Assembly: GCA_964529025.1 (NCBI GenBank) | Contig: CAZGUZ010000002.1 | Location: 6,885-70,884, forward strand | From: an uncultured Candidatus Saccharibacteria bacterium | Lineage (GTDB): Bacteria > Patescibacteriota > Minisyncoccia > Phycocordibacterales > PALSA-1337 | Reading direction: 5' to 3' | Length of the DNA stretch: 64,000 bases | Shown: one piece after another, positions 1 through 64,000 of the stretch | Layout: every line of letters starts with the position of its first letter | Position numbering within the stretch: position 1 is the first letter of the stretch | The notes under the pieces: model-generated | What the model was told of the DNA's origin: nothing | The model's input: only the letters and a program-made list of their open reading frames with translations | The model's database searches: none | Made by a program: the position numbers and the translations under genes

Positions 1-282
<282 letters not shown>

Positions 283-338
283 TTAAGTTAGATTAATGAA
301 TAAATACTGATAAACGCTATCTAATACTATATTTAATA

Positions 339-653
339 CTATTCAACTACTGCAATTATTTCTGTATCCTGAACAATAACGTACTTTGTATCATCTACGA
401 CAATGCCTTCGCCCCATGTAAACAATACGGCATCTCCTTTTTTAACTGATACTGGAATGAGTTTGCCACTTTCGTAGCGACCTTCGCCTACTTCAACAAC
501 GATACCGCGCTTTACACTTGTATCAACTGCGGCAGTTGCGGGAATAATAATGCCTGATTGAGTCTTCGTCTCAGTATCCTTGCGTACATCTTCACGAATG
601 AGTACACGACCACCGAGAGGGCGAATGCTTGTCTGTTGTTTCTTAGCTGTCAT
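339..653 (-). CDS. groES: Co-chaperonin GroES (10 kDa)
   Basis: The ORF 339..710 contains an internal start giving MTAKKQQTSIRPLGGRVLIRE...GKLIPVSVKKGDAVLF, a GroES signature of about 104 aa. The upstream part of the tracked ORF begins with TTG and is probably not translated. Confidence 0.85.
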   Translation of the reverse strand: MTAKKQQTSIRPLGGRVLIREDVRKDTETKTQSGIIIPATAAVDTSVKRGIVVEVGEGRYESGKLIPVSVKKGDAVLFTWGEGIVVDDTKYVIVQDTEIIAVVE

Positions 654-779
654 AAAGATATGTAAATTAATGAATAATGGCCGACGAATACCTAAGGCCT
701 TGCACAACAATTATAGTGATACGGGGGTCATTTGCAAGGTGATTTGCATAAGCATTTAAATGTGCTATCATAGGGGTAC

Positions 780-1010
780 ATGAACGCTATTTCTTCAGTA
801 CTACCGTATATACAGCTCGTACTCTCTGTGCTTCTCGTTGGAGCAGTACTTCTACAGCAAACTGGCGCTTCAATCGGCGGTGCTTTTGGTGCTGACAACT
901 TTAGCTCTGCATACCATACTCGTCGCGGCTTCGAAAAAACCCTCTTTATTATTACTATTATCCTTAGTATTTTGTTTGCCATTTCTGCTCTCGTAGCACT
1001 TATTGCTTAA
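780..1010 (+). CDS. secG: Preprotein translocase subunit SecG
   Basis: A 76-aa protein with two hydrophobic helices and a Gly-rich loop (LLQQTGASIGGAFG), matching SecG in length and pattern. Confidence 0.75.
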   Translation: MNAISSVLPYIQLVLSVLLVGAVLLQQTGASIGGAFGADNFSSAYHTRRGFEKTLFIITIILSILFAISALVALIA

Positions 1011-1063
1011 GCTTTGCTTGTGCAAAAAACGACTTCGGTCGCTCTACTCTAGTTAGGAATGGC

Positions 1064-2914
1064 TTGTGTACCATGAACACGATCCACTCAGATTCTCCCC
1101 ATACAGAAACAGCAAGTTTTACTTCTCGAATCCCTGGTACTCGCTGGATTGCTGCAACAGTAAATAAGTTTACTCACACAGAAAAACTTATTGCTGGTGT
1201 TTTGGCTGCAATTCTTTGTGTAAGTACTATTGCCCTTATACTCACCATTAATAAGAAGTTTCTTGTTGAAATCCCAACTCAGGGTGGAATTATTACTGAG
1301 GGCGTGGTTGGTATTCCTCGCTTTATTAATCCAATCCTTGCTTTTACTGATGCTGATCGCGATCTAGCAAGCCTTATCTATGCTGGCCTTATGAAGTTTG
1401 ATGGCGTTCGGGTTGTTCCTGATATTGCCAAAGACTATACCGTAAGTAATGATGGCCGCGTTTACACATTTACACTTCGTAATGATGTATTTTTTCATGA
1501 TGGCACAAAGCTCACTGCTGAAGATGTAGAATTTACTATTCTTAAAGCTCAAGATCCAGAACTTAAAAGTCCTCTCCGTGCTTCATGGGACAAAGTTAAA
1601 GTTGAGCGTGTCAGTGAATACGTAATTCGTTTTACTCTTGATCGAGCATATGAACCTTTTATTACCAATATGACTTTGGGAATCTTACCCAAGCACATTT
1701 GGAATACTGTAGAGCCTGAGCAATTTACCTTTAGTAACTACAATATTGAGCCTATTGGTGCAGGACCTTTCCTTTTGGATAAAATCATGAGGGATAAGGG
1801 TGGCTTACCTACTGCGTACGAACTTATTCGTTTTGACGAATTTCATACCGGTGAAGCTTATCTTGATGGAATCACTCTTCGCTTTTATACCAATGAACGC
1901 GAACTTATTGATGCATACAATGAAGGCATTATTGATGGCATGAATTCTATTTCGCCTAAAGAAGCTCAGCGACTTAATTTCCTTTTGCCAAGCCTTACTA
2001 TTGAGCGCGTTGCTTTGCCCCGCATCTTTGGAGTCTTTTTTAACCAAAGTCAAAATGAAGTTCTTGCTTTGCCCGAAGTTCGCCAAGCATTGTCAGTAGC
2101 TATCAATCGCGAGCGCATTGTGCAAGAAGTTCTTGCTGGATACGGAGTACCTATTGATTCTGCCCTTCCTTACAGCCTTACAAGTTCAACAACTCGCACA
2201 AATGCTGAACCTCTTAAAGCAATGCTCAGCACTACAACTGAAACATTTATTACTGACGCTCGGTCAATCTTAACCAAAGCTGGTTGGACTCTTGCTTCAT
2301 CATCAGATACAACAAGCGGTTCAATACTTGTTAAAAAGACTAAGACCGGTTCATATACTCTTGATTTTACTTTGAGCACTTCGAATGCTCCCGAGCTTAA
2401 ACGTGCAGCAGAACTCGCTCAAGAACAATGGGAAAGACTCGGCGCTCGAGTTACACTTAAAATCTTTGAAACTGGCGACCTTAACCAGAATGTTATTCGC
2501 CCTCGAAACTATGATGCCCTTCTTTTTGGAGAAGTAATTGGCCGCGACCTTGATCTTTTTGCCTTTTGGCATTCTTCACAAAGAAATGATCCTGGACTTA
2601 ATATTGCACTCTATACCAATAGCAAAGTCGATAAACTCCTTGAACAAATTCGTACCGAAACATCTGAAACTAAGCGAAAAGCGCAGTTCAAAGAACTTGA
2701 TACTTTGATTAAGAATGACGACCCTGCAGTATTTATATTTTCTCCAGACTTTATTTATATAGTTCCTCCACAACTCCACGGAATGAATCTTCAACACATT
2801 ACTACATCAGCCGACCGCTTTAGTAGCGTTGCCGATTGGTATGTCGATACAGAGTACGTGTGGAAGTTTTTTATGCAGAGTGAACTCTTACAAAAATACG
2901 CTTTTATTAAATAA
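1064..2914 (+). CDS. ABC transporter substrate-binding protein, family 5 (peptide/nickel type), N-terminally membrane anchored
   Basis: A 616-aa protein with an N-terminal TM anchor followed by an extracellular solute-binding fold similar to OppA/DppA family 5 (inference from length and motif pattern). Confidence 0.7.
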   Translation: MCTMNTIHSDSPHTETASFTSRIPGTRWIAATVNKFTHTEKLIAGVLAAILCVSTIALILTINKKFLVEIPTQGGIITEGVVGIPRFINPILAFTDADRDLASLIYAGLMKFDGVRVVPDIAKDYTVSNDGRVYTFTLRNDVFFHDGTKLTAEDVEFTILKAQDPELKSPLRASWDKVKVERVSEYVIRFTLDRAYEPFITNMTLGILPKHIWNTVEPEQFTFSNYNIEPIGAGPFLLDKIMRDKGGLPTAYELIRFDEFHTGEAYLDGITLRFYTNERELIDAYNEGIIDGMNSISPKEAQRLNFLLPSLTIERVALPRIFGVFFNQSQNEVLALPEVRQALSVAINRERIVQEVLAGYGVPIDSALPYSLTSSTTRTNAEPLKAMLSTTTETFITDARSILTKAGWTLASSSDTTSGSILVKKTKTGSYTLDFTLSTSNAPELKRAAELAQEQWERLGARVTLKIFETGDLNQNVIRPRNYDALLFGEVIGRDLDLFAFWHSSQRNDPGLNIALYTNSKVDKLLEQIRTETSETKRKAQFKELDTLIKNDDPAVFIFSPDFIYIVPPQLHGMNLQHITTSADRFSSVADWYVDTEYVWKFFMQSELLQKYAFIK

Positions 2915-2950
2915 ATTATTAAAAATTATCATTAACATTATAAAAAATAT

Positions 2951-4972
2951 ATGACAACAGAAATAACACAAACAAAGACAGACGGAGCAGCATCACATGG
3001 TGCTGGTCACAACACATCACACCGTGCGCACGGCGCTGGTGCCCATACTGGCCACACAGGTCACGGAGCTCATCGCGGTGCACGCGGCGATCACCGCCCT
3101 CGCCGACCACACCCGCATCATGCAGGTGCAGCAGGTACAGGATTAGGTGGAGCACACCGAGCAGGAGGACATCGACCAGCCGGAGCACGCAATGCTCGTG
3201 GCGGTAATCGTATGCGCCGCGGTATGGACAGACCAAGCTCAACACCGATTGATACTCAAATTCACAAAAAGGTTGAGGATATTATTCCAGCAATTGGCGA
3301 CAATATTCGTATTATTCCCCTTGGAGGAGTAGAAGAAATCGGTAAGAACATGACAGCCATTGAATACGGTAACGACATTGTTGTTATCGACATTGGTTTT
3401 CAGTTTAAAGATGAAAACACTCCTGGTATCGACTACATTCTTCCTAACACTAAATACCTTGAGGAGCGACAGGACAAGGTACGTGCAGTAATTATTACTC
3501 ACGGCCACCTTGACCACATTGGAGGTGTTCCTTATGTAATGCCACGTATTGGTAATCCACCACTCTATACTCGAAACCTTACTTCGGTTCTGATTAAGAA
3601 GCGACAAGATGAGTTTCCTCATATGCCACCTCTTGATATTAAAATCGTCGAGAAAGATGAGGTGATTCGCATTGGTGATCTTAAGATTAAATTCTTTGCA
3701 GTAACTCACACAATTCCTGATGCTATGGGAGTTATTGTTGAAACTCCTTATGGTTCAATTGTTCACACAGGTGACCTTAAGCTTGATCACGTTAATGGTA
3801 TTCCAACTGATGAAGAAAATGCCGAGTACGAACGAGCTTTCAAAAATGAAAAGGTTCTTTTGCTCATGGCAGACTCTACTAACGTAGAAAACCCAGGATT
3901 CTCTATGCCCGAAAAGCAGGTGCATAAGAATATTGAAGAAATTATTCGAACAGTAAAAGGCCGCCTTATTATTGCAACATTCGCATCTCTTCTTGAGCGT
4001 ATGCTTAAGATTGTTGAGTTTGCTGAAAAATATGGCAAGAAAGTTGTTGTTGAAGGTCGCTCAATGAAAACCAACATTGAGATTTCAATGAAGTTGGGAA
4101 TCCTTAAGCCAAAAAAGGACACCCTCATTACCGTTGATGAAATGGATAACTATCCGCCTGAACGAATTATTATTCTTGCTACAGGTGCTCAAGGAGACGA
4201 ATTCGCAGCCATGATGCGAATGTCAAACAAGACGCATAAGTATGTAAAGATCAATAAGCGAGACACGATTCTTTTGTCATCGTCTATTGTTCCTGGTAAT
4301 GAACGATCAGTGCAGCGACTTAAAGATAACCTTTCTCGACAAGGAGCTCACATTATTCACTACAAGATTGCCGATGTCCACTCTTCTGGACACGCAAACC
4401 GCGATGAAACAGCTTGGATTCACAAAAAGGTAAATCCTAAGTTCTTTGTTCCAGTTCACGGTTACCACTACATGCTCCGCGTTCATGGAGACATTGCCCG
4501 CGAAGCAAATAATCTTCCTGAAGACAATGTGATCATTCCTGATAACGGCTCAATTATTGAGATCCAAGAAAAAGGTACAAAGATTGTAAAGCTTAAAGAA
4601 AAGGCTCCATCAGGTATTGTTATGGTTGACGGTTTCTCTGTGGGAGACATTCAAGAAGTGGTGATTCGAGACCGCCAAATGCTTGCTCAAGATGGTATCT
4701 TTATTATCTTCGGTATTGTTAATGCTCAAACAGGAAAGCTCAAGAAGTCGCCTGACATTATTTCACGAGGCTTCGTTTATTTGCGCGAATCGCAAGAGCT
4801 TTTGCATCAAGCACGAACTATTATCAAAACAACTATTGATGAAGGTTCACAAGGAATGAATCCAATTAACCTTGATTATGTTAAGAATGAAATTACTGAC
4901 AATGTAAGTAAATTCCTCTTCCAAAAGACAGCTAAAAGACCAATTGTTATTCCGGTGCTCTTAACGGTATAA
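2951..4972 (+). CDS. rnj: Ribonuclease J (metallo-beta-lactamase/beta-CASP RNase) with a ~115-aa His/Gly/Arg-rich N-terminal extension
   Basis: Carries the HGHLDHIGG metallo-beta-lactamase motif and the IIPLGGVEEIGKNM start of the catalytic core typical of RNase J. The N-terminal ~115 aa is a low-complexity H/G/A/R-rich tract encoded by a locally GC-rich segment (~2990-3240). Confidence 0.85.
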   Translation: MTTEITQTKTDGAASHGAGHNTSHRAHGAGAHTGHTGHGAHRGARGDHRPRRPHPHHAGAAGTGLGGAHRAGGHRPAGARNARGGNRMRRGMDRPSSTPIDTQIHKKVEDIIPAIGDNIRIIPLGGVEEIGKNMTAIEYGNDIVVIDIGFQFKDENTPGIDYILPNTKYLEERQDKVRAVIITHGHLDHIGGVPYVMPRIGNPPLYTRNLTSVLIKKRQDEFPHMPPLDIKIVEKDEVIRIGDLKIKFFAVTHTIPDAMGVIVETPYGSIVHTGDLKLDHVNGIPTDEENAEYERAFKNEKVLLLMADSTNVENPGFSMPEKQVHKNIEEIIRTVKGRLIIATFASLLERMLKIVEFAEKYGKKVVVEGRSMKTNIEISMKLGILKPKKDTLITVDEMDNYPPERIIILATGAQGDEFAAMMRMSNKTHKYVKINKRDTILLSSSIVPGNERSVQRLKDNLSRQGAHIIHYKIADVHSSGHANRDETAWIHKKVNPKFFVPVHGYHYMLRVHGDIAREANNLPEDNVIIPDNGSIIEIQEKGTKIVKLKEKAPSGIVMVDGFSVGDIQEVVIRDRQMLAQDGIFIIFGIVNAQTGKLKKSPDIISRGFVYLRESQELLHQARTIIKTTIDEGSQGMNPINLDYVKNEITDNVSKFLFQKTAKRPIVIPVLLTV

Positions 4973-4981
4973 CAGATCTGC

Positions 4982-5007
4982 AAAAAAGCACCGCGAGGTG
5001 CTTTTTT
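4982..5007 (+). terminator. Rho-independent terminator after rnj (GC stem gcacc/ggtgc then T6)
   Basis: The sequence aaaaaagcaccgcgaggtgctttttt forms a hairpin with a U-run. It is flanked by an A-run, so it could act bidirectionally. Confidence 0.7.
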
Positions 5008-5075
5008 CATATGTATTTAATAAAACCCACACTTATTGCCAATAAGTTTTTGGGGTACATGCTATAATTATTTAT

Positions 5076-6251
5076 ATGCTTCACCATCCGCACATTCGTA
5101 AGCGACGCAGCTTATACACTCTATTAACCATTGGTTTCCTTTTTGGTTTACATGCAGCTTTGCCGGTATATACCAATTCAAGTTTTCTCGAAACTATTAC
5201 CGATGAAAATGTTATTGGTTGGCTCTACACTTCGGGCGCCCTACTGACAATTATTGGTTTTATCATTGTTCCACATATCGTTGAGCGTATTGGTAATTAC
5301 AAAACCTGTATTTCCCTCTTAGTTGCGCAAATCATTATTATGTTTGGTTTGTCGACAACACAAAATGATGAATTGATCATGTTGCTTTTCGTTCTATCGA
5401 TTGCAACAACAAGCCTTATTACCTTTACCATTGACGTATTTATCGAAGCAAAAACATCTATTGGCGATACAGGCAGAGTGCGCGGCCTATTTTTAACCGT
5501 AGTTAACTCAGCTTTTCTTTTGGCGCCAATGCTTGCTGGTAGCCTTGCTGAAGGTGGCGATTACCGTGGAATCTTTGCAATTGCTTTTGGACTCTTAATT
5601 CCCCTCTTGTATATTATTCACTCAAACTTTGATCACTATAAGGATGCCGAGTACTCACATGAAAAGTTTTTGACGACGGTGCGCCATGTGGTTCACAACA
5701 AAGACTTGCGCGCAATATTCTCGGCTAACCTTATTTTGCATACATTCTATGCTTGGATGGTTGTGTATACGCCAATCTACCTTAATTCAACGCTTGGTAT
5801 GTCGTGGGAAAGCATTGGTATTATCTTTACTATCATGCTTTTACCTTTCGTTTTCGTAAACTTTCCTTTGGGAAAAATTGCCGACACTCGCTTGGGCGAA
5901 AAAGAACTTATGAGTGCAGGTTTCCTTTTGATGGGACTTTCTACTTGTGCTTTGGCTTTTATTACGACACCAAGTGTTTGGCTCTGGTCTCTTGGACTTT
6001 TAATGACACGTATTGGGGCTGCCACTGCGGAAATTATGATAGAGACATATTTCTTTAAAAAGGTTCCACAGCAAGATGCTCATGTTCTTGGACTTTTTAG
6101 AATCACTCGCCCCGGTGCCTATATAGCTGCTCCCGGTCTTACAGCAATTGCATTTATGTTTACCCACAATTACACCTATATGTTTATAGGCCTTGGAATT
6201 CTTGTACTCTTTGCTCTTCGCTATACACTCAGCATTAAAGACACAGCGTAA
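5076..6251 (+). CDS. MFS-type transporter (12 predicted TM)
   Basis: A hydrophobic 391-aa polytopic protein with a GKIADTRLGEKEL loop resembling the MFS D-R-x-G-R motif. An extended -10 (tgcTATAAT at ~5061-5069) ends about 7 nt before the ATG, so the transcript may be leaderless. Confidence 0.6.
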   Translation: MLHHPHIRKRRSLYTLLTIGFLFGLHAALPVYTNSSFLETITDENVIGWLYTSGALLTIIGFIIVPHIVERIGNYKTCISLLVAQIIIMFGLSTTQNDELIMLLFVLSIATTSLITFTIDVFIEAKTSIGDTGRVRGLFLTVVNSAFLLAPMLAGSLAEGGDYRGIFAIAFGLLIPLLYIIHSNFDHYKDAEYSHEKFLTTVRHVVHNKDLRAIFSANLILHTFYAWMVVYTPIYLNSTLGMSWESIGIIFTIMLLPFVFVNFPLGKIADTRLGEKELMSAGFLLMGLSTCALAFITTPSVWLWSLGLLMTRIGAATAEIMIETYFFKKVPQQDAHVLGLFRITRPGAYIAAPGLTAIAFMFTHNYTYMFIGLGILVLFALRYTLSIKDTA

Positions 6252-6254
6252 TAT

Positions 6255-6500
6255 TTACGAATTATTCTTGAGGCCTGCTAAATACTTTTCTACCGTAGGA
6301 GCATCTGAATCAGCAAGAATGTGGCCGTCAATATCAAGCGTAGGTGCTTTTGTTTGTCCTGACTTTGTTTTCATTTCTTCAAAGTATTGAGGGTTAGTGA
6401 GGACTTCGCGCTCTTCATAAGCATAGCCTTTTTCATTAAGAAAATTAAGAACCCCCGTGCACCATGGGCAACCTCGTTTTGTATAGATAATAATGTTCAT
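6255..6500 (-). CDS. Glutaredoxin/NrdH-like redoxin
   Basis: An 81-aa protein with a CPWC active site near the N-terminus (YTKRGCPWC) and a thioredoxin-fold length. Confidence 0.7.
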   Translation of the reverse strand: MNIIIYTKRGCPWCTGVLNFLNEKGYAYEEREVLTNPQYFEEMKTKSGQTKAPTLDIDGHILADSDAPTVEKYLAGLKNNS

Positions 6501-6541
6501 AGTTTTTATAGAATTTAATAAATCTGCACAATAAGTTTTGG

Positions 6542-7450
6542 CTATATGAGCTTACATTCAATAGCCATGAAAAGTGGGATTTCTTTTCGCATACGATCTT
6601 CTTCAAACTTTCGTGGGCCTGGGCCACTTTCTTTATGAGAAATCCATTCTTCGATTCGAGTAATTGCAAAACCAGTTTTTGCTAATGATTTTACATACAC
6701 CTGCAAAGGTCGATTAAATGAAACTGTTTCGATTTTTCGGCGAGGGTCATTGGTTCCTGGGGTCATGTCAATCTTTTCTCGAGACTCTGACATATAGGCA
6801 TCAATGCGGCGATATTGCTTTGGCTGTTGTGAATCTTTTGTTTCATCCCAACCCCAACTTGAACGCTTAATTGCGCGGAACATAGGGTGATTGAGCACAA
6901 GGACAAATGAGCCGCCCGGTTTAAGTACACGAGAAACTTCGGCAAAAACACTGTGTATGTGTTCAATATTTTGAATTGCCAAAATAATCATTGCTTTATT
7001 AACCGAGCGAGGGCCGAGGTAGGCAATACGCTCTGCTGGCGAAACGTGGTAAATAATTTCATTGCGGCGTGTACCAGTTTTTGGCGTTGCATTAGTTTCG
7101 AGTTTTTTTGCATGAGCAATGAGCTCGGGAGCAATGTCAGAGGCAGTGATTTTTGCTCCAAGCTGAGCAAAAGCACGTGCAAAATAACCCTGGCCACAAG
7201 CAAGGTCAAGAATATGATCTTCGGGACCTGGATTAACTAAACGGAGTAAATTGGGCAAAACAACATCTGATTGATAGGTCGAACTTTCATGTTCAAGGAG
7301 GTTGTTATACCAACCAGCCACACCGCCCCATGATGTTGGGTTGGCATTTTTTGTTGTTTGGGGTCGAGGCCGTGAATCTGAGCGTGCTGCGCGGGGGCCA
7401 TCATCTCGGTACTGGCCACGATTCTGCCCTTTTCGGTGGAGTTTTTTCAT
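6542..7450 (-). CDS. Class I SAM-dependent methyltransferase with a basic low-complexity N-terminal extension
   Basis: Contains LDLACGQGYF, a motif I (GxGxG-like) Rossmann MTase signature. The first ~40 aa are Arg/Pro/Gln-rich and GC-rich. Confidence 0.7.
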   Translation of the reverse strand: MKKLHRKGQNRGQYRDDGPRAARSDSRPRPQTTKNANPTSWGGVAGWYNNLLEHESSTYQSDVVLPNLLRLVNPGPEDHILDLACGQGYFARAFAQLGAKITASDIAPELIAHAKKLETNATPKTGTRRNEIIYHVSPAERIAYLGPRSVNKAMIILAIQNIEHIHSVFAEVSRVLKPGGSFVLVLNHPMFRAIKRSSWGWDETKDSQQPKQYRRIDAYMSESREKIDMTPGTNDPRRKIETVSFNRPLQVYVKSLAKTGFAITRIEEWISHKESGPGPRKFEEDRMRKEIPLFMAIECKLI

Positions 7451-7527
7451 GGCAATATTGTACCATTTAATTCAAAAATTAGCTCTTTTCTTGTTGAAAT
7501 AAAAGCCGTATACTACCACCACACTAA

Positions 7528-8844
<1,317 letters not shown>

Positions 8845-8884
8845 TACATAGCATTAAGTCCTAGTTAAGCCATAAGTGAACCGT

Positions 8885-8912
8885 AAAAAGAGCCTTCCGG
8901 GGCTCTTTTTGC
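8885..8912 (+). terminator. Rho-independent terminator after eno
   Basis: The sequence aaaaagagccttccggggctctttttgc forms a hairpin followed by a T-run. Confidence 0.6.
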
Positions 8913-9035
8913 TTATTATCCACAGAGCCCAGTTGACACCTTGTGTTTTTGTGCTAGGCATGCTATAATATTGACAGGTGTACGTTCACATGGTGTGAAG
9001 CTAGTACATATAGGGGGAAACCCCGGAAAGGTAAC

Positions 9036-10067
9036 ATGAAGCAAAAGTTCGTTCCATTGTGGACGAGCCTCATGCTCGTCCTTGTCCTCCTGGGGGTTTT
9101 CGCCCCCAATGTGCTCAGTCAGAGCACGAATAGTGGTGGCACTGCCGCACCTGCGGTCGTAGAACCTCAGTATCCCGGGGATTTTGTTCCCGAGGAGATT
9201 CCGACCACACTCGCGAAAGCACGTGAGTATGCCTTAGAGGCAGCTTACGGGCTCATTGTTGTGGTTGCCACTGATGTTAACTGGGTCCAACACATGTTTG
9301 TGTGGGACCATAAGGGAACATTGGAAGCCGGCATGCGTGCAGCAGCACAATCTGTTGCGCTGTCCGAGGTGTTTAACACCAACCTGACCCACCAGATCGT
9401 GGTTACGGCGGTTGATAAGGCAGCTGTTGGTGTGTATGCAAATACGCCCTGGCTGTACTACCGTCATGACAACAAGAAAAATTCTGTCGCCGCAAGTCAG
9501 GTGGCAGAAAAACTGGTAGTCAACTTCTACCCCGACAAGTTTGGGGTGATCGAAGTGGTCATGCCGTGGGTTGCAACCGCACACATCCGTGGCGAAGACA
9601 TGTCTGGAAAGACTGTCCACATGGACGCAGCAAGCGATGGTGGTACGTCTCCATTCTTGGTTAAGCCGAACTTCGACGTTGGTGCAGTTAGGCTACCAAT
9701 TCCCCTTACTGGATTCAAGAATGGGGTACTGGTTGTTAGTAACCAGTTCATGGAAGCCCACCACTTTGAACTACCGAGCGGCCGATTCATCGGCACCTTT
9801 GTAGAGCGGAGTGTCTCGATCTCGCCGATTGCGTCAGAACCTGGCAGAGTGCAGGTCACAGTGCGAGGTAAGATCGGGGAGACCGTCCAGGTTTTTGCTG
9901 GACCCTCACCTGAGTACATGGTGAGGCAACTCCACTCCGATAAGCATCTGTTTATTCAACCAGGGGGCACCCTCAGGCTGAAAATTGATGCGAAGGAGGA
10001 CGCAAGCTTTTTCAAGGCTTTATACTTCAGTAGCCAGGAAGAAGCTCAGCGCTCGTTGAAGCGCTAA
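9036..10067 (+). CDS. Secreted hypothetical protein (signal peptide) encoded by a GC-rich segment
   Basis: The N-terminus MKQKFVPLWTSLMLVLVLLGVFAPNVLSQ looks like a signal peptide. No recognisable catalytic motifs were found. Local GC is clearly higher than in the flanks, and a TGnTATAAT extended -10 lies at ~8958-8966 upstream. Confidence 0.55.
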   Translation: MKQKFVPLWTSLMLVLVLLGVFAPNVLSQSTNSGGTAAPAVVEPQYPGDFVPEEIPTTLAKAREYALEAAYGLIVVVATDVNWVQHMFVWDHKGTLEAGMRAAAQSVALSEVFNTNLTHQIVVTAVDKAAVGVYANTPWLYYRHDNKKNSVAASQVAEKLVVNFYPDKFGVIEVVMPWVATAHIRGEDMSGKTVHMDAASDGGTSPFLVKPNFDVGAVRLPIPLTGFKNGVLVVSNQFMEAHHFELPSGRFIGTFVERSVSISPIASEPGRVQVTVRGKIGETVQVFAGPSPEYMVRQLHSDKHLFIQPGGTLRLKIDAKEDASFFKALYFSSQEEAQRSLKR

Positions 10068-10083
10068 AGAAATATCAACCCTC

Positions 10084-10117
10084 AAAAAACCCCGACTTCG
10101 GTCGGGGCTTTTCTTTT
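10084..10117. terminator. Bidirectional rho-independent terminator between convergent genes
   Basis: The sequence aaaaaaccccgacttcggtcggggcttttctttt forms a perfect 7-bp GC stem with a UUCG loop. It is flanked by an A-run on one side and a T-run on the other. Confidence 0.7.
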
Positions 10118-10123
10118 ATTATT

Positions 10124-13100
10124 TTATATTTCTTCGATTGTTGGATTTGATACCTGGACTTGAACTTTTTGCGCGGGAGTAGTAATTTGCTGTGCTGTAA
10201 GAGAATCGTTATAAGTACATGACATTAAATACGACGTTACACGTCTACTCTGGGTCAGGGTAACAGCTACCATCTGGGATTCAGCTGCCGTATTGCGCTC
10301 ATTTGCTTCTAGGGATATCTTTCCTCCCCAGCCAGCGGGGTCATTCTGAGTGTTACTGAGAGTACAAGATGTAAATGTTCCCCCACCCTTGCGGATACTC
10401 TTAAGGGTAAACTCTTCACCATCGCGCACTGTTATTGTCTGATTATTCGCCGCAACTCCTCGAACACTTACAGCTTGAATCTTAAAGTCTGGAGTTGTTG
10501 ATGTATCAGTGGTTGAACAATCAACACCTTGTGTACAAATTGGGTCGGGCCTATCAGTTACACGTGTTGTAGGCTTAATTGTAACCGTCTGAACAAACGG
10601 AGAATTTGTCCCTGTTGGTGTACAACTTATTGTGTACGATGTTGTTACCGATGGCTTTGCAATTGATGTTGAAATCATCGTATTGTTTGCGCCAGGATTT
10701 CGCTGGGCTGGTGTAAGACTTGTTGTACCATTCCAACCATTGCCATTTTGACTATTTGATAGCGTACAACTTGTAAACTCACCATCGAACCGGCGAATTG
10801 CTCGTAGAGTTACTGGCCCATTTGCAACACTCAATATTTGATTATTGCGAGCCAAACCGAGCTCTGCTGTTTCTGCTTGAATTTCTGTAGCTGGTGAGCC
10901 ATCTTCCATAGAACATGTGCCTGAAATAATACATGATGTTGGCGTACCTGTAACACCTGGTGCCAAAGCTTCAACCTTAACATCCTCTGTTACAAGAACA
11001 TTCGTTGCTGCATCACGACAGGTAATTTGATACTGGGTTGATCCTGTTCCCTGCAATAGACTTGTTGTAAACATTGTCTTATCTTTTCCTGGGTTTCGCT
11101 GGGTATCGGTAAGAGTTGTAACATTGTTCCAACCTGTTGTTGAACGGTTATTAGTGAGCGTACAAGCGGCAAATGATCCAAGACTTCGGCGAGTTGCTGT
11201 AAGTGTAATGCTTTGACCGTTTGATATAGTAAGTGTTTGGCCATCATAAGCAGTACCTGTAAGGCCTGAAACCTGAATATCGAGGTCTGGAGCAATAAGG
11301 ACCGTCTGCACATTCACTGTCACTGATTGCACATTGGCAACAAGAGTTGTTGCATCAATACATGTAACTGTATATTGAATTGCTGCTTGTGTTGGGGCAA
11401 CATTCTGATTCAACATTGTAGCTCCGGCACCTACGTTGCGCTCAGTGCTTGAAAGAGCTGTAAGACCATTCCATCCTGTTGCATTAACTGAGTTAGTAAG
11501 TGTACATGATGAATATGTTCCAGGATTTGTCTTTGTCAAAGCAAGATTGACTGTTGTTCCCGAGACGATTGAGAGCGAACCGTTATCTCGAGCTGTTTGA
11601 CCATTTGCAGTAGCAACAAATTCATAATCAGGAACTGTTGGATCATCAGGACAATTTACTGTTTCAATACATACAGTTACAGGGTTTGTTACTCCAGTGC
11701 TTTGCGCTGCGACAGTAACTGTTTCGGTAACACTTGCTCCAGTTGCTGCATCACGACAGGTAATTTGGTACTGGGTTGTGCCAAGACCTTGAATAATATT
11801 AGTACTGAACATGCTCTGGTTAGCACTTACATTTCGCTGGGTATCGGTAAGAGTTGTAACATTGTTCCAACCTGTTATTGAACGATTGTTTGAAAGAGTA
11901 CATGAAGAAAATGATCCTCCACCTCGGCGAACTGCTCCGATAGCAACACTTTGTCCATTGAGTATCGTAATCTTTTGTCCATCAGTAGCTGTAACTGTTT
12001 GGTATGTTGCTTGAATATCAAGATCAGGAGGCACGGTGGCAACTGGAGCAAGCTTAACTGTTACACTCTGAACATTTGCTGTATTCGTACTTGTATCACG
12101 ACAGGTAATTTGGTACTGGGTTGTGGGCTGAGTTGGCGTTATTGTTCGACTCACCATAACTGCGCCGGCAGCGATGTTTCTTTGAGTATTGTTAAGTGCT
12201 ACTGTTCCACCCCAACCACTAAGGTCAGCTGAGTTCGAAAGGTCACATGAAGCAAATGAACCTGGATTTGTTCGTGTTGCAGTAAGTGTTACCGAAGATC
12301 CCGTAGGAATAGTAATTGTCTCTGGTGACTTTGCAGTAACTGTTCCTGACACAGCACTGAGTGCGTAATTAGGAATATTTGGATCATCGGGACAGTTTAC
12401 ACCTTGGGTACATACTGATACCGGTGTTTCACCTCCAATTGACGGAGCTTGATAATCAACAAAAGCAAAGCATTGCTTTGATGCAGTATTTGTTGAGTTC
12501 GTACAACTTACTGAAAGCTGTGTATCACCATTTACTGTAATATTCGTACTGCCCTCAGCGGCACCACCTGTTGCAAAACCTGAGCCTGTACATGTACTGC
12601 CAGGATTACTGTACCAATTAACAGTAACTGTTCGTGGAATTACATTAGTTGTTGCAGGAAGAGTTTCGAGAGCACAAGCCTGAGTTGGTTGTGGACATGT
12701 TGGACATTTGACTCCGTTTGATCCATCACCATCCCACTTAATCCAACCAGTTGCCGGTGATCCCCATGAATAGCCACTAAAAGAAAGCTTAGAGTTGTCA
12801 TAGGTAACACCTTGAGTTCCTTGATACCCGGGTGATTCAAAAAACTCTGAGTCAGAAAGTTTAACCCAGCCGTTCCAGCCATCAGTTCGCCCAATACCGT
12901 TAATAAAACGAGCCCAGCCAGCTACTCGGCCAGTTCCAAAGGTAAGCTGTGGTGCACAAGAAGCAAGAGTTGTGTCGCCACAACCTGTTGTATCTGCAGA
13001 GTTAAAACTGAGCCAACCCACGGTTGGTGCCCAAGCGTAACCACTCAAAACCCCAGCATCACTTACTTTAACCCCATATGCAGCCCCACCTGCACCTGAG

Positions 13101-13270
13101 TTTGAAGAGTTGAAACTAATCCAGCCAACATTAGGCGACCAAGCCCAACCTGTGAGTGGGTAATCAGCTGCTTGAGCAGTTTGCATACCTGTTCCTATGA
13201 TTGCCACAGCAAATAAGAAAGACGCAACGATAGAAACAAAACTGCCCTGCACACTTTTTATAAATTTCAT
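10124..13270 (-). CDS. Large secreted/cell-surface repeat protein (signal peptide, N-terminal GW-rich repeats, ~8 Ig-like ~100-aa repeats)
   Basis: The N-terminus MKFIKSVQGSFVSIVASFLFAVAIIGTGMQTAQA looks like a signal peptide. Repeated GWxWSPxVGWISFNS units follow, then tandem modules with the recurring pattern SCTLSN...TGWN...TDTQRN...TQYQITC. Confidence 0.7.
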   Translation of the reverse strand: MKFIKSVQGSFVSIVASFLFAVAIIGTGMQTAQAADYPLTGWAWSPNVGWISFNSSNSGAGGAAYGVKVSDAGVLSGYAWAPTVGWLSFNSADTTGCGDTTLASCAPQLTFGTGRVAGWARFINGIGRTDGWNGWVKLSDSEFFESPGYQGTQGVTYDNSKLSFSGYSWGSPATGWIKWDGDGSNGVKCPTCPQPTQACALETLPATTNVIPRTVTVNWYSNPGSTCTGSGFATGGAAEGSTNITVNGDTQLSVSCTNSTNTASKQCFAFVDYQAPSIGGETPVSVCTQGVNCPDDPNIPNYALSAVSGTVTAKSPETITIPTGSSVTLTATRTNPGSFASCDLSNSADLSGWGGTVALNNTQRNIAAGAVMVSRTITPTQPTTQYQITCRDTSTNTANVQSVTVKLAPVATVPPDLDIQATYQTVTATDGQKITILNGQSVAIGAVRRGGGSFSSCTLSNNRSITGWNNVTTLTDTQRNVSANQSMFSTNIIQGLGTTQYQITCRDAATGASVTETVTVAAQSTGVTNPVTVCIETVNCPDDPTVPDYEFVATANGQTARDNGSLSIVSGTTVNLALTKTNPGTYSSCTLTNSVNATGWNGLTALSSTERNVGAGATMLNQNVAPTQAAIQYTVTCIDATTLVANVQSVTVNVQTVLIAPDLDIQVSGLTGTAYDGQTLTISNGQSITLTATRRSLGSFAACTLTNNRSTTGWNNVTTLTDTQRNPGKDKTMFTTSLLQGTGSTQYQITCRDAATNVLVTEDVKVEALAPGVTGTPTSCIISGTCSMEDGSPATEIQAETAELGLARNNQILSVANGPVTLRAIRRFDGEFTSCTLSNSQNGNGWNGTTSLTPAQRNPGANNTMISTSIAKPSVTTSYTISCTPTGTNSPFVQTVTIKPTTRVTDRPDPICTQGVDCSTTDTSTTPDFKIQAVSVRGVAANNQTITVRDGEEFTLKSIRKGGGTFTSCTLSNTQNDPAGWGGKISLEANERNTAAESQMVAVTLTQSRRVTSYLMSCTYNDSLTAQQITTPAQKVQVQVSNPTIEEI
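11010..12130. repeat. Near-identical intragenic DNA repeats (~735 bp period) inside the 1048-aa surface protein gene
   Basis: The string gcatcacgacaggtaatttg(g/a)tactgggttg recurs at ~11011, ~11745 and ~12095. The string gctgggtatcggtaagagttgtaacattgttccaacctgtt recurs at ~11098 and ~11838. Confidence 0.6.
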
Positions 13271-13363
13271 ACTACGTGGGGTTATAAAGATACGTGAATA
13301 ATTAAACTAATTATAGCACCCATCACTTACAAAAAACCTATACTATCCACAAGTATCAACAAA

Positions 13364-13398
13364 AAACCGCCTTTGCTGGCGGCTTTCTGTTTGTATTA
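13364..13398. terminator. Bidirectional terminator-like hairpin in an otherwise ORF-free 390-bp gap
   Basis: The sequence aaaaaaccgcctttgctggcggctttctgttt forms a ccgcc/ggcgg stem. It is flanked by an A-run and a T-rich tail. Confidence 0.4.
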
Positions 13399-13699
13399 TT
13401 TTACCTGCTCTGGCTGAGGAGCCGGAGCTGGCTTCTTTGGTTCTGCCATAGTTTTATTATTATATATAACTCCCCGTGCGCACAGGAAGATGGATATTGC
13501 TATCCATGTCCTAAGTATACCTTTCGCCCTGCGAAGTAAGTGTAATTACCACAATCATAGACATTTTGTCAAAGTTATAATCTGTTTTAAGCCTTTGTTA
13601 AGGTCTACCCTGGACGCCTGCTCCATGTGGTGTAATAAGGACATGAAATGAGGCTTATAGTCAATGTTTAATTTATCTTTTTCGATATACAATATCGCT

Positions 13700-15223
13700 A
13701 TGAATAAGAATACACACCCTCAACAAACAATGTTAATCGTTCTCGATGGCTGGGGCTATCGCGAAGTTGCACAAGATAATGCAATTATGGCTTCTACAAC
13801 TCCACATTTTGATGCTGCATGGAAAAAGTATCCTCATAGTCTGCTCGCAGCTTCTGGCCTTGCAGTTGGGCTTCCTGAAGGCCAAATGGGTAATAGCGAA
13901 ATAGGTCATTCAACAATTGGTGCTGGTACTGTTATCGATACTGACCTTGTTCGTATCGGAAAAGCAATTGATTCAGGTGAATACGAAAAGAATCCTGCTT
14001 TCACTGCCCTTTTTGATCATGTTAAAAAGAATAACTCGACACTCCATGTTCAAGGGCTTGTTTCGACCGGTGGCGTACACAGTCACCAAGATCACCTTTT
14101 TGCTTTTCTTAAAGCAGCAAAGAAAGCGGGAATCCCTCGAGTTGCAATTCACGTATTTACTGATGGTCGCGACACTGGACCACAAACTGCTGGTCACTAT
14201 ATAGCAAGCCTCGAGGCAGTGCTCCACGAAATCGGTATTGGTTTTATCGCTTCTGTTTCTGGTCGTTTCTATGCCATGGACCGCGACAATAACTGGGACC
14301 GCCTACAAAAGGTAGAACAAGCCATTTTTGAATGTAAAGGTAATGTGTGTACGCTTAGACCTTCAGAGTACGTAAATAATTTGTACAAAGAAGGAAAGCT
14401 CGATGAACATCTTGAACCAATTGTGTGTCTTGGTGATGATGGTAAAGGCTGTGCAATTGCCGATAATGATGGAGTTTTCTTCTTTAACTTTAGATCAGAC
14501 CGTGCGCGCATGCTTTCTTCAAAACTTCTTGAAAAGCAACACAAAAACAATATTTGCTTTGTAACTCTTACCGAATACAGTGCAGAATTTAAATGTCTTG
14601 TTGCTTTCCCTCCTATAAAGATCGAGACGACTCTTGCTGCCGAAATTTCAAAACAAGGATTTACTCAAGCACACATTGCCGAAACCGAAAAGTTTCCTCA
14701 TGCAACATATTTCTTGAATGGTGGTCAGGAAAAGCCCTATCCAGGTGAAAAACATATTATGCTCGATAGTCGCAAAGATGTTCCTACGCACGATTTAGCA
14801 CCTAAAATGCGAGCCGAGGGAATTGCCGACAAAGCCATTGAGGAAATAAATGCCGGTACTGATTTTATATTCATTAACTTTGCAAATCCTGATATGGTGG
14901 GCCACACAGCCAATGTCCCTGCTATTATCGAAGCAGTTGAAGAAGTTGATAAGCAACTCGGCCGTGTTCTTGAAGCTCTTAATGCTCGTGGTGGCGTAGC
15001 GTTTATTACCGCCGATCACGGTAATGCAGAACTTAACGTTGATCCTGAAACTGGCAAAAAGCACACTGCGCACACAACAAACCCAGTTCCTGCAATACTT
15101 ACATCATCAACATTACACCTTAAAGGCCATGGTGGTCTTGCAGATATTGCTCCAACAATACTCAATATCATGAATATCCCCCAGCCTTCATGCATGAAAG
15201 GCACTTCGCTTCTTAAAGCATAG
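13700..15223 (+). CDS. gpmI: 2,3-bisphosphoglycerate-independent phosphoglycerate mutase
   Basis: Contains MLIVLDGWGYRE and GNSEIGHSTIGAG, conserved iPGM motifs. The likely start is the internal Met MNKNTHPQQ rather than 13664. Confidence 0.9.
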   Translation: MNKNTHPQQTMLIVLDGWGYREVAQDNAIMASTTPHFDAAWKKYPHSLLAASGLAVGLPEGQMGNSEIGHSTIGAGTVIDTDLVRIGKAIDSGEYEKNPAFTALFDHVKKNNSTLHVQGLVSTGGVHSHQDHLFAFLKAAKKAGIPRVAIHVFTDGRDTGPQTAGHYIASLEAVLHEIGIGFIASVSGRFYAMDRDNNWDRLQKVEQAIFECKGNVCTLRPSEYVNNLYKEGKLDEHLEPIVCLGDDGKGCAIADNDGVFFFNFRSDRARMLSSKLLEKQHKNNICFVTLTEYSAEFKCLVAFPPIKIETTLAAEISKQGFTQAHIAETEKFPHATYFLNGGQEKPYPGEKHIMLDSRKDVPTHDLAPKMRAEGIADKAIEEINAGTDFIFINFANPDMVGHTANVPAIIEAVEEVDKQLGRVLEALNARGGVAFITADHGNAELNVDPETGKKHTAHTTNPVPAILTSSTLHLKGHGGLADIAPTILNIMNIPQPSCMKGTSLLKA

Positions 15224-15226
15224 CTC

Positions 15227-16498
15227 TTAGCTTCTCCAGCTTGCACCCGATGAAATAATTCGTGTTGCGAGTATCATAAGTGCTACCCAGCAAGTTCCTA
15301 AAGCAAAAGCTCCTATTACATCTGATAGCCAGTGCACATTGAGGATGACTCGTAATGATCCCGAGAATATTGCTGCTCCAATACAAGCAATTACAAAAGA
15401 GTCGCGCACATAACGATTCTTGATTTTGCGAACGTATACAACAATAAGGATTCCAAAGAAAAGTGTTGCCGCCATTGCATGTCCACTTGGAAAGCTATAA
15501 TCCGAAAGTGGTACATATGCTTCAAATGGACGCTCTCGCTCAACAAGTAACTTAAACGACGTATTGAGTAAAAGACCTCCACCCATCGACATAACAATAA
15601 AAAACATCTTCTTAAACTTAAGCCTGATGAGCTGATAACCAGCAAGAATAAGGGCTCCTGAAGCAAAAACTACAGGGCTGAGTATAAGCGTACATACGCT
15701 TGCTATATAAGTAACCATTTGCCAATAGTTATATTGCGAATTATGAAGTACCCACAAGGCTATTTGAGCATCTGCTCGAGCAAGTACCGTGTGCGAAGAA
15801 AAAGCATCTTGAATAATTACTCCAAACACCACAATTGAAATTACCGAAATAATGAGGGCTAGAGCGTGGTATGCATCAAAGATATGCTTGCGAGTATTTA
15901 CATAGCGATACCCCCAAATGAAAAGACCTGCGGCAGTAACTGTTGCAGCAATAGCAGAACCAATATAGGTTCCAATAGCTTGGTAACTTGCACCAAAAAG
16001 ATATCCTCCAAATACCATAACGAGTGACCAGAGTGTTGCTCCAATAAAATCGTATGGCCAAAATAGTTTGTGCGGCACATTAGTTACACCAGCAAAAAAT
16101 GGTATGAGTGATCGAGTAATTGGATTATAGCGAGCAAATATAATTGCTTTACCACTATGCTTTCTAATAATTGCTTCTGTTTTTGCAATATGAGCATCGG
16201 TTACAAAAAAATATCGTTTTACGAGCGAAATAAACTGCAGCCCCACTTTGCGACCAAGAATATAGCCGACAATATCGCCAACCATCGAGCATACAGTAAC
16301 GAGAGCAACAATATATGGTAACTTAAAGTATCCTGCATGAGCCAAGAAGCCGGCAAGGACCACCATTGATTGTCCTGGAACCGCTGTTCCAATCATGGGC
16401 AAGCCCTCGATAAGAGTTCCTAAAGCCAAAATTGTATAGCCCCCTTTTGCTACGATTACTTGAAGATTTTGTACTAAAGGGATAATAAGTTCATTCAT
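15227..16498 (-). CDS. Fusion membrane protein: DedA/VTT-family N-terminal domain plus C-terminal PAP2 (type 2 phosphatidic-acid/undecaprenyl-diphosphate phosphatase) domain
   Basis: The N-terminal half shows the DedA pattern (GTLIEGLPMIGTAVPGQSMVVLAGFLA...GYILGRKVG). The C-terminal half carries PAP2 motifs RERPF...PSGHA...SLRVILNVHWLSDV. The likely start is MNELIIPL, 2 nt from the photolyase stop. Confidence 0.7.
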   Translation of the reverse strand: MNELIIPLVQNLQVIVAKGGYTILALGTLIEGLPMIGTAVPGQSMVVLAGFLAHAGYFKLPYIVALVTVCSMVGDIVGYILGRKVGLQFISLVKRYFFVTDAHIAKTEAIIRKHSGKAIIFARYNPITRSLIPFFAGVTNVPHKLFWPYDFIGATLWSLVMVFGGYLFGASYQAIGTYIGSAIAATVTAAGLFIWGYRYVNTRKHIFDAYHALALIISVISIVVFGVIIQDAFSSHTVLARADAQIALWVLHNSQYNYWQMVTYIASVCTLILSPVVFASGALILAGYQLIRLKFKKMFFIVMSMGGGLLLNTSFKLLVERERPFEAYVPLSDYSFPSGHAMAATLFFGILIVVYVRKIKNRYVRDSFVIACIGAAIFSGSLRVILNVHWLSDVIGAFALGTCWVALMILATRIISSGASWRS

Positions 16499-16499
16499 A

Positions 16500-17948
16500 T
16501 TAAAATAGACTTTTCTTTGAAGAATATGCGTCAATATACGCTTGAGCATTTATTTTAGCACGAACTCCCTTTTCGCTCATATAGCGAATAAGGCCAAAAA
16601 TTTTACGATTAAACCAAGGCCTATCATGGAGACCTGCAATAGACCATAGTATACCCACGTAGCCATTAGGATCCCTGCCATCAAGTTCATAGGTATCATT
16701 GAGCTTAATTGCATATTCAATTGCTTGTTCGGGGCTTTCTGTCCACTCTAAAATCTTCTTTGCCCAATACATGCGCATATACCCTGCCATTTTGCCCCGT
16801 ATAAGCATTTCATTTTGCGCAGCATTCCACAATTCATCGTGCGTTCCTGCATCACGCAATTGTTCATACGTATAGGTATAATCACGCTTGTCTTTTATAT
16901 GATTACGCAGGGTTTCTTGTGCCCACGTTGGAGCACCGCGAAGAGAATCATAGTCAGGATTATAAAAGCAAAAATTATCAGAGAGCTCGCGGCGTACTAC
17001 AATTTCATCAAAGAAAGTCCCCCTGGAAAGTTCTTTAAGGGTTAACTTTTGAGTAAGACATTGAACTGCGTACTGGGCGCTTATTTGTCCAAAATGAAGA
17101 TACGGAGAAAGGTTCGATTGACCTTGTACACTTGGTTCATTACGTACATCTGCATATTTCTTAAAACCCTGCTCAACAAAGTTTTGCAAAACCTTGTGAG
17201 CCGCTTGTGCACCAGGAATAATCCAATCAACAGGACCAACCTCGGTCGAAACTGTACATGAAGATCGGACCTTATCCCAATCAATTGGCGAATGGATGGA
17301 GTGTTTATTATGCCCCGCCAAATGTTTGCCCTTGCTCTTATTTGAATACACGTCCGAGACTTTGGGAAATGGCACAAAAAACTCTTTCATATGTTCTGCA
17401 AGCTTTGGTCTAAAGGTGCGAGCAGCAAATTCTTGCTTTGGCGAAGCAAGCCACGTAGGAACAATATTATGTGCATCAACTTCGATACAAGGAACATTAC
17501 GAGTTGACTCTCGTGTATGCAAAAAATCTACAACTTGTTTTTTCCACTGTCGTGATATTTTAAGTGGCGAGAAATCTGTTACCAAAGCCCCGTACTTACT
17601 TTGTGCCAATGTATCAGCAATACACTCGGGCGGATTTCCTTGCAGAAGGATAAAATTAATACCGAGTTCTTGTGCTCTTTTTTCTACCTCTTCGAGGCCT
17701 TTAAGCATAAAATCATAGTGGCGCATTGTTGCACCTAAAAATGTTGGTGCGAGGGCAAAAACAATATCAAGATGCGTACCTGATTGCTCTGCAAGTTCTG
17801 CAGCATACACAAGGGCCCAGTTGTGGTCAATACGCTGATCACGGCTCATCCAGTACATAACCGGACCTTGTACTGTCTGGGGTATTGTATGTGCTGAGAG
17901 CATTCGAGCCCTTCGAGACAGACTTTGATTCATACATTTAGTATACAC
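16500..17948 (-). CDS. phr: Deoxyribodipyrimidine photolyase, class II type
   Basis: The N-terminal motif VMYWMSRDQRIDHNWAL is characteristic of class II CPD photolyases. Length is ~480 aa with a C-terminal FAD-binding helical domain pattern. Confidence 0.8.
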   Translation of the reverse strand: MYTKCMNQSLSRRARMLSAHTIPQTVQGPVMYWMSRDQRIDHNWALVYAAELAEQSGTHLDIVFALAPTFLGATMRHYDFMLKGLEEVEKRAQELGINFILLQGNPPECIADTLAQSKYGALVTDFSPLKISRQWKKQVVDFLHTRESTRNVPCIEVDAHNIVPTWLASPKQEFAARTFRPKLAEHMKEFFVPFPKVSDVYSNKSKGKHLAGHNKHSIHSPIDWDKVRSSCTVSTEVGPVDWIIPGAQAAHKVLQNFVEQGFKKYADVRNEPSVQGQSNLSPYLHFGQISAQYAVQCLTQKLTLKELSRGTFFDEIVVRRELSDNFCFYNPDYDSLRGAPTWAQETLRNHIKDKRDYTYTYEQLRDAGTHDELWNAAQNEMLIRGKMAGYMRMYWAKKILEWTESPEQAIEYAIKLNDTYELDGRDPNGYVGILWSIAGLHDRPWFNRKIFGLIRYMSEKGVRAKINAQAYIDAYSSKKSLF

Positions 17949-18042
17949 TAAAGTTATACACAGAGTTATGAAATAGTTCTCAATTTTTTATTACTTTTAC
18001 TATCGACGATTAGGCTCGTTTTTACTATGATTATTCTATACT

Positions 18043-18717
18043 ATGAAAGTCCTGATTATCGACGACGATGTTGAATTACTCGAATTCTTGCATGCAGCAT
18101 TTATTCACGAAGGATGGCAATGTGATACTGCTTTTGATGGCCAAAAAGGATCATTTATGGCTCGGTCTAATGCATATGATTGTATTCTTCTAGACTACAA
18201 TATTCCCAAACGTAAAGGCGATGCTGTATGCAGTGAAATCAGAGATACCGGCAAGTACACACCAATAATGGTAATTAGTTCAATTGATGAAACGCCAACG
18301 AAAGTTCAACTACTCAATTTAGGCGCTGACGATTATGTTACAAAGCCGCTCGACTATAGCGAAATTGTTGCCCGAGTTAAAGCCTTAATTCGTAGACCAC
18401 CAACGCTTGAACAAGATATGGTTCATATAGGTGAACTCGCTATTGATATGAATCGCCAAACAGTAACGTATAACAAAAAGGGCGTATACCTTACTAAAAA
18501 GGAATACGGCCTTCTTGAATATTTAGTACGCAATCGAGGCACAATTGTCTCGCGCGGTATGATTATGGACCATGTATGGAATTCCGAGAGCGATCCATTT
18601 TCCAACACCATTGAAGCCCATGTACGCAACGTCCGTAAAAAACTTACTGAAGCCGGAGCTCTAAATATTATTAAAAATATTCCAGGCCGAGGCTATTCAA
18701 TTGGCTATGAAATATAA
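18043..18717 (+). CDS. OmpR/PhoB-family response regulator (receiver plus winged-helix), no cognate kinase nearby
   Basis: MKVLIIDDD, a DYNIP-type acidic pocket and a conserved K are followed by a C-terminal winged-helix (LTKKEYGLLEYLVRNRGTIVSR). Confidence 0.85.
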   Translation: MKVLIIDDDVELLEFLHAAFIHEGWQCDTAFDGQKGSFMARSNAYDCILLDYNIPKRKGDAVCSEIRDTGKYTPIMVISSIDETPTKVQLLNLGADDYVTKPLDYSEIVARVKALIRRPPTLEQDMVHIGELAIDMNRQTVTYNKKGVYLTKKEYGLLEYLVRNRGTIVSRGMIMDHVWNSESDPFSNTIEAHVRNVRKKLTEAGALNIIKNIPGRGYSIGYEI

Positions 18718-18728
18718 TTACCGTGTTT

Positions 18729-19442
18729 TTACTTTGCCACAACAGTAACTTTCTTCATTGCTGGAGGTGTCTGTGGTCTATCTTCATAGTCTGTTTGCAA
18801 AGCAGCAATTGCATCTACAACTTCGATACCCTTAATGACACGGCCGAATATTGTGTATTTATGATCAAGCGGATAGTCTGCATGCATAATAAAGAACTGG
18901 CTTCCATTAGTATTTGAACCAGCATTTGCCATTGCTACTGTGCCCCGCTTATATCCATTTTTGTATGATTCTGTAGTTGGTGAAAGCTCATCAGCAAAAC
19001 GGTATTCTGGACCACCGCGGCCTGTTCCTGTTGGATCACCGCCTTGAATCATGAAGCCAGGAATTACTCGATGGAAAATTACATTGTCATAAAAACCTGC
19101 TTTAGCAAGAGCGACAAAATTTGCTGTTGCTAGTGGAGCATCATTGTCATATGTCTCAATCACAATTGTTCCGAGCGTTGTTTCGATCGTAACAGTATGT
19201 GTACCATTTGGTAAAAGTTTTTCTGGGCGAACTGGTGCTGTTGGTTTCATAGTACTTTTAATTGGTTGTTGATTCTGAGTACTTGTACTCGTTGTAGCAA
19301 CAACATTATTATCTTTAATTATTACAGGAATAGCATTTGTATTGTCTACAGGCTGCACTCCTCGTTGTGACCTAGAATACATGTAGAGGCCGCCAAGTGC
19401 AAGAATACATACAAGGGCAATGATATGTGTACGTGTAAGCAT
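18729..19442 (-). CDS. ppiB: Cyclophilin-type peptidyl-prolyl cis-trans isomerase, membrane-anchored/secreted
   Basis: Contains the HRVIPGFMIQGGDPTGTGRGGP cyclophilin core motif and an N-terminal hydrophobic anchor. Confidence 0.85.
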   Translation of the reverse strand: MLTRTHIIALVCILALGGLYMYSRSQRGVQPVDNTNAIPVIIKDNNVVATTSTSTQNQQPIKSTMKPTAPVRPEKLLPNGTHTVTIETTLGTIVIETYDNDAPLATANFVALAKAGFYDNVIFHRVIPGFMIQGGDPTGTGRGGPEYRFADELSPTTESYKNGYKRGTVAMANAGSNTNGSQFFIMHADYPLDHKYTIFGRVIKGIEVVDAIAALQTDYEDRPQTPPAMKKVTVVAK

Positions 19443-19454
19443 ACGAGTATTTTA

Positions 19455-20453
19455 CTATATTTGCTCAGCAAGGTTAATAAGAAGAGGAATCACCTTTTCG
19501 CGAGCATCTGCAATAGAACACTCTAAAAAGCACCCTGCTGCTTGCTTATGGCCACCACCACCTAATTCGGCAGCAACCTTGCTTACATCATACTTACTAC
19601 CATCAGAAGATCGTAGACTAACTTTAACTTTCATATGACCCTCTTCGACAAAGCCAGCAGAAATATGAGTACCCTTAACTAAACGCAAAACGCCTGCAAT
19701 ATAACTTGCTGAAGTTTTTTCATCAGGGATTTCGTACTTCTTTAACTCTTCGTGCGAAACCCAGCTCGCCATGACCTTTCCCCCAGCAAAAGATGTTGTA
19801 TTTGCTAAAGCAAGTGACTGGAAAGCAATATCGTGTACAGTAAGCTGCCGTTCAAAAACATCGAGTACTGCCGAAATTAAAGGGGCATGCTCACGGCATG
19901 AAGCCGCAGCTCGCAATGTTGCCCCAGAGCACGAAGCATACTTAAAGCCTCCTGTATCGGTATACATTCCAATAAACAAAAGTGTTGCTCGTTCTGGTGT
20001 TATTTTTTCTCCCCAGGCTTGTGCTAAGTCATAGACCATATGCGCGCAAGCTGGATAGGTGGCATCAACCCAATTGTATGTACCATAGCCAGCGTTTGAA
20101 GCATGATGATCGATAACAATAACATCAAGATTCTCGGGAAATTTTCCATCGAAACTTCTTGATATCATTTGCGGTGCTGAACTATCGAGCGATACATAAC
20201 AATCAAAATCGAGCAAAGAGACATCTGCAAGTTTTGCATGAGTCAACATTGAGCTTAGGGGCAGGCTTGCCAAGCTATCAGGCAGTGGAGAATCCCCTGT
20301 TATTACCGTCACTTCTTTGCCCCATCCTTGAATAATGTTTGCCAAAGTTACCGTTGAGCCGTAACTATCTGCATCAGGACTTGGATGCAAGTGCATTAAA
20401 ACCTTACGCTTTTTACTCAGAATATCTCGAATTTTTTCGGCATTATTATGCAT
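19455..20453 (-). CDS. nrnA: DHH-DHHA1 phosphoesterase (NrnA-like oligoribonuclease/pAp phosphatase)
   Basis: Carries the HPSPDADSYGS, DHHASN and GGGHKQAAG motifs typical of DHH/DHHA1 proteins. Confidence 0.8.
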   Translation of the reverse strand: MHNNAEKIRDILSKKRKVLMHLHPSPDADSYGSTVTLANIIQGWGKEVTVITGDSPLPDSLASLPLSSMLTHAKLADVSLLDFDCYVSLDSSAPQMISRSFDGKFPENLDVIVIDHHASNAGYGTYNWVDATYPACAHMVYDLAQAWGEKITPERATLLFIGMYTDTGGFKYASCSGATLRAAASCREHAPLISAVLDVFERQLTVHDIAFQSLALANTTSFAGGKVMASWVSHEELKKYEIPDEKTSASYIAGVLRLVKGTHISAGFVEEGHMKVKVSLRSSDGSKYDVSKVAAELGGGGHKQAAGCFLECSIADAREKVIPLLINLAEQI

Positions 20454-20456
20454 ATA

Positions 20457-23400
20457 TTATTTTTGTTCTGTAGTGCTGCCTGAAAAGTTTCCTGTTGATT
20501 TAATTTCGGTACCAGTGTTAATACGCAATATATACCAAGCTATAAGCCCAAGACCAAGTATTACAAATACAACAACAACGATTGTTAGAGCATGTGGATA
20601 CTGAACAGTAAAAGGAACCTTGGGTGGTACTGGCGCCATATACTCGGCATTAACTTTAACATCACCTAAATATGCTCGTACAACTTCTTGAGCCGAGATA
20701 AAACGTGCTAATTCTTGAGTGTCGTAGTTTGGAGCAAGTGCTCGTGGGTTTCCGTATACAAGTTCATAATTACCCGATACTGAGCCATCAAAAATCAAAG
20801 AACCGAGTGGTCCTTTTACACGCAATGTTTTACCAAAATCAAGTGGAGCACTATCGCCATTTGCAATAACTATTTTAATGTATCGAGCTACTACCGGAGA
20901 AAATTCAATAGTATTAATTGATCCTACAAATGTCTGGCTGCGGAGCGAATATAAACGGCCAACACCTGCCTGACTGTAGTCTTTTCCATCAACTGAAGTT
21001 AACACTGTTGCTTGGCGAGCAAAGTTACCTTCGCCCAAACTTACACCGATCTCAGAAACATTGTAGAGTCTACCAAGATCAGCAGTAACAACTGATGCTT
21101 TTGTCTTTGGATCAAGCGCCACAGTTTGTTCTACTGTATGAGTATATGTTCGAGGAATTACACTTTCTGCAGACGATTCGATTCTTACTCCATCAATTAT
21201 AAGTGCACCCTCAGTACCAGCAACAATCTCTATCTTAAGATAACGACTTGTCATCTTAGGAAGACTCACTGTTGTATATGCTTGTCGTACACCTCCAGAA
21301 ATATTTTCTTGGAAAGAATAAATATATCCTGCATCACTTACCAATCTCCACCCTGCACTATCTATACCCAGCTGAGCATCGGCAGCATATACCTTAACCT
21401 GTCGATTAAAATTATTATTGCGAACTTTGAGTGTTATACCCGAATAAACAGAATCTGTCCCGACATCAAGCAGAGCAAATGTATTTCCATCTCGAGAAGA
21501 TGTATTGAGAAGTTTTGCTTGTACTTCATCTGTTGCAAAAGTTGTTCGGTGCACAACTGCATACGAAACCTCTTCTATACCATTGCGTACAATACGAATT
21601 GATGAACCTTGTGGGTCTACACCAGTTACTGATTCAGGAATTACAACCTCAACAAAAGGTTGAGTGCTATTTGCTCCGTTATATTCAATATCTTGTGAAT
21701 ACTGCCACATTTGTGGCTCATATGCAGCCTGCGCAGCAGCTCCAAAGAGAGCTATACCGAGCACAAGAGCAGCTGTTGTTCCAATGAGGCGATCTTTGTA
21801 TTTTGCATATACGAATGATGCTATAAGAGCAAGTGCTCCAACACCAATTGTTGCCACTATTTTATAGATTGGACCGAGTGACCATACCCGAGCAATGACA
21901 AGAACCATGGTAAATACAAAGAGGACGAGGCCGAGTTTTCGTGGACCGGCAACTCGCTTTACAAAACCTACGAGCGTTAAGAATGCTGCATAAATTGCGT
22001 AGAAGATATAGATAATAGTATTTGCTGTATTACCAAGTTTCTCTGCAAGTTTATTGGCTTCTGCATAGGCCTCTTCTTGTACATTATCTGCACTTCTACC
22101 GCTATACATAAGTGCTGTTTGAGCTTGATTTGAAGCTCTATCATATGCAGCACTTGCCAAATATGAGTAGAACTTAGTTACCTGTGAAGTTACCGTAAGC
22201 AAGAAGAATACGTTTGCCACAACAAAGAATATGGTAATACCTCGCTTTTGTATTTCTTTTGTAATGCTTCCGCTGCGATAGTAAATGAAAGCAATAATAC
22301 CAGCAATGACAGTTGTGAGCATCATCGCAAAGAATCCTGTATTGAGGATTGGAACAAACGGTTTTGATGGATTAAACAATGTCCATTCATTAATGAGGAT
22401 AGAGCCGGCTCCAAGTGCAAATACAATTGCTCCCATAACCTGGAATCCACGATCTTGAATACGTGAAGCAAGATAGTACAAAACAAGAGATTCAATAACC
22501 CAAGCTACGCCGACCCAAACACCATCAAACTGCAATTGCACAGCAACAGTAAGGAATGTTGCCATAATTCCTGCCATAACAATTGATACATACACCTTTC
22601 CTTGAGTTACGGTGTGTGCAATATATGCTGCAATTCCAGCATGAAGAGCTCCGAGTACCGCACCAATTCCAAGGTAATCAGAATATTCTTCTACAAACAA
22701 GATGTACATAGTGACTGCCCCAAAGAAATAAGCGAGCGTTGCTAGAACAATACCTGTTTTATCATACTCACTTTGTGCCCGATTCATGAGTGCAATTCCC
22801 ATTCCTACAAACATTGTTGTCCAAAGGAGTGCAAATACAGCAACAATTGCCAACAGAGTATTACTGTACTCAGTTACATACCAAGAACTAAATGCAAGAG
22901 CAATGCCAATTGCGGGTAAATATGCCAAGTATGTCCAACCCCTTCTCAAAATAACTGCGGAAATTCCAATTGCCGCAATCGTAATGTATGCTGCCACACC
23001 AATGAAACTCGTAGTCTGAAGATCGAAAATAAGTGGAGCAAGGAAAGCGCCAATACTTGCAATGACAAGGAGTGATTGTGCTCGTAGAACCGTACTTACA
23101 ATACATACTACCGCTGTAATTACAATGAATCCCGCATAGGCGGCCGACATTGGAATAAGCTGATAAAAATCATAGGCTGCATACACTGAAAAATACAGTA
23201 TTGTTGCACCTCCACCCATAAGTACCGCTCCATATTCTTGATACTTTGCATACAAGTAATGACCTAGAGCAAATATACCCGCTCCACCAACTAAACCAAG
23301 CATGATTCTTCCTGCTTCGCCAATCCAATTATTATCAAAAGCATATTTCAAGAAGAATATAGCACCGAGCACAACTGCGCCAATACCGATTCTACCCAAA

Positions 23401-23762
23401 ATAACTCCAGCCGATTCTTCTTTATGAACTTCTACTTGTTGCGCCTGTGGTTGCGGTGCAGCAGTATTTGCATATGGAGCATAAGAAGCGTGTGGATTAT
23501 AACCACTTGCTGTTTTAGGAGCAATTGGAGGAATGAGTGGATCAGGCCTTACTGCACTTGGTGTTGGCTGTGCAGTATTTGACGAAGACTGAACAGTATT
23601 TGTCTGTGTATTTACCTGCACAGTTTGTTCCGGCATCTGCCGAGAAGTCTGATTTAAACGCTCAAAAGCGCGAACATCTTTTTCAAGAATAGTAATTCTG
23701 TGCGATTGTCGCATAAGAGCGATAATGAAAACTACACCTCCAATCAAAAAAATAAAATCCAT
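20457..23762 (-). CDS. 1101-aa polytopic membrane protein (>20 TM) with a ~400-aa extracytoplasmic C-terminal domain and a C-terminal TM anchor
   Basis: Highly hydrophobic repeated helices occupy residues ~120-700. A Q/P-rich linker lies near the N-terminus. It is possibly DUF2339-like, but the family assignment is uncertain. Confidence 0.55.
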   Translation of the reverse strand: MDFIFLIGGVVFIIALMRQSHRITILEKDVRAFERLNQTSRQMPEQTVQVNTQTNTVQSSSNTAQPTPSAVRPDPLIPPIAPKTASGYNPHASYAPYANTAAPQPQAQQVEVHKEESAGVILGRIGIGAVVLGAIFFLKYAFDNNWIGEAGRIMLGLVGGAGIFALGHYLYAKYQEYGAVLMGGGATILYFSVYAAYDFYQLIPMSAAYAGFIVITAVVCIVSTVLRAQSLLVIASIGAFLAPLIFDLQTTSFIGVAAYITIAAIGISAVILRRGWTYLAYLPAIGIALAFSSWYVTEYSNTLLAIVAVFALLWTTMFVGMGIALMNRAQSEYDKTGIVLATLAYFFGAVTMYILFVEEYSDYLGIGAVLGALHAGIAAYIAHTVTQGKVYVSIVMAGIMATFLTVAVQLQFDGVWVGVAWVIESLVLYYLASRIQDRGFQVMGAIVFALGAGSILINEWTLFNPSKPFVPILNTGFFAMMLTTVIAGIIAFIYYRSGSITKEIQKRGITIFFVVANVFFLLTVTSQVTKFYSYLASAAYDRASNQAQTALMYSGRSADNVQEEAYAEANKLAEKLGNTANTIIYIFYAIYAAFLTLVGFVKRVAGPRKLGLVLFVFTMVLVIARVWSLGPIYKIVATIGVGALALIASFVYAKYKDRLIGTTAALVLGIALFGAAAQAAYEPQMWQYSQDIEYNGANSTQPFVEVVIPESVTGVDPQGSSIRIVRNGIEEVSYAVVHRTTFATDEVQAKLLNTSSRDGNTFALLDVGTDSVYSGITLKVRNNNFNRQVKVYAADAQLGIDSAGWRLVSDAGYIYSFQENISGGVRQAYTTVSLPKMTSRYLKIEIVAGTEGALIIDGVRIESSAESVIPRTYTHTVEQTVALDPKTKASVVTADLGRLYNVSEIGVSLGEGNFARQATVLTSVDGKDYSQAGVGRLYSLRSQTFVGSINTIEFSPVVARYIKIVIANGDSAPLDFGKTLRVKGPLGSLIFDGSVSGNYELVYGNPRALAPNYDTQELARFISAQEVVRAYLGDVKVNAEYMAPVPPKVPFTVQYPHALTIVVVVFVILGLGLIAWYILRINTGTEIKSTGNFSGSTTEQK

Positions 23763-23765
23763 AAA

Positions 23766-24404
23766 TTACTTTTTAAAGCTATTATTAACCACTTGATACA
23801 CCTTTGAAACTTTAACTGTTGGCTCTGCTGTAAAAGGTTCACTCGGCTTTCGATCAAGAGTCGAGACTTGTATTGCATACTCCGAACCCTTTTCCATAAT
23901 TGGTGCCGCTACAGCTACCGTTATATTGTCGAGCTGCACTCGATCACCTAAAAATACATAGTCTTTCTGTACAAATCCTTGTTGAGTGTCGTTAAAACGA
24001 ACTATATATAAGAATGAACCTGAACCACCACCATTTACCACAAGTGGAACAAGAACATCTTTTCGTACAACTGTATTGTTTGCATCATACACAGGTGCCT
24101 CGATCACGGGGTCGCCCACTGCAACTGCTCCAGTTGTGGTATAAGCAACTCCATCTTCTGCTGGGATAGAAAATTCTGCTTGGCCAGAACTCAAAGTAAC
24201 CGCTACATCAAATTCAGGCACCTTAATACTCTGCTCTGCAATACGCTCATGGATTGTACCTTCAGTAGTATTAGTTGGACTACCGGTATTGGTATTCCAC
24301 AAGCCAAACATTAATGGTAATGCTGAAAGTATTCCAAGTGCAATAATAAGAGCACCAAAAACAAGGGTTGTATGAAATCTATTCATACGTATATTATACC
24401 CCAA
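23766..24404 (-). CDS. Hypothetical membrane-anchored extracytoplasmic protein
   Basis: Has an N-terminal TM/signal sequence and no recognisable motifs. It is packed between ndh and the 1101-aa membrane protein gene. Confidence 0.5.
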   Translation of the reverse strand: MGYNIRMNRFHTTLVFGALIIALGILSALPLMFGLWNTNTGSPTNTTEGTIHERIAEQSIKVPEFDVAVTLSSGQAEFSIPAEDGVAYTTTGAVAVGDPVIEAPVYDANNTVVRKDVLVPLVVNGGGSGSFLYIVRFNDTQQGFVQKDYVFLGDRVQLDNITVAVAAPIMEKGSEYAIQVSTLDRKPSEPFTAEPTVKVSKVYQVVNNSFKK

Positions 24405-25703
24405 TTATCGAGTCATGCGCACACGAGTTATGTCTCGAGGATATAAGAAGTCCAAAGCCCATTCAGCACCAATTCTGAGGCGCTTTCTGAGTGAGGCAAA
24501 TTTAAATAAATAAACCGTACGCCAGATTATCCAAGCAATAAAACCGCTGATAGTTATACCCATAATTTGACCAACTGCATCATAGGTACCAAGTGAAACA
24601 AGTACCCCTGGCGAAGAAAACTTAAAGTCTTTGAAATCAGTTCGTAGAGTTTTGCGCACATCAGGATGAAGCGTATGTGCATTCTTCATTACAAGATCCT
24701 TAATATTATGTGCGATTGTTGTAGCTTGTCGTACTGCTACTTGTGCCATCATTGGATCTGGTTTTTTGGTCGCTGCAACATCACCCAAAGCAAAGATATC
24801 GTAAATACCATCTACTTCGAGCGTGGGCTTTATGAGGATTCTACCTGATTTTGCAAACTGAGCGCCTTCAATATGCATTTTAACCGGCTTAACACCAGCA
24901 ACCCACAGTGTGAGCGCAGAGTGAATTGCTGTACCGTCGCCAAATTCCACATGATCATGAGTTACATTAGTAACCGTCGTTCCTAAATACACATTAACGC
25001 CTTTGTTTTGCAATCTTATAAGTGCAGCTTTGCGCACAGATGGATCACATTGTGCTAAAAGGTCAGGTGCAGCAGATACTAAATTAATTGTAATCTGATC
25101 TTTAGATATTCCTGTATTTTTATAGTAAGCGCACAATGTTTCGCGTACAAAATCAGAAAGCTCACCTGCCATTTCTACTCCTGTAGGACCACCTCCAATA
25201 ATACTAAAAGAAAGGTGCGCTGCGCGCGAAGCATGATTGTGTGACTGAGCAGCCTTTTCGCATTGATCAATAATTGCCGAGCGAATGTTAATAGCGTCTT
25301 CGAGACCCTTAAGAGTGAGCCCGAACTGCTCTGCTCCAGGAGTTCCATAAAATTGGGTTTCGGCACCAACAGAAACAACGCAATAATCATAACTAAAGTT
25401 ACCCAATCGAGTTTCTACAACTTTAGCAATTGAATTTACACCCATCACCTCGGTCTCTACAACATGAACATCCTCGCTTGCAAAAATCGTTCGCAATGGC
25501 TCTACAACAGAATACGGCGACAAACCCCCAGTCGCAACCTCATGGAGTAAAGGAGTAAAAACAAAATAATTGGTACGATTGATAATGGTAAGCTTAATGT
25601 GCTTACTGCGAACCAAAGGCAGAAGTTTTCGAGCGGTATATACACCACCAAAACCAGCCCCGACAATAATAACGTGTGCAGACATACCTATAGTATACAC
25701 CAA
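24405..25703 (-). CDS. ndh: Type II NADH dehydrogenase (NDH-2) / FAD-dependent pyridine nucleotide-disulfide oxidoreductase
   Basis: Contains HVIIVGAGFGG (dinucleotide-binding GxGxxG) and a second GGGPTGVE Rossmann motif. Length is ~430 aa. Confidence 0.75.
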   Translation of the reverse strand: MVYTIGMSAHVIIVGAGFGGVYTARKLLPLVRSKHIKLTIINRTNYFVFTPLLHEVATGGLSPYSVVEPLRTIFASEDVHVVETEVMGVNSIAKVVETRLGNFSYDYCVVSVGAETQFYGTPGAEQFGLTLKGLEDAINIRSAIIDQCEKAAQSHNHASRAAHLSFSIIGGGPTGVEMAGELSDFVRETLCAYYKNTGISKDQITINLVSAAPDLLAQCDPSVRKAALIRLQNKGVNVYLGTTVTNVTHDHVEFGDGTAIHSALTLWVAGVKPVKMHIEGAQFAKSGRILIKPTLEVDGIYDIFALGDVAATKKPDPMMAQVAVRQATTIAHNIKDLVMKNAHTLHPDVRKTLRTDFKDFKFSSPGVLVSLGTYDAVGQIMGITISGFIAWIIWRTVYLFKFASLRKRLRIGAEWALDFLYPRDITRVRMTR

Positions 25704-25708
25704 GAGTT

Positions 25709-26275
25709 TTAGTACTTACGTATTACACCCTTAACAACTGCCCCAATGCGCAAATCATGCTCTGGGTAAATTGGTTTATAGTTTTTATTTGCAGGTTCAA
25801 GCCAAATGCGACCAGATTTTTTTCGTAAATATTTCATTGTCCAACCACCATCGACTTCGGCAATGACGATGTCACCATCTTTAGGTTCGCCTTTACGCTC
25901 TGCCACAACTAAATCACCTTCATGTATGCCGGCTTCTATCATACTGTCACCCTTAACTTCAAGAACGTAGGTTTTTTCGGGATCACGGACTAAATACTCA
26001 TCAAAGCTAATAGTATCGAGTACGGCTTCTTCGGCAATAGTTGGCATGCCGGCTTCGACAAGACCGAGAAGTGGAACTTCGTTCATGAGGCGTACAGGTA
26101 AAAGTCTGCCTGAAGAGTCTTTTTCGAGCACTCCTTGCTCTATAAGCTTATGAACAATTTTTGAAACCGCATTCTTTGATTTTAATCCAATGAGGGTAGC
26201 AATTTCTTGGTAACTTGGCATGCGCTTTTCCCTCTTGTAAAAACCAAATATTGCATTTTTGTAATCTGAAATCAT
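25709..26275 (-). CDS. lexA: LexA repressor (S24 peptidase)
   Basis: An N-terminal winged HTH is followed by a VEAGMP...AG cleavage-site region and the catalytic Ser/Lys pattern KGDSMIEAGIHEGDLVV... Confidence 0.85.
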   Translation of the reverse strand: MISDYKNAIFGFYKREKRMPSYQEIATLIGLKSKNAVSKIVHKLIEQGVLEKDSSGRLLPVRLMNEVPLLGLVEAGMPTIAEEAVLDTISFDEYLVRDPEKTYVLEVKGDSMIEAGIHEGDLVVAERKGEPKDGDIVIAEVDGGWTMKYLRKKSGRIWLEPANKNYKPIYPEHDLRIGAVVKGVIRKY

Positions 26276-26276
26276 A

Positions 26277-26504
26277 CTAGAACATAAATGATGTTAGTGC
26301 CCCTGCAAAGCGAGCAAAGAAACTCTGTGTCTGAATTGGTCGAACTTTTGGTCGACTTGATAGATTTGAGAGCTGAGCCACAAGGAAGCGGTGTCGGCGA
26401 GCTTCATTTTTATAAGGGAGACCGCGTATAATCTTGAGGTCAATCACATCATTGAGATTGTTGATTTCACGCTGAATTTCTTGAATCAAAGTTGTTTTGC
26501 TCAT
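26277..26504 (-). CDS. Small hypothetical protein (75 aa), first gene of the LexA-box-controlled operon
   Basis: The ORF lies immediately upstream of lexA on the same strand and downstream of a promoter whose spacer contains a Cheo-type LexA box. Confidence 0.45.
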   Translation of the reverse strand: MSKTTLIQEIQREINNLNDVIDLKIIRGLPYKNEARRHRFLVAQLSNLSSRPKVRPIQTQSFFARFAGALTSFMF

Positions 26505-26530
26505 ATGTTGTATTGAATTACTATGTATAT

Positions 26531-26559
26531 AGTATAGGTGAACGACTGTTCACCGTCAA
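26531..26559 (-). promoter_or_regulatory. Sigma-70-like promoter (TTGACG-17-TATACT) with a LexA/Cheo box (GAAC-N4-GTTC) in the spacer
   Basis: The minus strand reads tTTGACG gtgaacagtcgttcacc TATACT. The operator gtGAACagtcGTTCac fills the 17-bp spacer, and the small ORF starts ~25 nt downstream. Confidence 0.55.
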
Positions 26560-26596
26560 TAAACAATGTGGACAACAACCATTCTAGAACACACTC

Positions 26597-29500
26597 TTAT
26601 CGTGAATTCAATATCTTGCGAGTATTTACTCCGACATATCCTCGCTGATCCAAACCATTTTTCTTTTGGAGTTCAATAACTGCTGCTTTAGTTTTTTCTC
26701 CATAATATCCAGTTACAGGACCTGCATAAACACCGAGTTCAATGAGTCGCTTTTGAAGCTCTTCTACTTCAGAATTCTCCATGCCGAATTCCAAAAAGTT
26801 TTTAAACTCAAATCGAGCACTCTGCTGTGGAATTTGCGGAACCACTTGTGGCACAGTCTGGGACTCAATGTTTTGAGGTGCTGGTACTGAAACTGGGTTA
26901 GAATCTCCTGAAATAATAGTATTGAGCAATTCGCGAGTTAATGGACCAACTGTACCTACACTTGGTAAGCCGTATTGCTTTTGCAATTCCCGTACACCGG
27001 CCAGAGTTTTTATTCCAAAGAATCCTGTTGGTGGCACATCTATCATTCCCCTTTCAAAAAGAATTGCTTGAAGCTGTCGAACTTCGGTACCGATAGAACC
27101 AACACTAAGTTGTTGTGTGAATGTTCGTGGATTATTAGATGATATTCCCTGAGAAGAATTTTGCTGACTTGTATTTGGTAGCACAGTTACAGCTGGGGTC
27201 TGCACTGATGCTGGAGTTCTTCCTACATACGTTCTACTTGATCCGCCACCGCGACGCGAAGATCTCGCGGTTGGCGTGGCTGGCGCTTCTACGGCTGGTG
27301 CAATTTGTGTTGTAAATGTCTCAATTGAAGACGTAGCTTCATTCGCATATGCATCTAAGCTTAATACTCGATAGTAGTATGTTGTACTTGCAATAAGACT
27401 CGACAAAGTTACGCTATGTGATGTCACCAACGAAGAGCCAAGTGTCGACAAAGAACCTAGACTTAATGTTGTTCCGTATTCAACCTGCGAATCCGAAGCC
27501 TCATCAGTCGTCCAAGTAATGAGAGCAGCTGTCGAACTCGTACTTGTCGCATTAACACTACTTATAATTGGACTCGTAAGATCTGCCGTAAGGTTTAATA
27601 GTGTCGAGACGGTGTTGGCATTTCCTGCTAAATCTGTATATGTAGTTGTGCCTAGGACAAGATTCATTGCACCTTGTGCAACCGGTGCCACATTAAATGT
27701 GTACACACTTTGAGAAGTTGTAGCAAATGACCCCACAGTTCCGTTTGTCACTGAGATATCATGTATTCCAAAAGTATATATATCACTTACACCCGTAACA
27801 GTGACAGTTGTTCCCGAAGATCCAACGGTACTCTGCCCAGCAGTAAGAGCAGCAGTTGGAGCTGTAGTATCAACAGTAACTGTTGTTGCACTTGAAGTTG
27901 CACTATAATCTGATCCAACTTGTTGCACTGCCGAAATTGCATAACTACCATCAGATAATGCTGATGAAGTAATTGTCCAAGTACCACCAGATTCTGAAGC
28001 AGAGCCAATGAGCGTACTACCCCCTTGATACAAATAGACCGTTGCAGAGGTTGATGCTGTACCCGTAAATGTTGGAGTCGTATCATTTGTAACTCGGTCA
28101 GAATTTGAAACCCCGGAATCAGAGGCCGAAGAAAGTGTCGGTGCAGCAAGTGTAGCTACAATTGCTTGAGTAGATGTTCCAGCGAGCGTTGTAATTGTTG
28201 TTCCACTTGATGTTGCAGTATTACCTGATGCATCCACTGAGACCACTCGGACATAGTACAAAGTACTTGTTGCAAGATCACCCACGGTAATATCATGCGA
28301 CGTGACCAAAGAAGGATTAAGTGCGGAAAGTGTTCCATAGCTCAAAGTTGTACCGTACTCCACTCGAGATGTAGCAGCCTCATCAGTTGTCCATGTAACT
28401 CTAATATTTGTTGTTGCTGTACTTGTAGCAGAAAGACTTGAGACAACTGGCGGTGTCGTATCAGCAACCTCACCCGTACCCACTACTGCCGAGTTTGTTG
28501 TTCCTGAACCTGTAACTGTCTGCACCTTGTAGAAATATTGTTGGCCAGTCTGAACATCGAAAGTGTCAACAAAACTTTCAGTGGTTGAGCTTAAATATTC
28601 AGAAACTACATTCTGCGTAAATATATTATTTGTTGCGCGCACTAAATACACATCGGCAGAAGTTGGCTCATTATTGTCCCATGTAACTGTCACAGTATTA
28701 CCCACTCGATTCACCGCAACATTAGTTGCAGCATCTGGACCATCGGTTGTTGGGAATTCAGTATCAAGATCCCAACTTGATTTCCATGGAATAGTCATAA
28801 TGGTACCTGTACCCATAGTAATTGGTAGCCAAACATGACGAGAACCGTACAATGAACCATTGTTTACATCGGTATAATTAAATCTATCTCCCATATAGAT
28901 ATAACTTCCTGCTCGGCCTGGAATTTCAAGAATATGTGTTGTCTGTGATCTAAAAGCAAGTGTATAGTCTTCTTCTGCACTTGGAAGGAATGGGTTAACA
29001 CGAGTTGACCATGTGCCAAGTACACCAGTTGTCGATGTTGCATACGTGTTCATGTTTGGAGCCCAACCTGAAAGTCCCGAGGTCACCAAATAGTGAATAC
29101 CGTTTCTGATAAACATAGCTGGGGCTTCGCGACCATTGTGGTTAGCTGGGTTTAAGAATGTTTCTGTAGTACCAAGATAATCATCGGTGAGCAAAGAGAT
29201 AAAGAACTTTGTATTGATACCGTTTGAATAAAGCACATATGCTTTACCATCAGCATCCTTAAAGAGGTTCATGTCGTTGAGACCTTCTCCATTTGGATTG
29301 TATGTTGTAGAAAAAATGGTAAATGGACCCGTTGGATTATCTCCGTATGCAATAAAAGCTCGAGAGTTTGGATAACTAATCACATTGTGACCCCACATAA
29401 CATACTTACTTGTTGTGGCATTGTAAATCACGTGTGGTCGCTCAATAATATGCAATCGTCCTCCGTAAACAATTGGTTGTTCTTCGGTCCAGTTCAAAAG

Positions 29501-32500
29501 ATCGTTTGATGAATATACCGAAACGCCCACAGCTTCGATTTCTGGACTATCAGTATTCATAATTTGACCGTACCAATAGTACTTACCGCGTGTGTACAAA
29601 ATGTTTCCATCGTGTGACTCGATAAGGCGACTGTTCATGTCGTACCAATCACCCGCTGGGAAAAATCTTCGCTCAATAGAAATTCGAGCAGTCACTGAAG
29701 GTTCAGACACAAAGTAGTCCCCACCAACATTACTTACAGCAATAGCAATAACTTGTGTTGTTGTAGCGACTCTAAAGGGACCTGTATACAATTGCGTTGT
29801 ACCTTGTGGCATTCCACCACTAAACACCGGTGTTGTACCATCGGTTGTGTAGTACAAAGTTGCATCAGTTGTTCGACTCGATAGTCGTACACGAATTGGG
29901 TCACGATAATATCCTCCTCCTGGAGAAACTCGTGGTGCTACAGGAATAAACGGTGACGATGTTCCTGCAAGACCGATGATTTTAAATTCTGCAAGGTTTG
30001 CACTTGAATAGTCAGCGGCAACTAATCGTAGATAACGGTAAGCCTGGCCGCCACTATCAACAGGAACTTCTGTCACATGACGCTGTGGAAAGTATGGTGG
30101 TGTATATGGTGTTGTACTTGCAACCGTATGAATAACTGTCCAAGGACCAGTCGTTGAACTTACGTTAGATCCTTGAAGCTGAACTCCATATACTCGGGCT
30201 GTATATCCACGACGTGGAGCTAAGCCAATTGCTGTAGGAATAAATGCTGCTTTGGCGTCAACGCTGGCATAAGCACCAGAAACTGTTGCAGAGTCCCACC
30301 ATGTTTCAACATTGTTATCGTAGAGCTTTGCATAGGTGTTTCCACTGTTAAGATAACTTCCTGCGGTTCCGTTTTGATATGCGGGGTGAACATATAACTG
30401 AACCTCTCCATCAACATCAGCCAAAGGACATGCTGCTGTCGTAAATGAACGAGTTGTACCGTAGCGCGTACCGGCGACGTTTGTTGCATATGCACGATAG
30501 AAATATGTTGCTCCACATGCTAAATCACCTGTAACGGTCGTTGTTGCAAAGTCACCAACTCCAGACGTGCCTAAAATTGTTGATGTCGCGCCGAACGTTG
30601 TTGTGATACCGTATGCAATTCCTCGAGCTGTCGTACTTGCTCCACCATCAGATGTTACTGATCCTGCAAGTAATGCTCTAAAAGCATATACCGTTGTTGA
30701 GGCTAAAGTTGTTACTGTTGGTGCAACCGAGTTAAGTACAGTTACGTTAACTGCAGTCGATGTTGCTCTATTACCTGCAATATCTTGAACTGTGGCCGAA
30801 AGTGTGTGTGCGCCATCTGTTGTTGTGAGAGAGTTCCATGTAATTGAATATGGCGATGTTGTACCCGATGAACCAATAGGAGAACCATCGAGATTAAACT
30901 GAACTGACGTTACCCGAACATTGTCAGTTGATGTTGCTGTAAGTGTAACTGAACTGCCGACAAGTGTTGCCCCAGCAGCTGGAGCTGTCATAGTAACAGC
31001 TGGTGCAATTACATCCGCAAGAACTGTTATTGATGTTGTAGCCGAACTTAACGGGTCTGTAATAATTAAAGTTCCCGTTGCTGAACCAGCATACAATACA
31101 ATTGATGCTGATAAAGAGTCAGCAACACTTTGTGACTGAATTGCCGCACCGTTTCCACCAGTTACCGTAAATGTTGGTGTTCCAGGAGTTCCTGCTGTCC
31201 AACCCGTAGCATTACCTGTCAAAGAAATGCTGGATGTGGCACCTTGCATTATTGTTGTTGTGCTTGGCGTAATCGTAATAAGCGAGTTATTAACATTAAC
31301 CGTAATTGTAGTTGAGGCCACATTACTTGATGCATCTGTCGCAATGGCTTTAATGGTGTGTGTACCGTCTGAGTAACCTGTAGTATTCCACGTAACACTA
31401 TGGGGCGACGTTCCACCAGCACTGCCAACTTGCACCCCATCAACCTGAAGAACAATTGAGTTGAGCAAAACATCATCAGTTGATGAAGCTGTAATTGTTA
31501 CACTACTACCAAGAACTGTAGCATCCTGAAGTGGTGCTGTAATTTCTACCTGAGGAGCAGTTGTATCAGCAGAAAGTGAAAAATCGGCAGTTGCGGTATT
31601 TGATGTCGAAGAACCTGCCGCTGTTATTGTTCGAATTCGATAAAAATAACTTGTATCATTGGTGATATCTGGATCATTCAAAGATAATGTTGTTGAGCCA
31701 AGCAACAATGCTCGCAAATTTTGTGTAAAGTTTATATTTGTAGCTCGCTCAAGGTAGTTATCAAAGGCAGTACCGTTGGTGCTCCATGAAAGATCTACCG
31801 AGAGGCCATTTTTAACACCCACCAAACTTGAAACAGCCGTTGGTGGGGTCGCTGTAACGAAGAATGAATCGAGGTTCCAACTTGAATACCACGAAATAGA
31901 CATAGTATTTACTGTTGGAAACGTAATTGGCAGCCATACAAACCTTGAGTTATACAGTGAACCTGTTGCATATGCTGAGTTATCAAAGCGATCACCTATA
32001 TATACAAAACCATCTGTTCTACCTTCAACTTTAAGTACTTCACTTGGCTGTGAAGCAAAGCCGGTCGAATTATCAAAAAGACTACTACTCTGAAATGGAT
32101 TCACTGGATACGAGTACGTACCGAGTGGGGACGAAGACGTCGAGTACTTTACTAGTGTATGTGCAAAAGTTGCACTGGTACTTGCTGTCATCAAATAATA
32201 CACATCACCGTACCTAAACATTACCGGCGTTGCTCTGTTTGCAAGCGCGGCCACGTTAACAAAACTACCTTGAGGCGACAAATAGTCGCTGCTCAATTGA
32301 GCAACAACGATACGTGTTGTGTCCGAAGAAGCATGAGCAACGTAACCGGTTCCGTTATTATCTACAAACAAGTCGAGATCGTTATTTCCAAAGCCACTAA
32401 TATCAAGGCGTGTATTATAAACCCTGAAAGGACCGTACGGTTTTGACGATGTGGCAACCATAGCTCTACCCGCAGAAGCATTTCGAGCCCACATAACATA

Positions 32501-33589
32501 GGTACTACTTGCAGCATTGTAAATCACACGAGGGCGAGTATATCTAATACTTGAAGAAGCTATCATAAAGCCTTCATACTTCCAGTTTAAAAGATCGTTT
32601 GATGAATATGCGACGATTCCACCAAGTTCGACTTCTGGCGTACTATTGTTATACGACTCTCCATACCAATAGTATTTACCGTCCAAATAACTGATACCTC
32701 CCGTGTGTGCATCAATAAGCTGGCCACCATTTACATTCCTCCACTCATTTCCCGGGGTAAAGTTGGGTGCAATATAAAAATATGCAGGATCAGAAATTTC
32801 TGAAGAATTTGTGCCACCAAGCACCGCTATTGCTTTAATAGTTGTAGTTGCCGTACTCGTAATTAAGAATGGGTATGTATACGCCTGCGTGGTTCCCTGT
32901 GGTACTCCTGCTGTAACAACAGGGTTTGTTCCGTCAGTTGTATAGTACAAAGAAGCATCCGTTGTAAGACTTGCTAAGGTTACCAATGTTGATGTTGCAT
33001 AACGACCACCATGAGGAGTAATCGTTGGTGTTACAGGCGTGTACGGAGTACTACTTGAAGCAATACCAATCATGCGCAACTCTGCCACCGAACCATAAAA
33101 GTTATTCTGAGTTAATACTCGATAGTAGCGGTAATACTGGTTTCCCGTATCAATAGAAATTTCATTGAGCTGCTTTTGCGGATAATACGGTGGCATACTT
33201 GGTACCGTATAAATTGTTGTCCATGGTCCGGTTGATGAACTTACATTGGCACCTTGAACTATTGCCCCTACAAGTCGCGGAACATAGCCCAAACGCGGTG
33301 CAATTCTAATTTTTGTTACTTTTGCAGCCGACAAAAGATCAAGGCCTACGTATCCTTGCGCAACCGAAGAGTCCCAGTGAGTTGTAAGGTCACTATCAAA
33401 TACCTTAGCAATCGTGTTGCCGTTATTACCAAAACTTCCCGCCGTACCAATCTGATACTGTGAGGCAATACTAAATTGAACTTCGCCCGTAGCGGCATGG
33501 ACCAGAGTCGGAGTTGTAGCAAAACAAAGAGCACTGTAGAGTAGCGCAACAAAAAATACTGGGGTCAGCTTGTTCACCAGACGATACAT
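26597..33589 (-). CDS. Giant (~2330-aa) secreted multidomain protein: 2x [F5/8-type C (discoidin) + GH43-like 5-bladed beta-propeller], FN3/Ig-like repeats, 2 C-terminal peptidoglycan-binding (PG_binding_1) domains
   Basis: Signal peptide at MYRLVNKLTPVFFVALLY. Discoidin-like segments read NTIAKVFDSDLTTHWDS and NTYAKLYDNNVETWWDS. Propeller signatures read DGKYYWYGE..SSNDLLNWK and RGKYYWYGQ..SSNDLLNWT. The C-terminus has two LQ..L...G.....G.FG..T..AV..LQ PG-binding repeats. Confidence 0.8.
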   Translation of the reverse strand: MYRLVNKLTPVFFVALLYSALCFATTPTLVHAATGEVQFSIASQYQIGTAGSFGNNGNTIAKVFDSDLTTHWDSSVAQGYVGLDLLSAAKVTKIRIAPRLGYVPRLVGAIVQGANVSSSTGPWTTIYTVPSMPPYYPQKQLNEISIDTGNQYYRYYRVLTQNNFYGSVAELRMIGIASSSTPYTPVTPTITPHGGRYATSTLVTLASLTTDASLYYTTDGTNPVVTAGVPQGTTQAYTYPFLITSTATTTIKAIAVLGGTNSSEISDPAYFYIAPNFTPGNEWRNVNGGQLIDAHTGGISYLDGKYYWYGESYNNSTPEVELGGIVAYSSNDLLNWKYEGFMIASSSIRYTRPRVIYNAASSTYVMWARNASAGRAMVATSSKPYGPFRVYNTRLDISGFGNNDLDLFVDNNGTGYVAHASSDTTRIVVAQLSSDYLSPQGSFVNVAALANRATPVMFRYGDVYYLMTASTSATFAHTLVKYSTSSSPLGTYSYPVNPFQSSSLFDNSTGFASQPSEVLKVEGRTDGFVYIGDRFDNSAYATGSLYNSRFVWLPITFPTVNTMSISWYSSWNLDSFFVTATPPTAVSSLVGVKNGLSVDLSWSTNGTAFDNYLERATNINFTQNLRALLLGSTTLSLNDPDITNDTSYFYRIRTITAAGSSTSNTATADFSLSADTTAPQVEITAPLQDATVLGSSVTITASSTDDVLLNSIVLQVDGVQVGSAGGTSPHSVTWNTTGYSDGTHTIKAIATDASSNVASTTITVNVNNSLITITPSTTTIMQGATSSISLTGNATGWTAGTPGTPTFTVTGGNGAAIQSQSVADSLSASIVLYAGSATGTLIITDPLSSATTSITVLADVIAPAVTMTAPAAGATLVGSSVTLTATSTDNVRVTSVQFNLDGSPIGSSGTTSPYSITWNSLTTTDGAHTLSATVQDIAGNRATSTAVNVTVLNSVAPTVTTLASTTVYAFRALLAGSVTSDGGASTTARGIAYGITTTFGATSTILGTSGVGDFATTTVTGDLACGATYFYRAYATNVAGTRYGTTRSFTTAACPLADVDGEVQLYVHPAYQNGTAGSYLNSGNTYAKLYDNNVETWWDSATVSGAYASVDAKAAFIPTAIGLAPRRGYTARVYGVQLQGSNVSSTTGPWTVIHTVASTTPYTPPYFPQRHVTEVPVDSGGQAYRYLRLVAADYSSANLAEFKIIGLAGTSSPFIPVAPRVSPGGGYYRDPIRVRLSSRTTDATLYYTTDGTTPVFSGGMPQGTTQLYTGPFRVATTTQVIAIAVSNVGGDYFVSEPSVTARISIERRFFPAGDWYDMNSRLIESHDGNILYTRGKYYWYGQIMNTDSPEIEAVGVSVYSSNDLLNWTEEQPIVYGGRLHIIERPHVIYNATTSKYVMWGHNVISYPNSRAFIAYGDNPTGPFTIFSTTYNPNGEGLNDMNLFKDADGKAYVLYSNGINTKFFISLLTDDYLGTTETFLNPANHNGREAPAMFIRNGIHYLVTSGLSGWAPNMNTYATSTTGVLGTWSTRVNPFLPSAEEDYTLAFRSQTTHILEIPGRAGSYIYMGDRFNYTDVNNGSLYGSRHVWLPITMGTGTIMTIPWKSSWDLDTEFPTTDGPDAATNVAVNRVGNTVTVTWDNNEPTSADVYLVRATNNIFTQNVVSEYLSSTTESFVDTFDVQTGQQYFYKVQTVTGSGTTNSAVVGTGEVADTTPPVVSSLSATSTATTNIRVTWTTDEAATSRVEYGTTLSYGTLSALNPSLVTSHDITVGDLATSTLYYVRVVSVDASGNTATSSGTTITTLAGTSTQAIVATLAAPTLSSASDSGVSNSDRVTNDTTPTFTGTASTSATVYLYQGGSTLIGSASESGGTWTITSSALSDGSYAISAVQQVGSDYSATSSATTVTVDTTAPTAALTAGQSTVGSSGTTVTVTGVSDIYTFGIHDISVTNGTVGSFATTSQSVYTFNVAPVAQGAMNLVLGTTTYTDLAGNANTVSTLLNLTADLTSPIISSVNATSTSSTAALITWTTDEASDSQVEYGTTLSLGSLSTLGSSLVTSHSVTLSSLIASTTYYYRVLSLDAYANEATSSIETFTTQIAPAVEAPATPTARSSRRGGGSSRTYVGRTPASVQTPAVTVLPNTSQQNSSQGISSNNPRTFTQQLSVGSIGTEVRQLQAILFERGMIDVPPTGFFGIKTLAGVRELQKQYGLPSVGTVGPLTRELLNTIISGDSNPVSVPAPQNIESQTVPQVVPQIPQQSARFEFKNFLEFGMENSEVEELQKRLIELGVYAGPVTGYYGEKTKAAVIELQKKNGLDQRGYVGVNTRKILNSR

Positions 33590-33625
33590 ACATACAGTAT
33601 AACACCGGCAAAAGCTCAACGGGGC

Positions 33626-34174
33626 TTATTTATTCACATTTTCTGAGCGTGAACACCAGAGTGTTAGCCCAATACCAACTAAAACAATAAGGAGTGCAGC
33701 AAAGTAGGTAATACCAGCAATTTGATCGGTGTACTCAAGGATTCCAAACATAGAAAAAAGAGTGTTCCAGTCATGTTCAACACTATCTCCTCCAAGCAAT
33801 GGCAGCACCATTCTTTGTGCATCACCCATGTATACTGAGACCTCAACCAAACTCTGCCCCATCCACATAATTATAATTCCCGAAGAATAAAATTCGCGCT
33901 TCAGAAAAAAGTATCCTGCAATAACGAGCGGAACAATAACTTGCATTGCTGATCCTGCAATAAAGTGAATAAACTTTCCAAAGAAAGCTGCTAGTGTATG
34001 CCCTGCTTCATGGAAAATAAGATTAACGGTACTTATAATATGAAATTCTTGTGGTGTTTGTATGGCGTATACAATGTATACAATAGCAATAAGTGCGCCG
34101 ATAAGCTTTCCGTAATGGATTCGTGCTGAATACTCTTGTTCTATTGCTCTATATATAAATGAGACGGCATTCAT
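33626..34174 (-). CDS. Small polytopic membrane protein with an HExxH motif (putative membrane metalloprotease-like)
   Basis: Contains IFHEAGHTLAAFFG within hydrophobic helices. The start is assigned to the internal Met (MNAVSF), because the longer GTG-started ORF would place a terminator hairpin at 34222-34243 inside coding sequence. Confidence 0.45.
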   Translation of the reverse strand: MNAVSFIYRAIEQEYSARIHYGKLIGALIAIVYIVYAIQTPQEFHIISTVNLIFHEAGHTLAAFFGKFIHFIAGSAMQVIVPLVIAGYFFLKREFYSSGIIIMWMGQSLVEVSVYMGDAQRMVLPLLGGDSVEHDWNTLFSMFGILEYTDQIAGITYFAALLIVLVGIGLTLWCSRSENVNK

Positions 34175-34207
34175 ATACTTATTATACACGAGGTCGTACC
34201 CCTCGTG

Positions 34208-34243
34208 GTCAGCAAACAAAAAGGCGCCCCCGAAAGGGCGCCT
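34208..34243 (-). terminator. Rho-independent terminator (minus strand) ending the GC-rich unit
   Basis: The minus strand reads aggcgccctttcgggggcgcct followed by ttttgtttg, a 9-bp GC stem with a U-run. Confidence 0.6.
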
Positions 34244-34510
34244 GTGCGATCGCATAATAGCGATCACTGGCCATTTGCTGGATCCTGCGGTGGATCTCCA
34301 GCTTGATCCGTGTCAGAAGGCTGTTCTCTGCAGCCACTTGGACTCCAAGTAACAGTGCCGTCACCGGCACCATTTGCTTCCCCTGAGCGACTCACCCCGA
34401 CAATCACGGGATTACCCCAGGGTGTAACTGGTTGAACAGGAAAATTTTCCATACTGCACTTAGAGTACACCCGCAAATTAAAAGTAGCAACTGTGCACAT
34501 TTAGGTATGA
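34244..34510 (-). ncRNA. Candidate structured RNA / leader (unclassified), or alternatively a 78-aa Pro/Gly/Cys-rich ORF (34264..34500)
   Basis: A ~270-nt segment with locally high GC is bounded by a near-consensus promoter and a strong terminator on the minus strand. It contains several GC hairpins, including GUGCCG-GUGA-CGGCAC with a GNRA loop. No SD precedes the ORF start, which lies only ~10 nt from the predicted TSS. Confidence 0.3.
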
Positions 34511-34516
34511 TAAGCC

Positions 34517-34544
34517 TCTATACGGTATACTTACCTCATGTCAA
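34517..34544 (-). promoter_or_regulatory. Sigma-70-like promoter on the minus strand (TTGACA-16-TATAGA) driving the GC-rich unit
   Basis: The reverse complement of 34517-34544 reads TTGACA tgaggtaagtataccg TATAGA. It overlaps the start codon of the divergent plus-strand flavoprotein gene. Confidence 0.45.
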
Positions 34545-35815
34545 AAGACTTTGATATTCTCATTGTGGGTGGCGGACCGGCTGGAATGATGGCTGCTATT
34601 AGTGCTCGCGAGCATGACCCAAATGGAAAGCTCCGTATTGCCATCCTCGAAAAAAATGAAAGTCTTGGTAAAAAACTCTTAATTACCGGAGGTGGTAGGT
34701 GCAATGTTACCAATGCGCAATTTGATAATCGAAAGCTCCTCGAAAAGTTTGGCGAGGCTGGAAAATTTTTATTCTCGACATTTTCTGAATGGAATTCAGA
34801 AGACACAATTAACTTTTTTAATGGCCGTGGCCTTGGTACAAAAATAGAAAATGAATTACGCGCTTTCCCTATCACTGATTCTGCACAATCTGTATGGAAT
34901 GTTCTTGTGCAAGAATTAGCAATTAAGAAAATTGAAATTATAAGCAATACTCCCGTTACAAGAATTGAGCGTGCTGAAAATGACACTTATTCAGTAACCT
35001 CAAAAAATGGCACAATTTTTACAGCTCATAAAGTTATTCTTGCTACAGGAGGGACATCTCGGCCCGAAACAGGCTCAACTGGTGATGGTTATGCTTGGGC
35101 AAAAAAGCTTGGCCATACAGTTCATACGCCAATACCCTCTTTGGTTCCACTTAAAATTAAAGATTCTTGGATCAAAGATGTTGCTGGGGTTTCACTTCCT
35201 TTGGTTAAAATTACTACGATTCAATTTGATAAAAAGTGTCAGAGTGTTAAAGGAAAACTACTCTTTACCCACGTTGGCGTTAGTGGCCCTACCATTTTAA
35301 ATATGAGCAAGCATGTTGGTGAGCTCTTAGGTTATGGTGATGTCATTATTGAGCTCGATCTTGTACCTGAACTTGATTACGGAAAGCTCAACCAAAAACT
35401 TCAGGATGTTTTTAAAGTGAATTCAAATAAAATGTTTAAGAATTCACTTGGTGATATTGTTCCAACCACTTTAGCTCCTATTATCGTAAAGCTTTCGGGC
35501 ATTAATCCCGAAGTTCAATGTAATAGTGTTACTCGCGAGGAGCGCCTACATTGCGTTAAAGTTTTGAAGCATCTTCAAATTACGGTTGACTCTTTGCTCG
35601 GCACCGACAAAGCAATTATTACCAGTGGAGGAGTTGAACTTACCGAAATTGATTTCAAGAAAATGGAATCCCTCAAAAATCCTGGCCTCTATATTATTGG
35701 AGATATGCTCAATATTAACCGCCCTTCAGGTGGATACAGTCTTCAGCTTTGCTGGACAACAGGCTTTGTTGCTGGGCAACATGCAGCTACACAGGCTCTA
35801 CTTCTCAAGGTCTAG
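34538..35815 (+). CDS. HI0933/BaiN-family FAD-dependent oxidoreductase (aminoacetone-oxidase-like flavoprotein)
   Basis: The N-terminus FDILIVGGGPAGMMAAISA (GxGxxG) is followed by ITGGGRCNVTN, characteristic of the HI0933-like family. Confidence 0.75.
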   Translation: MSKDFDILIVGGGPAGMMAAISAREHDPNGKLRIAILEKNESLGKKLLITGGGRCNVTNAQFDNRKLLEKFGEAGKFLFSTFSEWNSEDTINFFNGRGLGTKIENELRAFPITDSAQSVWNVLVQELAIKKIEIISNTPVTRIERAENDTYSVTSKNGTIFTAHKVILATGGTSRPETGSTGDGYAWAKKLGHTVHTPIPSLVPLKIKDSWIKDVAGVSLPLVKITTIQFDKKCQSVKGKLLFTHVGVSGPTILNMSKHVGELLGYGDVIIELDLVPELDYGKLNQKLQDVFKVNSNKMFKNSLGDIVPTTLAPIIVKLSGINPEVQCNSVTREERLHCVKVLKHLQITVDSLLGTDKAIITSGGVELTEIDFKKMESLKNPGLYIIGDMLNINRPSGGYSLQLCWTTGFVAGQHAATQALLLKV

Positions 35816-37288
35816 AATATCGTCAATACGGATTTGTTCTACGAATTCTGGAACGTGACTCACTAAAATCATTGCTCCTTGGTATGCATCAAGTGCTTCG
35901 GCAATTACAGGAATATGTCTAAAGTTAATATGGTTTGTAGGCTCATCAAGAATGAGTAACCCTGGTTTTTGCAAAACCAAACGAGCAAAAGCGACGAGGC
36001 CTTTCTGCCCTTCAGACAAAGAACCGATTTTTGAAAAAATCATATCGCCTGTAATTAAAAACCCAGCGGCAACTGCTCGCATATCTTGCTCGATTTTTAT
36101 ATCCATCACCGACATTAGTGAATCATATACAGAGTCTTCAAAGTTAAGCGTAGAAAAATCTTGGCGGTAATAGCCCACACGAATACCCTCTAAGATTTTT
36201 GCTCCTGGATTAGAACCCGAAGCAATAGATTCGAGCAATGTACTTTTACCAATACCATTAGGGCCCTTAAGTAAAACGTGTTTATTGCGGCGCAATACTA
36301 ATTTTGTTGTACGCTTTACGGGCTTATGTGTCTTTGGGTTGAGTGTTGTAAACTCGGTCACTGTCAAAATATCGCCCACAATATCAGGCTGTGAAGGAAT
36401 TTCGAACGGTCGGATGGTGCGATCTTCTTTACGAATATCTACCTTTTCTTCTTCAAGCTCTTCGGCTCGCTCACGCATGCGCTTAGCAACAAGGCGCATC
36501 TGTCCACCTTTATTTGCAAAAAAGTTTGCTTTATCTTTATTGGCTTGAATTTCTTTTGCCAACTGAGCATTCTTACGATTATCTTTTTCTACCTTTGCGG
36601 TAATTTGTTCAACTACATCAAAATAGTTACCGACATATTGTTCAATTTTTTGTGTGTATACATCAAGGTATAAAACTCCATCGGTAAAAGCATTAAGAAA
36701 AGCTGCATCGTGCGAAATTACAATAACTGTTTTTGAATATGCAATAAGAAACTGCGTTAGATGAGCAATACCTGCTGCATCAAGATTATTTGTGGGCTCA
36801 TCAAGCAATAAAAGATCCGGCTTTTGAATAAGAGCCGATGCCAAGAGGAGTCGTGCCTGCTGGCCACCAGAAAATGAACGAACTATTCTTTCAAGCGGAG
36901 CATGCAAACCAACCACATCAAGAACTTCTTGTATGCGTGGGTCAATGTCGTACAGAGGTTCACTCTTTGGTCGTAAACCCAGAGCAGCAGAATCAGCAAA
37001 AGCTTTTTTAAAGAAATCACGCACCGTCAAATCAAGTTCATTCCGTGGAATAACTTGTCGTGACAAAGCAATGGTTACTCCTTGGCCAATATGTACTGAA
37101 CCAGATTCAGGCTTAAGAGCTCCAATAATGAGCTGAAAGAGTGTACTCTTTCCTGCTCCGTTTTGGCCCATAATAGTTGTCTTTGAACCGCGGCGCAAAG
37201 AAAAATTAACCTCGTCGAGGATAGTTTTATTGTGAGAATATTTAAATGTAAGTTCCTCAAAGCGAAGAATTCCTGAATTTTGAGACAT
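35798..37288 (-). CDS. ABC-F family ATPase (two tandem ABC domains, no TMD)
   Basis: Two Walker A sites (GQNGAGKST and GPNGIGKST), two LSGGQ signatures (FSGGQQARL and LSEGQKGLV) and a charged inter-domain linker. Overlaps the upstream gene's 3' end by 18 nt. Confidence 0.8.
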   Translation of the reverse strand: MSQNSGILRFEELTFKYSHNKTILDEVNFSLRRGSKTTIMGQNGAGKSTLFQLIIGALKPESGSVHIGQGVTIALSRQVIPRNELDLTVRDFFKKAFADSAALGLRPKSEPLYDIDPRIQEVLDVVGLHAPLERIVRSFSGGQQARLLLASALIQKPDLLLLDEPTNNLDAAGIAHLTQFLIAYSKTVIVISHDAAFLNAFTDGVLYLDVYTQKIEQYVGNYFDVVEQITAKVEKDNRKNAQLAKEIQANKDKANFFANKGGQMRLVAKRMRERAEELEEEKVDIRKEDRTIRPFEIPSQPDIVGDILTVTEFTTLNPKTHKPVKRTTKLVLRRNKHVLLKGPNGIGKSTLLESIASGSNPGAKILEGIRVGYYRQDFSTLNFEDSVYDSLMSVMDIKIEQDMRAVAAGFLITGDMIFSKIGSLSEGQKGLVAFARLVLQKPGLLILDEPTNHINFRHIPVIAEALDAYQGAMILVSHVPEFVEQIRIDDILDLEK

Positions 37289-37452
37289 ATATTTGGGCTT
37301 GTTTATACACCATACAATGATTTTGCCTTGTTTGCAATGATATAGGCACTTAAACGCCGCTCAGTGGTAACAGTTAAATTGTAGTAGTTAAATACACAAC
37401 TGGTAAAAAATGGTATAATAATAAGGTGACATTACTTCCTAATCTCTCATAT

Positions 37453-37968
37453 ATGAATAATAAAATAGTTATTTCTATTGTAGTCCTTATTGCTATTGCA
37501 GCAGGTATTTATGTTGTCGTGCAGCCACAAAAATCTGTAGTACCTGAAGCTACACAGCCTGATGTTCCTGCAGTAATTACGCCAACTACAACGCCAAGTA
37601 CTCCTACAAAGACTGTACCTGCACAAACAACGACTACAGCACCTAAACCAGTAACGGCACCAAAAGCTCCTGTAGTTGCGCCTACGAGCCCCGCCCCTGT
37701 AACAACAACCCCTGCTACACCAGTTTCTACGGTAAAAACAGCAACCATGGCCGAAGTGGCAACACACAATAATGAAGCAAGTTGCTGGAGTGTTATTGAT
37801 ACAAGTATTTACGACCTCACAGAATGGATAAGTAAGCACCCAGGTGGCTCACGCAATATCATTAAGATCTGTGGCATTGATGGTACAGCAGCTTTTGTTC
37901 GAGAACACGGAAGCAGCAAAAAAGCAGCAGCGACACTCGAAAATTACTATTACGGAGAAGTTAAATAG
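37453..37968 (+). CDS. Membrane-anchored protein with a Pro/Thr/Ala-rich linker and a C-terminal cytochrome b5-like heme-binding domain
   Basis: An N-terminal TM (IVISIVVLIAIAAGIYVVV) and a PT-rich linker precede a b5 core containing the HPGG motif (WISKHPGGSRNI). Confidence 0.6.
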   Translation: MNNKIVISIVVLIAIAAGIYVVVQPQKSVVPEATQPDVPAVITPTTTPSTPTKTVPAQTTTTAPKPVTAPKAPVVAPTSPAPVTTTPATPVSTVKTATMAEVATHNNEASCWSVIDTSIYDLTEWISKHPGGSRNIIKICGIDGTAAFVREHGSSKKAAATLENYYYGEVK

Positions 37969-38000
37969 TCGCGCTATATTAAATCATAATTAATTCTTCT

Positions 38001-38408
38001 ATGAATACTCTACAGAATGTTATATCTCGAGTGTATGCAATCCTTGATAAACTTACTCCTTACAGCACAAGTGCTTTGCGCATTGTAATTGGTCTTGTAT
38101 TTATCTATTTTGGATATACGGGCATAGTTACACCTGATATGTGGGCAGGTTTTGTTCCTGAATGGACAAGCTTTTTAGGAACACCTGAAAAACTTGTGCA
38201 GCTCCACGGTATTGCCGAGGTGGCACTTGGACTCTTGCTCATACTTGGAATTCAAACTCGTATTATTGCACTACTCCTCTTCTTAAACTTGGCACACATT
38301 ATTACAACTCTAGAATTTGGCCCAAGTATGGTTCGTGATTTCGGAATGCTCGCTGGACTCTTTACTCTAACAGCGAGTCAGACAAATCAAAATACTAGTC
38401 AAAAATAG
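38001..38408 (+). CDS. DoxX-family small membrane protein
   Basis: A 135-aa protein with 4 TM helices whose pattern and length fit DoxX (inference). Confidence 0.55.
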   Translation: MNTLQNVISRVYAILDKLTPYSTSALRIVIGLVFIYFGYTGIVTPDMWAGFVPEWTSFLGTPEKLVQLHGIAEVALGLLLILGIQTRIIALLLFLNLAHIITTLEFGPSMVRDFGMLAGLFTLTASQTNQNTSQK

Positions 38409-39087
38409 CAAAGCGAGTAAGTTTACGATAAAGACCAAAGAGAACAACCAATACGCCGATACCCGCAACAATGGTTATCGGTGTTATTGTTGTCAGACTG
38501 TTGAGCACAATTCCTGTTAAGCCCCACACCAGAGCGATGGAGTAACCTCGAACATCATGTGCTTTATACAATGTGAGTGCCACAACAATAAGAGCAATAC
38601 CAAGAATATATGCTCCATATAAGATATTTGATCTAGGAATATTCAAAGCCTCGCTGACAATAAGAGTTGTTGCAAGGGTAATCCAGCCAGCATATAAACC
38701 AACGGGAAGACTTACAAACCAAACATACACAGCATCATTTCTGTGTTCATTCAAATGCCATAGTGCTCTGTATGCAGTTGCAACCGTAACAAGAGCTACG
38801 CCAATCTGTAGCCAATCAATATTAAATTTGAAAATATAACTCCAGAGCCCTGCAAGAAACAGTGAGCCGAGGAACCACGGTCGCACACCATATATATGGT
38901 AATGCTCACGCCAGCGCATACGTAACTGCAAAAAAGCAAAACCAATTACCCCAGCATAAATCGGTAGCCAGATTGAAAACATAAGTGGCAAAGGTGTAAT
39001 TAATTTAATTGAATTACTCCCCGTAAAGTCTGCAGTGAGTCCTAAAATCGTTGCGATTATGAGACCGAGAAAATATATGATGTGCAT
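38395..39087 (-). CDS. Hypothetical polytopic membrane protein (Trp-rich, ~7 TM)
   Basis: Hydrophobic throughout with no catalytic motif recognised. Confidence 0.5.
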   Translation of the reverse strand: MHIIYFLGLIIATILGLTADFTGSNSIKLITPLPLMFSIWLPIYAGVIGFAFLQLRMRWREHYHIYGVRPWFLGSLFLAGLWSYIFKFNIDWLQIGVALVTVATAYRALWHLNEHRNDAVYVWFVSLPVGLYAGWITLATTLIVSEALNIPRSNILYGAYILGIALIVVALTLYKAHDVRGYSIALVWGLTGIVLNSLTTITPITIVAGIGVLVVLFGLYRKLTRFAIFD

Positions 39088-39155
39088 GTATATATAGTAT
39101 CACACCTTTACTTATCATCATTTTTGTGATATTTATTGATTAGAGAAAGGATCCT

Positions 39156-39659
39156 ATGATAACAGAGAAAGAAGTAAAAGATTTGTGCAGAACTGCACTA
39201 GGCTTGCACATGATAAGTGTGGGACGCTTGCCTGACCCCTATAGATACAGCTCAAGGGGGATCCGTCAGCACGGAGCTCAAACAGCAGGCGCCATCGTTA
39301 CCCTTGTGGTGATCTGGCTTGTCTTTCGAGCCGGCCTTGCACCACAAATGTTGTGTTTCATTTGTGGGATGATTGGGTTAGTCTATGCGGGCTACAACCT
39401 TTTCTGCCTGCTCTCTGAAACCATGAGTCGCCGAGCCGCGTATCGTGCTTGGCACGGCATGGTCGAGCTTAAGCACTTACTTATGCGGCACAAGCTCGAC
39501 TCTGAGTTCACGGCAAGCGTGTCCCGTGAAGAAATCCAGAAAGTTTTTCGAGAGTGGAGAGAACAGCACAGGCAAGACACAAGAACTCGCGCCAAGATAA
39601 AAGCAGACTTTGGCGACCACTTCGAAGTTCTTGTTCAAGAACTGTTCCCTCCCAGGTAG
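39156..39659 (+). CDS. Hypothetical 2-TM protein encoded by a GC-rich segment with its own terminator
   Basis: The ORF has clearly higher GC than the flanks and is followed by the hairpin ccggcgccttgtgcgccgg plus T-run. Confidence 0.5.
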   Translation: MITEKEVKDLCRTALGLHMISVGRLPDPYRYSSRGIRQHGAQTAGAIVTLVVIWLVFRAGLAPQMLCFICGMIGLVYAGYNLFCLLSETMSRRAAYRAWHGMVELKHLLMRHKLDSEFTASVSREEIQKVFREWREQHRQDTRTRAKIKADFGDHFEVLVQELFPPR

Positions 39660-39685
39660 GACGATTTATTCGTCTTACTCAACAC

Positions 39686-39713
39686 ACCGGCGCCTTGTGC
39701 GCCGGCTTTTTTT
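39686..39713 (+). terminator. Rho-independent terminator after 39156..39659
   Basis: The sequence caccggcgccttgtgcgccggcttttttta forms a hairpin with a T-run. Confidence 0.65.
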
Positions 39714-39737
39714 ATTTATATACAATATACTGCAAAC

Positions 39738-39764
39738 AAAAAAACCACTTGCGTGGTTTTTTTT
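39738..39764 (-). terminator. Rho-independent terminator (minus-strand sense; A-run/T-run flanked, possibly bidirectional)
   Basis: The sequence aaaaaaaccacttgcgtggtttttttt forms a hairpin and ends the minus-strand gene run 40302..39769. Confidence 0.6.
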
Positions 39765-39768
39765 ACTA

Positions 39769-39861
39769 CTATCTTCGCTTTGTAGTCTTCTTTGCTTTCT
39801 TAGTTGTCTTCTTTGCAACTTTCTTCTTAGAAGTCTTTTTTGAAACTTTTTTCTTTGCCAT
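39769..39861 (-). CDS. Possible 30-aa lysine-rich peptide MAKKKVSKKTSKKKVAKKTTKKAKKTTKRR (not in ORF track; speculative)
   Basis: An ATG-started ORF ending 5 nt before the terminator hairpin. No SD was found, so coding status is uncertain. Confidence 0.2.
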   Translation of the reverse strand: MAKKKVSKKTSKKKVAKKTTKKAKKTTKRR

Positions 39862-39993
39862 GTGGAGGAAATTAAATTTATAATGTAAACCTCTGTAAGT
39901 ATAGCACCTACAAAGTTTTTAAATATATTTTTTTACAAAAAAAGTGGACAACTCAAGAAAAATATTTGTGTTAAATTATTTTTTTCTAAAACT

Positions 39994-40275
39994 TTACCCT
40001 TGCGCTAACTCTAACTTTTTATTTCGTGATAATTTTTTTATTTCTGCTTCGCGTTTAAGTGCGCTACTTCTATTTTTTGTTGGCTCTATGAAAAGTATCT
40101 TTTGTGGTGGAGCTGATCGTGTAAAACGAGCACCTTTCCCTGCTACGTGTTGTGTATAGCGCCGTTCAACATTTGTAGTTATACCCGTATAAATTTGATT
40201 ACGTGCGCAAAGAAGCATGTATACAAAGTATTTATCTTTACTCGCTTTTTTGCCAACTTTTTTACTTGTACTCAT
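39994..40275 (-). CDS. GIY-YIG nuclease-domain protein (small, UPF0213-like)
   Basis: Contains KYFVYMLLCARNQIYTGITTNVERRYTQH, which matches the GIY-(10-11)-YIG and Arg/Glu core of GIY-YIG domains. Confidence 0.75.
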   Translation of the reverse strand: MSTSKKVGKKASKDKYFVYMLLCARNQIYTGITTNVERRYTQHVAGKGARFTRSAPPQKILFIEPTKNRSSALKREAEIKKLSRNKKLELAQG

Positions 40276-40301
40276 GTACTTATCTTAGAAACGTATATGT
40301 A

Positions 40302-42752
40302 TTATTCGCTTATCCCTTGTAATTGCTGAGCTTTTTTATATGATAGCGGACCAAAGGTTCCAGTTCCTGTTGTGTGGCCAAGTGGGGCAAGTATGTCTGC
40401 ACTATAAGCCTCTTGATAACGCTTAACAGCTAAGTATGTTCGCACTGAATATAAATCAGTTTCATTTCCCAAAGAGCCTGGACCAGAGCGAGCAAGGTTA
40501 AATCCTAAACAATTCAAATACTTTTGTAGTCTTTGTACATCCTCACCTTTCATTCCTGAACGAAGTGTGCGATTAAGTGCGCCAAGCTTACATGAGGCAC
40601 TTACATTATGCTGAACATTTTGCTCAACACTAGGTTGCGCCACACTTTGTGCTACTTTTTGCACACTAGCCACTTGTGGCCATTCTTGCTGCAAGCGATC
40701 TGCTTCTTGTGACAAACCGAGGCGATTAAGATTTTGTATACGCTCGCGAACCGACGTCACTGAACGACTTCCTGTTTGTGCAGCTGACACTGGCGCTGTG
40801 CCGTACAAAGCAAAAACTGAAAAGTGAGGCGCTGTGCAACTTACTTGATTAAGACCAGTATTTACTGAACATGCATCAAGTTGCGACCAAGTTCCCGATC
40901 GATAGTGGTAGAGCGTAATTGTATTTTCATCGAGACCCTGAACATCGGCATCTGTATACGTATACGTAATTGTCACAGGAGTATTGAACGATTCAAGAAT
41001 GGTTGTGCCGTCGATAAGAGCGGTGACTTCAAATACAACAAGAGCGGCGCGCTCCTTATCAGCAGTAGCGTCACCAATTCCCGACAAAACATCTGCAGCT
41101 GGCAAAGCTTTGATCTGAATAACGATAGAAGATGACGATGCTGTAACAAACTCTGGTACCTCTACAGTAAACGTTCTGCCATCATCAACAAACTCTATTG
41201 TTGATGTAGCATCGGTACTTACCGTCGTCGTAGTTGCTGCCGTTGGAGTCTGACTTGCAGGACAACCAAGAGTTGTAATTGCCGTTGTCGATGTTGCGGT
41301 ATTGCCCGTTGCGTCTCTTGATACAAGATCGAGTGTGTATGCAATACACGGAACTAATGAAGAAAGAGTAACTTCATGTTCTGTCACACGCGTAGAAGTA
41401 TTAATTTCTGGTGTTGAAGAGCTCACCCCAGGACCAACTTGAAACCAAACCTTAGAAGAAGCGAGCTCATTTGTATTCCATGTCACAATTGCCGAAGTTG
41501 TAGCAATTTCAGTTGCCACATTTGTTATTACTGGAGCTGTTGTATCTGATGTTGTTAAACGCCATTCTGAGCTTTCGGTAATTCCAGCAAAGTTATTACT
41601 CGAAGCATCACGCAAAGCGCCGTTCGGAATAATAACGTAGAGTTGAGTACCCTCAGGTAAGTTTACTGTTGGATTAATGGTAATTTGTGTTGTACCTCCA
41701 CCTGTTACTGCTCCACTTGTTACATCGATAGTTTCTACAGTACTGTCGTCTGATACTTTCTTAATAAGAATATTACCCGAGTTTGGACTTACTGCTTTAC
41801 TCAAAGTAATAACCAAATTTGTTGAAGAACTTACGAGGGTTGCGCCATTCACCGGCGACAGTGTTGCCACAGCAGGAACATCAGCAGTTACCACAGAAAT
41901 TGTTGTAGCAACTACGGTAGGCAGATTCCCCGGTGTACCAAATTCTGCAACGTATCCAGAAAGATTATTACTTGTACAATTTAGGTCGTTCCATTTAGTG
42001 GTAGAAATATAAAATTGAATACAATCTTCACCAGGAGTACCATTCAGCCAGTCATTAGGCTCACCCGAGCTCCAGTTTGCATATTGTCCAGGAGCAGCCG
42101 AACCACCAGAGGCACCTGTCCAGAACAATGTACCCGATTCAGGTCCTGTAACCCAACGCCACTGCCCTTCGGTTCCTTCATCACTACCACCAACCCAACC
42201 ATCACCCTGCAAACGTGCAGCCACGAAATCATTCTCTGCCTGAGAAGTAATTGTTGCCAAGTAGCCACTTACACCGTATGCAGACTGTGTTGCAGCTTGA
42301 GTCCGTGCATTAAGAGCATTAATACTACCCGTTATGAATTTATACAAATGACCATTGTCAGGAAAAAATACTTCCCCAGGTTCAACCAAAGAGACTTCAA
42401 GTGTGTCAGTGCCGGTGCTTGCGCGCGAATATTTAAGTGTAGCTAAAGCGTTATTAATGTTTGCTACAGTTCCATTAAAACTCACTGTTGTTCCAGAACT
42501 TGGACCGCTAAAAGTAAGGCCCGTAGTAGAAGTCATCGATAGAGTTCCGTATGTTGAACGCAAACGAACCGGCGTTGTTGAAGCAGAAGGTCCAACAATT
42601 TGAAAACCAGTAATTGATGTAGCCACACTTGGTGTCGTTGTTGCATTGTCACCACTTTGAAGTGTAAGGGCCGCTTGTGCATATGAAGCATACCCCAGGA
42701 GGAGCATACTATAAAATACTGTACTCAGAAGAAAGCCGAGTCCTTTTTTCAT
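40302..42752 (-). CDS. Secreted surface protein: C-type lectin domain (EPN and WND motifs) + Ig-like repeats + C-terminal peptidoglycan-binding domain
   Basis: Signal peptide at the N-terminus. The CTLD reads GYLATITSQAENDF...WVGGSDEGTEGQWRWV...YANWSSGEPNDWL...EDCIQF...KWNDLNC. The C-terminus carries a GEDVQRLQKYLNCLGF PG_binding_1-like repeat. Confidence 0.75.
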   Translation of the reverse strand: MKKGLGFLLSTVFYSMLLLGYASYAQAALTLQSGDNATTTPSVATSITGFQIVGPSASTTPVRLRSTYGTLSMTSTTGLTFSGPSSGTTVSFNGTVANINNALATLKYSRASTGTDTLEVSLVEPGEVFFPDNGHLYKFITGSINALNARTQAATQSAYGVSGYLATITSQAENDFVAARLQGDGWVGGSDEGTEGQWRWVTGPESGTLFWTGASGGSAAPGQYANWSSGEPNDWLNGTPGEDCIQFYISTTKWNDLNCTSNNLSGYVAEFGTPGNLPTVVATTISVVTADVPAVATLSPVNGATLVSSSTNLVITLSKAVSPNSGNILIKKVSDDSTVETIDVTSGAVTGGGTTQITINPTVNLPEGTQLYVIIPNGALRDASSNNFAGITESSEWRLTTSDTTAPVITNVATEIATTSAIVTWNTNELASSKVWFQVGPGVSSSTPEINTSTRVTEHEVTLSSLVPCIAYTLDLVSRDATGNTATSTTAITTLGCPASQTPTAATTTTVSTDATSTIEFVDDGRTFTVEVPEFVTASSSSIVIQIKALPAADVLSGIGDATADKERAALVVFEVTALIDGTTILESFNTPVTITYTYTDADVQGLDENTITLYHYRSGTWSQLDACSVNTGLNQVSCTAPHFSVFALYGTAPVSAAQTGSRSVTSVRERIQNLNRLGLSQEADRLQQEWPQVASVQKVAQSVAQPSVEQNVQHNVSASCKLGALNRTLRSGMKGEDVQRLQKYLNCLGFNLARSGPGSLGNETDLYSVRTYLAVKRYQEAYSADILAPLGHTTGTGTFGPLSYKKAQQLQGISE

Positions 42753-42819
42753 AAGTATAGTATACCACCAGTTAAACTTCTTTTGTGCTAGAGTTGTTCA
42801 ACTTTTCGCATATATCGCT

Positions 42820-43563
42820 CTATCTTCTTCCGCGAATCTTACTAATAAGTCGGAGTACTTCGATATACAACCAGACAAGAGTAACAAGGAGTCCGAAACT
42901 TGCATACCACTCCATGTATTTTACAAAGCCTTGCTCGACACTTCGTTCAATAAAGTCAAAATCAAGAATCAAATTAAGAGCAGCAATTCCTGCTACAAAT
43001 AATGTAAATAGGATTCCGTAAATTGAATTGCTATTTATAAGTGGAAGGTCGCCACCAAAGAACATGAAAACAAGGTTAAGTACGTAGTAAATTGCAATAC
43101 CTGCTGTGGCAAAAATTATTACCTTTGCAAACCTTTGCGTTACACGAATTAACTTAAATTTATATGCAAAGAGCATTCCTACAAAAATACTCACAGTTAC
43201 GAGCACAGCTTGTACGACAATACCTTCGTACTGACTTTCAAAAATTCGTGAGATGATTCCCAAAACACACCCTTCAACAATAGCGTAAATTGGAGCAAGT
43301 ACTGGTGCCGTATGCTTTTTCCAAATAATAATCAAAGCAAGGATGAGACCTACAATGATCGATGCGAATAAAACAATAATTCCATATGCATGATGCGCAA
43401 ATGTCCAACTCGTGATTCCTGAGGCTATAACCAAAGCAAGGAGTATTGCTGACTTTGATATAACACCATTAAGTGTCATTTTTTCACCTTCGAGAGTTGC
43501 GACTTCTTGATTAAAAGCTTTTTCTGTCAAAACAGGGCTTTGTGTCTGATTCGTATTGTTCAT
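42820..43563 (-). CDS. Bax-inhibitor-1/YccA-family membrane protein (7 TM)
   Basis: A 248-aa protein starting at the internal Met MNNTNQ of the longer tracked ORF, with 7 hydrophobic helices and a charged C-terminus (KIRGRR) typical of the BI-1 family. Confidence 0.65.
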   Translation of the reverse strand: MNNTNQTQSPVLTEKAFNQEVATLEGEKMTLNGVISKSAILLALVIASGITSWTFAHHAYGIIVLFASIIVGLILALIIIWKKHTAPVLAPIYAIVEGCVLGIISRIFESQYEGIVVQAVLVTVSIFVGMLFAYKFKLIRVTQRFAKVIIFATAGIAIYYVLNLVFMFFGGDLPLINSNSIYGILFTLFVAGIAALNLILDFDFIERSVEQGFVKYMEWYASFGLLVTLVWLYIEVLRLISKIRGRR

Positions 43564-43597
43564 ATACTTAGTATATACGAGCCAACTATATACAACA

Positions 43598-43625
43598 AAC
43601 CGCCCCGAAGGGCGGTCTTTTTGAT
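43598..43625. terminator. Terminator-like GC hairpin (accgccc-cgaa-gggcggt) with flanking T-runs
   Basis: The sequence aaccgccccgaagggcggtcttttt sits between two minus-strand genes. Confidence 0.45.
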
Positions 43626-43666
43626 TGGGCATATAGTGATGTTTGGCATCACTACGCCCGAGCGAG

Positions 43667-44302
43667 CTACTTGCCCTCCATGGCGAGGGCGAGGTAACTG
43701 GGAGATTTGACGATTTCCTCGACCTTGATGTTAAGGATACCGGAAAGGACACGGAGAAGCGCCTGCTCAAGAGCAGGAACTTCGTCCTTGTTTTCGGTAA
43801 CGACCTCGGCTTCGATAAAAAATCGAGCACTTCCACCTCGGGTAAGTGTGACCTGATCGAGTGCGATCGTAACATCGCGCCCATCAAGACCAAGACCAAA
43901 AGTTTGCAAGCTGTACTCATCCCTCTTCTTATTGATATCACGCTTGGGTAGCGTTGGCCAAGAATGTCCAGCAAACTCGTAATGCTGGGCAGCGGTATGT
44001 TTAGCCTTAGCCTCAGCACGAGTCCAAACTCCACCAGCGAGAACCCACTCCTTGGTGGTAATGTCGTAGATGGGTTCAACCGTACCGTTATACCGGTTTA
44101 TCGTTCTATCAAGCCGAAGCCTGACAAACGAATAGTCAATCCTTCCACCAATGGTGACAGGAACGACAAACAGATACGCATCATAGGTTTCGAGTGTCAC
44201 ATCAGACAGCACGGCGCCGAATTCAACAAGTCGGCGATCGAGTGTTGCCCACACACTTGCAGTTAACTCTACTTTCACTTCCACCTCATATCTTTCACTC
44301 AT
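43667..44302 (-). CDS. CYTH-like domain protein (triphosphate tunnel metalloenzyme / class IV adenylyl cyclase-like)
   Basis: The N-terminal YEVEVKVEL fits the ExExK signature of CYTH domains. Later acidic/basic pairs and the ~210-aa length are consistent with this fold. GC is elevated relative to the flanks. Confidence 0.5.
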   Translation of the reverse strand: MSERYEVEVKVELTASVWATLDRRLVEFGAVLSDVTLETYDAYLFVVPVTIGGRIDYSFVRLRLDRTINRYNGTVEPIYDITTKEWVLAGGVWTRAEAKAKHTAAQHYEFAGHSWPTLPKRDINKKRDEYSLQTFGLGLDGRDVTIALDQVTLTRGGSARFFIEAEVVTENKDEVPALEQALLRVLSGILNIKVEEIVKSPSYLALAMEGK

Positions 44303-44351
44303 ATATATACCTCCTCACACACATTAGCGTTTTGGGGGTATATGTCAAGAT

Positions 44352-44382
44352 GATACAAAACAAAACTGCCCTTAGGGCAGTT
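44352..44382. terminator. Terminator hairpin (aaactgccc-tta-gggcagttt)
   Basis: The sequence caaaactgcccttagggcagtttgtcattt lies downstream of minus gene 44438..44887. Confidence 0.5.
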
Positions 44383-44437
44383 TGTCATTTACTATGAATC
44401 ACTCGTCGCCTAAAGCGACCTCTATACCGATCCTCTC

Positions 44438-44887
44438 CTAAGCAAACAAAACTGCGAGGAAAGCAATTACAAGAATAGTTACAAGACTTGAAAGTGTGTC
44501 AGAGAAGAATTTTTTCCAAACAATTGAGCGGTCAACATTGCTCCACAAAAGACCTGATCCCATTGTTGGCACCACAAAACATAGCCAGTTGAAAACTGGA
44601 AAAGCTACAGCCATTCCTACTGACAAACCGTTCGTTAAACTCATCTGAACCATAAAGACAACTGCGAATGCTGTAAGAAATGACAATCCCATCTGTGCGC
44701 CGTATACCTTGGGCATTTGTGGCTTAGCTTCAGCAATCTTTTGCTGCTGTTCTTCGCGACTCAAAGCATCGAAACCAAGAGATTTCATGTGGAGCTTTCC
44801 CATGGGTGTTGCTCCTGAATACCACACTGTTCCAATAACTGCTGCCAAGACTGCACCAACTACCGAAAGGATAAGTATTGTTATCAT
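44438..44887 (-). CDS. Hypothetical 4-TM membrane protein (DUF1761-like)
   Basis: Hydrophobic helices with an amphipathic central region. Family assignment is tentative. Confidence 0.5.
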   Translation of the reverse strand: MITILILSVVGAVLAAVIGTVWYSGATPMGKLHMKSLGFDALSREEQQQKIAEAKPQMPKVYGAQMGLSFLTAFAVVFMVQMSLTNGLSVGMAVAFPVFNWLCFVVPTMGSGLLWSNVDRSIVWKKFFSDTLSSLVTILVIAFLAVLFA

Positions 44888-44982
44888 ATATTTATTTTAT
44901 TACCCCAATAATATCATGTTTGGTGCAACTGAGGAATTAGAGTACCCCATTAAAAAGCACGCTCTTTCGAGCGTGCTTTGTA

Positions 44983-45780
44983 TTAGTGCAAAGATACGGG
45001 GTTATGCAACACTGCTGCACCGGCTTTAATGAAGCACCTGATTCGCCCCGTGGTATGGATACAAATGAATGTTCCAGCACTTGCGGCGTATCGCCCGAGC
45101 ACCATGAATTCAGCAATACTTTTGGTAATTGCGCGGCTCAGAAACCGCATATCGATACTCCGACGAATGCAATATTCTTGCCGTTCGGGAGTAAGCGCGC
45201 GCACGAGTGGCCGAAACAATTCTGAAGAAATACTCATTTCTTCTTTCATCTTTTCTTCGGCAACGCTAATGGTTGGCATATACCTGTCCATTTCTTGGAC
45301 ACTGTAACGACTACCCTGCAGACCTGAGCGAGTTCGCGCAATCATATCGAGCACTGCATGACGGTCGCTCTCGGTTTGTTTCTTTCCGTATGTGGCAAAC
45401 AAGAACACCACACTATGTACCGGAATAATTGCATGGACCTTATCAAGAAAGTCCACGTGTTGTTGAATGATAGTAGGTAGCCCATCTGTATGAGCAATAC
45501 CACTTCGATCAAGACATACGGGGCAAATAATGCGTATTCCAGCATTATCACCACGAATGTTTGATTGCACCAAAGAATGACCGATATTGATAAGAGCCTT
45601 TCGGCTAATTGACCAATACCCCGTCAGTTCAATGAGTTGCATGAGTGTGGTTTGCACGCTCTGCAACTGTTCCTGATCAAGATGCTTGGAAGCACCTCGC
45701 GCAATTGCTGTCATGATGCGGCGCCAATTAAGGCTCGCACCTTGCAGCTTTTCGATATTTCTACCGTATTCTGTGTTCAT
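44983..45780 (-). CDS. Hypothetical protein (265 aa), moderately GC-rich, no recognised motifs
   Basis: A long ORF whose composition differs from the surroundings. It contains a CPVC pair and a Gly-rich C-terminal segment. Confidence 0.5.
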   Translation of the reverse strand: MNTEYGRNIEKLQGASLNWRRIMTAIARGASKHLDQEQLQSVQTTLMQLIELTGYWSISRKALINIGHSLVQSNIRGDNAGIRIICPVCLDRSGIAHTDGLPTIIQQHVDFLDKVHAIIPVHSVVFLFATYGKKQTESDRHAVLDMIARTRSGLQGSRYSVQEMDRYMPTISVAEEKMKEEMSISSELFRPLVRALTPERQEYCIRRSIDMRFLSRAITKSIAEFMVLGRYAASAGTFICIHTTGRIRCFIKAGAAVLHNPVSLH

Positions 45781-45810
45781 ATAAAGAGCAAAGAGCCATT
45801 TTTTATAACA

Positions 45811-45840
45811 AAAAACTGGCTCCGTATGGAACCAGTTTTA
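45811..45840. terminator. Terminator-like hairpin (aactgg..ccagtt) flanked by A/T runs
   Basis: The sequence aaaaaactggctccgtatggaaccagtttta forms a hairpin with flanking A/T runs. Confidence 0.4.
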
Positions 45841-46016
45841 ATGTTGTACAAGACCGTATCGAGTACCTACCAACAAAAAACTGGTTCGAGCGGGCTCTGC
45901 CAATAATTAAGTGATGGGTTGTGTGAAATAAAATATTTCATTTGTTGCATTTATACTAGCAAAATTATTTTTATGTGTAAAATGCGAGTGCTTTTATTGT
46001 GACGAATTTCTATAGA

Positions 46017-46391
46017 CTAATTTCCAAACCACGAACGCTGCCAATTTTGCATATCAGCTATTTCTTTATTTTGCGCAGTAATTATTGCCTGAGAAAGTTC
46101 GCGTATTTCTTTGCGTTCCGAGCTCTTAAGAGCGAGTTCGGCCATTTGCACAGCACCTTGATGATGCACAATCATTTCCGAAATAAATGCTTTATCAAAA
46201 TCATTTCCCTTTTTACCTTCAAGGGCGGCATTCATTGAATGCATCATATCAGTCATACTCATAGTGTGCGGAATCGATGTATGCATATAATTCGCCGAGC
46301 CAAAAAGGTTTTGTGCAAGAAATCCTACAGCCAAACCAATAACCAAACAGATTGCGCCGACTAAATATGTTGTTGAGGATGTTGTGTTCAT
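46017..46391 (-). CDS. DUF305-family protein (membrane-anchored, His-rich helical domain)
   Basis: Contains DKAFISEMIVHHQGAVQMAELAL, which resembles the DUF305 core, plus an N-terminal TM. Confidence 0.6.
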   Translation of the reverse strand: MNTTSSTTYLVGAICLVIGLAVGFLAQNLFGSANYMHTSIPHTMSMTDMMHSMNAALEGKKGNDFDKAFISEMIVHHQGAVQMAELALKSSERKEIRELSQAIITAQNKEIADMQNWQRSWFGN

Positions 46392-46398
46392 AATTGTA

Positions 46399-48534
46399 TT
46401 ATCTAACTTCGAGTGACAATGTTCCTATTGTATATGTTCCGTGAACGCCTGTACAATGCACACTAATATCATACGTACCTGGTTCAACACTCGAAGTGGT
46501 TGATACTATTCCAGTATCTTGATCAATCGTAATATTTGAATAGCTATCTGATGATCCACCTGAAATAGTAGCGATTGAACAGTTACTGTAGTAACCAATG
46601 ACACCGGTACTTGTTTCGCCAGCTTGAATTGTTTGTGTTGAATCTGCATATGGCGAAGCATCAAAACCGCTCAAGACATAAGGAGTATTTACTGCAATTG
46701 ATCGCCAAATTGTCCCGATACCCGTCAATACAATATCGGCATGCGACGACGTCCAACCAGAAACCCCATTAGCTGCTTCAGAGTAGCCTCCTGAAATCGA
46801 AGCTGAAAAACCTCCGCTTCCTGTAAAGCCTTGATCGGATAAACCTGCTCCAGCTGTATAGACATTACTTGCCGACACTCCAGTGAACGACGTTCCGAAT
46901 ATACCACCTGAACTTGACCCTCCCATGTCTCCGGTTGTGTATGAATTAGAAACTGTGCTGAGCGAAGCATTTGAACCAACAATACCACCACCGCCCGAAG
47001 ATATTGCACCCGTACTATAAGAATCGCTCACCGCTGCAGAGTTTGAACCCAAGCCAACAATTCCTCCACCATTTATACCGATAGCACCTGTCGAATAACA
47101 TCTTGAAACACTTACCATTTCGCTATTTGCACCAACAATTCCGCCTCCACCGGTACTTATATCACCGCTACTACTACAATATTCAAACTCATTACCGTTA
47201 GAGCCCTTTCCAAAGTAGCGCTGCCCTAGCCATCCAGCATTTGTTGCAAGGGTACTACTAACTTCATTCACAGCAATATTTGATACCGTAACATTATTGT
47301 ATCCATCAGCAACCGCTGTTCCGTTTTGAATAAAACCAGGGTAATTACTTACAGTATGTACCGTAATAATTGTTGGTTGTGTAGAGTTGCCGTTTTCACC
47401 TCTAATTTCAATATCATCAGAACCGATAATGATGTAAGAGTTTGCTGAACTTATCGTAAAATCACCCACAAGATGTACAACAAGAGTTCCTGAACCACCA
47501 TTTTGTATTGTTGGGAACAACGTTTGTGTCCAACTATTTCCATCGCCGCTAAACTCAAGTTCACTACCGTTTTGACGAAGATATAAAGTATCAACACCCA
47601 CGAGCGTTGCCCCAACACCTGCAGCTATAACTGCACTTTCAAAACCAACCGTACACGAACCAGTAATTGTCCCTGTTGTATATGTTGAATGCACCCATGT
47701 TCCCGTTGGGCATGTACCACTAACAGTACCTAAACCGTACCCTAATCCAGACTCTGCGGTGAATGACGCTGTTGAACCATGATTAACAGTTCGCGCTCCA
47801 CTCGGTGAGATTCCAATACCACTCAATATTACGGTGTACGAATTAATTGAAGCATTAAAGATTACTGAACATGAAGCATTAATTGCTCCTGTGGTATATA
47901 TCGAACCGTTCCATGTTCCAGCTGGACAGGTTCCACCAACACTTATGGTATATCCCGTTGGAGCGGTAACTGTATATGATTCAGTTGCACCAAAAGAAGT
48001 AATACGCGGTGATAGTGAACTTACTGTTACATTACTACCCGCACTCGACAATACAGCATATGAATTTGAAGAGCCTCGGCCGCCCCTTGATTTACGCACC
48101 TTTGCTGTTGTTGTAGCTTCATCTTCTATAACTTCTTGAACGGGAACAATTTGCTGCTCTGCAATAAGTGAATTGTTAACAAAAGTACGCGTTGCCGAAA
48201 AGAAATTCCCTGTAGGGTATATTAAACCGAGCGGTGCTAATATTTGTTGCGAGAACTGCTGTTGGAGTCGCATTACAGCTGCCCGAGTTTTTGCTCCAAA
48301 AAATTGTGTCTCTTGCCCGAGTGAACCTTCACCTGATTCGGCAACATTAAAACCGTGAGTATTAAGGTATTTTTGAAGGCGCTCTACATCAATACCATTC
48401 GATCCTGGTTTAAGATCTTGCGTAAAAAGCTCTGGAGCTTGAGTCTGGGCTTGCGCTGCGTATGGGCTCAATTGTAAACAAAATACACCGAGCGCAATCA
48501 AACAAGTGTTCCCTAACGTACGCAAAATATTCAT
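46399..48534 (-). CDS. Secreted protein with N-terminal peptidoglycan-binding domain and Gly/Ser-rich beta-helix-like repeats
   Basis: A signal peptide is followed by GIDVERLQKYLNTHGFNV...AVMRLQQQF (PG_binding_1). Repeated GGGGIVG.NS / GGGIVGLGSN / SGGIFGTSF units follow. Confidence 0.65.
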   Translation of the reverse strand: MNILRTLGNTCLIALGVFCLQLSPYAAQAQTQAPELFTQDLKPGSNGIDVERLQKYLNTHGFNVAESGEGSLGQETQFFGAKTRAAVMRLQQQFSQQILAPLGLIYPTGNFFSATRTFVNNSLIAEQQIVPVQEVIEDEATTTAKVRKSRGGRGSSNSYAVLSSAGSNVTVSSLSPRITSFGATESYTVTAPTGYTISVGGTCPAGTWNGSIYTTGAINASCSVIFNASINSYTVILSGIGISPSGARTVNHGSTASFTAESGLGYGLGTVSGTCPTGTWVHSTYTTGTITGSCTVGFESAVIAAGVGATLVGVDTLYLRQNGSELEFSGDGNSWTQTLFPTIQNGGSGTLVVHLVGDFTISSANSYIIIGSDDIEIRGENGNSTQPTIITVHTVSNYPGFIQNGTAVADGYNNVTVSNIAVNEVSSTLATNAGWLGQRYFGKGSNGNEFEYCSSSGDISTGGGGIVGANSEMVSVSRCYSTGAIGINGGGIVGLGSNSAAVSDSYSTGAISSGGGGIVGSNASLSTVSNSYTTGDMGGSSSGGIFGTSFTGVSASNVYTAGAGLSDQGFTGSGGFSASISGGYSEAANGVSGWTSSHADIVLTGIGTIWRSIAVNTPYVLSGFDASPYADSTQTIQAGETSTGVIGYYSNCSIATISGGSSDSYSNITIDQDTGIVSTTSSVEPGTYDISVHCTGVHGTYTIGTLSLEVR

Positions 48535-48583
48535 AGTAAATTTTGAGTGAATTTACTTTATTGTATCACGTACCGCTTTTACT

Positions 48584-48949
48584 CTATACACACGAGCTGC
48601 CGTACATCTCGCCCTTAATCTTTTCGAGTTGAGCAATGACTGTTGAATCAGTGATTTTAGCAAAGCGTGGAAAAGTCTTACCGCCTTTTTCTACATTTCC
48701 CATCCACATTTCAAGTGGTCGATTATCAAAGCATGGAATACCTAAACTTTTTGAAGCTATGTATATAGATGCTTCATATAAAGGTCGATACACAACAAAA
48801 TGCTGTTCACCAGGGCGAGTATCATCTTCAGTATGAAAACCGACACCCATGACTTCATAGGCATAGTTATTTATTGCTCCCTGAGGATCATGCTTATAGT
48901 GATAGTACAAACCTTTTTCGGGCACACGTTGTGGTATGGGTAACGACAT
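48584..48949 (-). CDS. DUF1653-family small protein
   Basis: Contains GLYYHYKHDP...YEV...VVYRPLY, a pattern typical of DUF1653. Confidence 0.5.
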   Translation of the reverse strand: MSLPIPQRVPEKGLYYHYKHDPQGAINNYAYEVMGVGFHTEDDTRPGEQHFVVYRPLYEASIYIASKSLGIPCFDNRPLEMWMGNVEKGGKTFPRFAKITDSTVIAQLEKIKGEMYGSSCV

Positions 48950-48998
48950 ATATTTTTTAATAATTATAGCGCACTTATAAGGGGTTGATACATTAATT

Positions 48999-50459
48999 TT
49001 ACCACACTATGTGTTCGTGGGCTCTGCCGTTCTTAATTTCAATCACTCGCTTAAAACCTACTTTATCGATAAAGAATCGATCATGCGAAACGGCAATGAT
49101 TGACCCTTCGTATTTCATAAGAGCCGATTCTATAACCTCACGTGAAGGAATATCGAGGTGATTTGTTGGTTCATCGAGAAGTAAACATTCATTATGCTGA
49201 TGAGTGAGCTTTGCAAACATGAGTCGCACTCGCTCGCCCATACTGAGTGATGAAATCTTTTTGAATACATCGTGGTTCGAAAACAAGAAGCCTCCCAGAA
49301 TAGCACGTGGATCATGTGTAGCAACTAGATTAGGTGTGCTCAAAAACTCTTCAAGAACTGTGCGATTAAGATCAGTAAAATCTTGCTCTTGGGCGAAATA
49401 CCCAACCGAGATATTGTCTCCAACTTTTACCACCCCACTATCTTGTGCCATCTTATTCATCATAATCTTAAGTAATGTGGTCTTTCCTGAGCCATTGATT
49501 CCTGAAAGCAATACACGCTCTTGTCCTCGAACTTCAAATGATATATTGTTAAGAACTTTCACTGGGCCAAAGCTCTTAGTGACTGAATTTATGCGATAGA
49601 CAAGTTTTGAACGTGCTGCTTCGCCTTCGAGGTGTGCTCCATGTATCTTTTTGTGTAGCCCTATGCGTTGGATTTCTTTATCAAGAATTTCACGCTGCAA
49701 ATATTTTTCTTTTGCTCGTATCATTCTACCTTTACTTGGATCGGGATGGACGGTTGCTTCGACTCGTTTGCGAGCGAGCCATTCTTCGAGTCGCTTCTTT
49801 TCGCGTTGTTGTCGGTCGTAAGCCTCATTGTGAATCTGTTCACGACGAGCACGTTCGACAAGATACGAACTGTAATTGCCTACATATTCATGCACACTAC
49901 GCTCGCGTGGACTTATTTCAAGGATTTTAGTAACCGTTGCATCAAGCAGACTTCGATCGTGAGATATGAGTATAACACCACCCTTAAATGACTGAATGAA
50001 ATGCTCAAGCCAATTTATTGTCGCTCGATCAAGGTGGTTTGTTGGTTCATCGAGGAGTAAAAATGTTGGTTTATTGCCAAGAACTTTTGCAAGTGACAAC
50101 CGGCGCTTTTGTCCACCACTCAAATCGTGCACAAGTGTACTTGGGGCAATATGACCAAGTCCGACATCGTGCAATGCTTTTATTTGTTGTGCAACAGGAA
50201 CCGTAGCAAGGTAGGTCGCCACAGTGTCAGTTACTTGGTACTCAATGTCTTGTGGTAAATATCCAATTCTTTCATGGTCAATGGCTATTGAACCAGCATC
50301 TGGTTCATGGAGACCAGCTATAGAACGCATAAGTGTTGTTTTACCACTACCATTAGGACCAACAATTCCCAATCTATCACCAGCTGTAATTACTATACTT
50401 ACTTGTTCGAATAGTGCTTCACCGAGTATGTGTATGCTTATATTTTTTATTTTTATCAT
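48999..50459 (-). CDS. ABC-F family ATPase (second paralogue)
   Basis: Two ABC cassettes with GPNGSGKTTL and GINGSGKTTL Walker A sites, LSGGQKRRL and LSMGERVRL signatures, and an Arg/Glu-rich linker. The start is taken at the internal Met MIKIKNI. Confidence 0.8.
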   Translation of the reverse strand: MIKIKNISIHILGEALFEQVSIVITAGDRLGIVGPNGSGKTTLMRSIAGLHEPDAGSIAIDHERIGYLPQDIEYQVTDTVATYLATVPVAQQIKALHDVGLGHIAPSTLVHDLSGGQKRRLSLAKVLGNKPTFLLLDEPTNHLDRATINWLEHFIQSFKGGVILISHDRSLLDATVTKILEISPRERSVHEYVGNYSSYLVERARREQIHNEAYDRQQREKKRLEEWLARKRVEATVHPDPSKGRMIRAKEKYLQREILDKEIQRIGLHKKIHGAHLEGEAARSKLVYRINSVTKSFGPVKVLNNISFEVRGQERVLLSGINGSGKTTLLKIMMNKMAQDSGVVKVGDNISVGYFAQEQDFTDLNRTVLEEFLSTPNLVATHDPRAILGGFLFSNHDVFKKISSLSMGERVRLMFAKLTHQHNECLLLDEPTNHLDIPSREVIESALMKYEGSIIAVSHDRFFIDKVGFKRVIEIKNGRAHEHIVW

Positions 50460-50716
50460 ATAGTTAGAAGAAAAAAACCAATAATTTCTATTGGGTTTTT
50501 TCTTCGCTCTTACTGCATATACATTACGAGATGCGTTCCGAAGCAAAAATTCCCAATAGTAAAACTGCCTGGGGTGTGAATCCCTTGAGTTCGTTGAGAA
50601 TGATGTTTGCTCGACGTTTCATACATATACTATACCACAGGATATATGCTAGGTCGAGCGCTATTTAATCCACACAATATCATAGCGGTACATACGCCCA
50701 AGGACAGATTGGTCTT

Positions 50717-51223
50717 TTATACTTTTCGCTGTATAAGGCGCTCAAGGATACTCGATTCATCAGCATCATCCCTACCAAATCGATGTCGTTGTTCTTTCAT
50801 GATTTCAATGAGTTGCTGTGGTGGCATAAAACGTACCTCACTCAAGGCTTCGATATCATCCTTAGCGCGTAGACTTTCATCAATTGATATAAGATTACAC
50901 AAAAAATATATTGTAGTCTTTTCTATAGAAACATTACCTTTAGGAAAATTGATAACAATAGGGCCAAGGTAATCAACAATTTCTCCGGTTGCACCAAACT
51001 CTTCTCGTAAGCCTCGATAAAGAGTTTCTTCTATTGACTCACCAAGTTCTGGAGTCTCACGCATAAGAATATACAGATCCTTAAATTCCCCCAATGAAGG
51101 ATGTTCAAACTTTTTAAAGTAGTGTACTGCGACTTCGCCCTGAGCATTTTGCATAACTGCACCTATAGAAAGATGATATGGGTGATTCTCTGTGCCTTTG
51201 AAGTAGTTAGTTTTGGGTTTCAT
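50717..51223 (-). CDS. NUDIX hydrolase
   Basis: Nudix box GESIEETLYRGLREEFGATG (GX5EX7REUXEEXGU). Confidence 0.75.
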   Translation of the reverse strand: MKPKTNYFKGTENHPYHLSIGAVMQNAQGEVAVHYFKKFEHPSLGEFKDLYILMRETPELGESIEETLYRGLREEFGATGEIVDYLGPIVINFPKGNVSIEKTTIYFLCNLISIDESLRAKDDIEALSEVRFMPPQQLIEIMKEQRHRFGRDDADESSILERLIQRKV

Positions 51224-51352
51224 ATTTCTATCATATCTCTTTTTGAGACTTTGTTCAAAATTTGTTGGGTGACGAGCTGGCTACTAGCGTTTACAAAAGA
51301 CTAATTATATAGCTCACTCAAGAATATTGCACTAGTTTTACCGTTGTAATCT

Positions 51353-52102
51353 TTACTCATAGTTCCACGTACTTAAGTCAAAGTTGGTGAAATCATAGAA
51401 CTTACTATTTTCAAGATTATACTGACCAAGATATGGGTTGTTTGTTGTAAGTCTAAAAGGATTTTTCTGAAAGAGATATACCAGACCTTTACTTGGAACA
51501 CCCGGATACACCCATAATAGCCACTCCTCCCTTCCTAGAGTATATTCGTTGCGGAGATTAATTTGTTTGTACAGAAGCAAGTAAGCTACTAAGTGCTCTT
51601 CAAGAAAAAAGTTAATTTGGTTTTCACTCTTCTCTCTCTTATAAAATTTAATATCTTCATCGATCCATTTTTGGAAGAGCTCGTCTTTTTTATACAACTT
51701 CCTGAGTTCTCGAAGCTTTCCATCAAAATCTTTAGTGTTTATATAAAGATCGTTCCAGTTTTGATAGGTAAATGCATGCTGAATCTGTAGTTTCTGTTTA
51801 TTCTTCTGCACAAGATTTTGGAGTGCGTTCTTGTGCTTAATTACTTCGATCATGAATCTCTCTTTGAGGATACTCGCTCTATCATCTGATAAAAGATATA
51901 GGAAATCTCCGTAAATAAAATTTAATCCTATCTTTGGCTCCGTTACTTTGTTTATACCAAAATCAAGAATCCACTCAATGCATTTTTGAGCAGACTGACC
52001 GGTGGCAATTCGAGACATAGAGATTGGCATAGCCACCATTCCCCAACCTTTCGGAAATTTGTTTATACCAAAAAACTTGTTCTTTGGAAGTTTATTATTC
52101 AT
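51353..52102 (-). CDS. Hypothetical protein (249 aa), very AT-rich codon usage
   Basis: No recognised motif. It is the first gene of the AT-rich block. Confidence 0.5.
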   Translation of the reverse strand: MNNKLPKNKFFGINKFPKGWGMVAMPISMSRIATGQSAQKCIEWILDFGINKVTEPKIGLNFIYGDFLYLLSDDRASILKERFMIEVIKHKNALQNLVQKNKQKLQIQHAFTYQNWNDLYINTKDFDGKLRELRKLYKKDELFQKWIDEDIKFYKREKSENQINFFLEEHLVAYLLLYKQINLRNEYTLGREEWLLWVYPGVPSKGLVYLFQKNPFRLTTNNPYLGQYNLENSKFYDFTNFDLSTWNYE

Positions 52103-52166
52103 GGAGGCAATAGTATCAGAGAATCCCGAACTTGCTAAGTTAAAAGGGTGATCTAATCCACTCTAC

Positions 52167-52670
52167 TCACAAACCCTTCATCGCTGTCTCAAGAATTAAT
52201 GTATCTCGTTCTTTAATTAATTTGCCACCATAGTCATCCGTAGCACTACCTGAAACAAGTTTGAGTGCTTCTGTAATATCGACCCAGACTGGTTGTTCAA
52301 AGCCTTGAGTCATTTCGCGTTCTGTAAGAGTTGTTTCTTTTCTATCGCCGACTATCTTGCCGATATAACAGTATGAAGTTTGAATTACTGAATACCCTGC
52401 TCTATACTCAATAATTTTTCCTAACTCTGAAATAACTTCTACGTCAGAACCGATTTCTTCCATACATTCTCTACGGAAAGCTGCGATTCTATCCTCACCT
52501 TCTTCTATACCTCCTCCGGGTAATTTATAGTATTGATATTTTGAGACATGCAAAATAGCGACCTTATTGTTTGAATCAAAAACTACACCTCGAGATGCTG
52601 AGCGAGGTTTGTATGTATGAGCAACTTCATCGCTCACTTTGTCTGGATTTATGATTCTAAGAATTTGCAT
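52167..52670 (-). CDS. NUDIX hydrolase (second)
   Basis: Nudix box GGGIEEGEDRIAAFRRECMEEIG. Confidence 0.75.
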   Translation of the reverse strand: MQILRIINPDKVSDEVAHTYKPRSASRGVVFDSNNKVAILHVSKYQYYKLPGGGIEEGEDRIAAFRRECMEEIGSDVEVISELGKIIEYRAGYSVIQTSYCYIGKIVGDRKETTLTEREMTQGFEQPVWVDITEALKLVSGSATDDYGGKLIKERDTLILETAMKGL

Positions 52671-52725
52671 TTTTGTTAAGTTAGTTGATTAGCTGCCCCA
52701 CACAAAACTGAGACTAATTTAAAAA

Positions 52726-53493
52726 CTAATTTATTATCTTAGAGATAAAACTATGCAATTCTGGGTTTGCAGCAAGCATTGTTGTATCTTTAAATGTCCA
52801 GGGTTTGCCTGTTGTGGCTGTTATTTTACAGCCAGATTCTTCGAGGATAAGCGAAGGTGCTGCATGATCCCATAATTCTCCTCCATTTGTGGCAAACCAA
52901 TCCCTTCTTCCAGTTGCAACATAGAGTGTATTAATCCCCATACCATAGAAACTTGTTGTAGACACCTTACCTGTTGAACTTGCATTGAGCATCTTTTGAA
53001 GCTTAACGATATCATCAGATCTTAGATTACCGCTGTAGCATCCTACGGTATTATCAAGAGACTTCATCTGTGTGCATGTAACTCTTTCATTGTTCAAATA
53101 GGCACCCGCACCTCTTTTTGCATAGCAAAGTTCGTCGTGTATTGGATCGTATATCACCGCCAATTCAACAACTCCCGCTTTTGCTCGTGCTATTAAAACT
53201 GTGTATAAAGGAATACTTTTTGAAAAGTTGAGTGTTCCATCGAGTGGATCAATTATCCAAACGTACTCGGCATCTGTATTTGATTCTCCGGTTTCCTCAG
53301 AAATGATTCCGTCCTGAGGAAATTCTTTTTTGATTGATTCGGTAATAAATTTATTAGAAGCAAGATCTGCTTGTGTTACTACATCGAGTGCATGCTCTTT
53401 AATATATTGAACTTCGGCTTTCTTAAAAAATTCGAGAGTAATCTTACCTGCTTGTTTTGCTATATCCTGAATGAATTGTTCTGGATTTGTCAT
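52726..53493 (-). CDS. Inositol-monophosphatase-family phosphatase (SuhB/CysQ-like)
   Basis: Contains ISEETGE...WIIDPLDGTLNF, the IMPase/FBPase metal-binding signature. Confidence 0.8.
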   Translation of the reverse strand: MTNPEQFIQDIAKQAGKITLEFFKKAEVQYIKEHALDVVTQADLASNKFITESIKKEFPQDGIISEETGESNTDAEYVWIIDPLDGTLNFSKSIPLYTVLIARAKAGVVELAVIYDPIHDELCYAKRGAGAYLNNERVTCTQMKSLDNTVGCYSGNLRSDDIVKLQKMLNASSTGKVSTTSFYGMGINTLYVATGRRDWFATNGGELWDHAAPSLILEESGCKITATTGKPWTFKDTTMLAANPELHSFISKIIN

Positions 53494-53656
53494 AGAGTAA
53501 CGTTATCATATTTGAAGAAAAATGACATAGTAAAACCCAGACCGAATTGTCTGGGTTGAAGTTATGTGCCCACACGCCAATACCCTAATCCAGACAAAAA
53601 AACGCGTCGGAGGAATCCGACGCGCTGTTCGTGGGTTGGTGATGAGGATGGGCATT

Positions 53657-54214
53657 TTATAATATTTTGAACTCGTATTCGGACAGATGAAGCTCTTCCA
53701 AATCACAACCGACATCATCTAGTTTGTCTTTATACTCTTCTTTGTAATGTGGAATAATTTTGAATGGCAAAATACCGAGCCCCTCAAAGACACCATCTGC
53801 GTGTGGGCTGTAAAAATACTTACACCAGACATTTGCCCCAGCTGATTCTCCTGCAACCACTTTACCCTGAAGATATTTGTGAAGTTCTGGGTACTTCTTT
53901 AATGCACCGAGAAGCTTTAAGCTTACACCGCCATGGAAATAAATAATATCTGCATTTTTGACCTGATCGACAAAATGATCTTCGTTCGCGGTCTCAATAA
54001 AGATTTCCCTATCACCTTTCACACTATTGAATTCAGTAGTTACCTTTTCAATCGCACGGGGTATACGATCAGAATCTTTGGCAAATGGCACAAGTAGTAG
54101 GCGCTTACCCTGAGAATCGGCTTTTAAAATTGTCGAGTAAAAATCACTGTTATCTCTTCCTTTTTCTTCTGTATTAAATCCTCCATGGAGGATAAAAGTA
54201 ATATCCTTATTCAT
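53657..54214 (-). CDS. Peptidase S51-like (dipeptidase E / class I glutamine-amidotransferase-like fold)
   Basis: Contains the GESAGA nucleophile elbow, an upstream HGG and a fold-typical length. Assignment is tentative. Confidence 0.5.
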   Translation of the reverse strand: MNKDITFILHGGFNTEEKGRDNSDFYSTILKADSQGKRLLLVPFAKDSDRIPRAIEKVTTEFNSVKGDREIFIETANEDHFVDQVKNADIIYFHGGVSLKLLGALKKYPELHKYLQGKVVAGESAGANVWCKYFYSPHADGVFEGLGILPFKIIPHYKEEYKDKLDDVGCDLEELHLSEYEFKIL

Positions 54215-54244
54215 GTATTATTCTATAATCTAAATCGTCCTGGT

Positions 54245-54847
54245 CTAACCCAAAAACTTATCTGGAAAATTTCCTGACTGTTCCCAAGCAAATTTATGTC
54301 TTTCCTTAAAAGCGACCTTTACTTCTGGTAAAACAATCTTTCTCTCCCAATCTTTCTTTAGTTTATTTCTGTTTGATTCCATTAATTCTGGAATAGATTT
54401 CTTATTATTTTCCTTAAAATAAATTGACCAGAATGGACCGATAAGATGAGATGCGGCATCAGCAGAAGAAACAATTTTTACTTCAATTGGGGCTTCGTTA
54501 AGATCGATTTCCATCTTTTTTTCAAAGATAGCAAGATATGTAATTACTTTATCAACAAAGCCTTCATTCAATCCGATCTCAAGTAATTTTGTGCGTCCCT
54601 CTTCAAACATCTTCTCATCATGTTCATTGTCCTTATCTAGAATTTTGGCATAATCATGAATCCAGACCAAAGCCATTACTACATCTCTGTCGGCATCTTT
54701 ATAAATATCACATAGTTCAAAAGAGATCCTCTCGACAAAATTCAAATGGAGATCGACAAACCAGTCATGGTGAATAAACGTAGGATTTTTTGTTGCGTCA
54801 ATCACATGATTCTTAAACTGCCCTAAAAGCTTAGTGTTTGATGGCAT
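54245..54847 (-). CDS. HD-domain-like phosphohydrolase
   Basis: His/Asp pairs (IHHD...LVWIHDYAK...D) are spaced as in HD hydrolases. Confidence 0.45.
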   Translation of the reverse strand: MPSNTKLLGQFKNHVIDATKNPTFIHHDWFVDLHLNFVERISFELCDIYKDADRDVVMALVWIHDYAKILDKDNEHDEKMFEEGRTKLLEIGLNEGFVDKVITYLAIFEKKMEIDLNEAPIEVKIVSSADAASHLIGPFWSIYFKENNKKSIPELMESNRNKLKKDWERKIVLPEVKVAFKERHKFAWEQSGNFPDKFLG

Positions 54848-54952
54848 ATATCAATATTAACTTAATTTTCTTTATTGTCATACCAAATCGGTGGTGTTCA
54901 ATAATCTAGAAATTTATACGTAACGCTCTGTAAGTATATTTATAGCCATGAT

Positions 54953-56002
54953 TTAGGCTTTAGGATTCAAGAGATCTCTGTTTTTCTTCAAATACTCCTG
55001 AATAACAGCTATTCTCTCGGGTCGATTTGTTGTGTGCCAGCGTGGGATTCGCCCATGGCTACTCACAATGATAGCTGCATGGAGAACACTTCGATCAAAA
55101 TCTTTTTCTCCGAAATAACCCTTTATCATCTGCTCTGCCGCCTCTTCTGAATTATAGTGCGAGACTGCTATGATAATTGCCAAACCAAGATCTAAGATAG
55201 GATGATTAAAAGCTGGAGTTGGATCAAAAATAGTTAATGGTTCTGTAGCAAATACATTGTATGCTGAAAAATCATTGTGGCAGTATGTACTTCGCTTATC
55301 ATGAGCTGCTTGCTGTTTGATTATTTCAATAGCCTGATCAATTGATCCATGATCTGAATCATTAAGAAGTCGGTGTTCTTGAGTGTATTTAAGTCTCTTT
55401 GAAATATGCATTGGAAACCATTCGGAGAAAGTTTTGTAATCAGGTTTACCATTATGCACGGGTCCGTAACCGTCGACATTTCTTGTATGCATCTTTGCGA
55501 GGAGAGATCCAAGTGAATGGAATATATTCCGTGACAGCATTTCTTCCAAAGAATATGTTTGACCTAGAATTGGTGCATCGACATACTTCATAAGTGTATA
55601 TGGTCTATCACCCACATAACCCTCTTCTACTATATGTGGTACTGATACTCCATCTTCTTCCCAGGTTTTGAGAAAGGCCCCTTCTCCTTCTATGGGCTTA
55701 GGTAAAAGTGTTATCTTGAGTACGTACTTATTTTCTTCTGCATTAATGATTGATACGAGAGAAGTTTGGCCGGCTTGAGCGAATGTGATTTCTACTTCTT
55801 TGTCTTTAAAAAGTTTGTGGCTGGAAATGAAATCACTGATTTTTGGAACGAGTTCTTTTTTTATTTGATTGCGGCTTTCGTCAACGCTGTGTTCAGAGAG
55901 TTTTGGTTTGTTGAGAAAGGTTGGGTTTTTCATTTGTTTATTATATCTCGTTTTTGGGGTTGTGGGGGGGTGGAAATTTGTGCTGACACACTTAACTCTC
56001 AC
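54953..56002 (-). CDS. Aminoglycoside-phosphotransferase-like / choline-kinase-like small-molecule kinase
   Basis: Brenner motif CHNDFSAYN (HxDxxxxN) plus a downstream IFDPT...D metal-binding Asp. The real start may be MKNPTF. Confidence 0.65.
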   Translation of the reverse strand: MRVKCVSTNFHPPTTPKTRYNKQMKNPTFLNKPKLSEHSVDESRNQIKKELVPKISDFISSHKLFKDKEVEITFAQAGQTSLVSIINAEENKYVLKITLLPKPIEGEGAFLKTWEEDGVSVPHIVEEGYVGDRPYTLMKYVDAPILGQTYSLEEMLSRNIFHSLGSLLAKMHTRNVDGYGPVHNGKPDYKTFSEWFPMHISKRLKYTQEHRLLNDSDHGSIDQAIEIIKQQAAHDKRSTYCHNDFSAYNVFATEPLTIFDPTPAFNHPILDLGLAIIIAVSHYNSEEAAEQMIKGYFGEKDFDRSVLHAAIIVSSHGRIPRWHTTNRPERIAVIQEYLKKNRDLLNPKA

Positions 56003-56590
56003 CTATTCTTCAATGATTTTCACAATTTTGAGAGCTGGATAATCATCTTTATTCTCAAATGACTTTCTGTAGTATTCGTTCCAGTAGCTCGTCATTCGCG
56101 ATTTTGTCTTTTCCCAAAAGATGGGATTATCAGTAATAAATTTCTTATACAGAGCTTTATCTTTTTCAACAGCTCCTTTTGTCATCTCGACTATTTCTAT
56201 AACGTATTCCCCTAGCAACATAACGACAAAAGGCACTGTCCAAGGTGTCTCGTTCTCGAGGATTTTCTTCAAATGCTTTTGGCGAACGAAACCATCGTGG
56301 TGTCTTGTATATATACAGCTTAAAACTAACTGCTGTGTAGCGGTAAGACTACTGGTAGCAGAACTATCAGGCTCAGGGTTATATATTCTTGAGTAAATTC
56401 GAATCGAATCAGACTCTACAGAGAGAGTTTCTTCTGTCTTATGTGGAAGATGTTTGCTTTTGGGAATAAGCATAGCCACAACCTCCACATCTGAATTAAG
56501 GGTTGATGGAAACATTTCAAAAAATGCTTCGGACTCTTGTTTTGTTTTCTTGAGCAGATTAAACATATGAAACATTATATCTCTTATCAA
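56003..56590 (-). CDS. Hypothetical protein (195 aa), translationally coupled to the kinase gene
   Basis: There is zero gap to the downstream kinase ORF. No motif was recognised. Confidence 0.45.
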   Translation of the reverse strand: MIRDIMFHMFNLLKKTKQESEAFFEMFPSTLNSDVEVVAMLIPKSKHLPHKTEETLSVESDSIRIYSRIYNPEPDSSATSSLTATQQLVLSCIYTRHHDGFVRQKHLKKILENETPWTVPFVVMLLGEYVIEIVEMTKGAVEKDKALYKKFITDNPIFWEKTKSRMTSYWNEYYRKSFENKDDYPALKIVKIIEE

Positions 56591-56675
56591 GATTTTTACT
56601 ACATTGAATATATTTGGAGAACTGTACTGAGCAAAATTATGCGCTTTGGCAGCCAGACCTTTCTTGTGTTATTTA

Positions 56676-57779
56676 CTAAGGGTACTGAAACAAATTATTC
56701 AAATCAAGTATCCTTCCTATACTTTCTGCACGACCTGTTTCTACGAATGTAGGTATACCCAAAACGCAACCGGAATCCTTGACTGCTATTCCACCAGAAT
56801 TTCCATGCTCTATTTTTGCGGAGGTTTTTATATACCTCACCCCATTATCATCTTCAAAGCCAGAGATTATACCATCCGTAACAGTAAGAGATGAACCACC
56901 AACTCCAGGATATCCTAAAACAGATAAGTGGTCCCCGATACTTACAGACTTACAATAAGTAGTTAAATTTTTACTTTTAGCATATTTTGCTAAATCATTC
57001 TTGTTGCCAGCACGCGCTGTGTTTATGATCTGGGGAAAGATATAAGCAAAATCTGTACCGTACTTATATATTTGGTATCCAGAGGACTTATATACTAAGT
57101 AATTATCGGTCTCACGATAATTTGGATACAGGATCACAGCGCACTGCGATGTCGATCCATCTGATGTTTCAACAACGTGAAGATTGGTCTCTATAAAATA
57201 TGCTGATGGATCGTTTGATGGAGAATAATAAAGGAGACCGGACCCGACCTGCAAGTTGTCACCGTAGGCATCTGAGGCACACACCACCTTCACAACAGCT
57301 GAAGATAACGACGACAGCAAGTTACTTATATTCCCAGAAGGGTTTTGCCTTGTATTCGAATTAATGTCAGCTTCGAGCCTTTGAATTTGAGTATCTTTCT
57401 TGCTTAACTCTTTTTCTTGAGTAGTAAGTCGCTGAGTCGTTGAAGAGGCCATATCCAGTAATTTTGCCTGTGTTTCTTGTAATTGCTTTGAAGTTTGCAG
57501 AATCACTGATTGAGTTTTTTTATATGATTCATACAGGTGTTGCCAAGCGAGAATTGCAGATACTGCGAGTAAAACAGCTAGAATAATTCCCCCTATCACT
57601 AATGGGCTAGTTTTTTTAGTCTGTTTGACTTTTCTCATTGTCAAAGACACGTACGTCGAGACTCTTTTTACTAATGTATTCTGAAGAAAAAAACTATTGT
57701 TATGGACTTCTTTTCCACAATTGTCACAAAAATTATGCCCCTCATCAATTTCCATGCCGCAGTTACTACAAAAAACCAT
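56676..57779 (-). CDS. Zinc-ribbon / TM / coiled-coil / trypsin-like (S1) serine protease fusion protein
   Basis: The N-terminus carries CSNCG...CDNCG, a 4-Cys zinc ribbon. A single TM helix and a Q/E-rich coiled coil follow. The C-terminal domain has GNSGGIAV (the GDSGG-type catalytic Ser motif) and an upstream His/Asp. Confidence 0.6.
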   Translation of the reverse strand: MVFCSNCGMEIDEGHNFCDNCGKEVHNNSFFLQNTLVKRVSTYVSLTMRKVKQTKKTSPLVIGGIILAVLLAVSAILAWQHLYESYKKTQSVILQTSKQLQETQAKLLDMASSTTQRLTTQEKELSKKDTQIQRLEADINSNTRQNPSGNISNLLSSLSSAVVKVVCASDAYGDNLQVGSGLLYYSPSNDPSAYFIETNLHVVETSDGSTSQCAVILYPNYRETDNYLVYKSSGYQIYKYGTDFAYIFPQIINTARAGNKNDLAKYAKSKNLTTYCKSVSIGDHLSVLGYPGVGGSSLTVTDGIISGFEDDNGVRYIKTSAKIEHGNSGGIAVKDSGCVLGIPTFVETGRAESIGRILDLNNLFQYP

Positions 57780-57784
57780 ACTAT

Positions 57785-58870
57785 TTATACAGATAAAAGA
57801 AAACTTTTTACTCTATCATTATAAATTTTATAATATTCAAGACTACTTTGTGCAGAAGAATTGTAATCTTTCAAGTAATACTCCATTGATTTACAGAGGT
57901 AGTTGGCGGCATAGTACAAATCGTCTGCAGCATTTACGTAAGTAGACGGCATGCCTGTGAATCTGTCATTTAGTTCTAAAGCATCACTTTGCGCCGTACT
58001 ACATGCTGAAATTGCGGCTCCGAGATACAGGTTGGCAGAGTTATACTCACCATCATTCCAATCTGTTATCCCTTTTAATGCATTACCGAGTCCGTTTGAA
58101 GTAAGATTATTGTATATAGTCGTCAATTGACTGACAAAAGATTTTGCGACCTCTAGCGAACGAGCCGCAGATGCTTTTGATTGAGCATCGATTGCTGCTT
58201 GTTGTGCATTTTGCTCAGCTCTAACCTTTGCGGCTTGAGCAGCCGCTGCTGCTGCCTTATTCTTTTCTGCCTGTGCCGCAGCTACTACAGCCTCTCTCTT
58301 ACTTGTGTTTACCTCACCTTCAAGCACAAGTACAAGACTATCCTGTACTTTTTTTATTTCGGCTTGAACATTTTCATATTCTGGGTAACTCGAATCTATT
58401 GATTGAAGTTCGCTGAGAGCTTTCTTTAAACTGCCAGATGAAGTGGTTGTTGCTGTTGAAGTAGCATTTTGGATTGCAACAGCATTGTCGAACGATGTCT
58501 TGAAAGAAATAAATTTTAGACCGTCAGACCTTATAGTATCTATTCTGGATTTTTGACTTTCTGATATTTTTTTATTTTCTAACTGGAGCAAAGTGTTGAT
58601 TGACTCCTTGTAGTTACCAGTCGATTGCAATTCTTTTGCTGAGTTTATTTTTGACTCAACTAAATAATACGCATATCCCTTTGATCCACCGTAAACTAGA
58701 CCGCCTAAGAATATTAAAATTACTATCGTCAATACGATTGGGCTTCTCCAGGTGAGCTTAAAAGAATACTTTGCAGTAACTTGTCGAGATAATTCTAGCA
58801 AATCACTTCCGCAAGACCGACAGAACCTACTACCTGAACGATTTTCCTTGCCACATTGATCGCAATGCAT
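57785..58870 (-). CDS. Zinc-ribbon / TM / Ala-rich coiled-coil extracytoplasmic protein
   Basis: The N-terminus carries CDQCG...CRSCG, followed by a TM helix and a long Ala/Gln-rich helical region. The architecture parallels the neighbouring protease fusion. Confidence 0.5.
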   Translation of the reverse strand: MHCDQCGKENRSGSRFCRSCGSDLLELSRQVTAKYSFKLTWRSPIVLTIVILIFLGGLVYGGSKGYAYYLVESKINSAKELQSTGNYKESINTLLQLENKKISESQKSRIDTIRSDGLKFISFKTSFDNAVAIQNATSTATTTSSGSLKKALSELQSIDSSYPEYENVQAEIKKVQDSLVLVLEGEVNTSKREAVVAAAQAEKNKAAAAAAQAAKVRAEQNAQQAAIDAQSKASAARSLEVAKSFVSQLTTIYNNLTSNGLGNALKGITDWNDGEYNSANLYLGAAISACSTAQSDALELNDRFTGMPSTYVNAADDLYYAANYLCKSMEYYLKDYNSSAQSSLEYYKIYNDRVKSFLLSV

Positions 58871-59248
58871 TTTAGTTAAATTAATCTTAACACTAATAAT
58901 AATTTATTAAAAAGTTCAAAACTCGCCATAGAAACCTTACTTGTTTCCTATCAGCCTAGATAAATTAGATGATAGATTCTTTACTCTTTGTCCAAATTTT
59001 ATCTACACCTTCAATCTACTTGCCATTCTAGGTTGTATGTTAGTTATCCTTTATATAAAATACCACACTAATGTGTATTCTAAAAAAAATCCACATTCAT
59101 CAATACCTTAACTATCACTATTTTATCTTACTTTCATATTTTACCATATAAGTATTTTTAGTTGTTTTAATTTTATCTTCTGACATCGGGTAAGTATTAA
59201 AGTACACGTCTGGATATTTGATAGTCAGATTCATGCTCACTAACGCTT

Positions 59249-59869
59249 CTACATGTTTAATTCAAGATATCCCCATGACAATAAGATTATCGCGATTATA
59301 AACGAAATCACAAAAAAGATATTAAGGGATTTGAGTATTTTAAAATCAAGTTGCCTATTTTTTGCTTCTTGCCTCTCCTTTACAGCTGCCTTCAACTCAT
59401 CCTTTTGCGCAAAATAATTTTCTATTTCAGATATAATCTCTTTGTCTAATTTTTGATCTTGTTTTCTTTTGATCGCCGATAATTTATTACAAATACTGAT
59501 TGCACCTTGCTGAAATTTGACTAATAATTCCCTCTCCCACTTATCATCACTCAATATAGACTTCTTATCTCTTTCAATAACCATGGCGAGAATAACTATT
59601 CCACAGAGAGTAGTCAGAATAAAAAATACTACAGTTAGTATCAATACGCGAGAATGACCAATTTGAATAGTTGGTGCAACAACTGTTAGAAATGCAACGC
59701 TAATTGACGACAGTGCGAGAACAAGATTAAATCCTCTATCTGCATTTCTGTATTGTAAATCTGCAGTCTTCTGAGATAAGCTAATTAATTGTTGAGTCCA
59801 ATTATCCGAGGTTTCAGAAAAAACTGCTATTAGGTTATCCAATTCATTTGAAATCATTTTTACATGCAT
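59249..59869 (-). CDS. Hypothetical membrane protein (3 TM)
   Basis: Hydrophobic segments with charged coiled linkers. The ORF abuts the next gene with no gap. Confidence 0.45.
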   Translation of the reverse strand: MHVKMISNELDNLIAVFSETSDNWTQQLISLSQKTADLQYRNADRGFNLVLALSSISVAFLTVVAPTIQIGHSRVLILTVVFFILTTLCGIVILAMVIERDKKSILSDDKWERELLVKFQQGAISICNKLSAIKRKQDQKLDKEIISEIENYFAQKDELKAAVKERQEAKNRQLDFKILKSLNIFFVISFIIAIILLSWGYLELNM

Positions 59870-60547
59870 TTAGCCTCTTAATCTACTTAAAGCAACTTTA
59901 GTTGCTTCTCGACGTAATTCAGTTAGAGTATTTATTCCCAATATTTCTCTTATTATTTCGACTACTTCTTCTATTGCCATTTTAGACTCCTCATCATTCT
60001 CACTTTTTGTATGTCCCAAAACAAGACCTAGTAATCTATAAACTCTTTTGACTGTATCATCTCTTTCTTTGCCAAAACCTTGATAATCTAAAAGATTTTC
60101 TTTTGCACCCATTTCAATTAAAGCAGTTTCAATTGGTCTTAATTCACCTTCAATCTTTTTTGTAAGCCATGCTGAATGTTTTTGGCGTATATTTACCAAT
60201 TCCCTACCTATATTCATTAAATTCTTAGAAGCACCGTCTCTATATATTTCCTGTAGTCCTTTTTGCAATCTATCTACGTATTCTTCACAAAACAATGCGT
60301 GTTTGTCATAAGCAACTTTAGCCATATGAGAAGCTGTTCCTAAAATAAAGTCTTGTTGTTCATTTTGCAATTGTTCATCCTTCCACGTTTTATAAAGAGA
60401 AAGACACAAAGCTCCAATCCCGGGTATAGCTGCAATACCTTTAAAGACCTTGTCTATAGGAAGATAGTATGCGGATAAAAAAGAGGCGGCTAATACAATT
60501 ATTAGCAATATATAAGTTGACCAATTTTTAATTTTAATATTTTTCAC
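59870..60547 (-). CDS. Hypothetical protein with N-terminal TM anchor
   Basis: The ORF fills the interval with a single N-terminal TM. No motif was recognised. Confidence 0.45.
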   Translation of the reverse strand: MKNIKIKNWSTYILLIIVLAASFLSAYYLPIDKVFKGIAAIPGIGALCLSLYKTWKDEQLQNEQQDFILGTASHMAKVAYDKHALFCEEYVDRLQKGLQEIYRDGASKNLMNIGRELVNIRQKHSAWLTKKIEGELRPIETALIEMGAKENLLDYQGFGKERDDTVKRVYRLLGLVLGHTKSENDEESKMAIEEVVEIIREILGINTLTELRREATKVALSRLRG

Positions 60548-60577
60548 ATCTTTCTTTAACTAGTTCAAACAGATTAC

Positions 60578-60692
60578 GGGGCTTGGACTCGCCCTCGCCT
60601 CTCATCTCGCCGTCGCTCGATTCGGGCTGGGCACCGCCTCGCAGTTCGCCGTACTCGGCTCACATAGCTCCGGCGTTCTCGTCATCATACCC
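60578..60692. repeat. Direct repeat copy 2 (~115 bp, GC-rich) beginning with a 15-nt copy of the tRNA-Gln 3' end
   Basis: The sequence cggggcttggactcgccctcgcctctcatctcgccgtcgctcgattcgggctgggcaccgcctcgcagttcgccgtactcggctcacatagctccggcgttctcgtcatcataccc matches 61588..61702 with one mismatch. Its first 15 nt are the reverse complement of CGAGTCCAAGCCCCG from the tRNA T-arm/acceptor 3' side. Confidence 0.8.
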
Positions 60693-60834
60693 TCAGTATA
60701 GCGCACAACAAGAAACCCGCTATAGGTGGGATTTTGTGGACCAAATGAGACATCTGCACTAAAACCGTAATCGTCCAACCCTAACCTACTCCGTCTGGCT
60801 TATTTTTAACTCACCGAACGACCCGTTTCGTGCA

Positions 60835-61524
60835 CTAGGAAATCTTGCCATTAATATAATCTTTTACTGCTTTTATAACACTCACGACCTCTTCTCCAAA
60901 TTTATCTTCCTTATCATTGAGCCAATCGCCCTGATTGTACATGATATTATGTATTTCCATGTAGTCCTTGGTTCTAATTTTTGGCTGGAAATTCTGCTTT
61001 AAGGCAATATTTAAATCTGTTATCTTTACATAAAGAGGTTTGACTATTTGCCTAACTTCAGGCCCCCACAACACCTCAGCTTCAAGTAAATTTGATTCCA
61101 TTTCGGTAGACGCATTCGTGATTTCCTCCCACCTCATCTCATATACATATGGATGAACGTTCTTCTCCAATTCCTCTTTGAGTTTATCTGGATACTTTGT
61201 CCTTGCATATTGAATCGCTCTATAATCCTCCGAAGGAAATATGGCTGGATTCCTGACGTGCTTTATTGCATCCCTAAGTTTTAGGAGAGATAGATGTAAA
61301 TTATCAGCAACTTCACTTTTGATTTGCTTTCTCCATGTAAACAAACCGCCACTAGCAATATAAAGACCCGTCACCGTTAATATCAATGTTACCCAATCGT
61401 TTAAAAAAGGATAAACTGGGTGAACAAAAAACGCAGGGTAAAGGCGGTAAAAAACTAGTCCGGAGATGGATACAGCGAGGATCCAGAAAAATACTCCCTT
61501 AACGCTAACACTGTCTTTCACCAT
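60835..61524 (-). CDS. Hypothetical 2-TM membrane protein flanked by the two direct repeats
   Basis: The ORF has two N-terminal TM helices and an AT-rich composition. It is the only gene between the repeat copies. Confidence 0.5.
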   Translation of the reverse strand: MVKDSVSVKGVFFWILAVSISGLVFYRLYPAFFVHPVYPFLNDWVTLILTVTGLYIASGGLFTWRKQIKSEVADNLHLSLLKLRDAIKHVRNPAIFPSEDYRAIQYARTKYPDKLKEELEKNVHPYVYEMRWEEITNASTEMESNLLEAEVLWGPEVRQIVKPLYVKITDLNIALKQNFQPKIRTKDYMEIHNIMYNQGDWLNDKEDKFGEEVVSVIKAVKDYINGKIS

Positions 61525-61587
61525 GAGATTGATTATTACTACTTCCTACAGCTTTACTAATTGATACACCTCGTACAACTTGGCGGC

Positions 61588-61702
61588 GGGGCTTGGACTC
61601 GCCCTCGCCTCTCATCTCGCCGTCGCTCGATTCGGGCTGGGCACCGCCTCGCAGTTCGCCGTACTCGACTCACATAGCTCCGGCGTTCTCGTCATCATAC
61701 CC
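61588..61702. repeat. Direct repeat copy 1 (~115 bp) with the tRNA-Gln 3'-end core
   Basis: Near-identical to 60578..60692. The shared 15-nt core with the adjacent tRNA gene suggests an att-like junction. Confidence 0.8.
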
Positions 61703-61705
61703 CGC

Positions 61706-61751
61706 TTTCAGAATGAATAAAAGAGATACGCTTTGCGCATCTCTTTTATTC
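61706..61751 (-). terminator. Long perfect hairpin immediately 3' of tRNA-Gln (tRNA terminator)
   Basis: The minus strand reads aatgaataaaagagatgcgcaaagcgtatctcttttattcatt, a ~17-bp stem. Confidence 0.5.
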
Positions 61752-61755
61752 ATTA

Positions 61756-61826
61756 GCTGCGGGGCTTGGACTCGAACCAAGATTCTACGCTCCAGAGGCG
61801 CATGTCCTACCATTAGACGATCCCGC
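61756..61826 (-). tRNA. tRNA-Gln (anticodon CUG)
   Basis: The reverse complement UGCGGGAUCGUCUAAUGGUAGGACAUGCGCCUCUGGAGCGUAGAAUCUUGGUUCGAGUCCAAGCCCCGCAG folds as a cloverleaf. It has U1-A72 and discriminator G (bacterial tRNA-Gln identity), U8, a GG in the D-loop, anticodon loop CU-CUG-GA with U33, a 5-bp T-stem CUUGG/CCAAG and a UUCGAGU T-loop. CCA is not encoded, and there is one A-C mismatch at the base of the acceptor stem. Confidence 0.8.
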
Positions 61827-61920
61827 AAAATTTTGTTATGCCTTATTACTGTACTCGCTATAACAATGTGCCACAAATAATACCTTAAAATGGGGTAAAA
61901 AGGAAGAGTGCGCCAAGTCT

Positions 61921-63735
61921 TTGTTTGCGCTACTATTGTGCCACATATATGACTCTTGTATGGTAACTTTTAACTTCTCTTCTTGTTTGCACGGTGCGTC
62001 GAAACTGTTCTCTTGGTTTGCTCGTCATTGGCTTGCTGGTGTTATTGCTCTATGTGTGGGTATTGTGTGTATTGCTCCTCAAATTGTTTTTATTACGCAT
62101 ATGGGGAGTGGGTATTCGGGTATTTATATTTTGAAGAGTGATGCTGAAACTCATTATCTTGCCCGTATGAAAAACTCTGCTGAGGGTAATGGTATTGGTA
62201 ATCCTTTTTTTCGTGAGTATTCGCATGAGCCTTCTGCTACGTGGAGTTTTTCTGAGTGGTTTCTTGCTCTGCCGAGTGCTGTTGTGCCGATATCGGTGCC
62301 GAGTTTGAGTCTTATCTATAAGTTTGTTTTTCCTTTTATTGCTACGCTCTGTGCTTATGCTTGTTTTTTTATTATTACGCGGAATTATTTATGGTCGGCT
62401 ATTGGTAGCTCTGCTGTAGTTATTGGATCTGCTTTGGTGAATACTGCTGATGTTATGAATCTTCTTTCGTGGAGTCAGACGTATTCTCAGTTTCTTGCGT
62501 ATTCTAGGCCGGTGAATCCGCAGTTCTCGGGTATTATTTTCTTTATTTATATTGTGAGTATTCTGTATGCTCTGAGGCAAAAAACGCGGTGGGCTTTTAT
62601 TCGTGTTGCTCTTATTTCGACGCTTTCGTGGTATGTGTATTTTTATACTGCTACCTTTATTCTTGCTACTAATTGTATTATTGCTCTGGGTTATACGGTG
62701 CGCTTTGTATTGAGGGCGTATCCTCAGTATGTGCCAAAAAGGTTTGTGTCATTTGTATATTCACTGCTCTATGGTATTGAGGGAGTTGAAAGTGATTCGT
62801 CGTTTAATTTGTTGTTGAATTCACCCTTACTTGAAACTGTACATAAGGCTCGGGCGACTATGTTATATGCCTTAGCGGCGCTTGTACTCAGTATTATTGG
62901 TGGTTTGCCTTTTATATGGGCTACTTATATGCTCCGCATGAGCGAATGGTATGAGGAGCTTGCTCGTATTGCTCATATTGTTACTTCGCACGCTCCGGTT
63001 ATGAGTAGTTCTTGGTTCATTACGGCAATTATTGTTGTGTTCACCGTGGTGATCTATCGGCGTTTTCATGGTGCGCATATGTACCCTGGTTATACTCGCT
63101 TTTTTATTATTCTGCTTCTTGCAACGCAGCTCGCTATTAATCAGCAAGTTATTACGGGCATTGTGCTTCAGCAGGGTCACTATCATTGGTATATGAATGC
63201 TCCGCTCTTTGTACTCATGATTTGGGTATGTATATATTCGCTCATTGAGCTTATTTCTACGAATTCAGTGCGCACAACATTATTCAAGAAAGTGAGTTTA
63301 TACGGTACAGCACTTATGTGTTGCGGAGTAGTATTTACTTACGGTTTTTTGGTACAGAGTTCATCATATTATGCTCGCAAAGACGAAACGGCTTTTGCTC
63401 AGCGCTATGCATCTGTTCTTGATTGGCTTAAAGCATATACGCAACCTGGATCTACGGTTCTTGCTCACAATGATATTTCTGAGCTCATTCCTATTTACAC
63501 CGACAATAATGTAGCGTGGGAAAATCATGCCACCTACTATTTAATGCCGCATTCGCGCCGTGAATTTACTCCCGAAAATATTCTACAGAGCCCTGCTCCG
63601 CATGATATTGTAAAAAACTATCCTCTTGATTATATAATTCAAGATTCTGCCAAGCCTTTTAGCCTTCCCAAGACTTTCCCTATTCGCACCGTAACTCAAT
63701 TTGGAGATTTTACGGTTTACACAGTAGAGCGCTAA
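61921..63735 (+). CDS. Large polytopic membrane protein (>12 TM; possibly GT-C-type glycosyltransferase / YfhO-like)
   Basis: A 604-aa protein, hydrophobic throughout with extracytoplasmic loops. Family assignment is tentative. Confidence 0.5.
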
Positions 63736-64000
63736 TTACCCTTTTGTTTTTCTATTGCTGCTTTAATGAAAGCTGTAAAGAGTGGATGTGGTCGGAGTGG
63801 TCGAGCTAAGAATTCTGGATGAAACTGTGTACCTACAAAGAACGGGTGATTTTTTGTTGAGAGTTCTGCAATTTCCATCAACTGTGCATCGGGCGATGTG
63901 CCAGAAAATACGAGTTGCATTGATTCATTCTGTGCGCCAGTAGCAACAGGGTTTGTAATTTGATTGATATATTCTGGGTTAACCTCATAGCGGTGTCGAT
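63732..64000 (-). CDS. pyrG: CTP synthase, C-terminal (glutamine amidotransferase) part; gene continues beyond window end
   Basis: The frame runs open to the window edge, reading ...[13 protein letters not shown]...[32 protein letters not shown], the conserved PyrG GATase C-terminus. Confidence 0.85.

Follow-up and report, generated by a model that had tools for sequence, protein, structure and literature searches.

Solved structures exist for the GH43_24 exo-beta-1,3-galactanases BT3683 (6EUG/6EUH/6EUI) and BT0265 (6EUF) of Bacteroides thetaiotaomicron, Ct1,3Gal43A (3VSF) of Clostridium thermocellum and Pc1,3Gal43A (7BYS) of Phanerochaete chrysosporium. Mutagenesis has revealed an acid Glu, a Gln base and a Glu that recognises O4 of galactose to be essential for exo-beta-1,3-galactanase activity; in Pc1,3Gal43A, Glu102, Glu208 and Gln263 are each essential (PMC7939473). 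Surface-anchored multimodular GH43_24 enzymes are also already known. In Bifidobacterium longum, Bl1,3Gal (BLLJ_1840, GH43_24) and BlArafE, the latter comprising GH43_22 and GH43_34 modules, LamG and Ig-like domains and a C-terminal transmembrane segment, degrade arabinogalactan protein at the cell surface (PMC8939339). Belonging to this subfamily is no assurance of the textbook activity, given that GH43_24 enzymes of A. muciniphila were without activity on the defined substrates tested. Finally, CtCBM62, found in the C. thermocellum arabinoxylanase CtXyl5A (2YB7, 2YFZ, 5G56), where it lies C-terminal to a GH5_34 xylanase and before a dockerin, binds D-Galp and L-Arap (PMC5063996), recognising D-galactopyranose and L-arabinopyranose at chain ends.

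The protein considered here is a variant of the surface-anchored GH43_24 design in which a live and a dead cassette are paired. As first described, the sequence encodes a 2340-aa protein with duplicated cassettes, and the underlying ORF (26597..33619, minus strand), opened by a TTG at 33619, is indeed uninterrupted over 2340 codons. The most likely translation start is nonetheless the ATG at 33589, since this is the start chosen by gene callers and shared by an identical 2330-aa protein in public data (P0001, NCBI/Logan). The predicted product has a size of ~240 kDa, and the locus is syntenic with a Candidatus Saccharibacteria MAG (82-85% nucleotide identity). The features of the protein are listed in Table 1. 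The signal-peptide junction (A-x-A / ATGEVQFS) is kept in every complete family member; Sec-mediated export of this giant to the cell surface forms part of an overall explanation that we judge, as a whole, to be probable.

Table 1. Coordinates of the coding sequence and of the predicted features of its product.
Feature	Position	Strand	Remarks
CDS	26597..33589	-	2330 aa; start at codon 11 (ATG) of the 2340-codon ORF, through to the stop
Sec-type signal peptide	33494..33589	-	MYRLVNKLTPVFFVALLYSALCFATTPTLVHA / cut / ATGEVQ; read from sequence
CBM62-like domain A	33020..33487	-	aa 45-200; galactose-binding-like / discoidin superfamily
CHB_HEX_C_1 / Fn3_assoc Ig-like domain A	32765..33007	-	aa ~205-285
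GH43_24-like five-bladed propeller, N-module	31850..32752	-	aa 290-590; predicted non-catalytic
Inter-cassette spacer	30422..31822	-	aa 600-1066
CBM62-like domain B	29927..30409	-	aa 1071-1231
CHB_HEX_C_1 / Fn3_assoc Ig-like domain B	29690..29923	-	aa 1233-1310
GH43_24-like propeller, C-module	28754..29647	-	aa 1325-1622; predicted catalytic
FN3/Ig-like stalk	27308..28705	-	aa 1639-2104; Pfam
Low-complexity Pro/Ser/Gln/Arg linker	27122..27307	-	aa 2105-2166; from sequence
PG_binding_1 domain 1	26918..27121	-	aa 2167-2234; PF01471
PG_binding_1 domain 2	26609..26776	-	aa 2282-2337; PF01471 and NCBIfam SleB N-terminal region

Each cassette comprises, in order, a CBM62-like domain, a CHB_HEX_C Ig-like domain (PF13290, 74.6 bits; PF13287, 69.9 bits; two stretches each) and a GH43 propeller. 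The two cassettes are paralogues sharing ~43% amino acid identity, detected as an internal repeat of aa 45-691 and aa 1071-1726 (39-46% identity; tile E-values 1e-40 to 1e-54). The initial annotation had considered this duplication evident in the DNA as well; there, five collinear patches at a constant offset of ~3093 nt are present, but the signal is faint (49-106 nt, 71-82% identity). Such few, short patches fit with an old duplication, and the live-plus-dead layout stems from a single ancient event. Likewise, of two signatures reported as occurring twice, SSNDLLNW does so (aa 339 and 1370), whereas DGKYYWYGE appears only once (aa 313), the core common to both modules being GKYYWYG (aa 314 and 1345). 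FN3/Ig spacers were correctly recognised between the cassettes, with Pfam assigning Big_7 (twice), fn3, Big_13, Big_12 and the FN3-like Pur_ac_phosph_N to the protein. The inter-cassette spacer contains, in order, FN3-like, Big_7, Ig-like, Big_7 and FN3-like domains, with the Ig-like and second FN3-like domains lacking a Pfam match (Big_7, 86.5 bits over two stretches; fn3 and Ig_J_second, weak), and includes a repeat of aa 675-790 and 859-972. The stalk following the second cassette is ordered as FN3-like, fn3, Big_13, Big_12 and FN3-like/Pur_ac_phosph_N, and contains a repeat of aa 1719-1819 and 2012-2112 (56-60% identity).

Both propellers match Pfam Glyco_hydro_43 (53.6 and 51.5 bits; cut-off 32.2 bits), and, in sequence as in fold, the best-matching solved relatives of both are GH43_24 exo-beta-1,3-galactanases (TM 0.71-0.78). 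For the C-module, comparison with the PDB returned 6euf (9e-49), 6eug (5e-48), 3vsf (9e-40) and 7bys (3e-34), while a profile search returned 6eug (1e-64) and 7bys (1e-45), with canonical GH43 enzymes scoring 1e-17 or worse. AF2 models of both propellers, built from 12-sequence alignments, are of moderate confidence (pLDDT 76-79); that of the C-module (pLDDT 79, pTM 0.82) was matched by Foldseek to BT3683/BT0265 (TM 0.75-0.78).

Residues were mapped to Pc1,3Gal43A numbering by HMMER alignment. Accordingly, Glu1393-Arg1394 of the C-module correspond to Glu102/Arg103, Tyr1416 to Tyr126, Asp1449 to Asp158, Asn1469 to Asn180, Glu1498 to the acid Glu208, Gly1518-Trp1519 to Gly228-Trp229 and Gln1559 to Gln263, such that all nine residues are shared with the solved enzymes, to which the C-module is 31-36% identical. 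The essential Glu102/Glu208/Gln263 set is conserved in all 14 family C-modules. On this basis, the C-module is predicted to be a working GH43_24-type enzyme. As such, the initial view that both modules are glycosidases holds in that both belong to GH43 (clan GH-F), but the catalytic machinery is found only in the C-terminal one. The arabinan, xylan or levan initially put forward as substrates do not fit, as the nearest characterised enzymes are exo-beta-1,3-galactanases and the adjoining CBM is of a galactose type (CBM62-like).

Three positions set the C-module apart from every characterised GH43_24 enzyme, namely, Asp1337 (normally Gly, and aligning with the canonical GH43 base), Gln1352 (Glu57, the one exception to an otherwise retained -1 subsite) and Asn1448 (Arg157). 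With these family-specific changes, linkage or aglycone specificity could differ. It is thus possible, if rather doubtful, that the live module is no beta-1,3-galactanase and that the Asp/Gln/Asn triad marks a sub-clade acting on another linkage or sugar, which might even have reverted to the classical Asp-base inverting mechanism. Consistent with this, the triad is seen in 10-14 of the 14 C-modules and is absent from ~75 GH43_24-like modules of other phyla, with Asp at the Gly position being rare in a wider sample (12/165). This Asp lies 10 residues ahead of YY in the first beta-hairpin, as does catalytic Asp15 in XynB3-type GH43 enzymes; XynB3 Ser17 was aligned with module residue 15 (tblastn), and in the AF2 model the first strand starts three residues past the Asp. 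Moreover, in Pc1,3Gal43A, two of the residues substituted here, Glu57 and Arg157, make contacts to O3 of Gal-1 (through water) and to Gal+1 (PMC7939473). By contrast, the Glu102 that reads axial O4, the Trp platform and the remainder of the -1 subsite are unchanged, and the CBM paired with the propeller is of a galactose type. Furthermore, the first 20 residues do not align robustly across subfamilies: HMMER local alignments begin only at position 38-40, and a global alignment by hhalign yielded another solution, of low confidence. Finally, four C-modules carry Gly, Ala or Ser in place of the Asp.

The N-module is likewise GH43_24-like (6eug, 1e-36; 6euf, 1e-30; 3vsf, 4e-29; AF2 pLDDT 76, pTM 0.80; Foldseek BT3683, TM 0.76) and retains equivalents of Arg103, Asp158 and Gln263. 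However, Glu102 is replaced by Thr361, Glu208 by Ala463 and Gly228-Trp229 by Thr-Phe, and the Tyr126 loop is deleted. The acid Glu208 is missing from all 14 family N-modules and Glu102 from most. With both residues absent, the assignment of this propeller as a glycosidase is not supported, leaving the binding-only role that the initial annotation had reserved for modules lacking catalytic residues. Computed against an 84%-identical ortholog with dS near saturation (0.7-1.4), and hence rough, dN/dS values of 0.024 and 0.034 for the N- and C-modules, respectively, reflect similarly strong purifying selection, with 0.005 and 0.021 obtained for CBM62-like domains A and B and 0.22 for the fast-evolving linker. 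Because the acid Glu was lost and yet purifying selection is strong, the N-module is probably a lectin-like pseudo-enzyme. Inactive glycoside hydrolase folds serve as lectins elsewhere, e.g., the GH18 chi-lectins. As in those proteins, a hydrolase fold would have been kept under selection following loss of the acid, presumably for carbohydrate binding; unlike them, the N-module, whose binding is deduced, is of another fold and family and shares its polypeptide with a live paralogue.

The domains preceding the propellers had been called discoidin (F5/8-C) domains. While the superfamily is right, F5_F8_type_C remained below threshold in the query (E 5e-4 to 9e-4; ~20 bits vs. a cut-off of 28.2), and the best solved homologue of both domains is CtCBM62, over ~135 residues (profile A2 vs. 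2yb7/2yfz, E 4e-31; vs. 5g56, E 6e-30). As 13-14 of the 16 family copies match PF00754/PF22633 (best 4e-9), the domain is real and, given the CtCBM62 match, is better named CBM62-like. The likeness to CtCBM62 comes from overall homology; here, in contrast to CtXyl5A, the domain occurs twice, each time ahead of a GH43_24-like propeller. Like Ct1,3Gal43A (CBM13) and Pc1,3Gal43A (CBM35), the present protein joins a catalytic module to a galactan- or galactose-directed CBM. Unlike in the solved GH43_24 enzymes, that CBM is CBM62-like, N-terminal and separated from the propeller by a CHB_HEX_C domain, and the entire cassette is present in an additional, dead copy.

The two C-terminal peptidoglycan-binding repeats were upheld, with PF01471 matching two stretches above threshold (93 bits combined; the best, aa 2282-2337, covering positions 2-57 of 57) that were also found as an internal repeat. 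Whereas Ct1,3Gal43A carries a dockerin, the B. thetaiotaomicron enzymes are lipoproteins or periplasmic and Pc1,3Gal43A is freely secreted, this pair would fasten the C-terminus to peptidoglycan of the same cell by non-covalent binding. Together with the signal peptide, it renders the proposed wall location probable, although no PG_binding_1 domain was found in P0005, a complete family member, such that wall tethering is not universal in the family. PG_binding_1 is also present on two other large proteins encoded in the window, i.e., the entire 64-kb stretch of DNA analysed, suggesting this domain to be the usual wall anchor of the lineage. Proteins of the window that carry PG_binding_1 also include ones with lectin domains, among them Lectin_C plus Big_5.

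Overall, the initial picture of a wall-tethered glycan-binding or -degrading machine in a reduced-genome organism stands for a secreted, multimodular and probably wall-associated protein (signal peptide, two PG_binding_1 domains), with only one propeller keeping catalytic residues. From these sequence comparisons, the protein probably binds and trims galactose-rich glycans at the surface, held there by PG_binding_1 and bearing one live and one dead propeller. The Ig/FN3 stalk would hold the cassettes away from the cell. Galactose-rich polymers would be captured by the dead propeller and the pair of CBM62-like domains, acting as galactose-directed lectin modules, and the live propeller would release, from non-reducing ends, beta-linked galactose or short units of galactosyl side chains, with a beta-1,3-galactan backbone as in type II arabinogalactan being the most likely substrate. 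Such a glycan might come from the environment, as plant or algal arabinogalactan, or might sit on a host cell. The released sugar would nourish a cell able to synthesise little for itself. This role resembles that of the B. longum enzymes, which trim type II arabinogalactan extracellularly and are likewise large, multidomain surface GH43 proteins with signal peptides from a monoderm, BlArafE also having two GH43 modules per chain and Ig-like spacers. The B. longum enzymes differ in having a C-terminal transmembrane anchor rather than two PG_binding_1 domains; in BlArafE, moreover, both GH43 modules are active and from different subfamilies, whereas here they are paralogues of one subfamily, one dead, in a CPR bacterium lacking adjoining utilisation genes.

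That the protein is mainly an adhesin, a lectin-like tether of an episymbiont to galactose-containing host wall or capsule polysaccharide or to algal or plant particles, seems unlikely. In such a case, the live propeller would provide only local remodelling and PG_binding_1 might even bind host peptidoglycan. Saccharibacteria in culture live as epibionts or parasites, and resistance in their hosts has been traced to envelope biosynthesis, that of arabinogalactan arabinan included (PMC11880426). Of the four sugar-directed modules, three are predicted to be non-catalytic and are also the most conserved (rough dN/dS 0.005-0.024), the long Ig/FN3 stalk recalls bacterial adhesins, and lectin-bearing PG_binding_1 proteins are encoded in the window. 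Genes for galactose catabolism, sugar ABC transporters and PUL-like neighbours were all absent from the window, where only an MFS transporter, 20 kb away, was found; this also speaks against the favoured reading. On the other hand, the C-module catalytic set, needless for pure adhesion, is strictly kept in 14/14, and the conserved -1 subsite residues read O4 of galactopyranose, while mycolata arabinogalactan is galactofuranose-based. Moreover, the family, with ~14 homologues of the same live-plus-dead architecture, is rare (~6 of 185,579 species genomes scanned; ~3 clusters at 50% identity), and so does not represent a general Saccharibacterial attachment device.

It is highly improbable that both propellers are non-catalytic parts of a binding-only scaffold, despite Gln in place of Glu57 and Asn in place of Arg157 in an otherwise intact C-module and the existence of bona fide GH43_24 proteins lacking detectable activity on defined substrates, since invariance of Glu102, Glu208 and Gln263 in 14/14 C-modules, when sister N-modules freely lost such residues, is expected only if C-module catalysis is selected.

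The wall-protein ORF is uninterrupted over the 2340 codons reported in the initial annotation and opens with TTG, its first ATG being codon 11 (window position 33589). Because an identical public protein of 2330 aa (P0001, present in NCBI and Logan assemblies) begins at that ATG, the coding sequence was taken to start there; residue numbers follow the 2340-codon ORF. As read from the sequence, the product would begin with a Sec signal peptide comprising a basic n-region, a 16-residue hydrophobic core and a VHA/ATGEVQ junction, with the A-x-A/ATGEVQFS pattern at this junction being kept in all complete homologues. A promoter and terminator scan did no better than on shuffled sequences.

Coordinates of the wall-protein gene, its product and other features of the window. 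Residues (aa) follow the 2340-codon ORF; subsite residues are in Pc1,3Gal43A numbering, with their equivalents by alignment; dN/dS values are approximate, dS being near saturation.
Feature	Position	dN/dS	Particulars
Wall-protein ORF	26597..33619 (-)
Coding sequence as taken	26597..33589 (-)
Signal peptide, as read	aa 11-42	0.34
CBM62-like domain A		0.005
CBM62-like domain B		0.021
N-module	aa 290-590	0.024	Glu57=Glu, Glu102->Thr, Arg103=Arg, Tyr126 deleted, Asp158=Asp, Glu208->Ala, Trp229->Phe, Gln263=Gln
C-module	aa 1325-1622	0.034	Glu57->Gln1352, Glu102=Glu1393, Arg103=Arg1394, Tyr126=Tyr1416, Arg157 position=Asn1448, Asp158=Asp1449, Glu208=Glu1498, Trp229=Trp1519, Gln263=Gln1559
Linker		0.22
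Cassette repeat	aa 45-691, aa 1071-1726		39-46% identity, E down to 1e-54
Further internal repeat	aa 675-790, aa 859-972
Further internal repeat	aa 1719-1819, aa 2012-2112
Further internal repeat	aa 2167-2234, aa 2272-2339
DUF2339 protein	20457..23762 (-)		1101 aa; DUF2339 multi-pass domain, DUF3999, above-threshold F5/8 type C domain
HExxH protein	33626..34267 (-)		~209 aa, multi-pass membrane protein, HEAGH motif, no Pfam match
C-type lectin protein	40302..42752 (-)		816 aa; C-type lectin domain, Big_5, C-terminal PG_binding_1
PG_binding_1 protein	46399..48534 (-)		711 aa; N-terminal PG_binding_1
ORF	10124..13270 (-)		1048 aa, no Pfam match at E <= 1e-5
ORF	61921..63735 (+)		604 aa, no Pfam match at E <= 1e-5
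Low-G+C region	50001..60000		G+C 0.35-0.39 vs 0.40-0.44 elsewhere

Both modules scored above the threshold of Glyco_hydro_43 (PF04616; 53.6 bits for the N-module and 51.5 bits for the C-module, with a cut-off of 32.2), bearing out the proposal of glycosidase-like propellers in clan GH-F. AF2 models of moderate confidence (pLDDT 78.9 and pTM 0.82 for the C-module, pLDDT 76.2 and pTM 0.80 for the N-module) were all-beta with ~20 strands in each case, in agreement with the five-bladed propeller foreseen in the initial annotation. When these models were compared with the PDB using Foldseek, the top 50 matches were all GH43 propellers, ranks 1-9 being GH43_24. TM scores against BT3683, BT0265, Ct1,3Gal43A and Pc1,3Gal43A were 0.71-0.78, as compared to 0.55-0.67 for other GH43 structures. 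The same group of enzymes was matched in the PDB by the single sequences of the C-module (6euf, 9e-49; 6eug, 5e-48; 3vsf, 9e-40; 7bys, 3e-34) and the N-module (1e-36 to 4e-29), while a profile search matched GH43_24 entries at 1e-64 (6eug) to 6e-38 and the next non-24 GH43 entry at 2e-17. Judged by nearest neighbours in sequence comparison and modelled fold, both propellers are closest to the exo-beta-1,3-galactanases of GH43 subfamily 24, enzymes characterised by exo-cleavage of beta-1,3-galactan in which beta-1,6 side chains are bypassed.

The enzyme Pc1,3Gal43A depends on each of Glu102 (which reads the galactose O4), Glu208 (the acid) and Gln263 (the base, as imidic acid), and the conserved -1 subsite consists of Glu57, Glu102, Arg103, Tyr126, Asp158, Glu208, Trp229 and Gln263 (PMC7939473). 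Equivalent residues were assigned by HMMER alignment to 7BYS (chain index + 21 giving the Pc1,3Gal43A number), with the numbering being checked on Glu208/Trp229, Glu102/Arg103, Arg157/Asp158 and Gln263. The -1 subsite of the C-module is complete except for Glu57, and both the general-acid Glu and the pKa-modulating Asp are in place (Glu1498 and Asp1449), whereas the N-module presents the Asp without the Glu. As such, of the two glycosidase modules initially proposed, the C-module retains the full essential catalytic set but the N-module lacks the acid. This division extends to the ~14 homologues with the same double-cassette architecture, referred to here as the family. Glu102, Arg103, Asp158, Glu208, Trp229 and Gln263 are present in 14/14 family C-modules. 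In the N-modules, Glu208 is missing in all 14 (being replaced by Ala, Asp, Asn, Ser or Val), Glu102 is missing in most, Tyr126 is found in 0/14 and Gln263 is missing in 8/14. Given this residue pattern across 14 homologues, the N-module is a predicted pseudo-enzyme by the criteria set for subfamily 24. We are fairly confident that one live and one dead GH43_24-type module are joined on a wall-associated protein.

Decay of the N-module was considered and rejected on the strength of its dN/dS ratio (calculated, like the others in the table, against an ortholog of 84% identity from a related MAG) together with its conservation in the 14 homologues. In a neighbour-joining tree, N-type and C-type modules formed sister clades with congruent internal topologies, jointly monophyletic relative to the other sampled GH43_24-like modules. 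Such sister clades and congruent topologies indicate a single duplication in the family ancestor, followed by co-divergence. Tandem GH43_24 modules as such are not unique to the family, since proteins in other lineages carry two to three, all of which keep an apparently intact catalytic set. The distinctive feature is instead the conserved live-plus-dead propeller pair.

The duplication includes more than the propellers. Tiled self-comparison of the protein revealed the cassette repeat as well as further internal repeats; untiled blastp against itself returned the diagonal alone. At the DNA level, where duplication had also been claimed, it is present but confined to five short collinear patches of 49-106 nt (71-82% identity) at a constant offset of ~3093 nt. 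The cassette duplication is real but old. Likewise, of the two signatures said to occur twice, SSNDLLNW does so, but DGKYYWYGE occurs once, with the core GKYYWYG being found in both copies.

Each cassette combines a CBM62-like domain, a CHB_HEX_C Ig-like domain and a GH43 propeller, as defined by the match to CtCBM62 described below and by Pfam calls, which include CHB_HEX_C_1/Fn3_assoc twice. Pfam assigned the spacers to Big_7 (twice), fn3, Big_13, Big_12 and the FN3-like Pur_ac_phosph_N. The domains first read as discoidin are kin to the F5/8 type C superfamily, yet the two query copies fall below the PF00754 gathering score (20.3-20.5 and 19.8 bits vs 28.2). PF00754 or PF22633 matched 13-14 of 16 family copies, 13/16 at E < 0.01 and the best at 4.5e-9, which supports kinship at the superfamily level only. 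A profile built from the 16 family copies matched 2yb7/2yfu/2yfz/2yg0 over positions 13-148 of 157 (E 3.8e-31) and residues 709-845 of 5g56 (E 5.6e-30), with ordinary CBM32/F5-8C structures matching at 1e-4 or worse. Of these, 2YFZ is CtCBM62 from C. thermocellum CtXyl5A, the ligands of which are D-galactopyranose and L-arabinopyranose (PMC5063996). The two peptidoglycan-binding repeats noted earlier were recovered as a pair of PG_binding_1 domains (PF01471) at the extreme C-terminus (93.1 bits combined vs a threshold of 23), the second stretch spanning profile positions 2-57 of 57. An NCBIfam scan of the whole protein yielded no equivalog, its only matches being partial ones to the peptidoglycan-binding portion of SleB-type models, and the C-terminal sequence contains neither a sortase/LPXTG signal nor an S-layer-homology domain, nor does it end in a transmembrane anchor. 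PG_binding_1 looks like the usual wall hold of exoproteins in this lineage, given that two other large proteins encoded in the window carry the domain.

A scan by degenerate pattern, with each GTDB species represented by one genome, placed the closest loci in MAGs labelled 'uncultured Candidatus Saccharibacteria bacterium' (C-module identity of 96% and 59%), followed by four 'uncultured bacterium' or freshwater-type bins (49-60%) and, after a gap, by Clostridia, Paenibacillus, Glycomyces and Planctomycetes (33-41%). Since a contig of the first Saccharibacteria MAG is collinear with window positions 23902-39142 at 82-85% nucleotide identity, the window comes from a close relative of that MAG, in support of the earlier statement that the organism has a reduced genome. 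A word-indexed search of 5.8 billion proteins returned 14 with the double-cassette architecture. In an exhaustive profile search that detected 801 GH43_24-like proteins at E <= 1e-30, clustering at 50% identity reduced the family to about three clusters, along with fragments. Spacer repeat number varies between close relatives, as seen in P0002, an ortholog of 2427 aa and 93% identity in which the FN3 stalk that follows the C cassette is longer by an insertion of ~97 residues (positions 11202-11466 of its locus, L003; the corresponding point is window ~28450, just past aa 1708 in P0001). The complete homologue P0005 carries no PG_binding_1 domain, its end being a tail that is basic and hydrophobic. 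It is encoded among ftsZ, ftsA, lepA and tsaD on a 381-kb contig (locus L002; GCA_013558375.1, JACCDG012073149.1) of an assembly in which contig numbers run above two million, possibly a Saccharibacteria-like genome concealed in an assembly of very large size, either metagenomic or eukaryotic. A 6.4-kb contig with a family member (L007; CAIMCT010000120.1) from a MAG labelled Desulfobacteraceae looks mis-binned, as both its G+C (0.425) and its kinship with the Saccharibacterial family suggest.

The live modules bear an active-site signature of their own, namely, Gln for Glu57 in 13/14, Asn for Arg157 in 14/14 and, in 10/14, Asp where GH43_24 usually has a Gly of the A-H-G-G motif. Glu57 and Arg157 belong to subsites -1/+1. 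Among 94 modules from other genomes, Glu occupies position 57 in 83 and Arg position 157 in 78, with the three signature states being confined to the family; in a wider sample, Asp at the A-H-G-G Gly position was seen in 12/165 modules, including a few outside the family. Such a triad provides natural variants for tests of the GH43_24 mechanism. It could also mean that the live propeller differs in specificity or mechanism, a minority possibility compatible with the architecture of the main model. Subfamily 24 is without the canonical GH43 catalytic base (PMC7939473). In two canonical GH43 ORFs (loci L049 and L042), a D-P-x motif lies 10 residues before an aromatic pair (D-F-Y) at the hairpin. 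Asp1337 of the C-module is 10 residues ahead of YY at the first beta-hairpin, the same spacing as Asp15 in XynB3-type enzymes, which share this D-P-x motif. Tblastn set XynB3 Ser17 opposite module residue 15, and in the AF2 model of the C-module the first strand begins 3 residues after Asp1337. Together with the spacing, these observations point to the position of the canonical base. Profile alignments of the first 20 residues across GH43 subfamilies were not robust and left this placement unconfirmed, and the HMMER local alignment starts too late to cover it. Global hhalign of the C-module profile with four canonical GH43 sequences set the Asp of the invariant W-x-D against the DP motif at low confidence, a pairing that was rejected because this Asp is found in all GH43_24 enzymes, for which the absence of the base is nonetheless described. 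That Asp1337 may occupy the canonical base position is, as such, a lead and not a finding. It is quite unlikely, though worth stating, that in this Saccharibacterial clade a GH43_24 enzyme re-acquired a base carboxylate in Asp1337, compensated by Glu57->Gln and Arg157->Asn, with the sister propeller becoming a dedicated lectin. Were this so, the pair would serve as a natural experiment on whether subfamily 24 uses the debated Gln-imidic-acid base mechanism, and as a case of an enzyme-to-lectin transition fixed within one surface protein of a CPR epibiont, with which the cell holds on to and feeds from a galactan-bearing partner surface.

Taken together, the export signal as read, the domain order, one full and one broken catalytic set, the homology to galactose-type CBMs and purifying selection on all sugar-directed modules make it reasonably probable that this is a secreted protein docked to peptidoglycan, with galactose-binding modules and one live propeller of the exo-galactanase type. 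The C-terminal PG_binding_1 pair would dock it non-covalently on the cell's own peptidoglycan, ~900 residues of Ig/FN3 domains would serve as a stalk, and galactose at non-reducing ends or galactan chains are the predicted ligands of both CBM62-like modules and of the dead propeller. Acting in exo fashion, the live propeller would cleave off beta-galactosyl units, the likeliest source being the beta-1,3-galactan backbone of polymers of the arabinogalactan type, although the chance that beta-1,3-galactan is its true substrate is about even. For the work of this propeller, the surface-anchored Bl1,3Gal of Bifidobacterium longum was taken as model (PMC8939339).

Downstream of the gene lie sequences encoding a LexA-like S24 peptidase, NDH-2 and the 1101-aa DUF2339 membrane protein, while upstream are a small HExxH membrane protein, an HI0933-like flavoprotein and an ABC-F ATPase; in relatives, the gene neighbours are unrelated housekeeping genes. 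As no Leloir-pathway enzyme, sugar ABC transporter or other CAZyme was detected among the 40 window ORFs scanned against Pfam, the gene is outside any utilisation locus. Such neighbours without catabolic genes, like the excess of non-catalytic sugar modules, would suit a mainly adhesive protein by which the epibiont is tethered to a host or a particle that bears galactan. This reading is nonetheless unlikely, as it leaves the strict conservation of the catalytic set unexplained and the family is too rare for a general attachment device. That the protein is wholly non-catalytic is, given the same catalytic set, very improbable.

The protein is built from known blocks (GH43_24, CBM62, Ig/FN3 spacers and PG_binding_1), and surface-anchored multi-GH43 enzymes exist in Bifidobacterium as well. 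It is hence an informative variant rather than a new kind of system. New are the conserved enzyme/pseudo-enzyme paralogue pair, the CBM62-like/CHB_HEX_C/GH43_24 cassette, the PG_binding_1 anchoring, the active-site triad and the CPR host; literature searches on Saccharibacteria with GH43 or arabinogalactan returned, within the library covered, no description of Saccharibacterial GH43 enzymes or of this protein family. The live-plus-dead pair offers a clean system for studying the change from glycosidase to lectin. Saccharibacteria, like other Candidate Phyla Radiation bacteria, have very small genomes, and in this group carbon acquisition and surface recognition are poorly understood. If the genome is ~1 Mb, as we assume, the 7 kb gene takes up roughly 0.7% of it, and such an outlay on a single surface protein directed at galactan singles out galactose-rich glycans as a resource or landmark of importance to this lineage.

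Several other features of the window were noted. Because the stop codon of the HExxH ORF is 36 nt upstream of the wall-protein ATG, the two are probably co-transcribed; the HExxH protein may be a membrane metalloprotease. The DUF2339 protein, 3 kb from the gene, is a second predicted glycan-binding envelope protein. The C-type lectin and PG_binding_1 proteins suggest that the genome may encode a repertoire of wall-tethered lectin-like exoproteins. Finally, the low-G+C region, in which several ORFs lack a Pfam match and two zinc-ribbon proteins are encoded side by side, one of them with a trypsin-like domain (56676..58870), may have been acquired.

Follow-up and report, generated by a model that had tools for sequence, protein, structure and literature searches.

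Is the GC-rich, hairpin-rich unit between two divergent genes of this genome a structured RNA, or does it encode a small protein? The window that we analyzed (the whole stretch of DNA, 64,000 nucleotides from an uncultured Saccharibacteria bacterium) contains a membrane-protein gene with an HExxH motif on the same strand as the unit and, on the other side of the unit, a divergent flavoprotein gene that encodes an FAD enzyme of the HI0933-like / aminoacetone oxidase family. The earlier note had described what lies between them as a candidate for a new structured RNA or a riboswitch-like leader, or else as a tiny Cys/Pro-rich protein. We give a probability of roughly 85% that 34264-34452, on the minus strand, is a small protein-coding gene that is transcribed on its own and that a structured RNA can be excluded; this assessment comes from comparing sequences. 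The gene encodes an uncharacterized, lineage-restricted protein of Saccharibacteria. The features of the locus are listed in Table 1.

Table 1. Features of the locus, with positions as numbered in the window.
Feature	Position	Strand	Details
Predicted small protein-coding gene	34264..34452	-	62 codons plus TGA stop at 34266-34264; product MENFPVQPVTPWGNPVIVGVSRSGEANGAGDGTVTWSPSGCREQPSDTDQAGDPPQDPANGQ, 62 aa, pI about 4, which includes the stretches NPVIVGVSR and SGEANGAGDGTVTWSPSGCR
5' extension of the ORF	34453..34500	-	public gene calls: 78-aa version, from ATG 34500
Candidate promoter, preferred	34462..34490	-	TTGCTA (34490-34485), 17 nt, TACTCT (34467-34462), 9 nt, ATG 34452
Promoter proposed in the earlier note	34517..34544	-	TTGACA (34544-34539), 16 nt, TATAGA (34522-34517)
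Hypervariable island	about 34267..34520	.	small gene plus promoter; sharply bounded
Hairpin GUGCCG-GUGA-CGGCAC	34370-34355	-	GNRA loop; helix 8
Hairpin ACUUGG-AGU-CCAAGU	34350-34336	-	
Hairpin GGCUG-N7-CAGCC	34335-34319	-	
Hairpin GGAUC-N8-GAUCC	34309-34292	-	
Stop-codon hairpin	34246..34267	-	GUGAUCGC-UAUUAU-GCGAUCGC; core GAUCGC-UAUUAU-GCGAUC at 34265-34248; UGA in the 5' arm; helix 15
Intrinsic terminator	34213..34243	-	AGGCGCCCU-UUCG-GGGGCGCCU then UUUUGUUUG; stem 34243-34222 with 9 pairs (7 of them G-C) plus a T-run; from the terminator scan
Putative -10 of the downstream membrane-protein gene	34172..34186	-	TG + TATAAT (34186-34181), 6 nt, ATG 34174-34172
-10-like sequence of the flavoprotein gene	34526..34531	+	TATACT, 6 nt before ATG 34538-34540

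For our comparisons, we recovered variants of the locus from related Saccharibacteria contigs, seven at the DNA level and nine at the protein level. The DNA variants that we compared with the window allele are L001, L081, L087, L100, L101, and L103. One of these, L087, was retrieved by tblastn with the peptide (E = 3e-9); it is a homolog at the protein level, and the DNA there is near saturation. A profile search yielded nine proteins of 61-82 amino acids (E = 1e-11 to 1e-28), and an HMM search of 1.84 billion representative proteins added one true relative, P0123. We rejected the other seven matches from that search as evidence of homology; they are short, G/N/D-rich, and lie in repeat proteins of mixed families, and repeated motifs had boosted their scores. 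A metagenome scan with the peptide profile returned only a contig that was already known, and a viral scan with the same profile gave no match. When genome contigs were scanned for the flavoprotein, L001 was the only close relative; the other 79 loci were from distant Bacillota and similar organisms, and the element was absent from them. Similarly, distant homologs of the membrane protein have neither the small ORF nor the flavoprotein nearby. Thus far the family is tiny and found in one Saccharibacteria clade only. At all of its loci, the small gene and the membrane-protein gene are in the same order and on the same strand. The small protein had no matches in Pfam, in NCBIfam, or among the PDB sequences.

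The reading frame of the small gene is conserved across these variants. The +1 sense frame contains no stop codons in 7/7 variants, and the other two sense frames contain 1-6 stops each. On both strands, every other frame is closed in at least one variant. The frame stays open despite nucleotide divergence of 45-55%. Insertions and deletions inside the ORF are of 6+3, 3, and 33 nucleotides and hence in frame; those outside the ORF are of 2 and 5 nucleotides. Gene callers agree that there is an ORF here, as it is called by those of NCBI, ENA, JGI, and Logan.

The substitutions also have the pattern expected of a coding sequence. In the true frame, pN/pS is 0.25-0.75 (0.41-0.75 between allele classes and 0.25 for L087-L103), versus 0.65-1.46 for shifted-frame controls; the one exception is L100-L101, at 0.95 on 16 differences. 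Within the small ORF, pN is 0.26-0.46 and pS is saturated at 0.59-0.78, and dN/dS between the window allele and the others is 0.12-0.36. Third codon positions have the most differences: by codon position, the counts are 13/19/30 for the window allele and L001 and 6/8/18 for L087 and L103. The earlier note had favored a structured RNA or riboswitch-like leader, and what the homologs show is codon-periodic conservation, a result that the note itself had named as refuting that reading.

Translation of the small gene probably begins downstream of the annotated start. The ATG at 34452, which is Met17 of the annotated 78-aa ORF, is conserved among the homologs. The region that corresponds to the 5' extension is closed by an in-frame TAA in L100 and L101 and by a TAA 7 codons upstream in L087, and in the alignment of the variants, substitutions in the extension have no codon periodicity. 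The extension is probably untranslated and would house the promoter instead, and the public annotation of the gene probably starts 16 codons too early. As described previously, the 78-aa ORF has no Shine-Dalgarno sequence, and we found none upstream of ATG 34452 either. The earlier suggestion of a tiny Cys/Pro-rich protein was right about the protein and about the proline, but the product contains just one cysteine and, with the start at Met17, has 62 amino acids instead of 78.

Counted from the conserved start, the nine protein variants have 61-67 amino acids. The protein is acidic and rich in Gly, Pro, Val, and Asp. The N-terminal two-thirds is conserved in the nine-variant alignment, and the acidic C-terminal tail, after W36, is variable. 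A core motif, P-W/F-x-D/N-P-V-x-x-G-...-A-N-G-x-x-x-G-T-x-x-W, persists despite saturating synonymous divergence, and P, V, G, A, N, G, G, T, W, and D residues are invariant in all alleles. AlphaFold2 gave a low-confidence model (pLDDT of 52.5, with only 3 sequences in the input). The product is probably largely disordered.

The coding sequence also accounts for the composition of the unit. As the earlier note had observed, the unit is GC-rich: from 34223 to 34422, the GC content is 0.595, compared to a mean of 0.411 (standard deviation 0.048) for 200-nt intervals, and only one peak in the 64 kb is higher. GC1, GC2, and GC3 of the small ORF are 0.68, 0.58, and 0.37, and GC3 in four neighboring genes is 0.29-0.31. 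The GC-richness lies in the first and second codon positions, and it arises from the amino acid composition (Gly, Pro, Val, Ala, and Asp) rather than from RNA structure. Another GC peak of the window corresponds to the N-terminal extension of RNase J. In an AT-rich genome, a small ORF that is rich in Gly, Pro, and Ala can by itself produce a GC peak that comes with hairpins and a terminator. Computing GC by codon position exposes such coding peaks quickly, and the RNase J peak teaches the same lesson.

The small gene and its promoter lie in a sharply bounded, hypervariable island. Relative to L100 and L101, identity per 60-nt interval is 48-65% in the island and about 95% in the flanks. In the same vein, pS is 0.75 and pN is 0.35 in the small ORF, as opposed to 0.13-0.22 and 0.011-0.019 in the flanks. 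The island has diverged beyond the synonymous sites of the flanks, and no part of the locus is less conserved in nucleotide sequence than the body of the ORF. Where peptides share about 50% identity, the membrane proteins and flavoproteins next to them share 96-98%. The relationships among allele classes are incongruent with those of the flanks, and P0131 is an apparent intragenic recombinant, with the N-terminal half of P0130 joined to the C-terminal half of P0002. We considered and rejected two mechanisms for generating this diversity. The island does not appear to be the target of a diversity-generating retroelement, as blastn of 34205-34545 against the whole window found no second copy that could be a template repeat. 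Nor is it a cassette bounded by repeats, as no repeats flank it.

Such divergence raises the question of whether the ORF is non-functional or decaying, in a fast-evolving and recombination-prone spacer, and is open merely by chance and composition. The divergence of the island beyond flanking synonymous sites is what this explanation would predict. Also, dN/dS reaches about 0.95 for L100-L101, in allele class D, albeit from 16 differences; here, selection seems to be positive or else constraint is weak. The lack of a known domain, the low-confidence structure, and the narrow distribution point the same way. Against this, chance would have to have kept the frame open in every variant, and every indel in frame, at 45-55% divergence, and pN remains well under the saturated pS. 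The L087-L103 pair behaves as an ordinary constrained gene would: pS in the ORF is 0.38, which is the same as in the flanks, and dN/dS is 0.25. Furthermore, the invariant residues, a promoter, and the terminator are retained in every allele. We consider decay to be improbable.

The TTGACA-16-TATAGA promoter that was proposed previously is indeed in the sequence, but it was not in the list from our consensus scan because TATAGA lacks a T at position 6. Its TTGACA overlaps the start codon of the flavoprotein gene, on the opposite strand. Its -10 is replaced by unrelated sequence in L100 and L101, and its -35 is altered in L087 and L103. We prefer another candidate, TTGCTA-17-TACTCT, which is closer to the ATG. 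Both hexamers are kept in L001 and L081 while the spacer varies. The equivalent in L100 and L101 is TTGCTG or TTGCCG, 17 nucleotides, TATTCT, 10 nucleotides, and the ATG, and this lies within an island of roughly 50% identity. At the level of consensus matches, transcription from this promoter would start a few nucleotides before the ATG and would give a leaderless or near-leaderless mRNA, which would explain the missing Shine-Dalgarno sequence.

This arrangement is common in the window. A TAnnnT motif is found 4-11 nucleotides before the first ATG in 24 of 48 genes (the background rate is 17%), and just 6 of the 48 have a motif like Shine-Dalgarno (background of 10%). The membrane-protein gene is one example: TGTATAAT-N6-ATG or TATACT-N6-ATG is kept at 7/7 loci. 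The earlier note had suggested that the unit could be a cis-regulatory leader for this gene. That idea fits poorly with a conserved -10 of the gene's own, 6 nucleotides before its ATG.

At the other end of the unit, the strong intrinsic terminator reported earlier is well supported. It is present, with its T-run, in 7/7 variants, it is fully (100%) paired in the close variants (helix 16), and six of its pairs have compensatory double changes in L087 and L103. The 3' end of the predicted transcription unit was correctly placed there. Just upstream is the stop-codon hairpin, whose stem is invariant in five variants with a variable loop (UAUUAU, UCAA, or AAUA). L103 and L087 have another short hairpin in its place, or none at all.

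The position of this hairpin suggests another explanation: the ORF might be a translated leader, or attenuator, in which translation through the stop-codon hairpin modulates the terminator and read-through into the membrane-protein gene, and the peptide itself is unimportant. The stop codon is in the 5' arm of a conserved hairpin and 2 nucleotides upstream of the terminator stem; the conserved gene order, on one strand, at all loci is also as an attenuator would require, and parts of the peptide are poorly constrained. But RNAalifold on the seven variants found no conserved anti-terminator pairing, and the stop-codon hairpin is not kept in L087. At 62 codons, the ORF is long for a leader peptide, and it has no run of regulatory codons. 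The core motif is under purifying selection, which would not be expected if the peptide were irrelevant. Finally, the membrane-protein gene would not depend on read-through if it has its own -10 just before its ATG. An attenuator thus seems very unlikely to us.

The last alternative is a structured non-coding RNA that either stands alone or, as a riboswitch-like leader, controls the membrane-protein gene through its terminator. We confirmed the perfect hairpins that had been noted, with GUGCCG, GGAUC, and GAUCGC stems. In the window allele, the ORF contains 5 perfect hairpins of at least 5 base pairs, compared to 1.1 on average in dinucleotide shuffles (P = 0.002-0.007). The six homologous alleles have 1-2 perfect hairpins each, which is not significant, so we rejected the excess of hairpins as a property of the family; it is peculiar to the window allele. 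Pairing in the GNRA hairpin (helix 8) is disrupted in L100/L101 and in L087/L103. In the closest alleles, this hairpin and helix 6 still pair by way of wobble changes, which for the hairpin are G-U changes seen in both L001 and L081. From the sequence one can draw GGAUC/GAUCC/GGAUCC pairings that exclude one another, but the alternative GGAUC/GAUCC pairings are lost in the homologs.

The folding energy of the whole unit is low for its composition (z = -3.6), mostly because of the 3' end, with the terminator and the stop-codon hairpin. The 73 nucleotides from the stop codon through the terminator have z = -3.0, the ORF alone has z = -2.0, and the 5' 90 nucleotides have z = +0.8. Across alleles, the ORF alone has z = -2.0, -1.5, -2.5, and -1.1, and the predicted shapes differ. 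Across the seven variants, RNAalifold retained the terminator, the stop-codon hairpin, two weak helices, and nothing else; the structure conservation that a novel RNA would need was not there. Helices 2, 7, 12, and 13 of the minimum-free-energy structure of the window allele are 33-67% paired in three close variants.

Rfam did not identify a known RNA. At gathering thresholds, the only hit in the 64 kb was a tRNA (61757-61827), and no family matched the unit. A local scan of the unit with permissive filters gave STnc100 (25.5 bits, versus a threshold of 47), DapZ (22.2 versus 56), Atu_C8 (14.2 versus 50), and Atu_C9 (9 versus 40), all below gathering; the alignments for STnc100, DapZ, and Atu_C8 rest on the terminator hairpin. 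The nucleotide conservation of the ORF body, lower than anywhere else in the locus, is the reverse of what a structured RNA should show. So, although the local GC peak, the whole-unit z-score, the hairpins of the window allele, and the shared strand with the downstream gene would suit a structured RNA or leader, a z-score that is carried by the terminator, hairpins that are absent or broken in all six homologous alleles, coding signatures throughout the unit, and the downstream gene's putative -10 at its start codon make it extremely unlikely.

Returning to a small protein-coding gene as the preferred reading, we can ask what its product might do. The divergence of the gene next to nearly identical flanks makes it a candidate determinant of interaction or conflict between strains, on evidence that is evolutionary only. 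With low confidence, we suggest that the protein may take part in an interaction that is strain-specific or exposed to conflict, such as an association with the envelope or surface, or as a processed peptide. Different alleles would then be maintained by diversifying or balancing selection, together with recombination. In its most specific form, this is a rapidly diversifying new small protein, perhaps with a motif like half of an SLH domain, whose recombining and distinct alleles serve strain-specific interaction; that is a tentative proposal, and we would not bet on it. If it is true, candidate roles include association with the envelope or with the host bacterium, a target of phage pressure, or a processed signal or competition peptide that is handled by the adjacent HExxH membrane protein. 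Either way, an episymbiotic bacterium with a reduced genome would have a polymorphic locus that resembles a pherotype or an antigen. To our knowledge, very few determinants of strain-level interaction or conflict have been described in Saccharibacteria.

How does the locus compare to known systems? At first sight, it resembles genes for small RNAs or the leaders of terminator riboswitches: it is a GC-rich unit of ~250-300 nucleotides between divergent genes, with a strong terminator. It differs from them in having no match in Rfam, in that only the 3' hairpins are structurally conserved, and in being conserved at the protein level.

Leaderless mRNAs have been described in Actinobacteria, Deinococcus, and archaea. 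The small gene and both of its neighbors resemble these, with a -10-like hexamer 6-10 nucleotides before the start codon and no Shine-Dalgarno sequence. The L087/L103 lineage departs from this pattern: about 17 nucleotides separate a -10-like TATAAG or TATAGG from the ATG, and in L087, GAGGA is found upstream of the equivalent ATG. A literature search for leaderless genes or SLH domains in Saccharibacteria returned nothing directly relevant.

The conserved part of the protein resembles the beginning of the SLH domain (PF00395). Residues 4-36, F-x(7)-W-x-x-P-V-x-x-G-V-x(3)-G-x-A-N-G-x-x-D-G-T-x-x-W, align in register with the SLH start, F-x-D-V-x(4)-W-x(9,10)-G-I-x-x-G-x-x-D-G-x-F-x-P. Using hhalign against 4 SLH repeats from solved structures, we obtained a probability of 84% (P = 7e-6) over just the first 33 of about 53 positions, versus at most 12% for 40 column-shuffled controls. 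(Another comparison gave 95%, but it was biased because its templates had been selected by the query itself.) SLH proteins were also among the weak matches of the exhaustive HMM search. The other weak matches there were to the unrelated repeat families SprB, FG-GAP, and Big_1, which implies that the similarity to SLH is partly a generic G-x-x-N-G-x-x-D-G-T motif. Furthermore, hmmscan of five variants against Pfam, with E up to 10, found no family, including SLH, and a HMMER profile did not match the PDB sequences, which include the SLH proteins 3pyw, 6cwc, and 8bz2. Unlike SLH proteins, the small protein lacks the second half of the domain with its TRAE motif and has the variable acidic tail instead; it has a single copy rather than the usual three tandem repeats; it has no visible signal peptide or hydrophobic N-terminal segment; and the SLH helix is not in its AlphaFold2 model. 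We view the resemblance to the first half of SLH as a weak lead and not as membership in the family.

Finally, polymorphic loci for small peptides are familiar from the Firmicutes, namely the pherotype loci comC, agrD, and comX and the bacteriocin/immunity loci. The small gene is not accompanied by a co-variable sensor kinase, a dedicated exporter, or a modifying enzyme; its neighbors are conserved, and its acidic product of 61-67 amino acids lacks a double-glycine or other known leader. What it shares with those loci is a short ORF in a bounded island, discrete allele classes between conserved flanks, an incongruent phylogeny with recombinants, and a protein whose N-terminal part is conserved and whose C-terminal part is variable.

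The earlier note read 34205-34545 on the minus strand as a candidate structured RNA or riboswitch leader, with a tiny protein as the bracketed alternative. We found that the underlying observation is real. The local GC content reaches 0.595 at 34223-34422, a peak that only one other stretch of the window exceeds (window mean 0.411, sd 0.048); the hairpins that had been named are present where they were placed; a terminator scan detected the stem at 34243-34222 and its T-run; and the whole unit folds better than shuffled sequences (z = -3.6). The RNA interpretation is not supported, and the small-protein alternative is correct.

Layout of the locus and examples of leaderless-looking gene starts (positions in the window)
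Feature	Position	Strand	Basis
Divergent flavoprotein gene, start	ATG 34538	+	sequence
Spacer, flavoprotein start to small ORF	85 nt	read on -	sequence
Small ORF, 62 codons and stop	34452-34264	-	
Stop-codon hairpin, GUGAUCGC-loop-GCGAUCGC, UGA within the 5' arm	34246-34267	-	
Two hairpins, then T-run, 3' of the small ORF		-	sequence
Membrane-protein gene, 182 aa, contains HEAGH	ATG 34174	-	sequence
ORF of 2340 aa (surface protein), directly downstream of the membrane-protein gene	26597-33619	-	
Leaderless-looking starts, examples	5076 (+), 7450 (-), 17933 (-), 24386 (-), 25685 (-), 34174 (-), 34538 (+), 42752 (-), 55933 (-)		

To find homologous loci, we searched species-representative genomes with the flavoprotein, an HI0933-like / aminoacetone oxidase family FAD enzyme. 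This gave one close locus, L001, from an uncultured Candidatus Saccharibacteria metagenome-assembled genome (94% amino-acid identity of the flavoprotein). This match also shows what kind of organism the window comes from. A protein search with the annotated 78-aa ORF showed that assemblies in NCBI and Logan already carry it as a predicted protein with no name, and found one relative that is 58% identical. Looking up contigs, searching again with a profile of the peptide, and following membrane-protein homologues added more variants, for a set of seven distinct DNA variants (the window, L001, L081, L087, L100, L101, and L103) and nine protein variants. Scans of metagenomes and viruses found nothing further.

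Gene order is constant in all variants, with the flavoprotein upstream and divergent and the membrane protein downstream. Neither Pfam nor NCBIfam matches the membrane protein. It is widespread among candidate-phyla-radiation (CPR) bacteria, and its distant homologues have different neighbours, without the small ORF. The 2340-aa ORF has large duplicated modules, Ser/Thr-rich repeats, and C-terminal segments resembling peptidoglycan-binding domains (putative); it is also found at loci L083, L100, and L088, and L081 and L087 have other genes in its place.

Of the frames on both strands, only that of the small ORF is free of stops in every one of the seven variants; the remaining two sense-strand frames have 1-6 stops in each. 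Gaps in the DNA alignment are of 3, 6+3, and 33 nt within the ORF, versus 2 and 5 nt immediately outside it. Differences are concentrated at the third codon position (13/19/30 at positions 1/2/3 between the window and L001, and 6/8/18 between L087 and L103), and reading the same alignment in shifted frames raises pN/pS from the 0.25-0.6 of the true frame to 0.65-1.46. A core motif of the protein persists in L087 and L103, whose DNA is hardly alignable: P-[WF]-x-[DN]-P-V-x-x-G-[VA]-x(3)-[GA]-x-A-N-G-x-x-x-G-T-x-x-W. All of these sequence tests of coding versus structural RNA favour coding.

In the small ORF, GC1 is 0.68, GC2 is 0.58, and GC3 is 0.37, close to GC3 in the neighbouring genes (0.29-0.31). 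The first two codon positions carry the excess, so the GC peak stems from an abundance of Gly, Pro, Val, Ala, and Asp in the protein. Another GC peak, at 3022-3221, is the highest of the window (0.665) and lies inside the gene for an RNase J family protein (2951-4972, plus strand). It corresponds to a low-complexity, His/Gly/Ala/Arg-rich N-terminal extension of ~118 aa; the TIGR00649 match covers residues 119-670. This extension is a second case of amino-acid composition making a GC peak.

Tests for structured RNA were negative for the unit, apart from its 3' end. At gathering thresholds, cmscan found only a tRNA in the whole window (61757-61827), and no Rfam family in the unit. A permissive local search gave four sub-threshold matches (STnc100, DapZ, Atu_C8, and Atu_C9); alignments were printed for the first three, and all of these sit on the terminator hairpin. 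Fold z-scores for the ORF only were -2.0, -1.5, -2.5, and -1.1, with shapes unrelated to one another, and the 3' hairpins scored -3 to -5.4. When the minimum-free-energy structure of the window was imposed on three close variants, 84% of cells were paired, versus 82.6% in shuffles, and several helices were broken. RNAalifold on the seven variants kept only two weak helices, the stop-codon hairpin, and the terminator, where double changes compensate at six pairs. The GNRA hairpin is kept in L001 and L081 solely via third-position transitions; in L100/L101 and L087/L103 its pairing is disrupted. The window allele does have more perfect hairpins than shuffles (5 versus 1.1 expected, P ~0.005), all of 5-6 bp and within 90 nt of the ORF (34281-34370, minus strand). 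The six other alleles show no such excess, with 1-2 each, elsewhere in the sequence. Templated quasi-palindrome mutation is a possible source of the hairpins in the window allele.

Conservation does not include the annotated start, ATG 34500: the 5' extension that it adds (34453-34500, minus strand) varies without codon periodicity, and is stopped in L100, L101, and L087. ATG 34452 is common to all variants and gives products of 61-67 aa. The public proteins P0001, P0002, P0130, and P0131 are 78-82 aa and begin with MCTVATFN; public gene calls probably place the start of the small ORF 16 codons too far upstream. The extension overlaps conserved promoter hexamers (TTGCTA-17-TACTCT-9-ATG, with a variable spacer), and hexamers of this type are kept even in L100 and L101, amid unrelated surrounding sequence. 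The promoter proposed in the earlier note, TTGACA-16-TATAGA at 34544-34517, is in the sequence, but a consensus scan misses it owing to the final A of its -10, and TATAGA is lost in L100/L101. Promoter assignments at this locus are predictions from conservation.

The absence of a Shine-Dalgarno sequence is no argument against translation of the small gene, because SD-like motifs are at background across the window: 6 of 48 long ORFs have one, near the 10% background. A TAnnnT hexamer lies 4-11 nt before the first ATG in 24 of the 48, versus 17% background. Many such starts have gGTATAAT or TGTATACT, then 6 nt, then ATG, and both neighbours of the small gene belong to this group (TATACT-6-ATG and TATAAT-6-ATG). 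Gene starts in the window appear to be leaderless; our literature search found no paper that reports leaderless starts of this type in Saccharibacteria.

At the 3' end of the small gene, the stop-codon hairpin is followed by a conserved intrinsic terminator, and the membrane-protein gene beyond it has its own -10 element at its start. In five variants the stem of the stop-codon hairpin is invariant and the loop is variable; GCGATCGC occurs once in the window. This hairpin could act on mRNA 3' stability, termination efficiency, or translation termination.

The sole remarkable property of the small gene is its allelic hypervariability. Compared with L100/L101, the window has nearly the same flanking genes: amino-acid identity is 97-98% for the flavoprotein (pS 0.20-0.22) and 96-97% for the membrane protein (pS 0.13-0.19), and the flanks are ~95% identical per 60-nt window. 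In the variable island, which runs from ~34520 to the stop codon, most 60-nt windows are only 48-57% identical and those close to the stop codon 63-65%; the small ORF has pS 0.75 and pN 0.35. Relaxed constraint alone is insufficient, because this divergence exceeds what neutral sites in the flanks allow. The window has no second copy of the element and the island has no flanking repeats, which speaks against retroelement-type (templated) diversification and against a cassette bounded by repeats.

By its flanks, the window is nearest to L100/L101, and L001/L081 are further off (pS 0.49 for L001), yet the 5' part of the island is nearly identical to L001/L081 and so is incongruent with the flanks. 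P0131 looks like a recombinant allele: its N-terminal half resembles L001 and its C-terminal half L081, with the junction at the conserved GDGTV core. Metagenome assembly GCA_013573075.1 holds both window-type and L081-type alleles (contigs L082 and L086, with flanks ~85% identical). Within allele classes the results differ: between L100 and L101, the small ORF has pN 0.086, versus 0.010-0.024 in the flanks, and pS below the flanks; L087 and L103 show the ordinary pattern of a constrained gene (pS 0.38, equal to the flank; dN/dS 0.25). We infer that the island has the pattern of loci under diversifying or balancing selection with recombination. Elsewhere at the locus, a 60-nt segment of the flavoprotein gene (34976-35035, plus strand) is less conserved than the rest of the gene in every pairwise comparison (identity 0.73-0.77 with the close strains L100, L101, L001, and L081, and 0.48 with L087), and the 2340-aa surface protein is likewise locally variable in its N-terminal region (33476-33535, minus strand).

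The locus encodes a small, uncharacterised protein that is restricted to its lineage. The protein is acidic (pI ~4) and hydrophilic, with no evident signal peptide or transmembrane segment; searches of Pfam, NCBIfam, and PDB sequences gave no match to it, and its AlphaFold2 model is of low confidence. An exhaustive HMM search found one additional true relative; the other matches were weak and in repeat proteins of several unrelated families, including SLH. The second half of the SLH domain is missing from the small protein, and the resemblance may serve as a lead only: in profile-profile comparison with SLH repeats from solved structures, residues 4-36 align with SLH positions 1-33 (probability 84%, P 7e-6, versus at most 12% for column-shuffled controls).

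Follow-up and report, generated by a model that had tools for sequence, protein, structure and literature searches.

The 816-residue product of a gene at 40302..42752, in the 64,000-nucleotide stretch of DNA analysed here (the window), is probably a stalked, Ca2+-dependent lectin held at the cell wall and directed most likely at the glycans of a host or partner cell, with the two small genes that follow it, for a GIY-YIG protein and a lysine-rich peptide, as unrelated neighbours. All features discussed lie on the minus strand unless otherwise stated. The three open reading frames were found where the original prediction had placed them, all on that strand: 40302..42752 (816 aa), 39994..40275 (93 aa) and 39769..39861 (30 aa). 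The lectin architecture is supported by the agreement of Pfam and PDB sequence matches with a confident AlphaFold (AF2) model of mean pLDDT 89.9, and homologues of the same architecture make up at least 582 clusters from metagenome-assembled genomes (MAGs) of Patescibacteria.

The protein comprises, in order, a signal peptide, an N-terminal beta-sandwich, a C-type lectin-like domain (CTLD), three Ig/FN3-like spacers, a linker and a C-terminal PG_binding_1 domain. The predicted signal peptide (residues 1-27, 42672..42752; MKKGLGFLLSTVFYSMLLLGYASYAQA, followed by A) was read directly from the sequence by its basic N-terminus, hydrophobic helix and AQA-A cleavage motif, and residues 2-20 are helical in the AF2 model. 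The beta-sandwich (residues 28-125, 42378..42671), for which there is no Pfam model, is the best-conserved part of the family and contains a near-invariant block, NATTTPNVATSITGFQIVG...GTVANIN.AL.TL.Y, in the orthologue alignment; it is modelled as strands plus one helix, and large proteins from Planctomycetes, Proteobacteria and Cyanobacteria (L051-L080) have the same domain. The Ig-like spacers that had been proposed to follow the CTLD (residues 128-272, 41937..42371) are indeed present. The first (residues 282-402, 41547..41909) is all-beta in the model and matches Big_5 in Pfam over residues 293-401 with 39.5 bits. The second (residues 409-495, 41268..41528) is FN3-like, with an fn3 match under the Pfam cut-off (residues 413-491, E 0.013) and Foldseek matches to tandem FN3 arrays; C469 and C497 in this region are both invariant in orthologues. 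The third (residues 505-652, 40797..41240) is a beta-sandwich defined by its AF2 strands, in which C628 and C639 are conserved, and a weak match to TIGR04213 (PGF-pre-PGF) at residues 605-650 (E 0.002) is again under the cut-off. The linker (residues 653-727, 40572..40796) is partly disordered and partly helical, with pLDDT falling under 50 over residues 657-666 and 697-718, and its length differs among orthologues. Upstream of the gene, an extended -10-like box, TGGTATACT (42759..42767), ends 6 nt before the ATG and may be functional; the pattern TAnnnT occurs 3-14 nt 5' of the start codon in 25 of 50 genes in the window, against a background of 22%. This suggests that the lectin mRNA has its own promoter and is leaderless or has a very short leader.

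Assignment of the CTLD rests on several lines of evidence. Pfam Lectin_C (PF00059) matches residues 161-263 with 39.7 bits (gathering score 22.6), and 45 PDB CTLD sequences are matched at E <= 0.01, among them CLEC4F, CD23, CL-P1, MBP-A and mincle, with E-values down to 3e-9. The predicted structure shows the alpha/beta double-loop fold of CTLDs, with residues 128-272 mostly above pLDDT 90; Foldseek aligned the modelled domain with the aggrecan CTLD (1tdq_B, TMt 0.82) and with the mannose-binding protein (1hup, TMt 0.67, rmsd 3.0). In an alignment of 119 orthologues of 45-61% identity, the signature GWVGGSDEGTEGQWRWV and the EPN, EDC, WND and C259 positions were all found and are invariant. 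The EPN triad (E231, P232 and N233; 42054..42062) aligns with the EPN of CD23; E242-D243-C244 (42021..42029), which supplies the Ca2+-ligand glutamate and cysteine C2, with CD23 GENC; and W254, N255 and D256 together with C259, cysteine C3 (41976..41993), with CD23 WNDAFC. The principal Ca2+/sugar site thus has each of its five side-chain ligands (E231 and N233 from EPN, E242, N255 and D256 from WND), all of them invariant, and it is this invariance of EPN, E242 and WND that supports the lectin reading. A CTLD with the complete EPN, E and WND set had been predicted, and Pfam, the PDB matches, the orthologue alignment and Foldseek all uphold it; the domain is not a CTLD-like fold stripped of its Ca2+-site residues. 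The other domains named in the original prediction likewise exceed their profile cut-offs, with 29.6 bits for PG_binding_1 and 63.5 for GIY-YIG.

The domain does depart from the animal pattern in places. The only cysteines in the CTLD are C244 and C259, the C2-C3 pair; the C1-C4 disulfide is absent, and in one reading of the alignment alanine occupies both expected positions (...QSAYG..., ...GYVAEF). Such variants are known among compact and non-vertebrate CTLDs, and the missing disulfide weakens the description of the domain as fully canonical, not its membership of the CTLD superfamily. In the sub-clade represented in the window, a six-residue insertion, DWLNGT, directly follows EPN. With this insertion in the loop, which is also modelled less confidently (a pLDDT block of about 67), the sugar specificity is not to be read from EPN alone. 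In related Saccharimonadia proteins (L040, L043 and L045) QPD replaces EPN while the rest of the domain is conserved, the same switch that turns mannose-type into galactose-type specificity among animal CTLDs. This alternation argues for a working sugar site.

Many CTLDs bind no sugar, and the domain might instead be a scaffold of another kind: a binder of protein or mineral as in intimin and invasin, an antifreeze-type domain, or a hypervariable domain diversified by a diversity-generating retroelement (DGR). The absent C1-C4 disulfide would suit such a role, and DGRs with targets of C-type lectin fold are known from CPR genomes (PMC11661182, PMC8144416). We consider this improbable, given that the EPN, E and WND set, typically missing from CTLDs that do not bind sugar, is here complete and invariant, that the top sequence matches are true Ca2+-dependent carbohydrate-recognition domains (CLEC4F, CD23, MBP-A, mincle), and that EPN alternates with QPD among relatives. 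A DGR target in particular was rejected: the binding-site region shows invariance in place of hypervariability, and neither a template/variable repeat pair nor any direct repeat overlapping the CTLD was found in window positions 30000-52000.

At the other end of the protein, the predicted C-terminal PG_binding_1 domain is also present. Pfam PF01471 matches residues 736-783 with 29.6 bits (cut-off 23), and the domain as a whole (residues 728-811, 40320..40571) is modelled as a helical bundle with helices at 737-748, 770-782 and 802-811, all above pLDDT 90; there is in addition a weak match of this region to a PHROG endolysin wall-binding family. PG_binding_1 appears to be a recurrent wall-anchoring module in this organism, because it is also found at the C-terminal end of a 2340-aa GH43/chitobiase-C/Ig protein and at the start of a 711-aa protein, both encoded in the window, one of which is clearly extracellular by its domains. 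Display of the lectin on the wall fits this recurrence, and the signal peptide and three conserved intradomain cysteine pairs fit an extracellular protein. The match is a modest one, and the wall recognised could be that of another cell rather than that of the producer.

It is as a proposal that we describe the product as a secreted, wall-associated, rod-like surface lectin of Patescibacteria (CPR; Paceibacteria/Parcubacteria-type), a lineage supported by homologues that bear Patescibacteria, Paceibacteria or Minisyncoccota labels. The C-terminal module would fix it non-covalently to the cell's own peptidoglycan, and the stalk would push the N-terminal domain and the CTLD head outward, where the head with its bound Ca2+ might grip sugars with equatorial 3- and 4-hydroxy groups (mannose, glucose or GlcNAc type), as animal collectins do. 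The cell being a probable episymbiont, surface glycans of a host or partner cell are the most likely target, although environmental polysaccharide may also serve. The gene has a promoter-like box to itself, and none of its neighbours is conserved as an operon partner. A different role, in the cell's own envelope or nutrition, would have the lectin attach, for instance, glycopolymers of the cell's wall or glycans of its S-layer to peptidoglycan, or collect polysaccharide from the environment for glycosidases anchored in the wall. The 2340-aa wall-anchored GH43/chitobiase-C/Ig protein encoded in the same window would suit such a role, and 45-61% identity among orthologues suits a housekeeping function at least as well as fast-evolving host recognition. 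On the other hand, the lectin is present in some close relatives and absent from others (at this locus only), which would be unusual for an essential envelope component and is the one result here that separates the two roles, and we regard an envelope or nutritional role as rather unlikely.

The original prediction had seen in the three genes a surface-adhesin operon. In its favour, they share one strand, the gap between the lectin and GIY-YIG genes is just 26 nt and contains no terminator, and the adjacency of these two is preserved in close relatives (L001, L082 and L088). These are the only genomes in which it was found: at 37 lectin loci from other species no GIY-YIG gene is adjacent (the single locus with such a gene has it about 5 kb away), none of the 37 has the Lys-rich micro-ORF, and no neighbour family is conserved beside the lectin, each being seen at 7 of 38 loci at most. 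In the close relatives L085-L087, moreover, BaxI, a 202-aa gene, the GIY-YIG gene and the micro-ORF are retained in the same flanking context with no lectin at this site. The micro-ORF is separated from the GIY-YIG gene by 132 nt and stands behind a conserved extended -10 box of its own, and UPF0213 proteins, to which the GIY-YIG neighbour belongs, are widespread as stand-alone genes. The absence of synteny in the 37 loci and the absence of the lectin from the syntenic L085-L087 indicate that the three genes are independent; a conserved operon was rejected on these grounds, and the idea that an adhesin, a nuclease and a Lys-rich peptide act together here is very hard to sustain.

The 93-aa protein (39994..40275) itself matches Pfam GIY-YIG (PF01541) with 63.5 bits and, over residues 13-90, two PDB entries described as 'UPF0213 protein', 1ywl (E 5e-14) and 1zg2 (E 9e-14). 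In the alignment the Y..Y (FVYML / IYTG), Arg and Glu (REAEIKK) residues are kept; nuclease activity is putative. It is, from its sequence, an ordinary UPF0213-type protein that seems to stand beside the lectin by chance in this lineage; to our knowledge the biological role of UPF0213 proteins is poorly defined in every organism.

The micro-ORF (39769..39861; MAKKKVSKKTSKKKVAKKTTKKAKKTTKRR) has 30 codons, of which 15 specify Lys and 2 Arg, with no acidic residue. It is preceded by an extended -10-like box, TGCTATACT (39898..39906), of putative function, which keeps the form TGnTATACT in L085-L087 and L088 as in the window, amid flanks that vary on both sides, and by an A/U-rich leader, ATTATAAATTTAATTTCCTCCA (39863..39884), that is identical in all five relatives. 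The terminator-like structure predicted directly 3' of the frame was located at 39738..39763: a hairpin, A7-CCAC-GCAA-GTGG-U7, conserved in relatives, whose 11-bp stem (7 A-U and 4 G-C pairs) carries a GCAA loop, with U7 as its tail. Folding of the 46 nt that enclose it gave -15.5 kcal/mol (z = -4.9). That it is an intrinsic terminator is plausible, though its stem is mainly A-U, and the symmetry of its A- and T-tracts suggests that it could terminate transcription on both strands. We take the micro-ORF to be a small transcription unit apart from the lectin and unrelated to it, equipped with a -10 box, leader and terminator of its own. A lysine attenuator leader peptide was considered and rejected, since the gene that comes next past the terminator, at 39156..39659, runs convergently on the plus strand; folding of the transcript likewise showed no antiterminator pairing as an alternative.

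Whether the unit acts as peptide or as RNA is less easily decided. Conservation of the micro-ORF does not extend across the lectin family (0 of 37 loci), nor were homologues found outside this narrow clade by Pfam and further sequence searches; within the clade it is extreme. The 93 nt show 0 or 1 differences from relatives whose GIY-YIG genes have diverged by 8-20%, and none of 30 third codon positions has changed, against 32 of 77 (42%) in the adjacent GIY-YIG gene (P about 1e-7). The five sequences available are near-identical and do not by themselves distinguish coding from non-coding. The lack of synonymous change is not predicted by selection at the amino-acid level alone. It is quite possible, if short of probable, that the unit is non-coding: a small RNA, or a conserved DNA element whose plus-strand promoter drives an antisense transcript into the GIY-YIG gene. 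Besides the unchanged third positions, this would account for the sole change among relatives being non-synonymous, for the equal conservation of leader and terminator, for a predicted transcript of about 165 nt that folds better than shuffled sequences (z = -2.7), and for a near-consensus plus-strand TTGCCA-N18-TATAAT (39855..39884, 11 of 12 positions) that overlaps the leader and the start codon; the frame was also left uncalled in the NCBI annotation of L001. Against it stand the clean ATG...TAG frame after an A/U-rich unstructured leader, the purine-rich body with little structure besides the terminator, and the calling of the frame as a gene by JGI in L086. An Rfam 15 scan gave tRNA-Gln as its sole match in the window, sub-threshold matches in 39650-40020 all falling far below gathering. 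In addition, ribosomal protein uS19 of Parcubacteria is reported to carry Ala/Lys-rich basic extensions (PMC9297842), which make such a peptide plausible. The likeliest reading is that the micro-ORF specifies a polycationic peptide that binds nucleic acid, or else that it acts as an RNA. A bolder combination, in which the CTLD heads a wall-anchored stalk for host or partner glycan recognition in Paceibacteria-type CPR with specificity tuned by the EPN/QPD switch known from animal immunity, and the adjacent 30-codon unit is a new clade-specific small RNA or polycationic micro-protein (ribosome- or nucleoid-associated, for example) constrained at the nucleotide level, is offered tentatively, and we doubt that all its parts will hold.

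A large part of bacterial diversity belongs to the CPR/Patescibacteria, which are believed to spend their lives attached to other microbes by molecules that are mostly unknown. The lectin family offers a concrete candidate for attachment, with a head predicted to be well folded and soluble, and a site and metal dependence predicted from work on animal lectins. If the proposal is true, the glycan preference of the head could show which surface sugars, and hence which kinds of host, these organisms recognise. Conservation of a full EPN/WND Ca2+-sugar site in a bacterial lineage, together with the EPN/QPD alternation, also bears on the origin of C-type lectins. What limits the value of the finding is that the family already has many members, which databases label 'lectin-like', and that the supposed odd operon appears to be a chance adjacency. 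Orthologues in NCBI MAGs of Patescibacteria are named 'lectin-like protein', 'Ig-like domain-containing protein' or 'peptidoglycan-binding protein' (for example P0042, P0094, P0014 and P0025), and the earlier description of such lectins as rare in bacteria is, for this lineage, overstated. Literature searches found neither a paper on the family nor an experimentally studied member.

Compared with the named Patescibacteria orthologues, the protein shares 45-61% identity over 95-100% of its length and the same Lectin_C, Big_5 and PG_binding_1 domains. Many of these end in G-L-W-W at the C-terminus, an ending that the window's sub-clade lacks, and DWLNGT after EPN is in turn a feature of that sub-clade. 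The small GIY-YIG proteins EF2693 (PDB 1ywl) and BH0048 (PDB 1zg2) are matched by the 93-aa neighbour over the whole domain, making it a typical UPF0213 member with no notable difference. With the polycationic Lys/Ala-rich tails of histone H1-like bacterial proteins and of the Parcubacteria uS19 extension (PMC9297842), the micro-ORF peptide shares composition and KK-x-x-KK periodicity; it differs in being a stand-alone 30 residues with no detectable homology, and the resemblance is compositional only.

The variable proteins of DGRs (Bordetella phage Mtd, TvpA), which are common in CPR, resemble the lectin in presenting ligand-binding domains of the CTLD superfamily on CPR or phage surface proteins. 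They belong to other sequence families and their binding site is varied via a template repeat, whereas the site of the window lectin is invariant and free of repeats (30000-52000); we know of no DGR target with EPN/WND Ca2+ sites. Animal Ca2+-dependent carbohydrate-recognition domains (MBP-A/MBL, CL-P1, CD23, CLEC4F, mincle) share with the CTLD the Pfam family, the fold (TMt 0.67-0.82), the EPN...E...WND ligands and the C2-C3 pair. The bacterial lectin differs from these in lacking the C1-C4 disulfide, in having a longer loop (GPE.G..FW.G..GGS) before EPN, and in that its CTLD, for which sugar binding is predicted, is fused not to a collagen or coiled-coil neck but to an N-terminal beta-sandwich, Ig/FN3 spacers and a peptidoglycan-binding anchor.

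The three minus-strand open reading frames of the original prediction, which had read a lectin, a GIY-YIG protein and a Lys-rich micro-ORF as a surface-adhesin operon, are all present in the window where they had been placed, and profile search matched Lectin_C, PG_binding_1 and GIY-YIG above the Pfam cut-offs. The lectin ORF (40302 to 42752, minus strand) encodes 816 amino acids, with Lectin_C at residues 161-263 (39.7 bits against a cut-off of 22.6), Big_5 at 293-401, PG_binding_1 at 736-783 (29.6 bits against 23) and a sub-threshold fn3 match at 413-491. None of the three products is covered by an NCBIfam model, and for the lectin that library gave only sub-threshold matches to PGF-pre-PGF and SleB. 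When the PDB was searched with phmmer, the lectin matched 45 different C-type lectin domain (CTLD) sequences, all of them animal proteins and among them CLEC4F (E 3e-9), CD23, CL-P1, MBP-A and mincle; the EPN motif of the lectin, the Glu preceding a Cys, the WND motif and the next Cys are aligned with the same motifs of CD23.

The AlphaFold2 model of the lectin, computed from an alignment of 119 sequences, has a mean pLDDT of 89.9. It places a signal-peptide helix (residues 2-20) ahead of an N-terminal domain made of a beta-sandwich and one helix (28-125; hereafter the N-domain). Next come the CTLD (128-272) and a row of three all-beta domains (282-402, 409-495 and 505-652); the linker at 653-727 is modelled with low confidence, and a helical PG_binding_1 domain spans 728-811. 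Foldseek comparison with the PDB relates the modelled CTLD to those of aggrecan (1tdq_B, TMt 0.82) and human MBP (1hup, TMt 0.67, rmsd 3.0), and the stalk to tandem FN3/Ig arrays. Two Cys pairs are conserved outside the CTLD, C469 and C497 in the FN3-like domain and C628 and C639 in the third sandwich, which fits an extracellular location. Many of the aligned orthologues share a G-(L/V/A)-W-W C-terminus after PG_binding_1, which the window lectin and its nearest relatives do not carry.

The complete set of Ca2+/sugar-site residues proved invariant, at first in 34 and then in 119 orthologues: E231-P232-N233, E242-D243-C244, W254-N255-D256 and C259, and likewise the core tryptophans W186, W198 and W200. 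Together with the Pfam match, the PDB alignments and the predicted fold, this bears out the assignment of a canonical CTLD with EPN and WND motifs. The C1-C4 disulfide is absent from this CTLD, in which C244 and C259 are the sole Cys residues. The sub-clade of the window lectin has a six-residue insertion, DWLNGT, between EPN and EDC, where model confidence is lower. In animal CTLDs, replacement of EPN by QPD converts mannose-type into galactose-type specificity. Exactly this replacement is found in three Saccharimonadia proteins with the same N-domain and CTLD module, the CTLD being otherwise conserved, and this alternation argues that the motif forms part of a working sugar site. A role as target of a diversity-generating retroelement (DGR) was considered and rejected: neither template/variable repeats nor any direct repeat that could act as a template were found near the lectin, and the site is invariant.

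The original prediction had also called such lectins rare in bacteria. Homologues of the window protein fall into no fewer than 582 clusters (E <= 0.001); among these the top 120 show 45-96% identity to it, nearly all with 78-100% query coverage, and nearly all keep the Lectin_C, Big_5 and PG_binding_1 architecture. All named homologues among the matches listed come from Patescibacteria, Paceibacteria or Minisyncoccota MAGs, some under the NCBI names 'lectin-like protein', 'Ig-like domain-containing protein' or 'peptidoglycan-binding protein', and an identical protein occurs in GCA_013566075.1 (contig JACCDY010059490.1). The window lectin is an ordinary member of a large Patescibacteria family already annotated in databases. 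In the species genomes of GTDB, about 35 loci with a full-length orthologue were found; the scan further showed the N-domain and CTLD joined to different C-terminal regions in Saccharimonadia, Arcobacteraceae and Burkholderiales, and the N-domain without a CTLD in very large proteins from Planctomycetes and further phyla. A literature search for canonical C-type lectins in Patescibacteria (CPR) or in prokaryotes yielded only papers on the C-type-lectin fold of DGRs and mentions of concanavalin-type lectins, and no publication on this family.

The proposed operon did not survive comparison of gene order. The GIY-YIG gene (39994 to 40275, minus strand; 93 aa, Pfam 63.5 bits) encodes a protein that aligns from end to end with UPF0213 structures (1ywl and 1zg2, E about 1e-13) and is typical of that family, whose members are small and stand alone. 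When the window neighbours were used as tblastn queries against the 35 GTDB loci, a GIY-YIG gene was found at only one, about 5 kb from the lectin, and a Lys-rich micro-ORF at none. Two further loci, from metagenomes, with lectins 60% and 58% identical have wholly different neighbours, and all-against-all clustering of flanking ORFs from 38 loci gave no family in more than seven, those being at scattered positions. A functional operon of the three genes was rejected on this synteny, across 35 GTDB and two metagenome loci, and on the neighbour clustering. The 26-nt gap between lectin and GIY-YIG genes contains no terminator; read-through is possible, and would be incidental.

Close relatives of the window locus tell where the variation lies. 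The order is BaxI, a 202-aa gene, GIY-YIG and micro-ORF in three of them (L085-L087), from which the lectin is missing; BaxI, 202-aa gene, HD-domain gene, lectin, GIY-YIG and micro-ORF in L088; and 202-aa gene, lectin and GIY-YIG in L082. The 202-aa product is alpha/beta-hydrolase-like. In the window the interval from BaxI to GIY-YIG (40276-43632) contains the lectin only, and its contents vary among these relatives. GIY-YIG and micro-ORF are thus the fixed elements beside which the lectin is present or absent, and the locus is clearly mosaic among very close relatives. Directly past the micro-ORF lies a convergent plus-strand gene (39156-39659) for a 167-aa protein with two TM helices, which shares just 30% identity with the protein at the corresponding position in L085 (4752-5258), where other flanking genes are 88-96% identical in nucleotide sequence; it is a hypervariable or replaced allele.

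The 30-aa micro-ORF MAKKKVSKKTSKKKVAKKTTKKAKKTTKRR (39769 to 39861, minus strand) begins 132 nt downstream of GIY-YIG, and is preceded by a conserved -10-like box TGCTATACT (39898 to 39906, minus strand) and a conserved A/U-rich leader ATTATAAATTTAATTTCCTCCA, and followed by a hairpin with a U7 tail (39738 to 39763, minus strand; -15.5 kcal/mol, z = -4.9). This unit of box, leader, 30 codons and terminator (window 39735-39906, minus strand; L085 4490-4700; L088 5060-5250) is near-identical in relatives whose flanking genes diverge by 8-20%. In L085-L087 the 93-nt ORF is identical to that of the window beside a GIY-YIG gene with 92% identity. The L088 copy differs by a single A to G substitution (Thr to Ala), in a locus where identity falls to about 80% for each of GIY-YIG, BaxI and lectin. 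Third-codon differences number 0/30 in the micro-ORF against 32/77 (42%) in GIY-YIG (binomial P about 1e-7). The five near-identical copies are too few to separate coding from non-coding. This contrast points to constraint at the nucleotide level, not at the amino-acid level alone. It may reflect an RNA function; extreme codon-level selection on a highly expressed tiny gene is also conceivable, as is recent recombination. A GAGG...CCUC hairpin in the leader is not conserved in L088. Possibly, too, what is conserved is an overlapping near-consensus sigma-70 promoter-like site on the plus strand, TTGCCA-N18-TATAAT (39855 to 39884, 11/12 matches), which overlaps both the start codon and the leader and is directed antisense into the 3' end of GIY-YIG. 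A Lys attenuator leader peptide was ruled out, since the next gene is convergent and no gene follows the unit in its own orientation. No distant relatives were found in any protein, metagenome, viral-contig or family-model search: the exact peptide is absent from a collection of 15 billion proteins, phmmer against 1.84 billion representatives gave no matches, nor did Pfam, NCBIfam, PHROGs or Rfam, and pattern scans of metagenomes (TCCTCCANATGGCNAARAARAA, 14 matches) and of viral contigs (two matches) returned chance matches only.

Upstream of the lectin, a box TGGTATACT ends 6 nt before the ATG. A TAnnnT box, often in the form TGnTAnnnT, lies 3-14 nt before the start codon of 25 of 50 window genes, against 22% of random positions, and only 8 of the 50 have an SD-like motif, which suggests mostly leaderless or short-leader mRNAs. 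These counts agree with a report that about half of Parcubacteria lack the anti-SD motif (PMC9297842).

PG_binding_1 recurs in the window. A giant surface protein of 2340 aa (26597-33619, minus strand; GH43, Fn3_assoc, Big_7, CHB_HEX_C_1 and Big_13) ends in two such domains and is probably another wall-anchored, glycan-directed protein; a 711-aa protein (46399-48534, minus strand) has one at its N-terminus, and internal repeats of 78-nt period at 46976-47166. With the lectin, these mark PG_binding_1 as the predicted recurrent wall-anchoring module of the organism. In a 1101-aa protein (20457-23762, minus strand), DUF2339 (membrane) occurs together with an F5/8 type C (discoidin) domain and DUF3999.

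The lectin would be exported and held by its C-terminal bundle on the producer's own peptidoglycan, three beta-sandwich spacers projecting a head of N-domain and CTLD that would bind Man/Glc/GlcNAc-type sugars through Ca2+. Since CPR bacteria are presumed to live as episymbionts, the most attractive candidate target is glycans on the surface of a host or partner; glycans of the cell's own envelope, or an environmental polysaccharide, are possible alternatives. Set against the CTLD family, the lectin agrees in every feature of sequence and fold compared save the C1-C4 disulfide, and in its predicted working it is akin to an animal collectin CRD, but mounted on a bacterial stalk.
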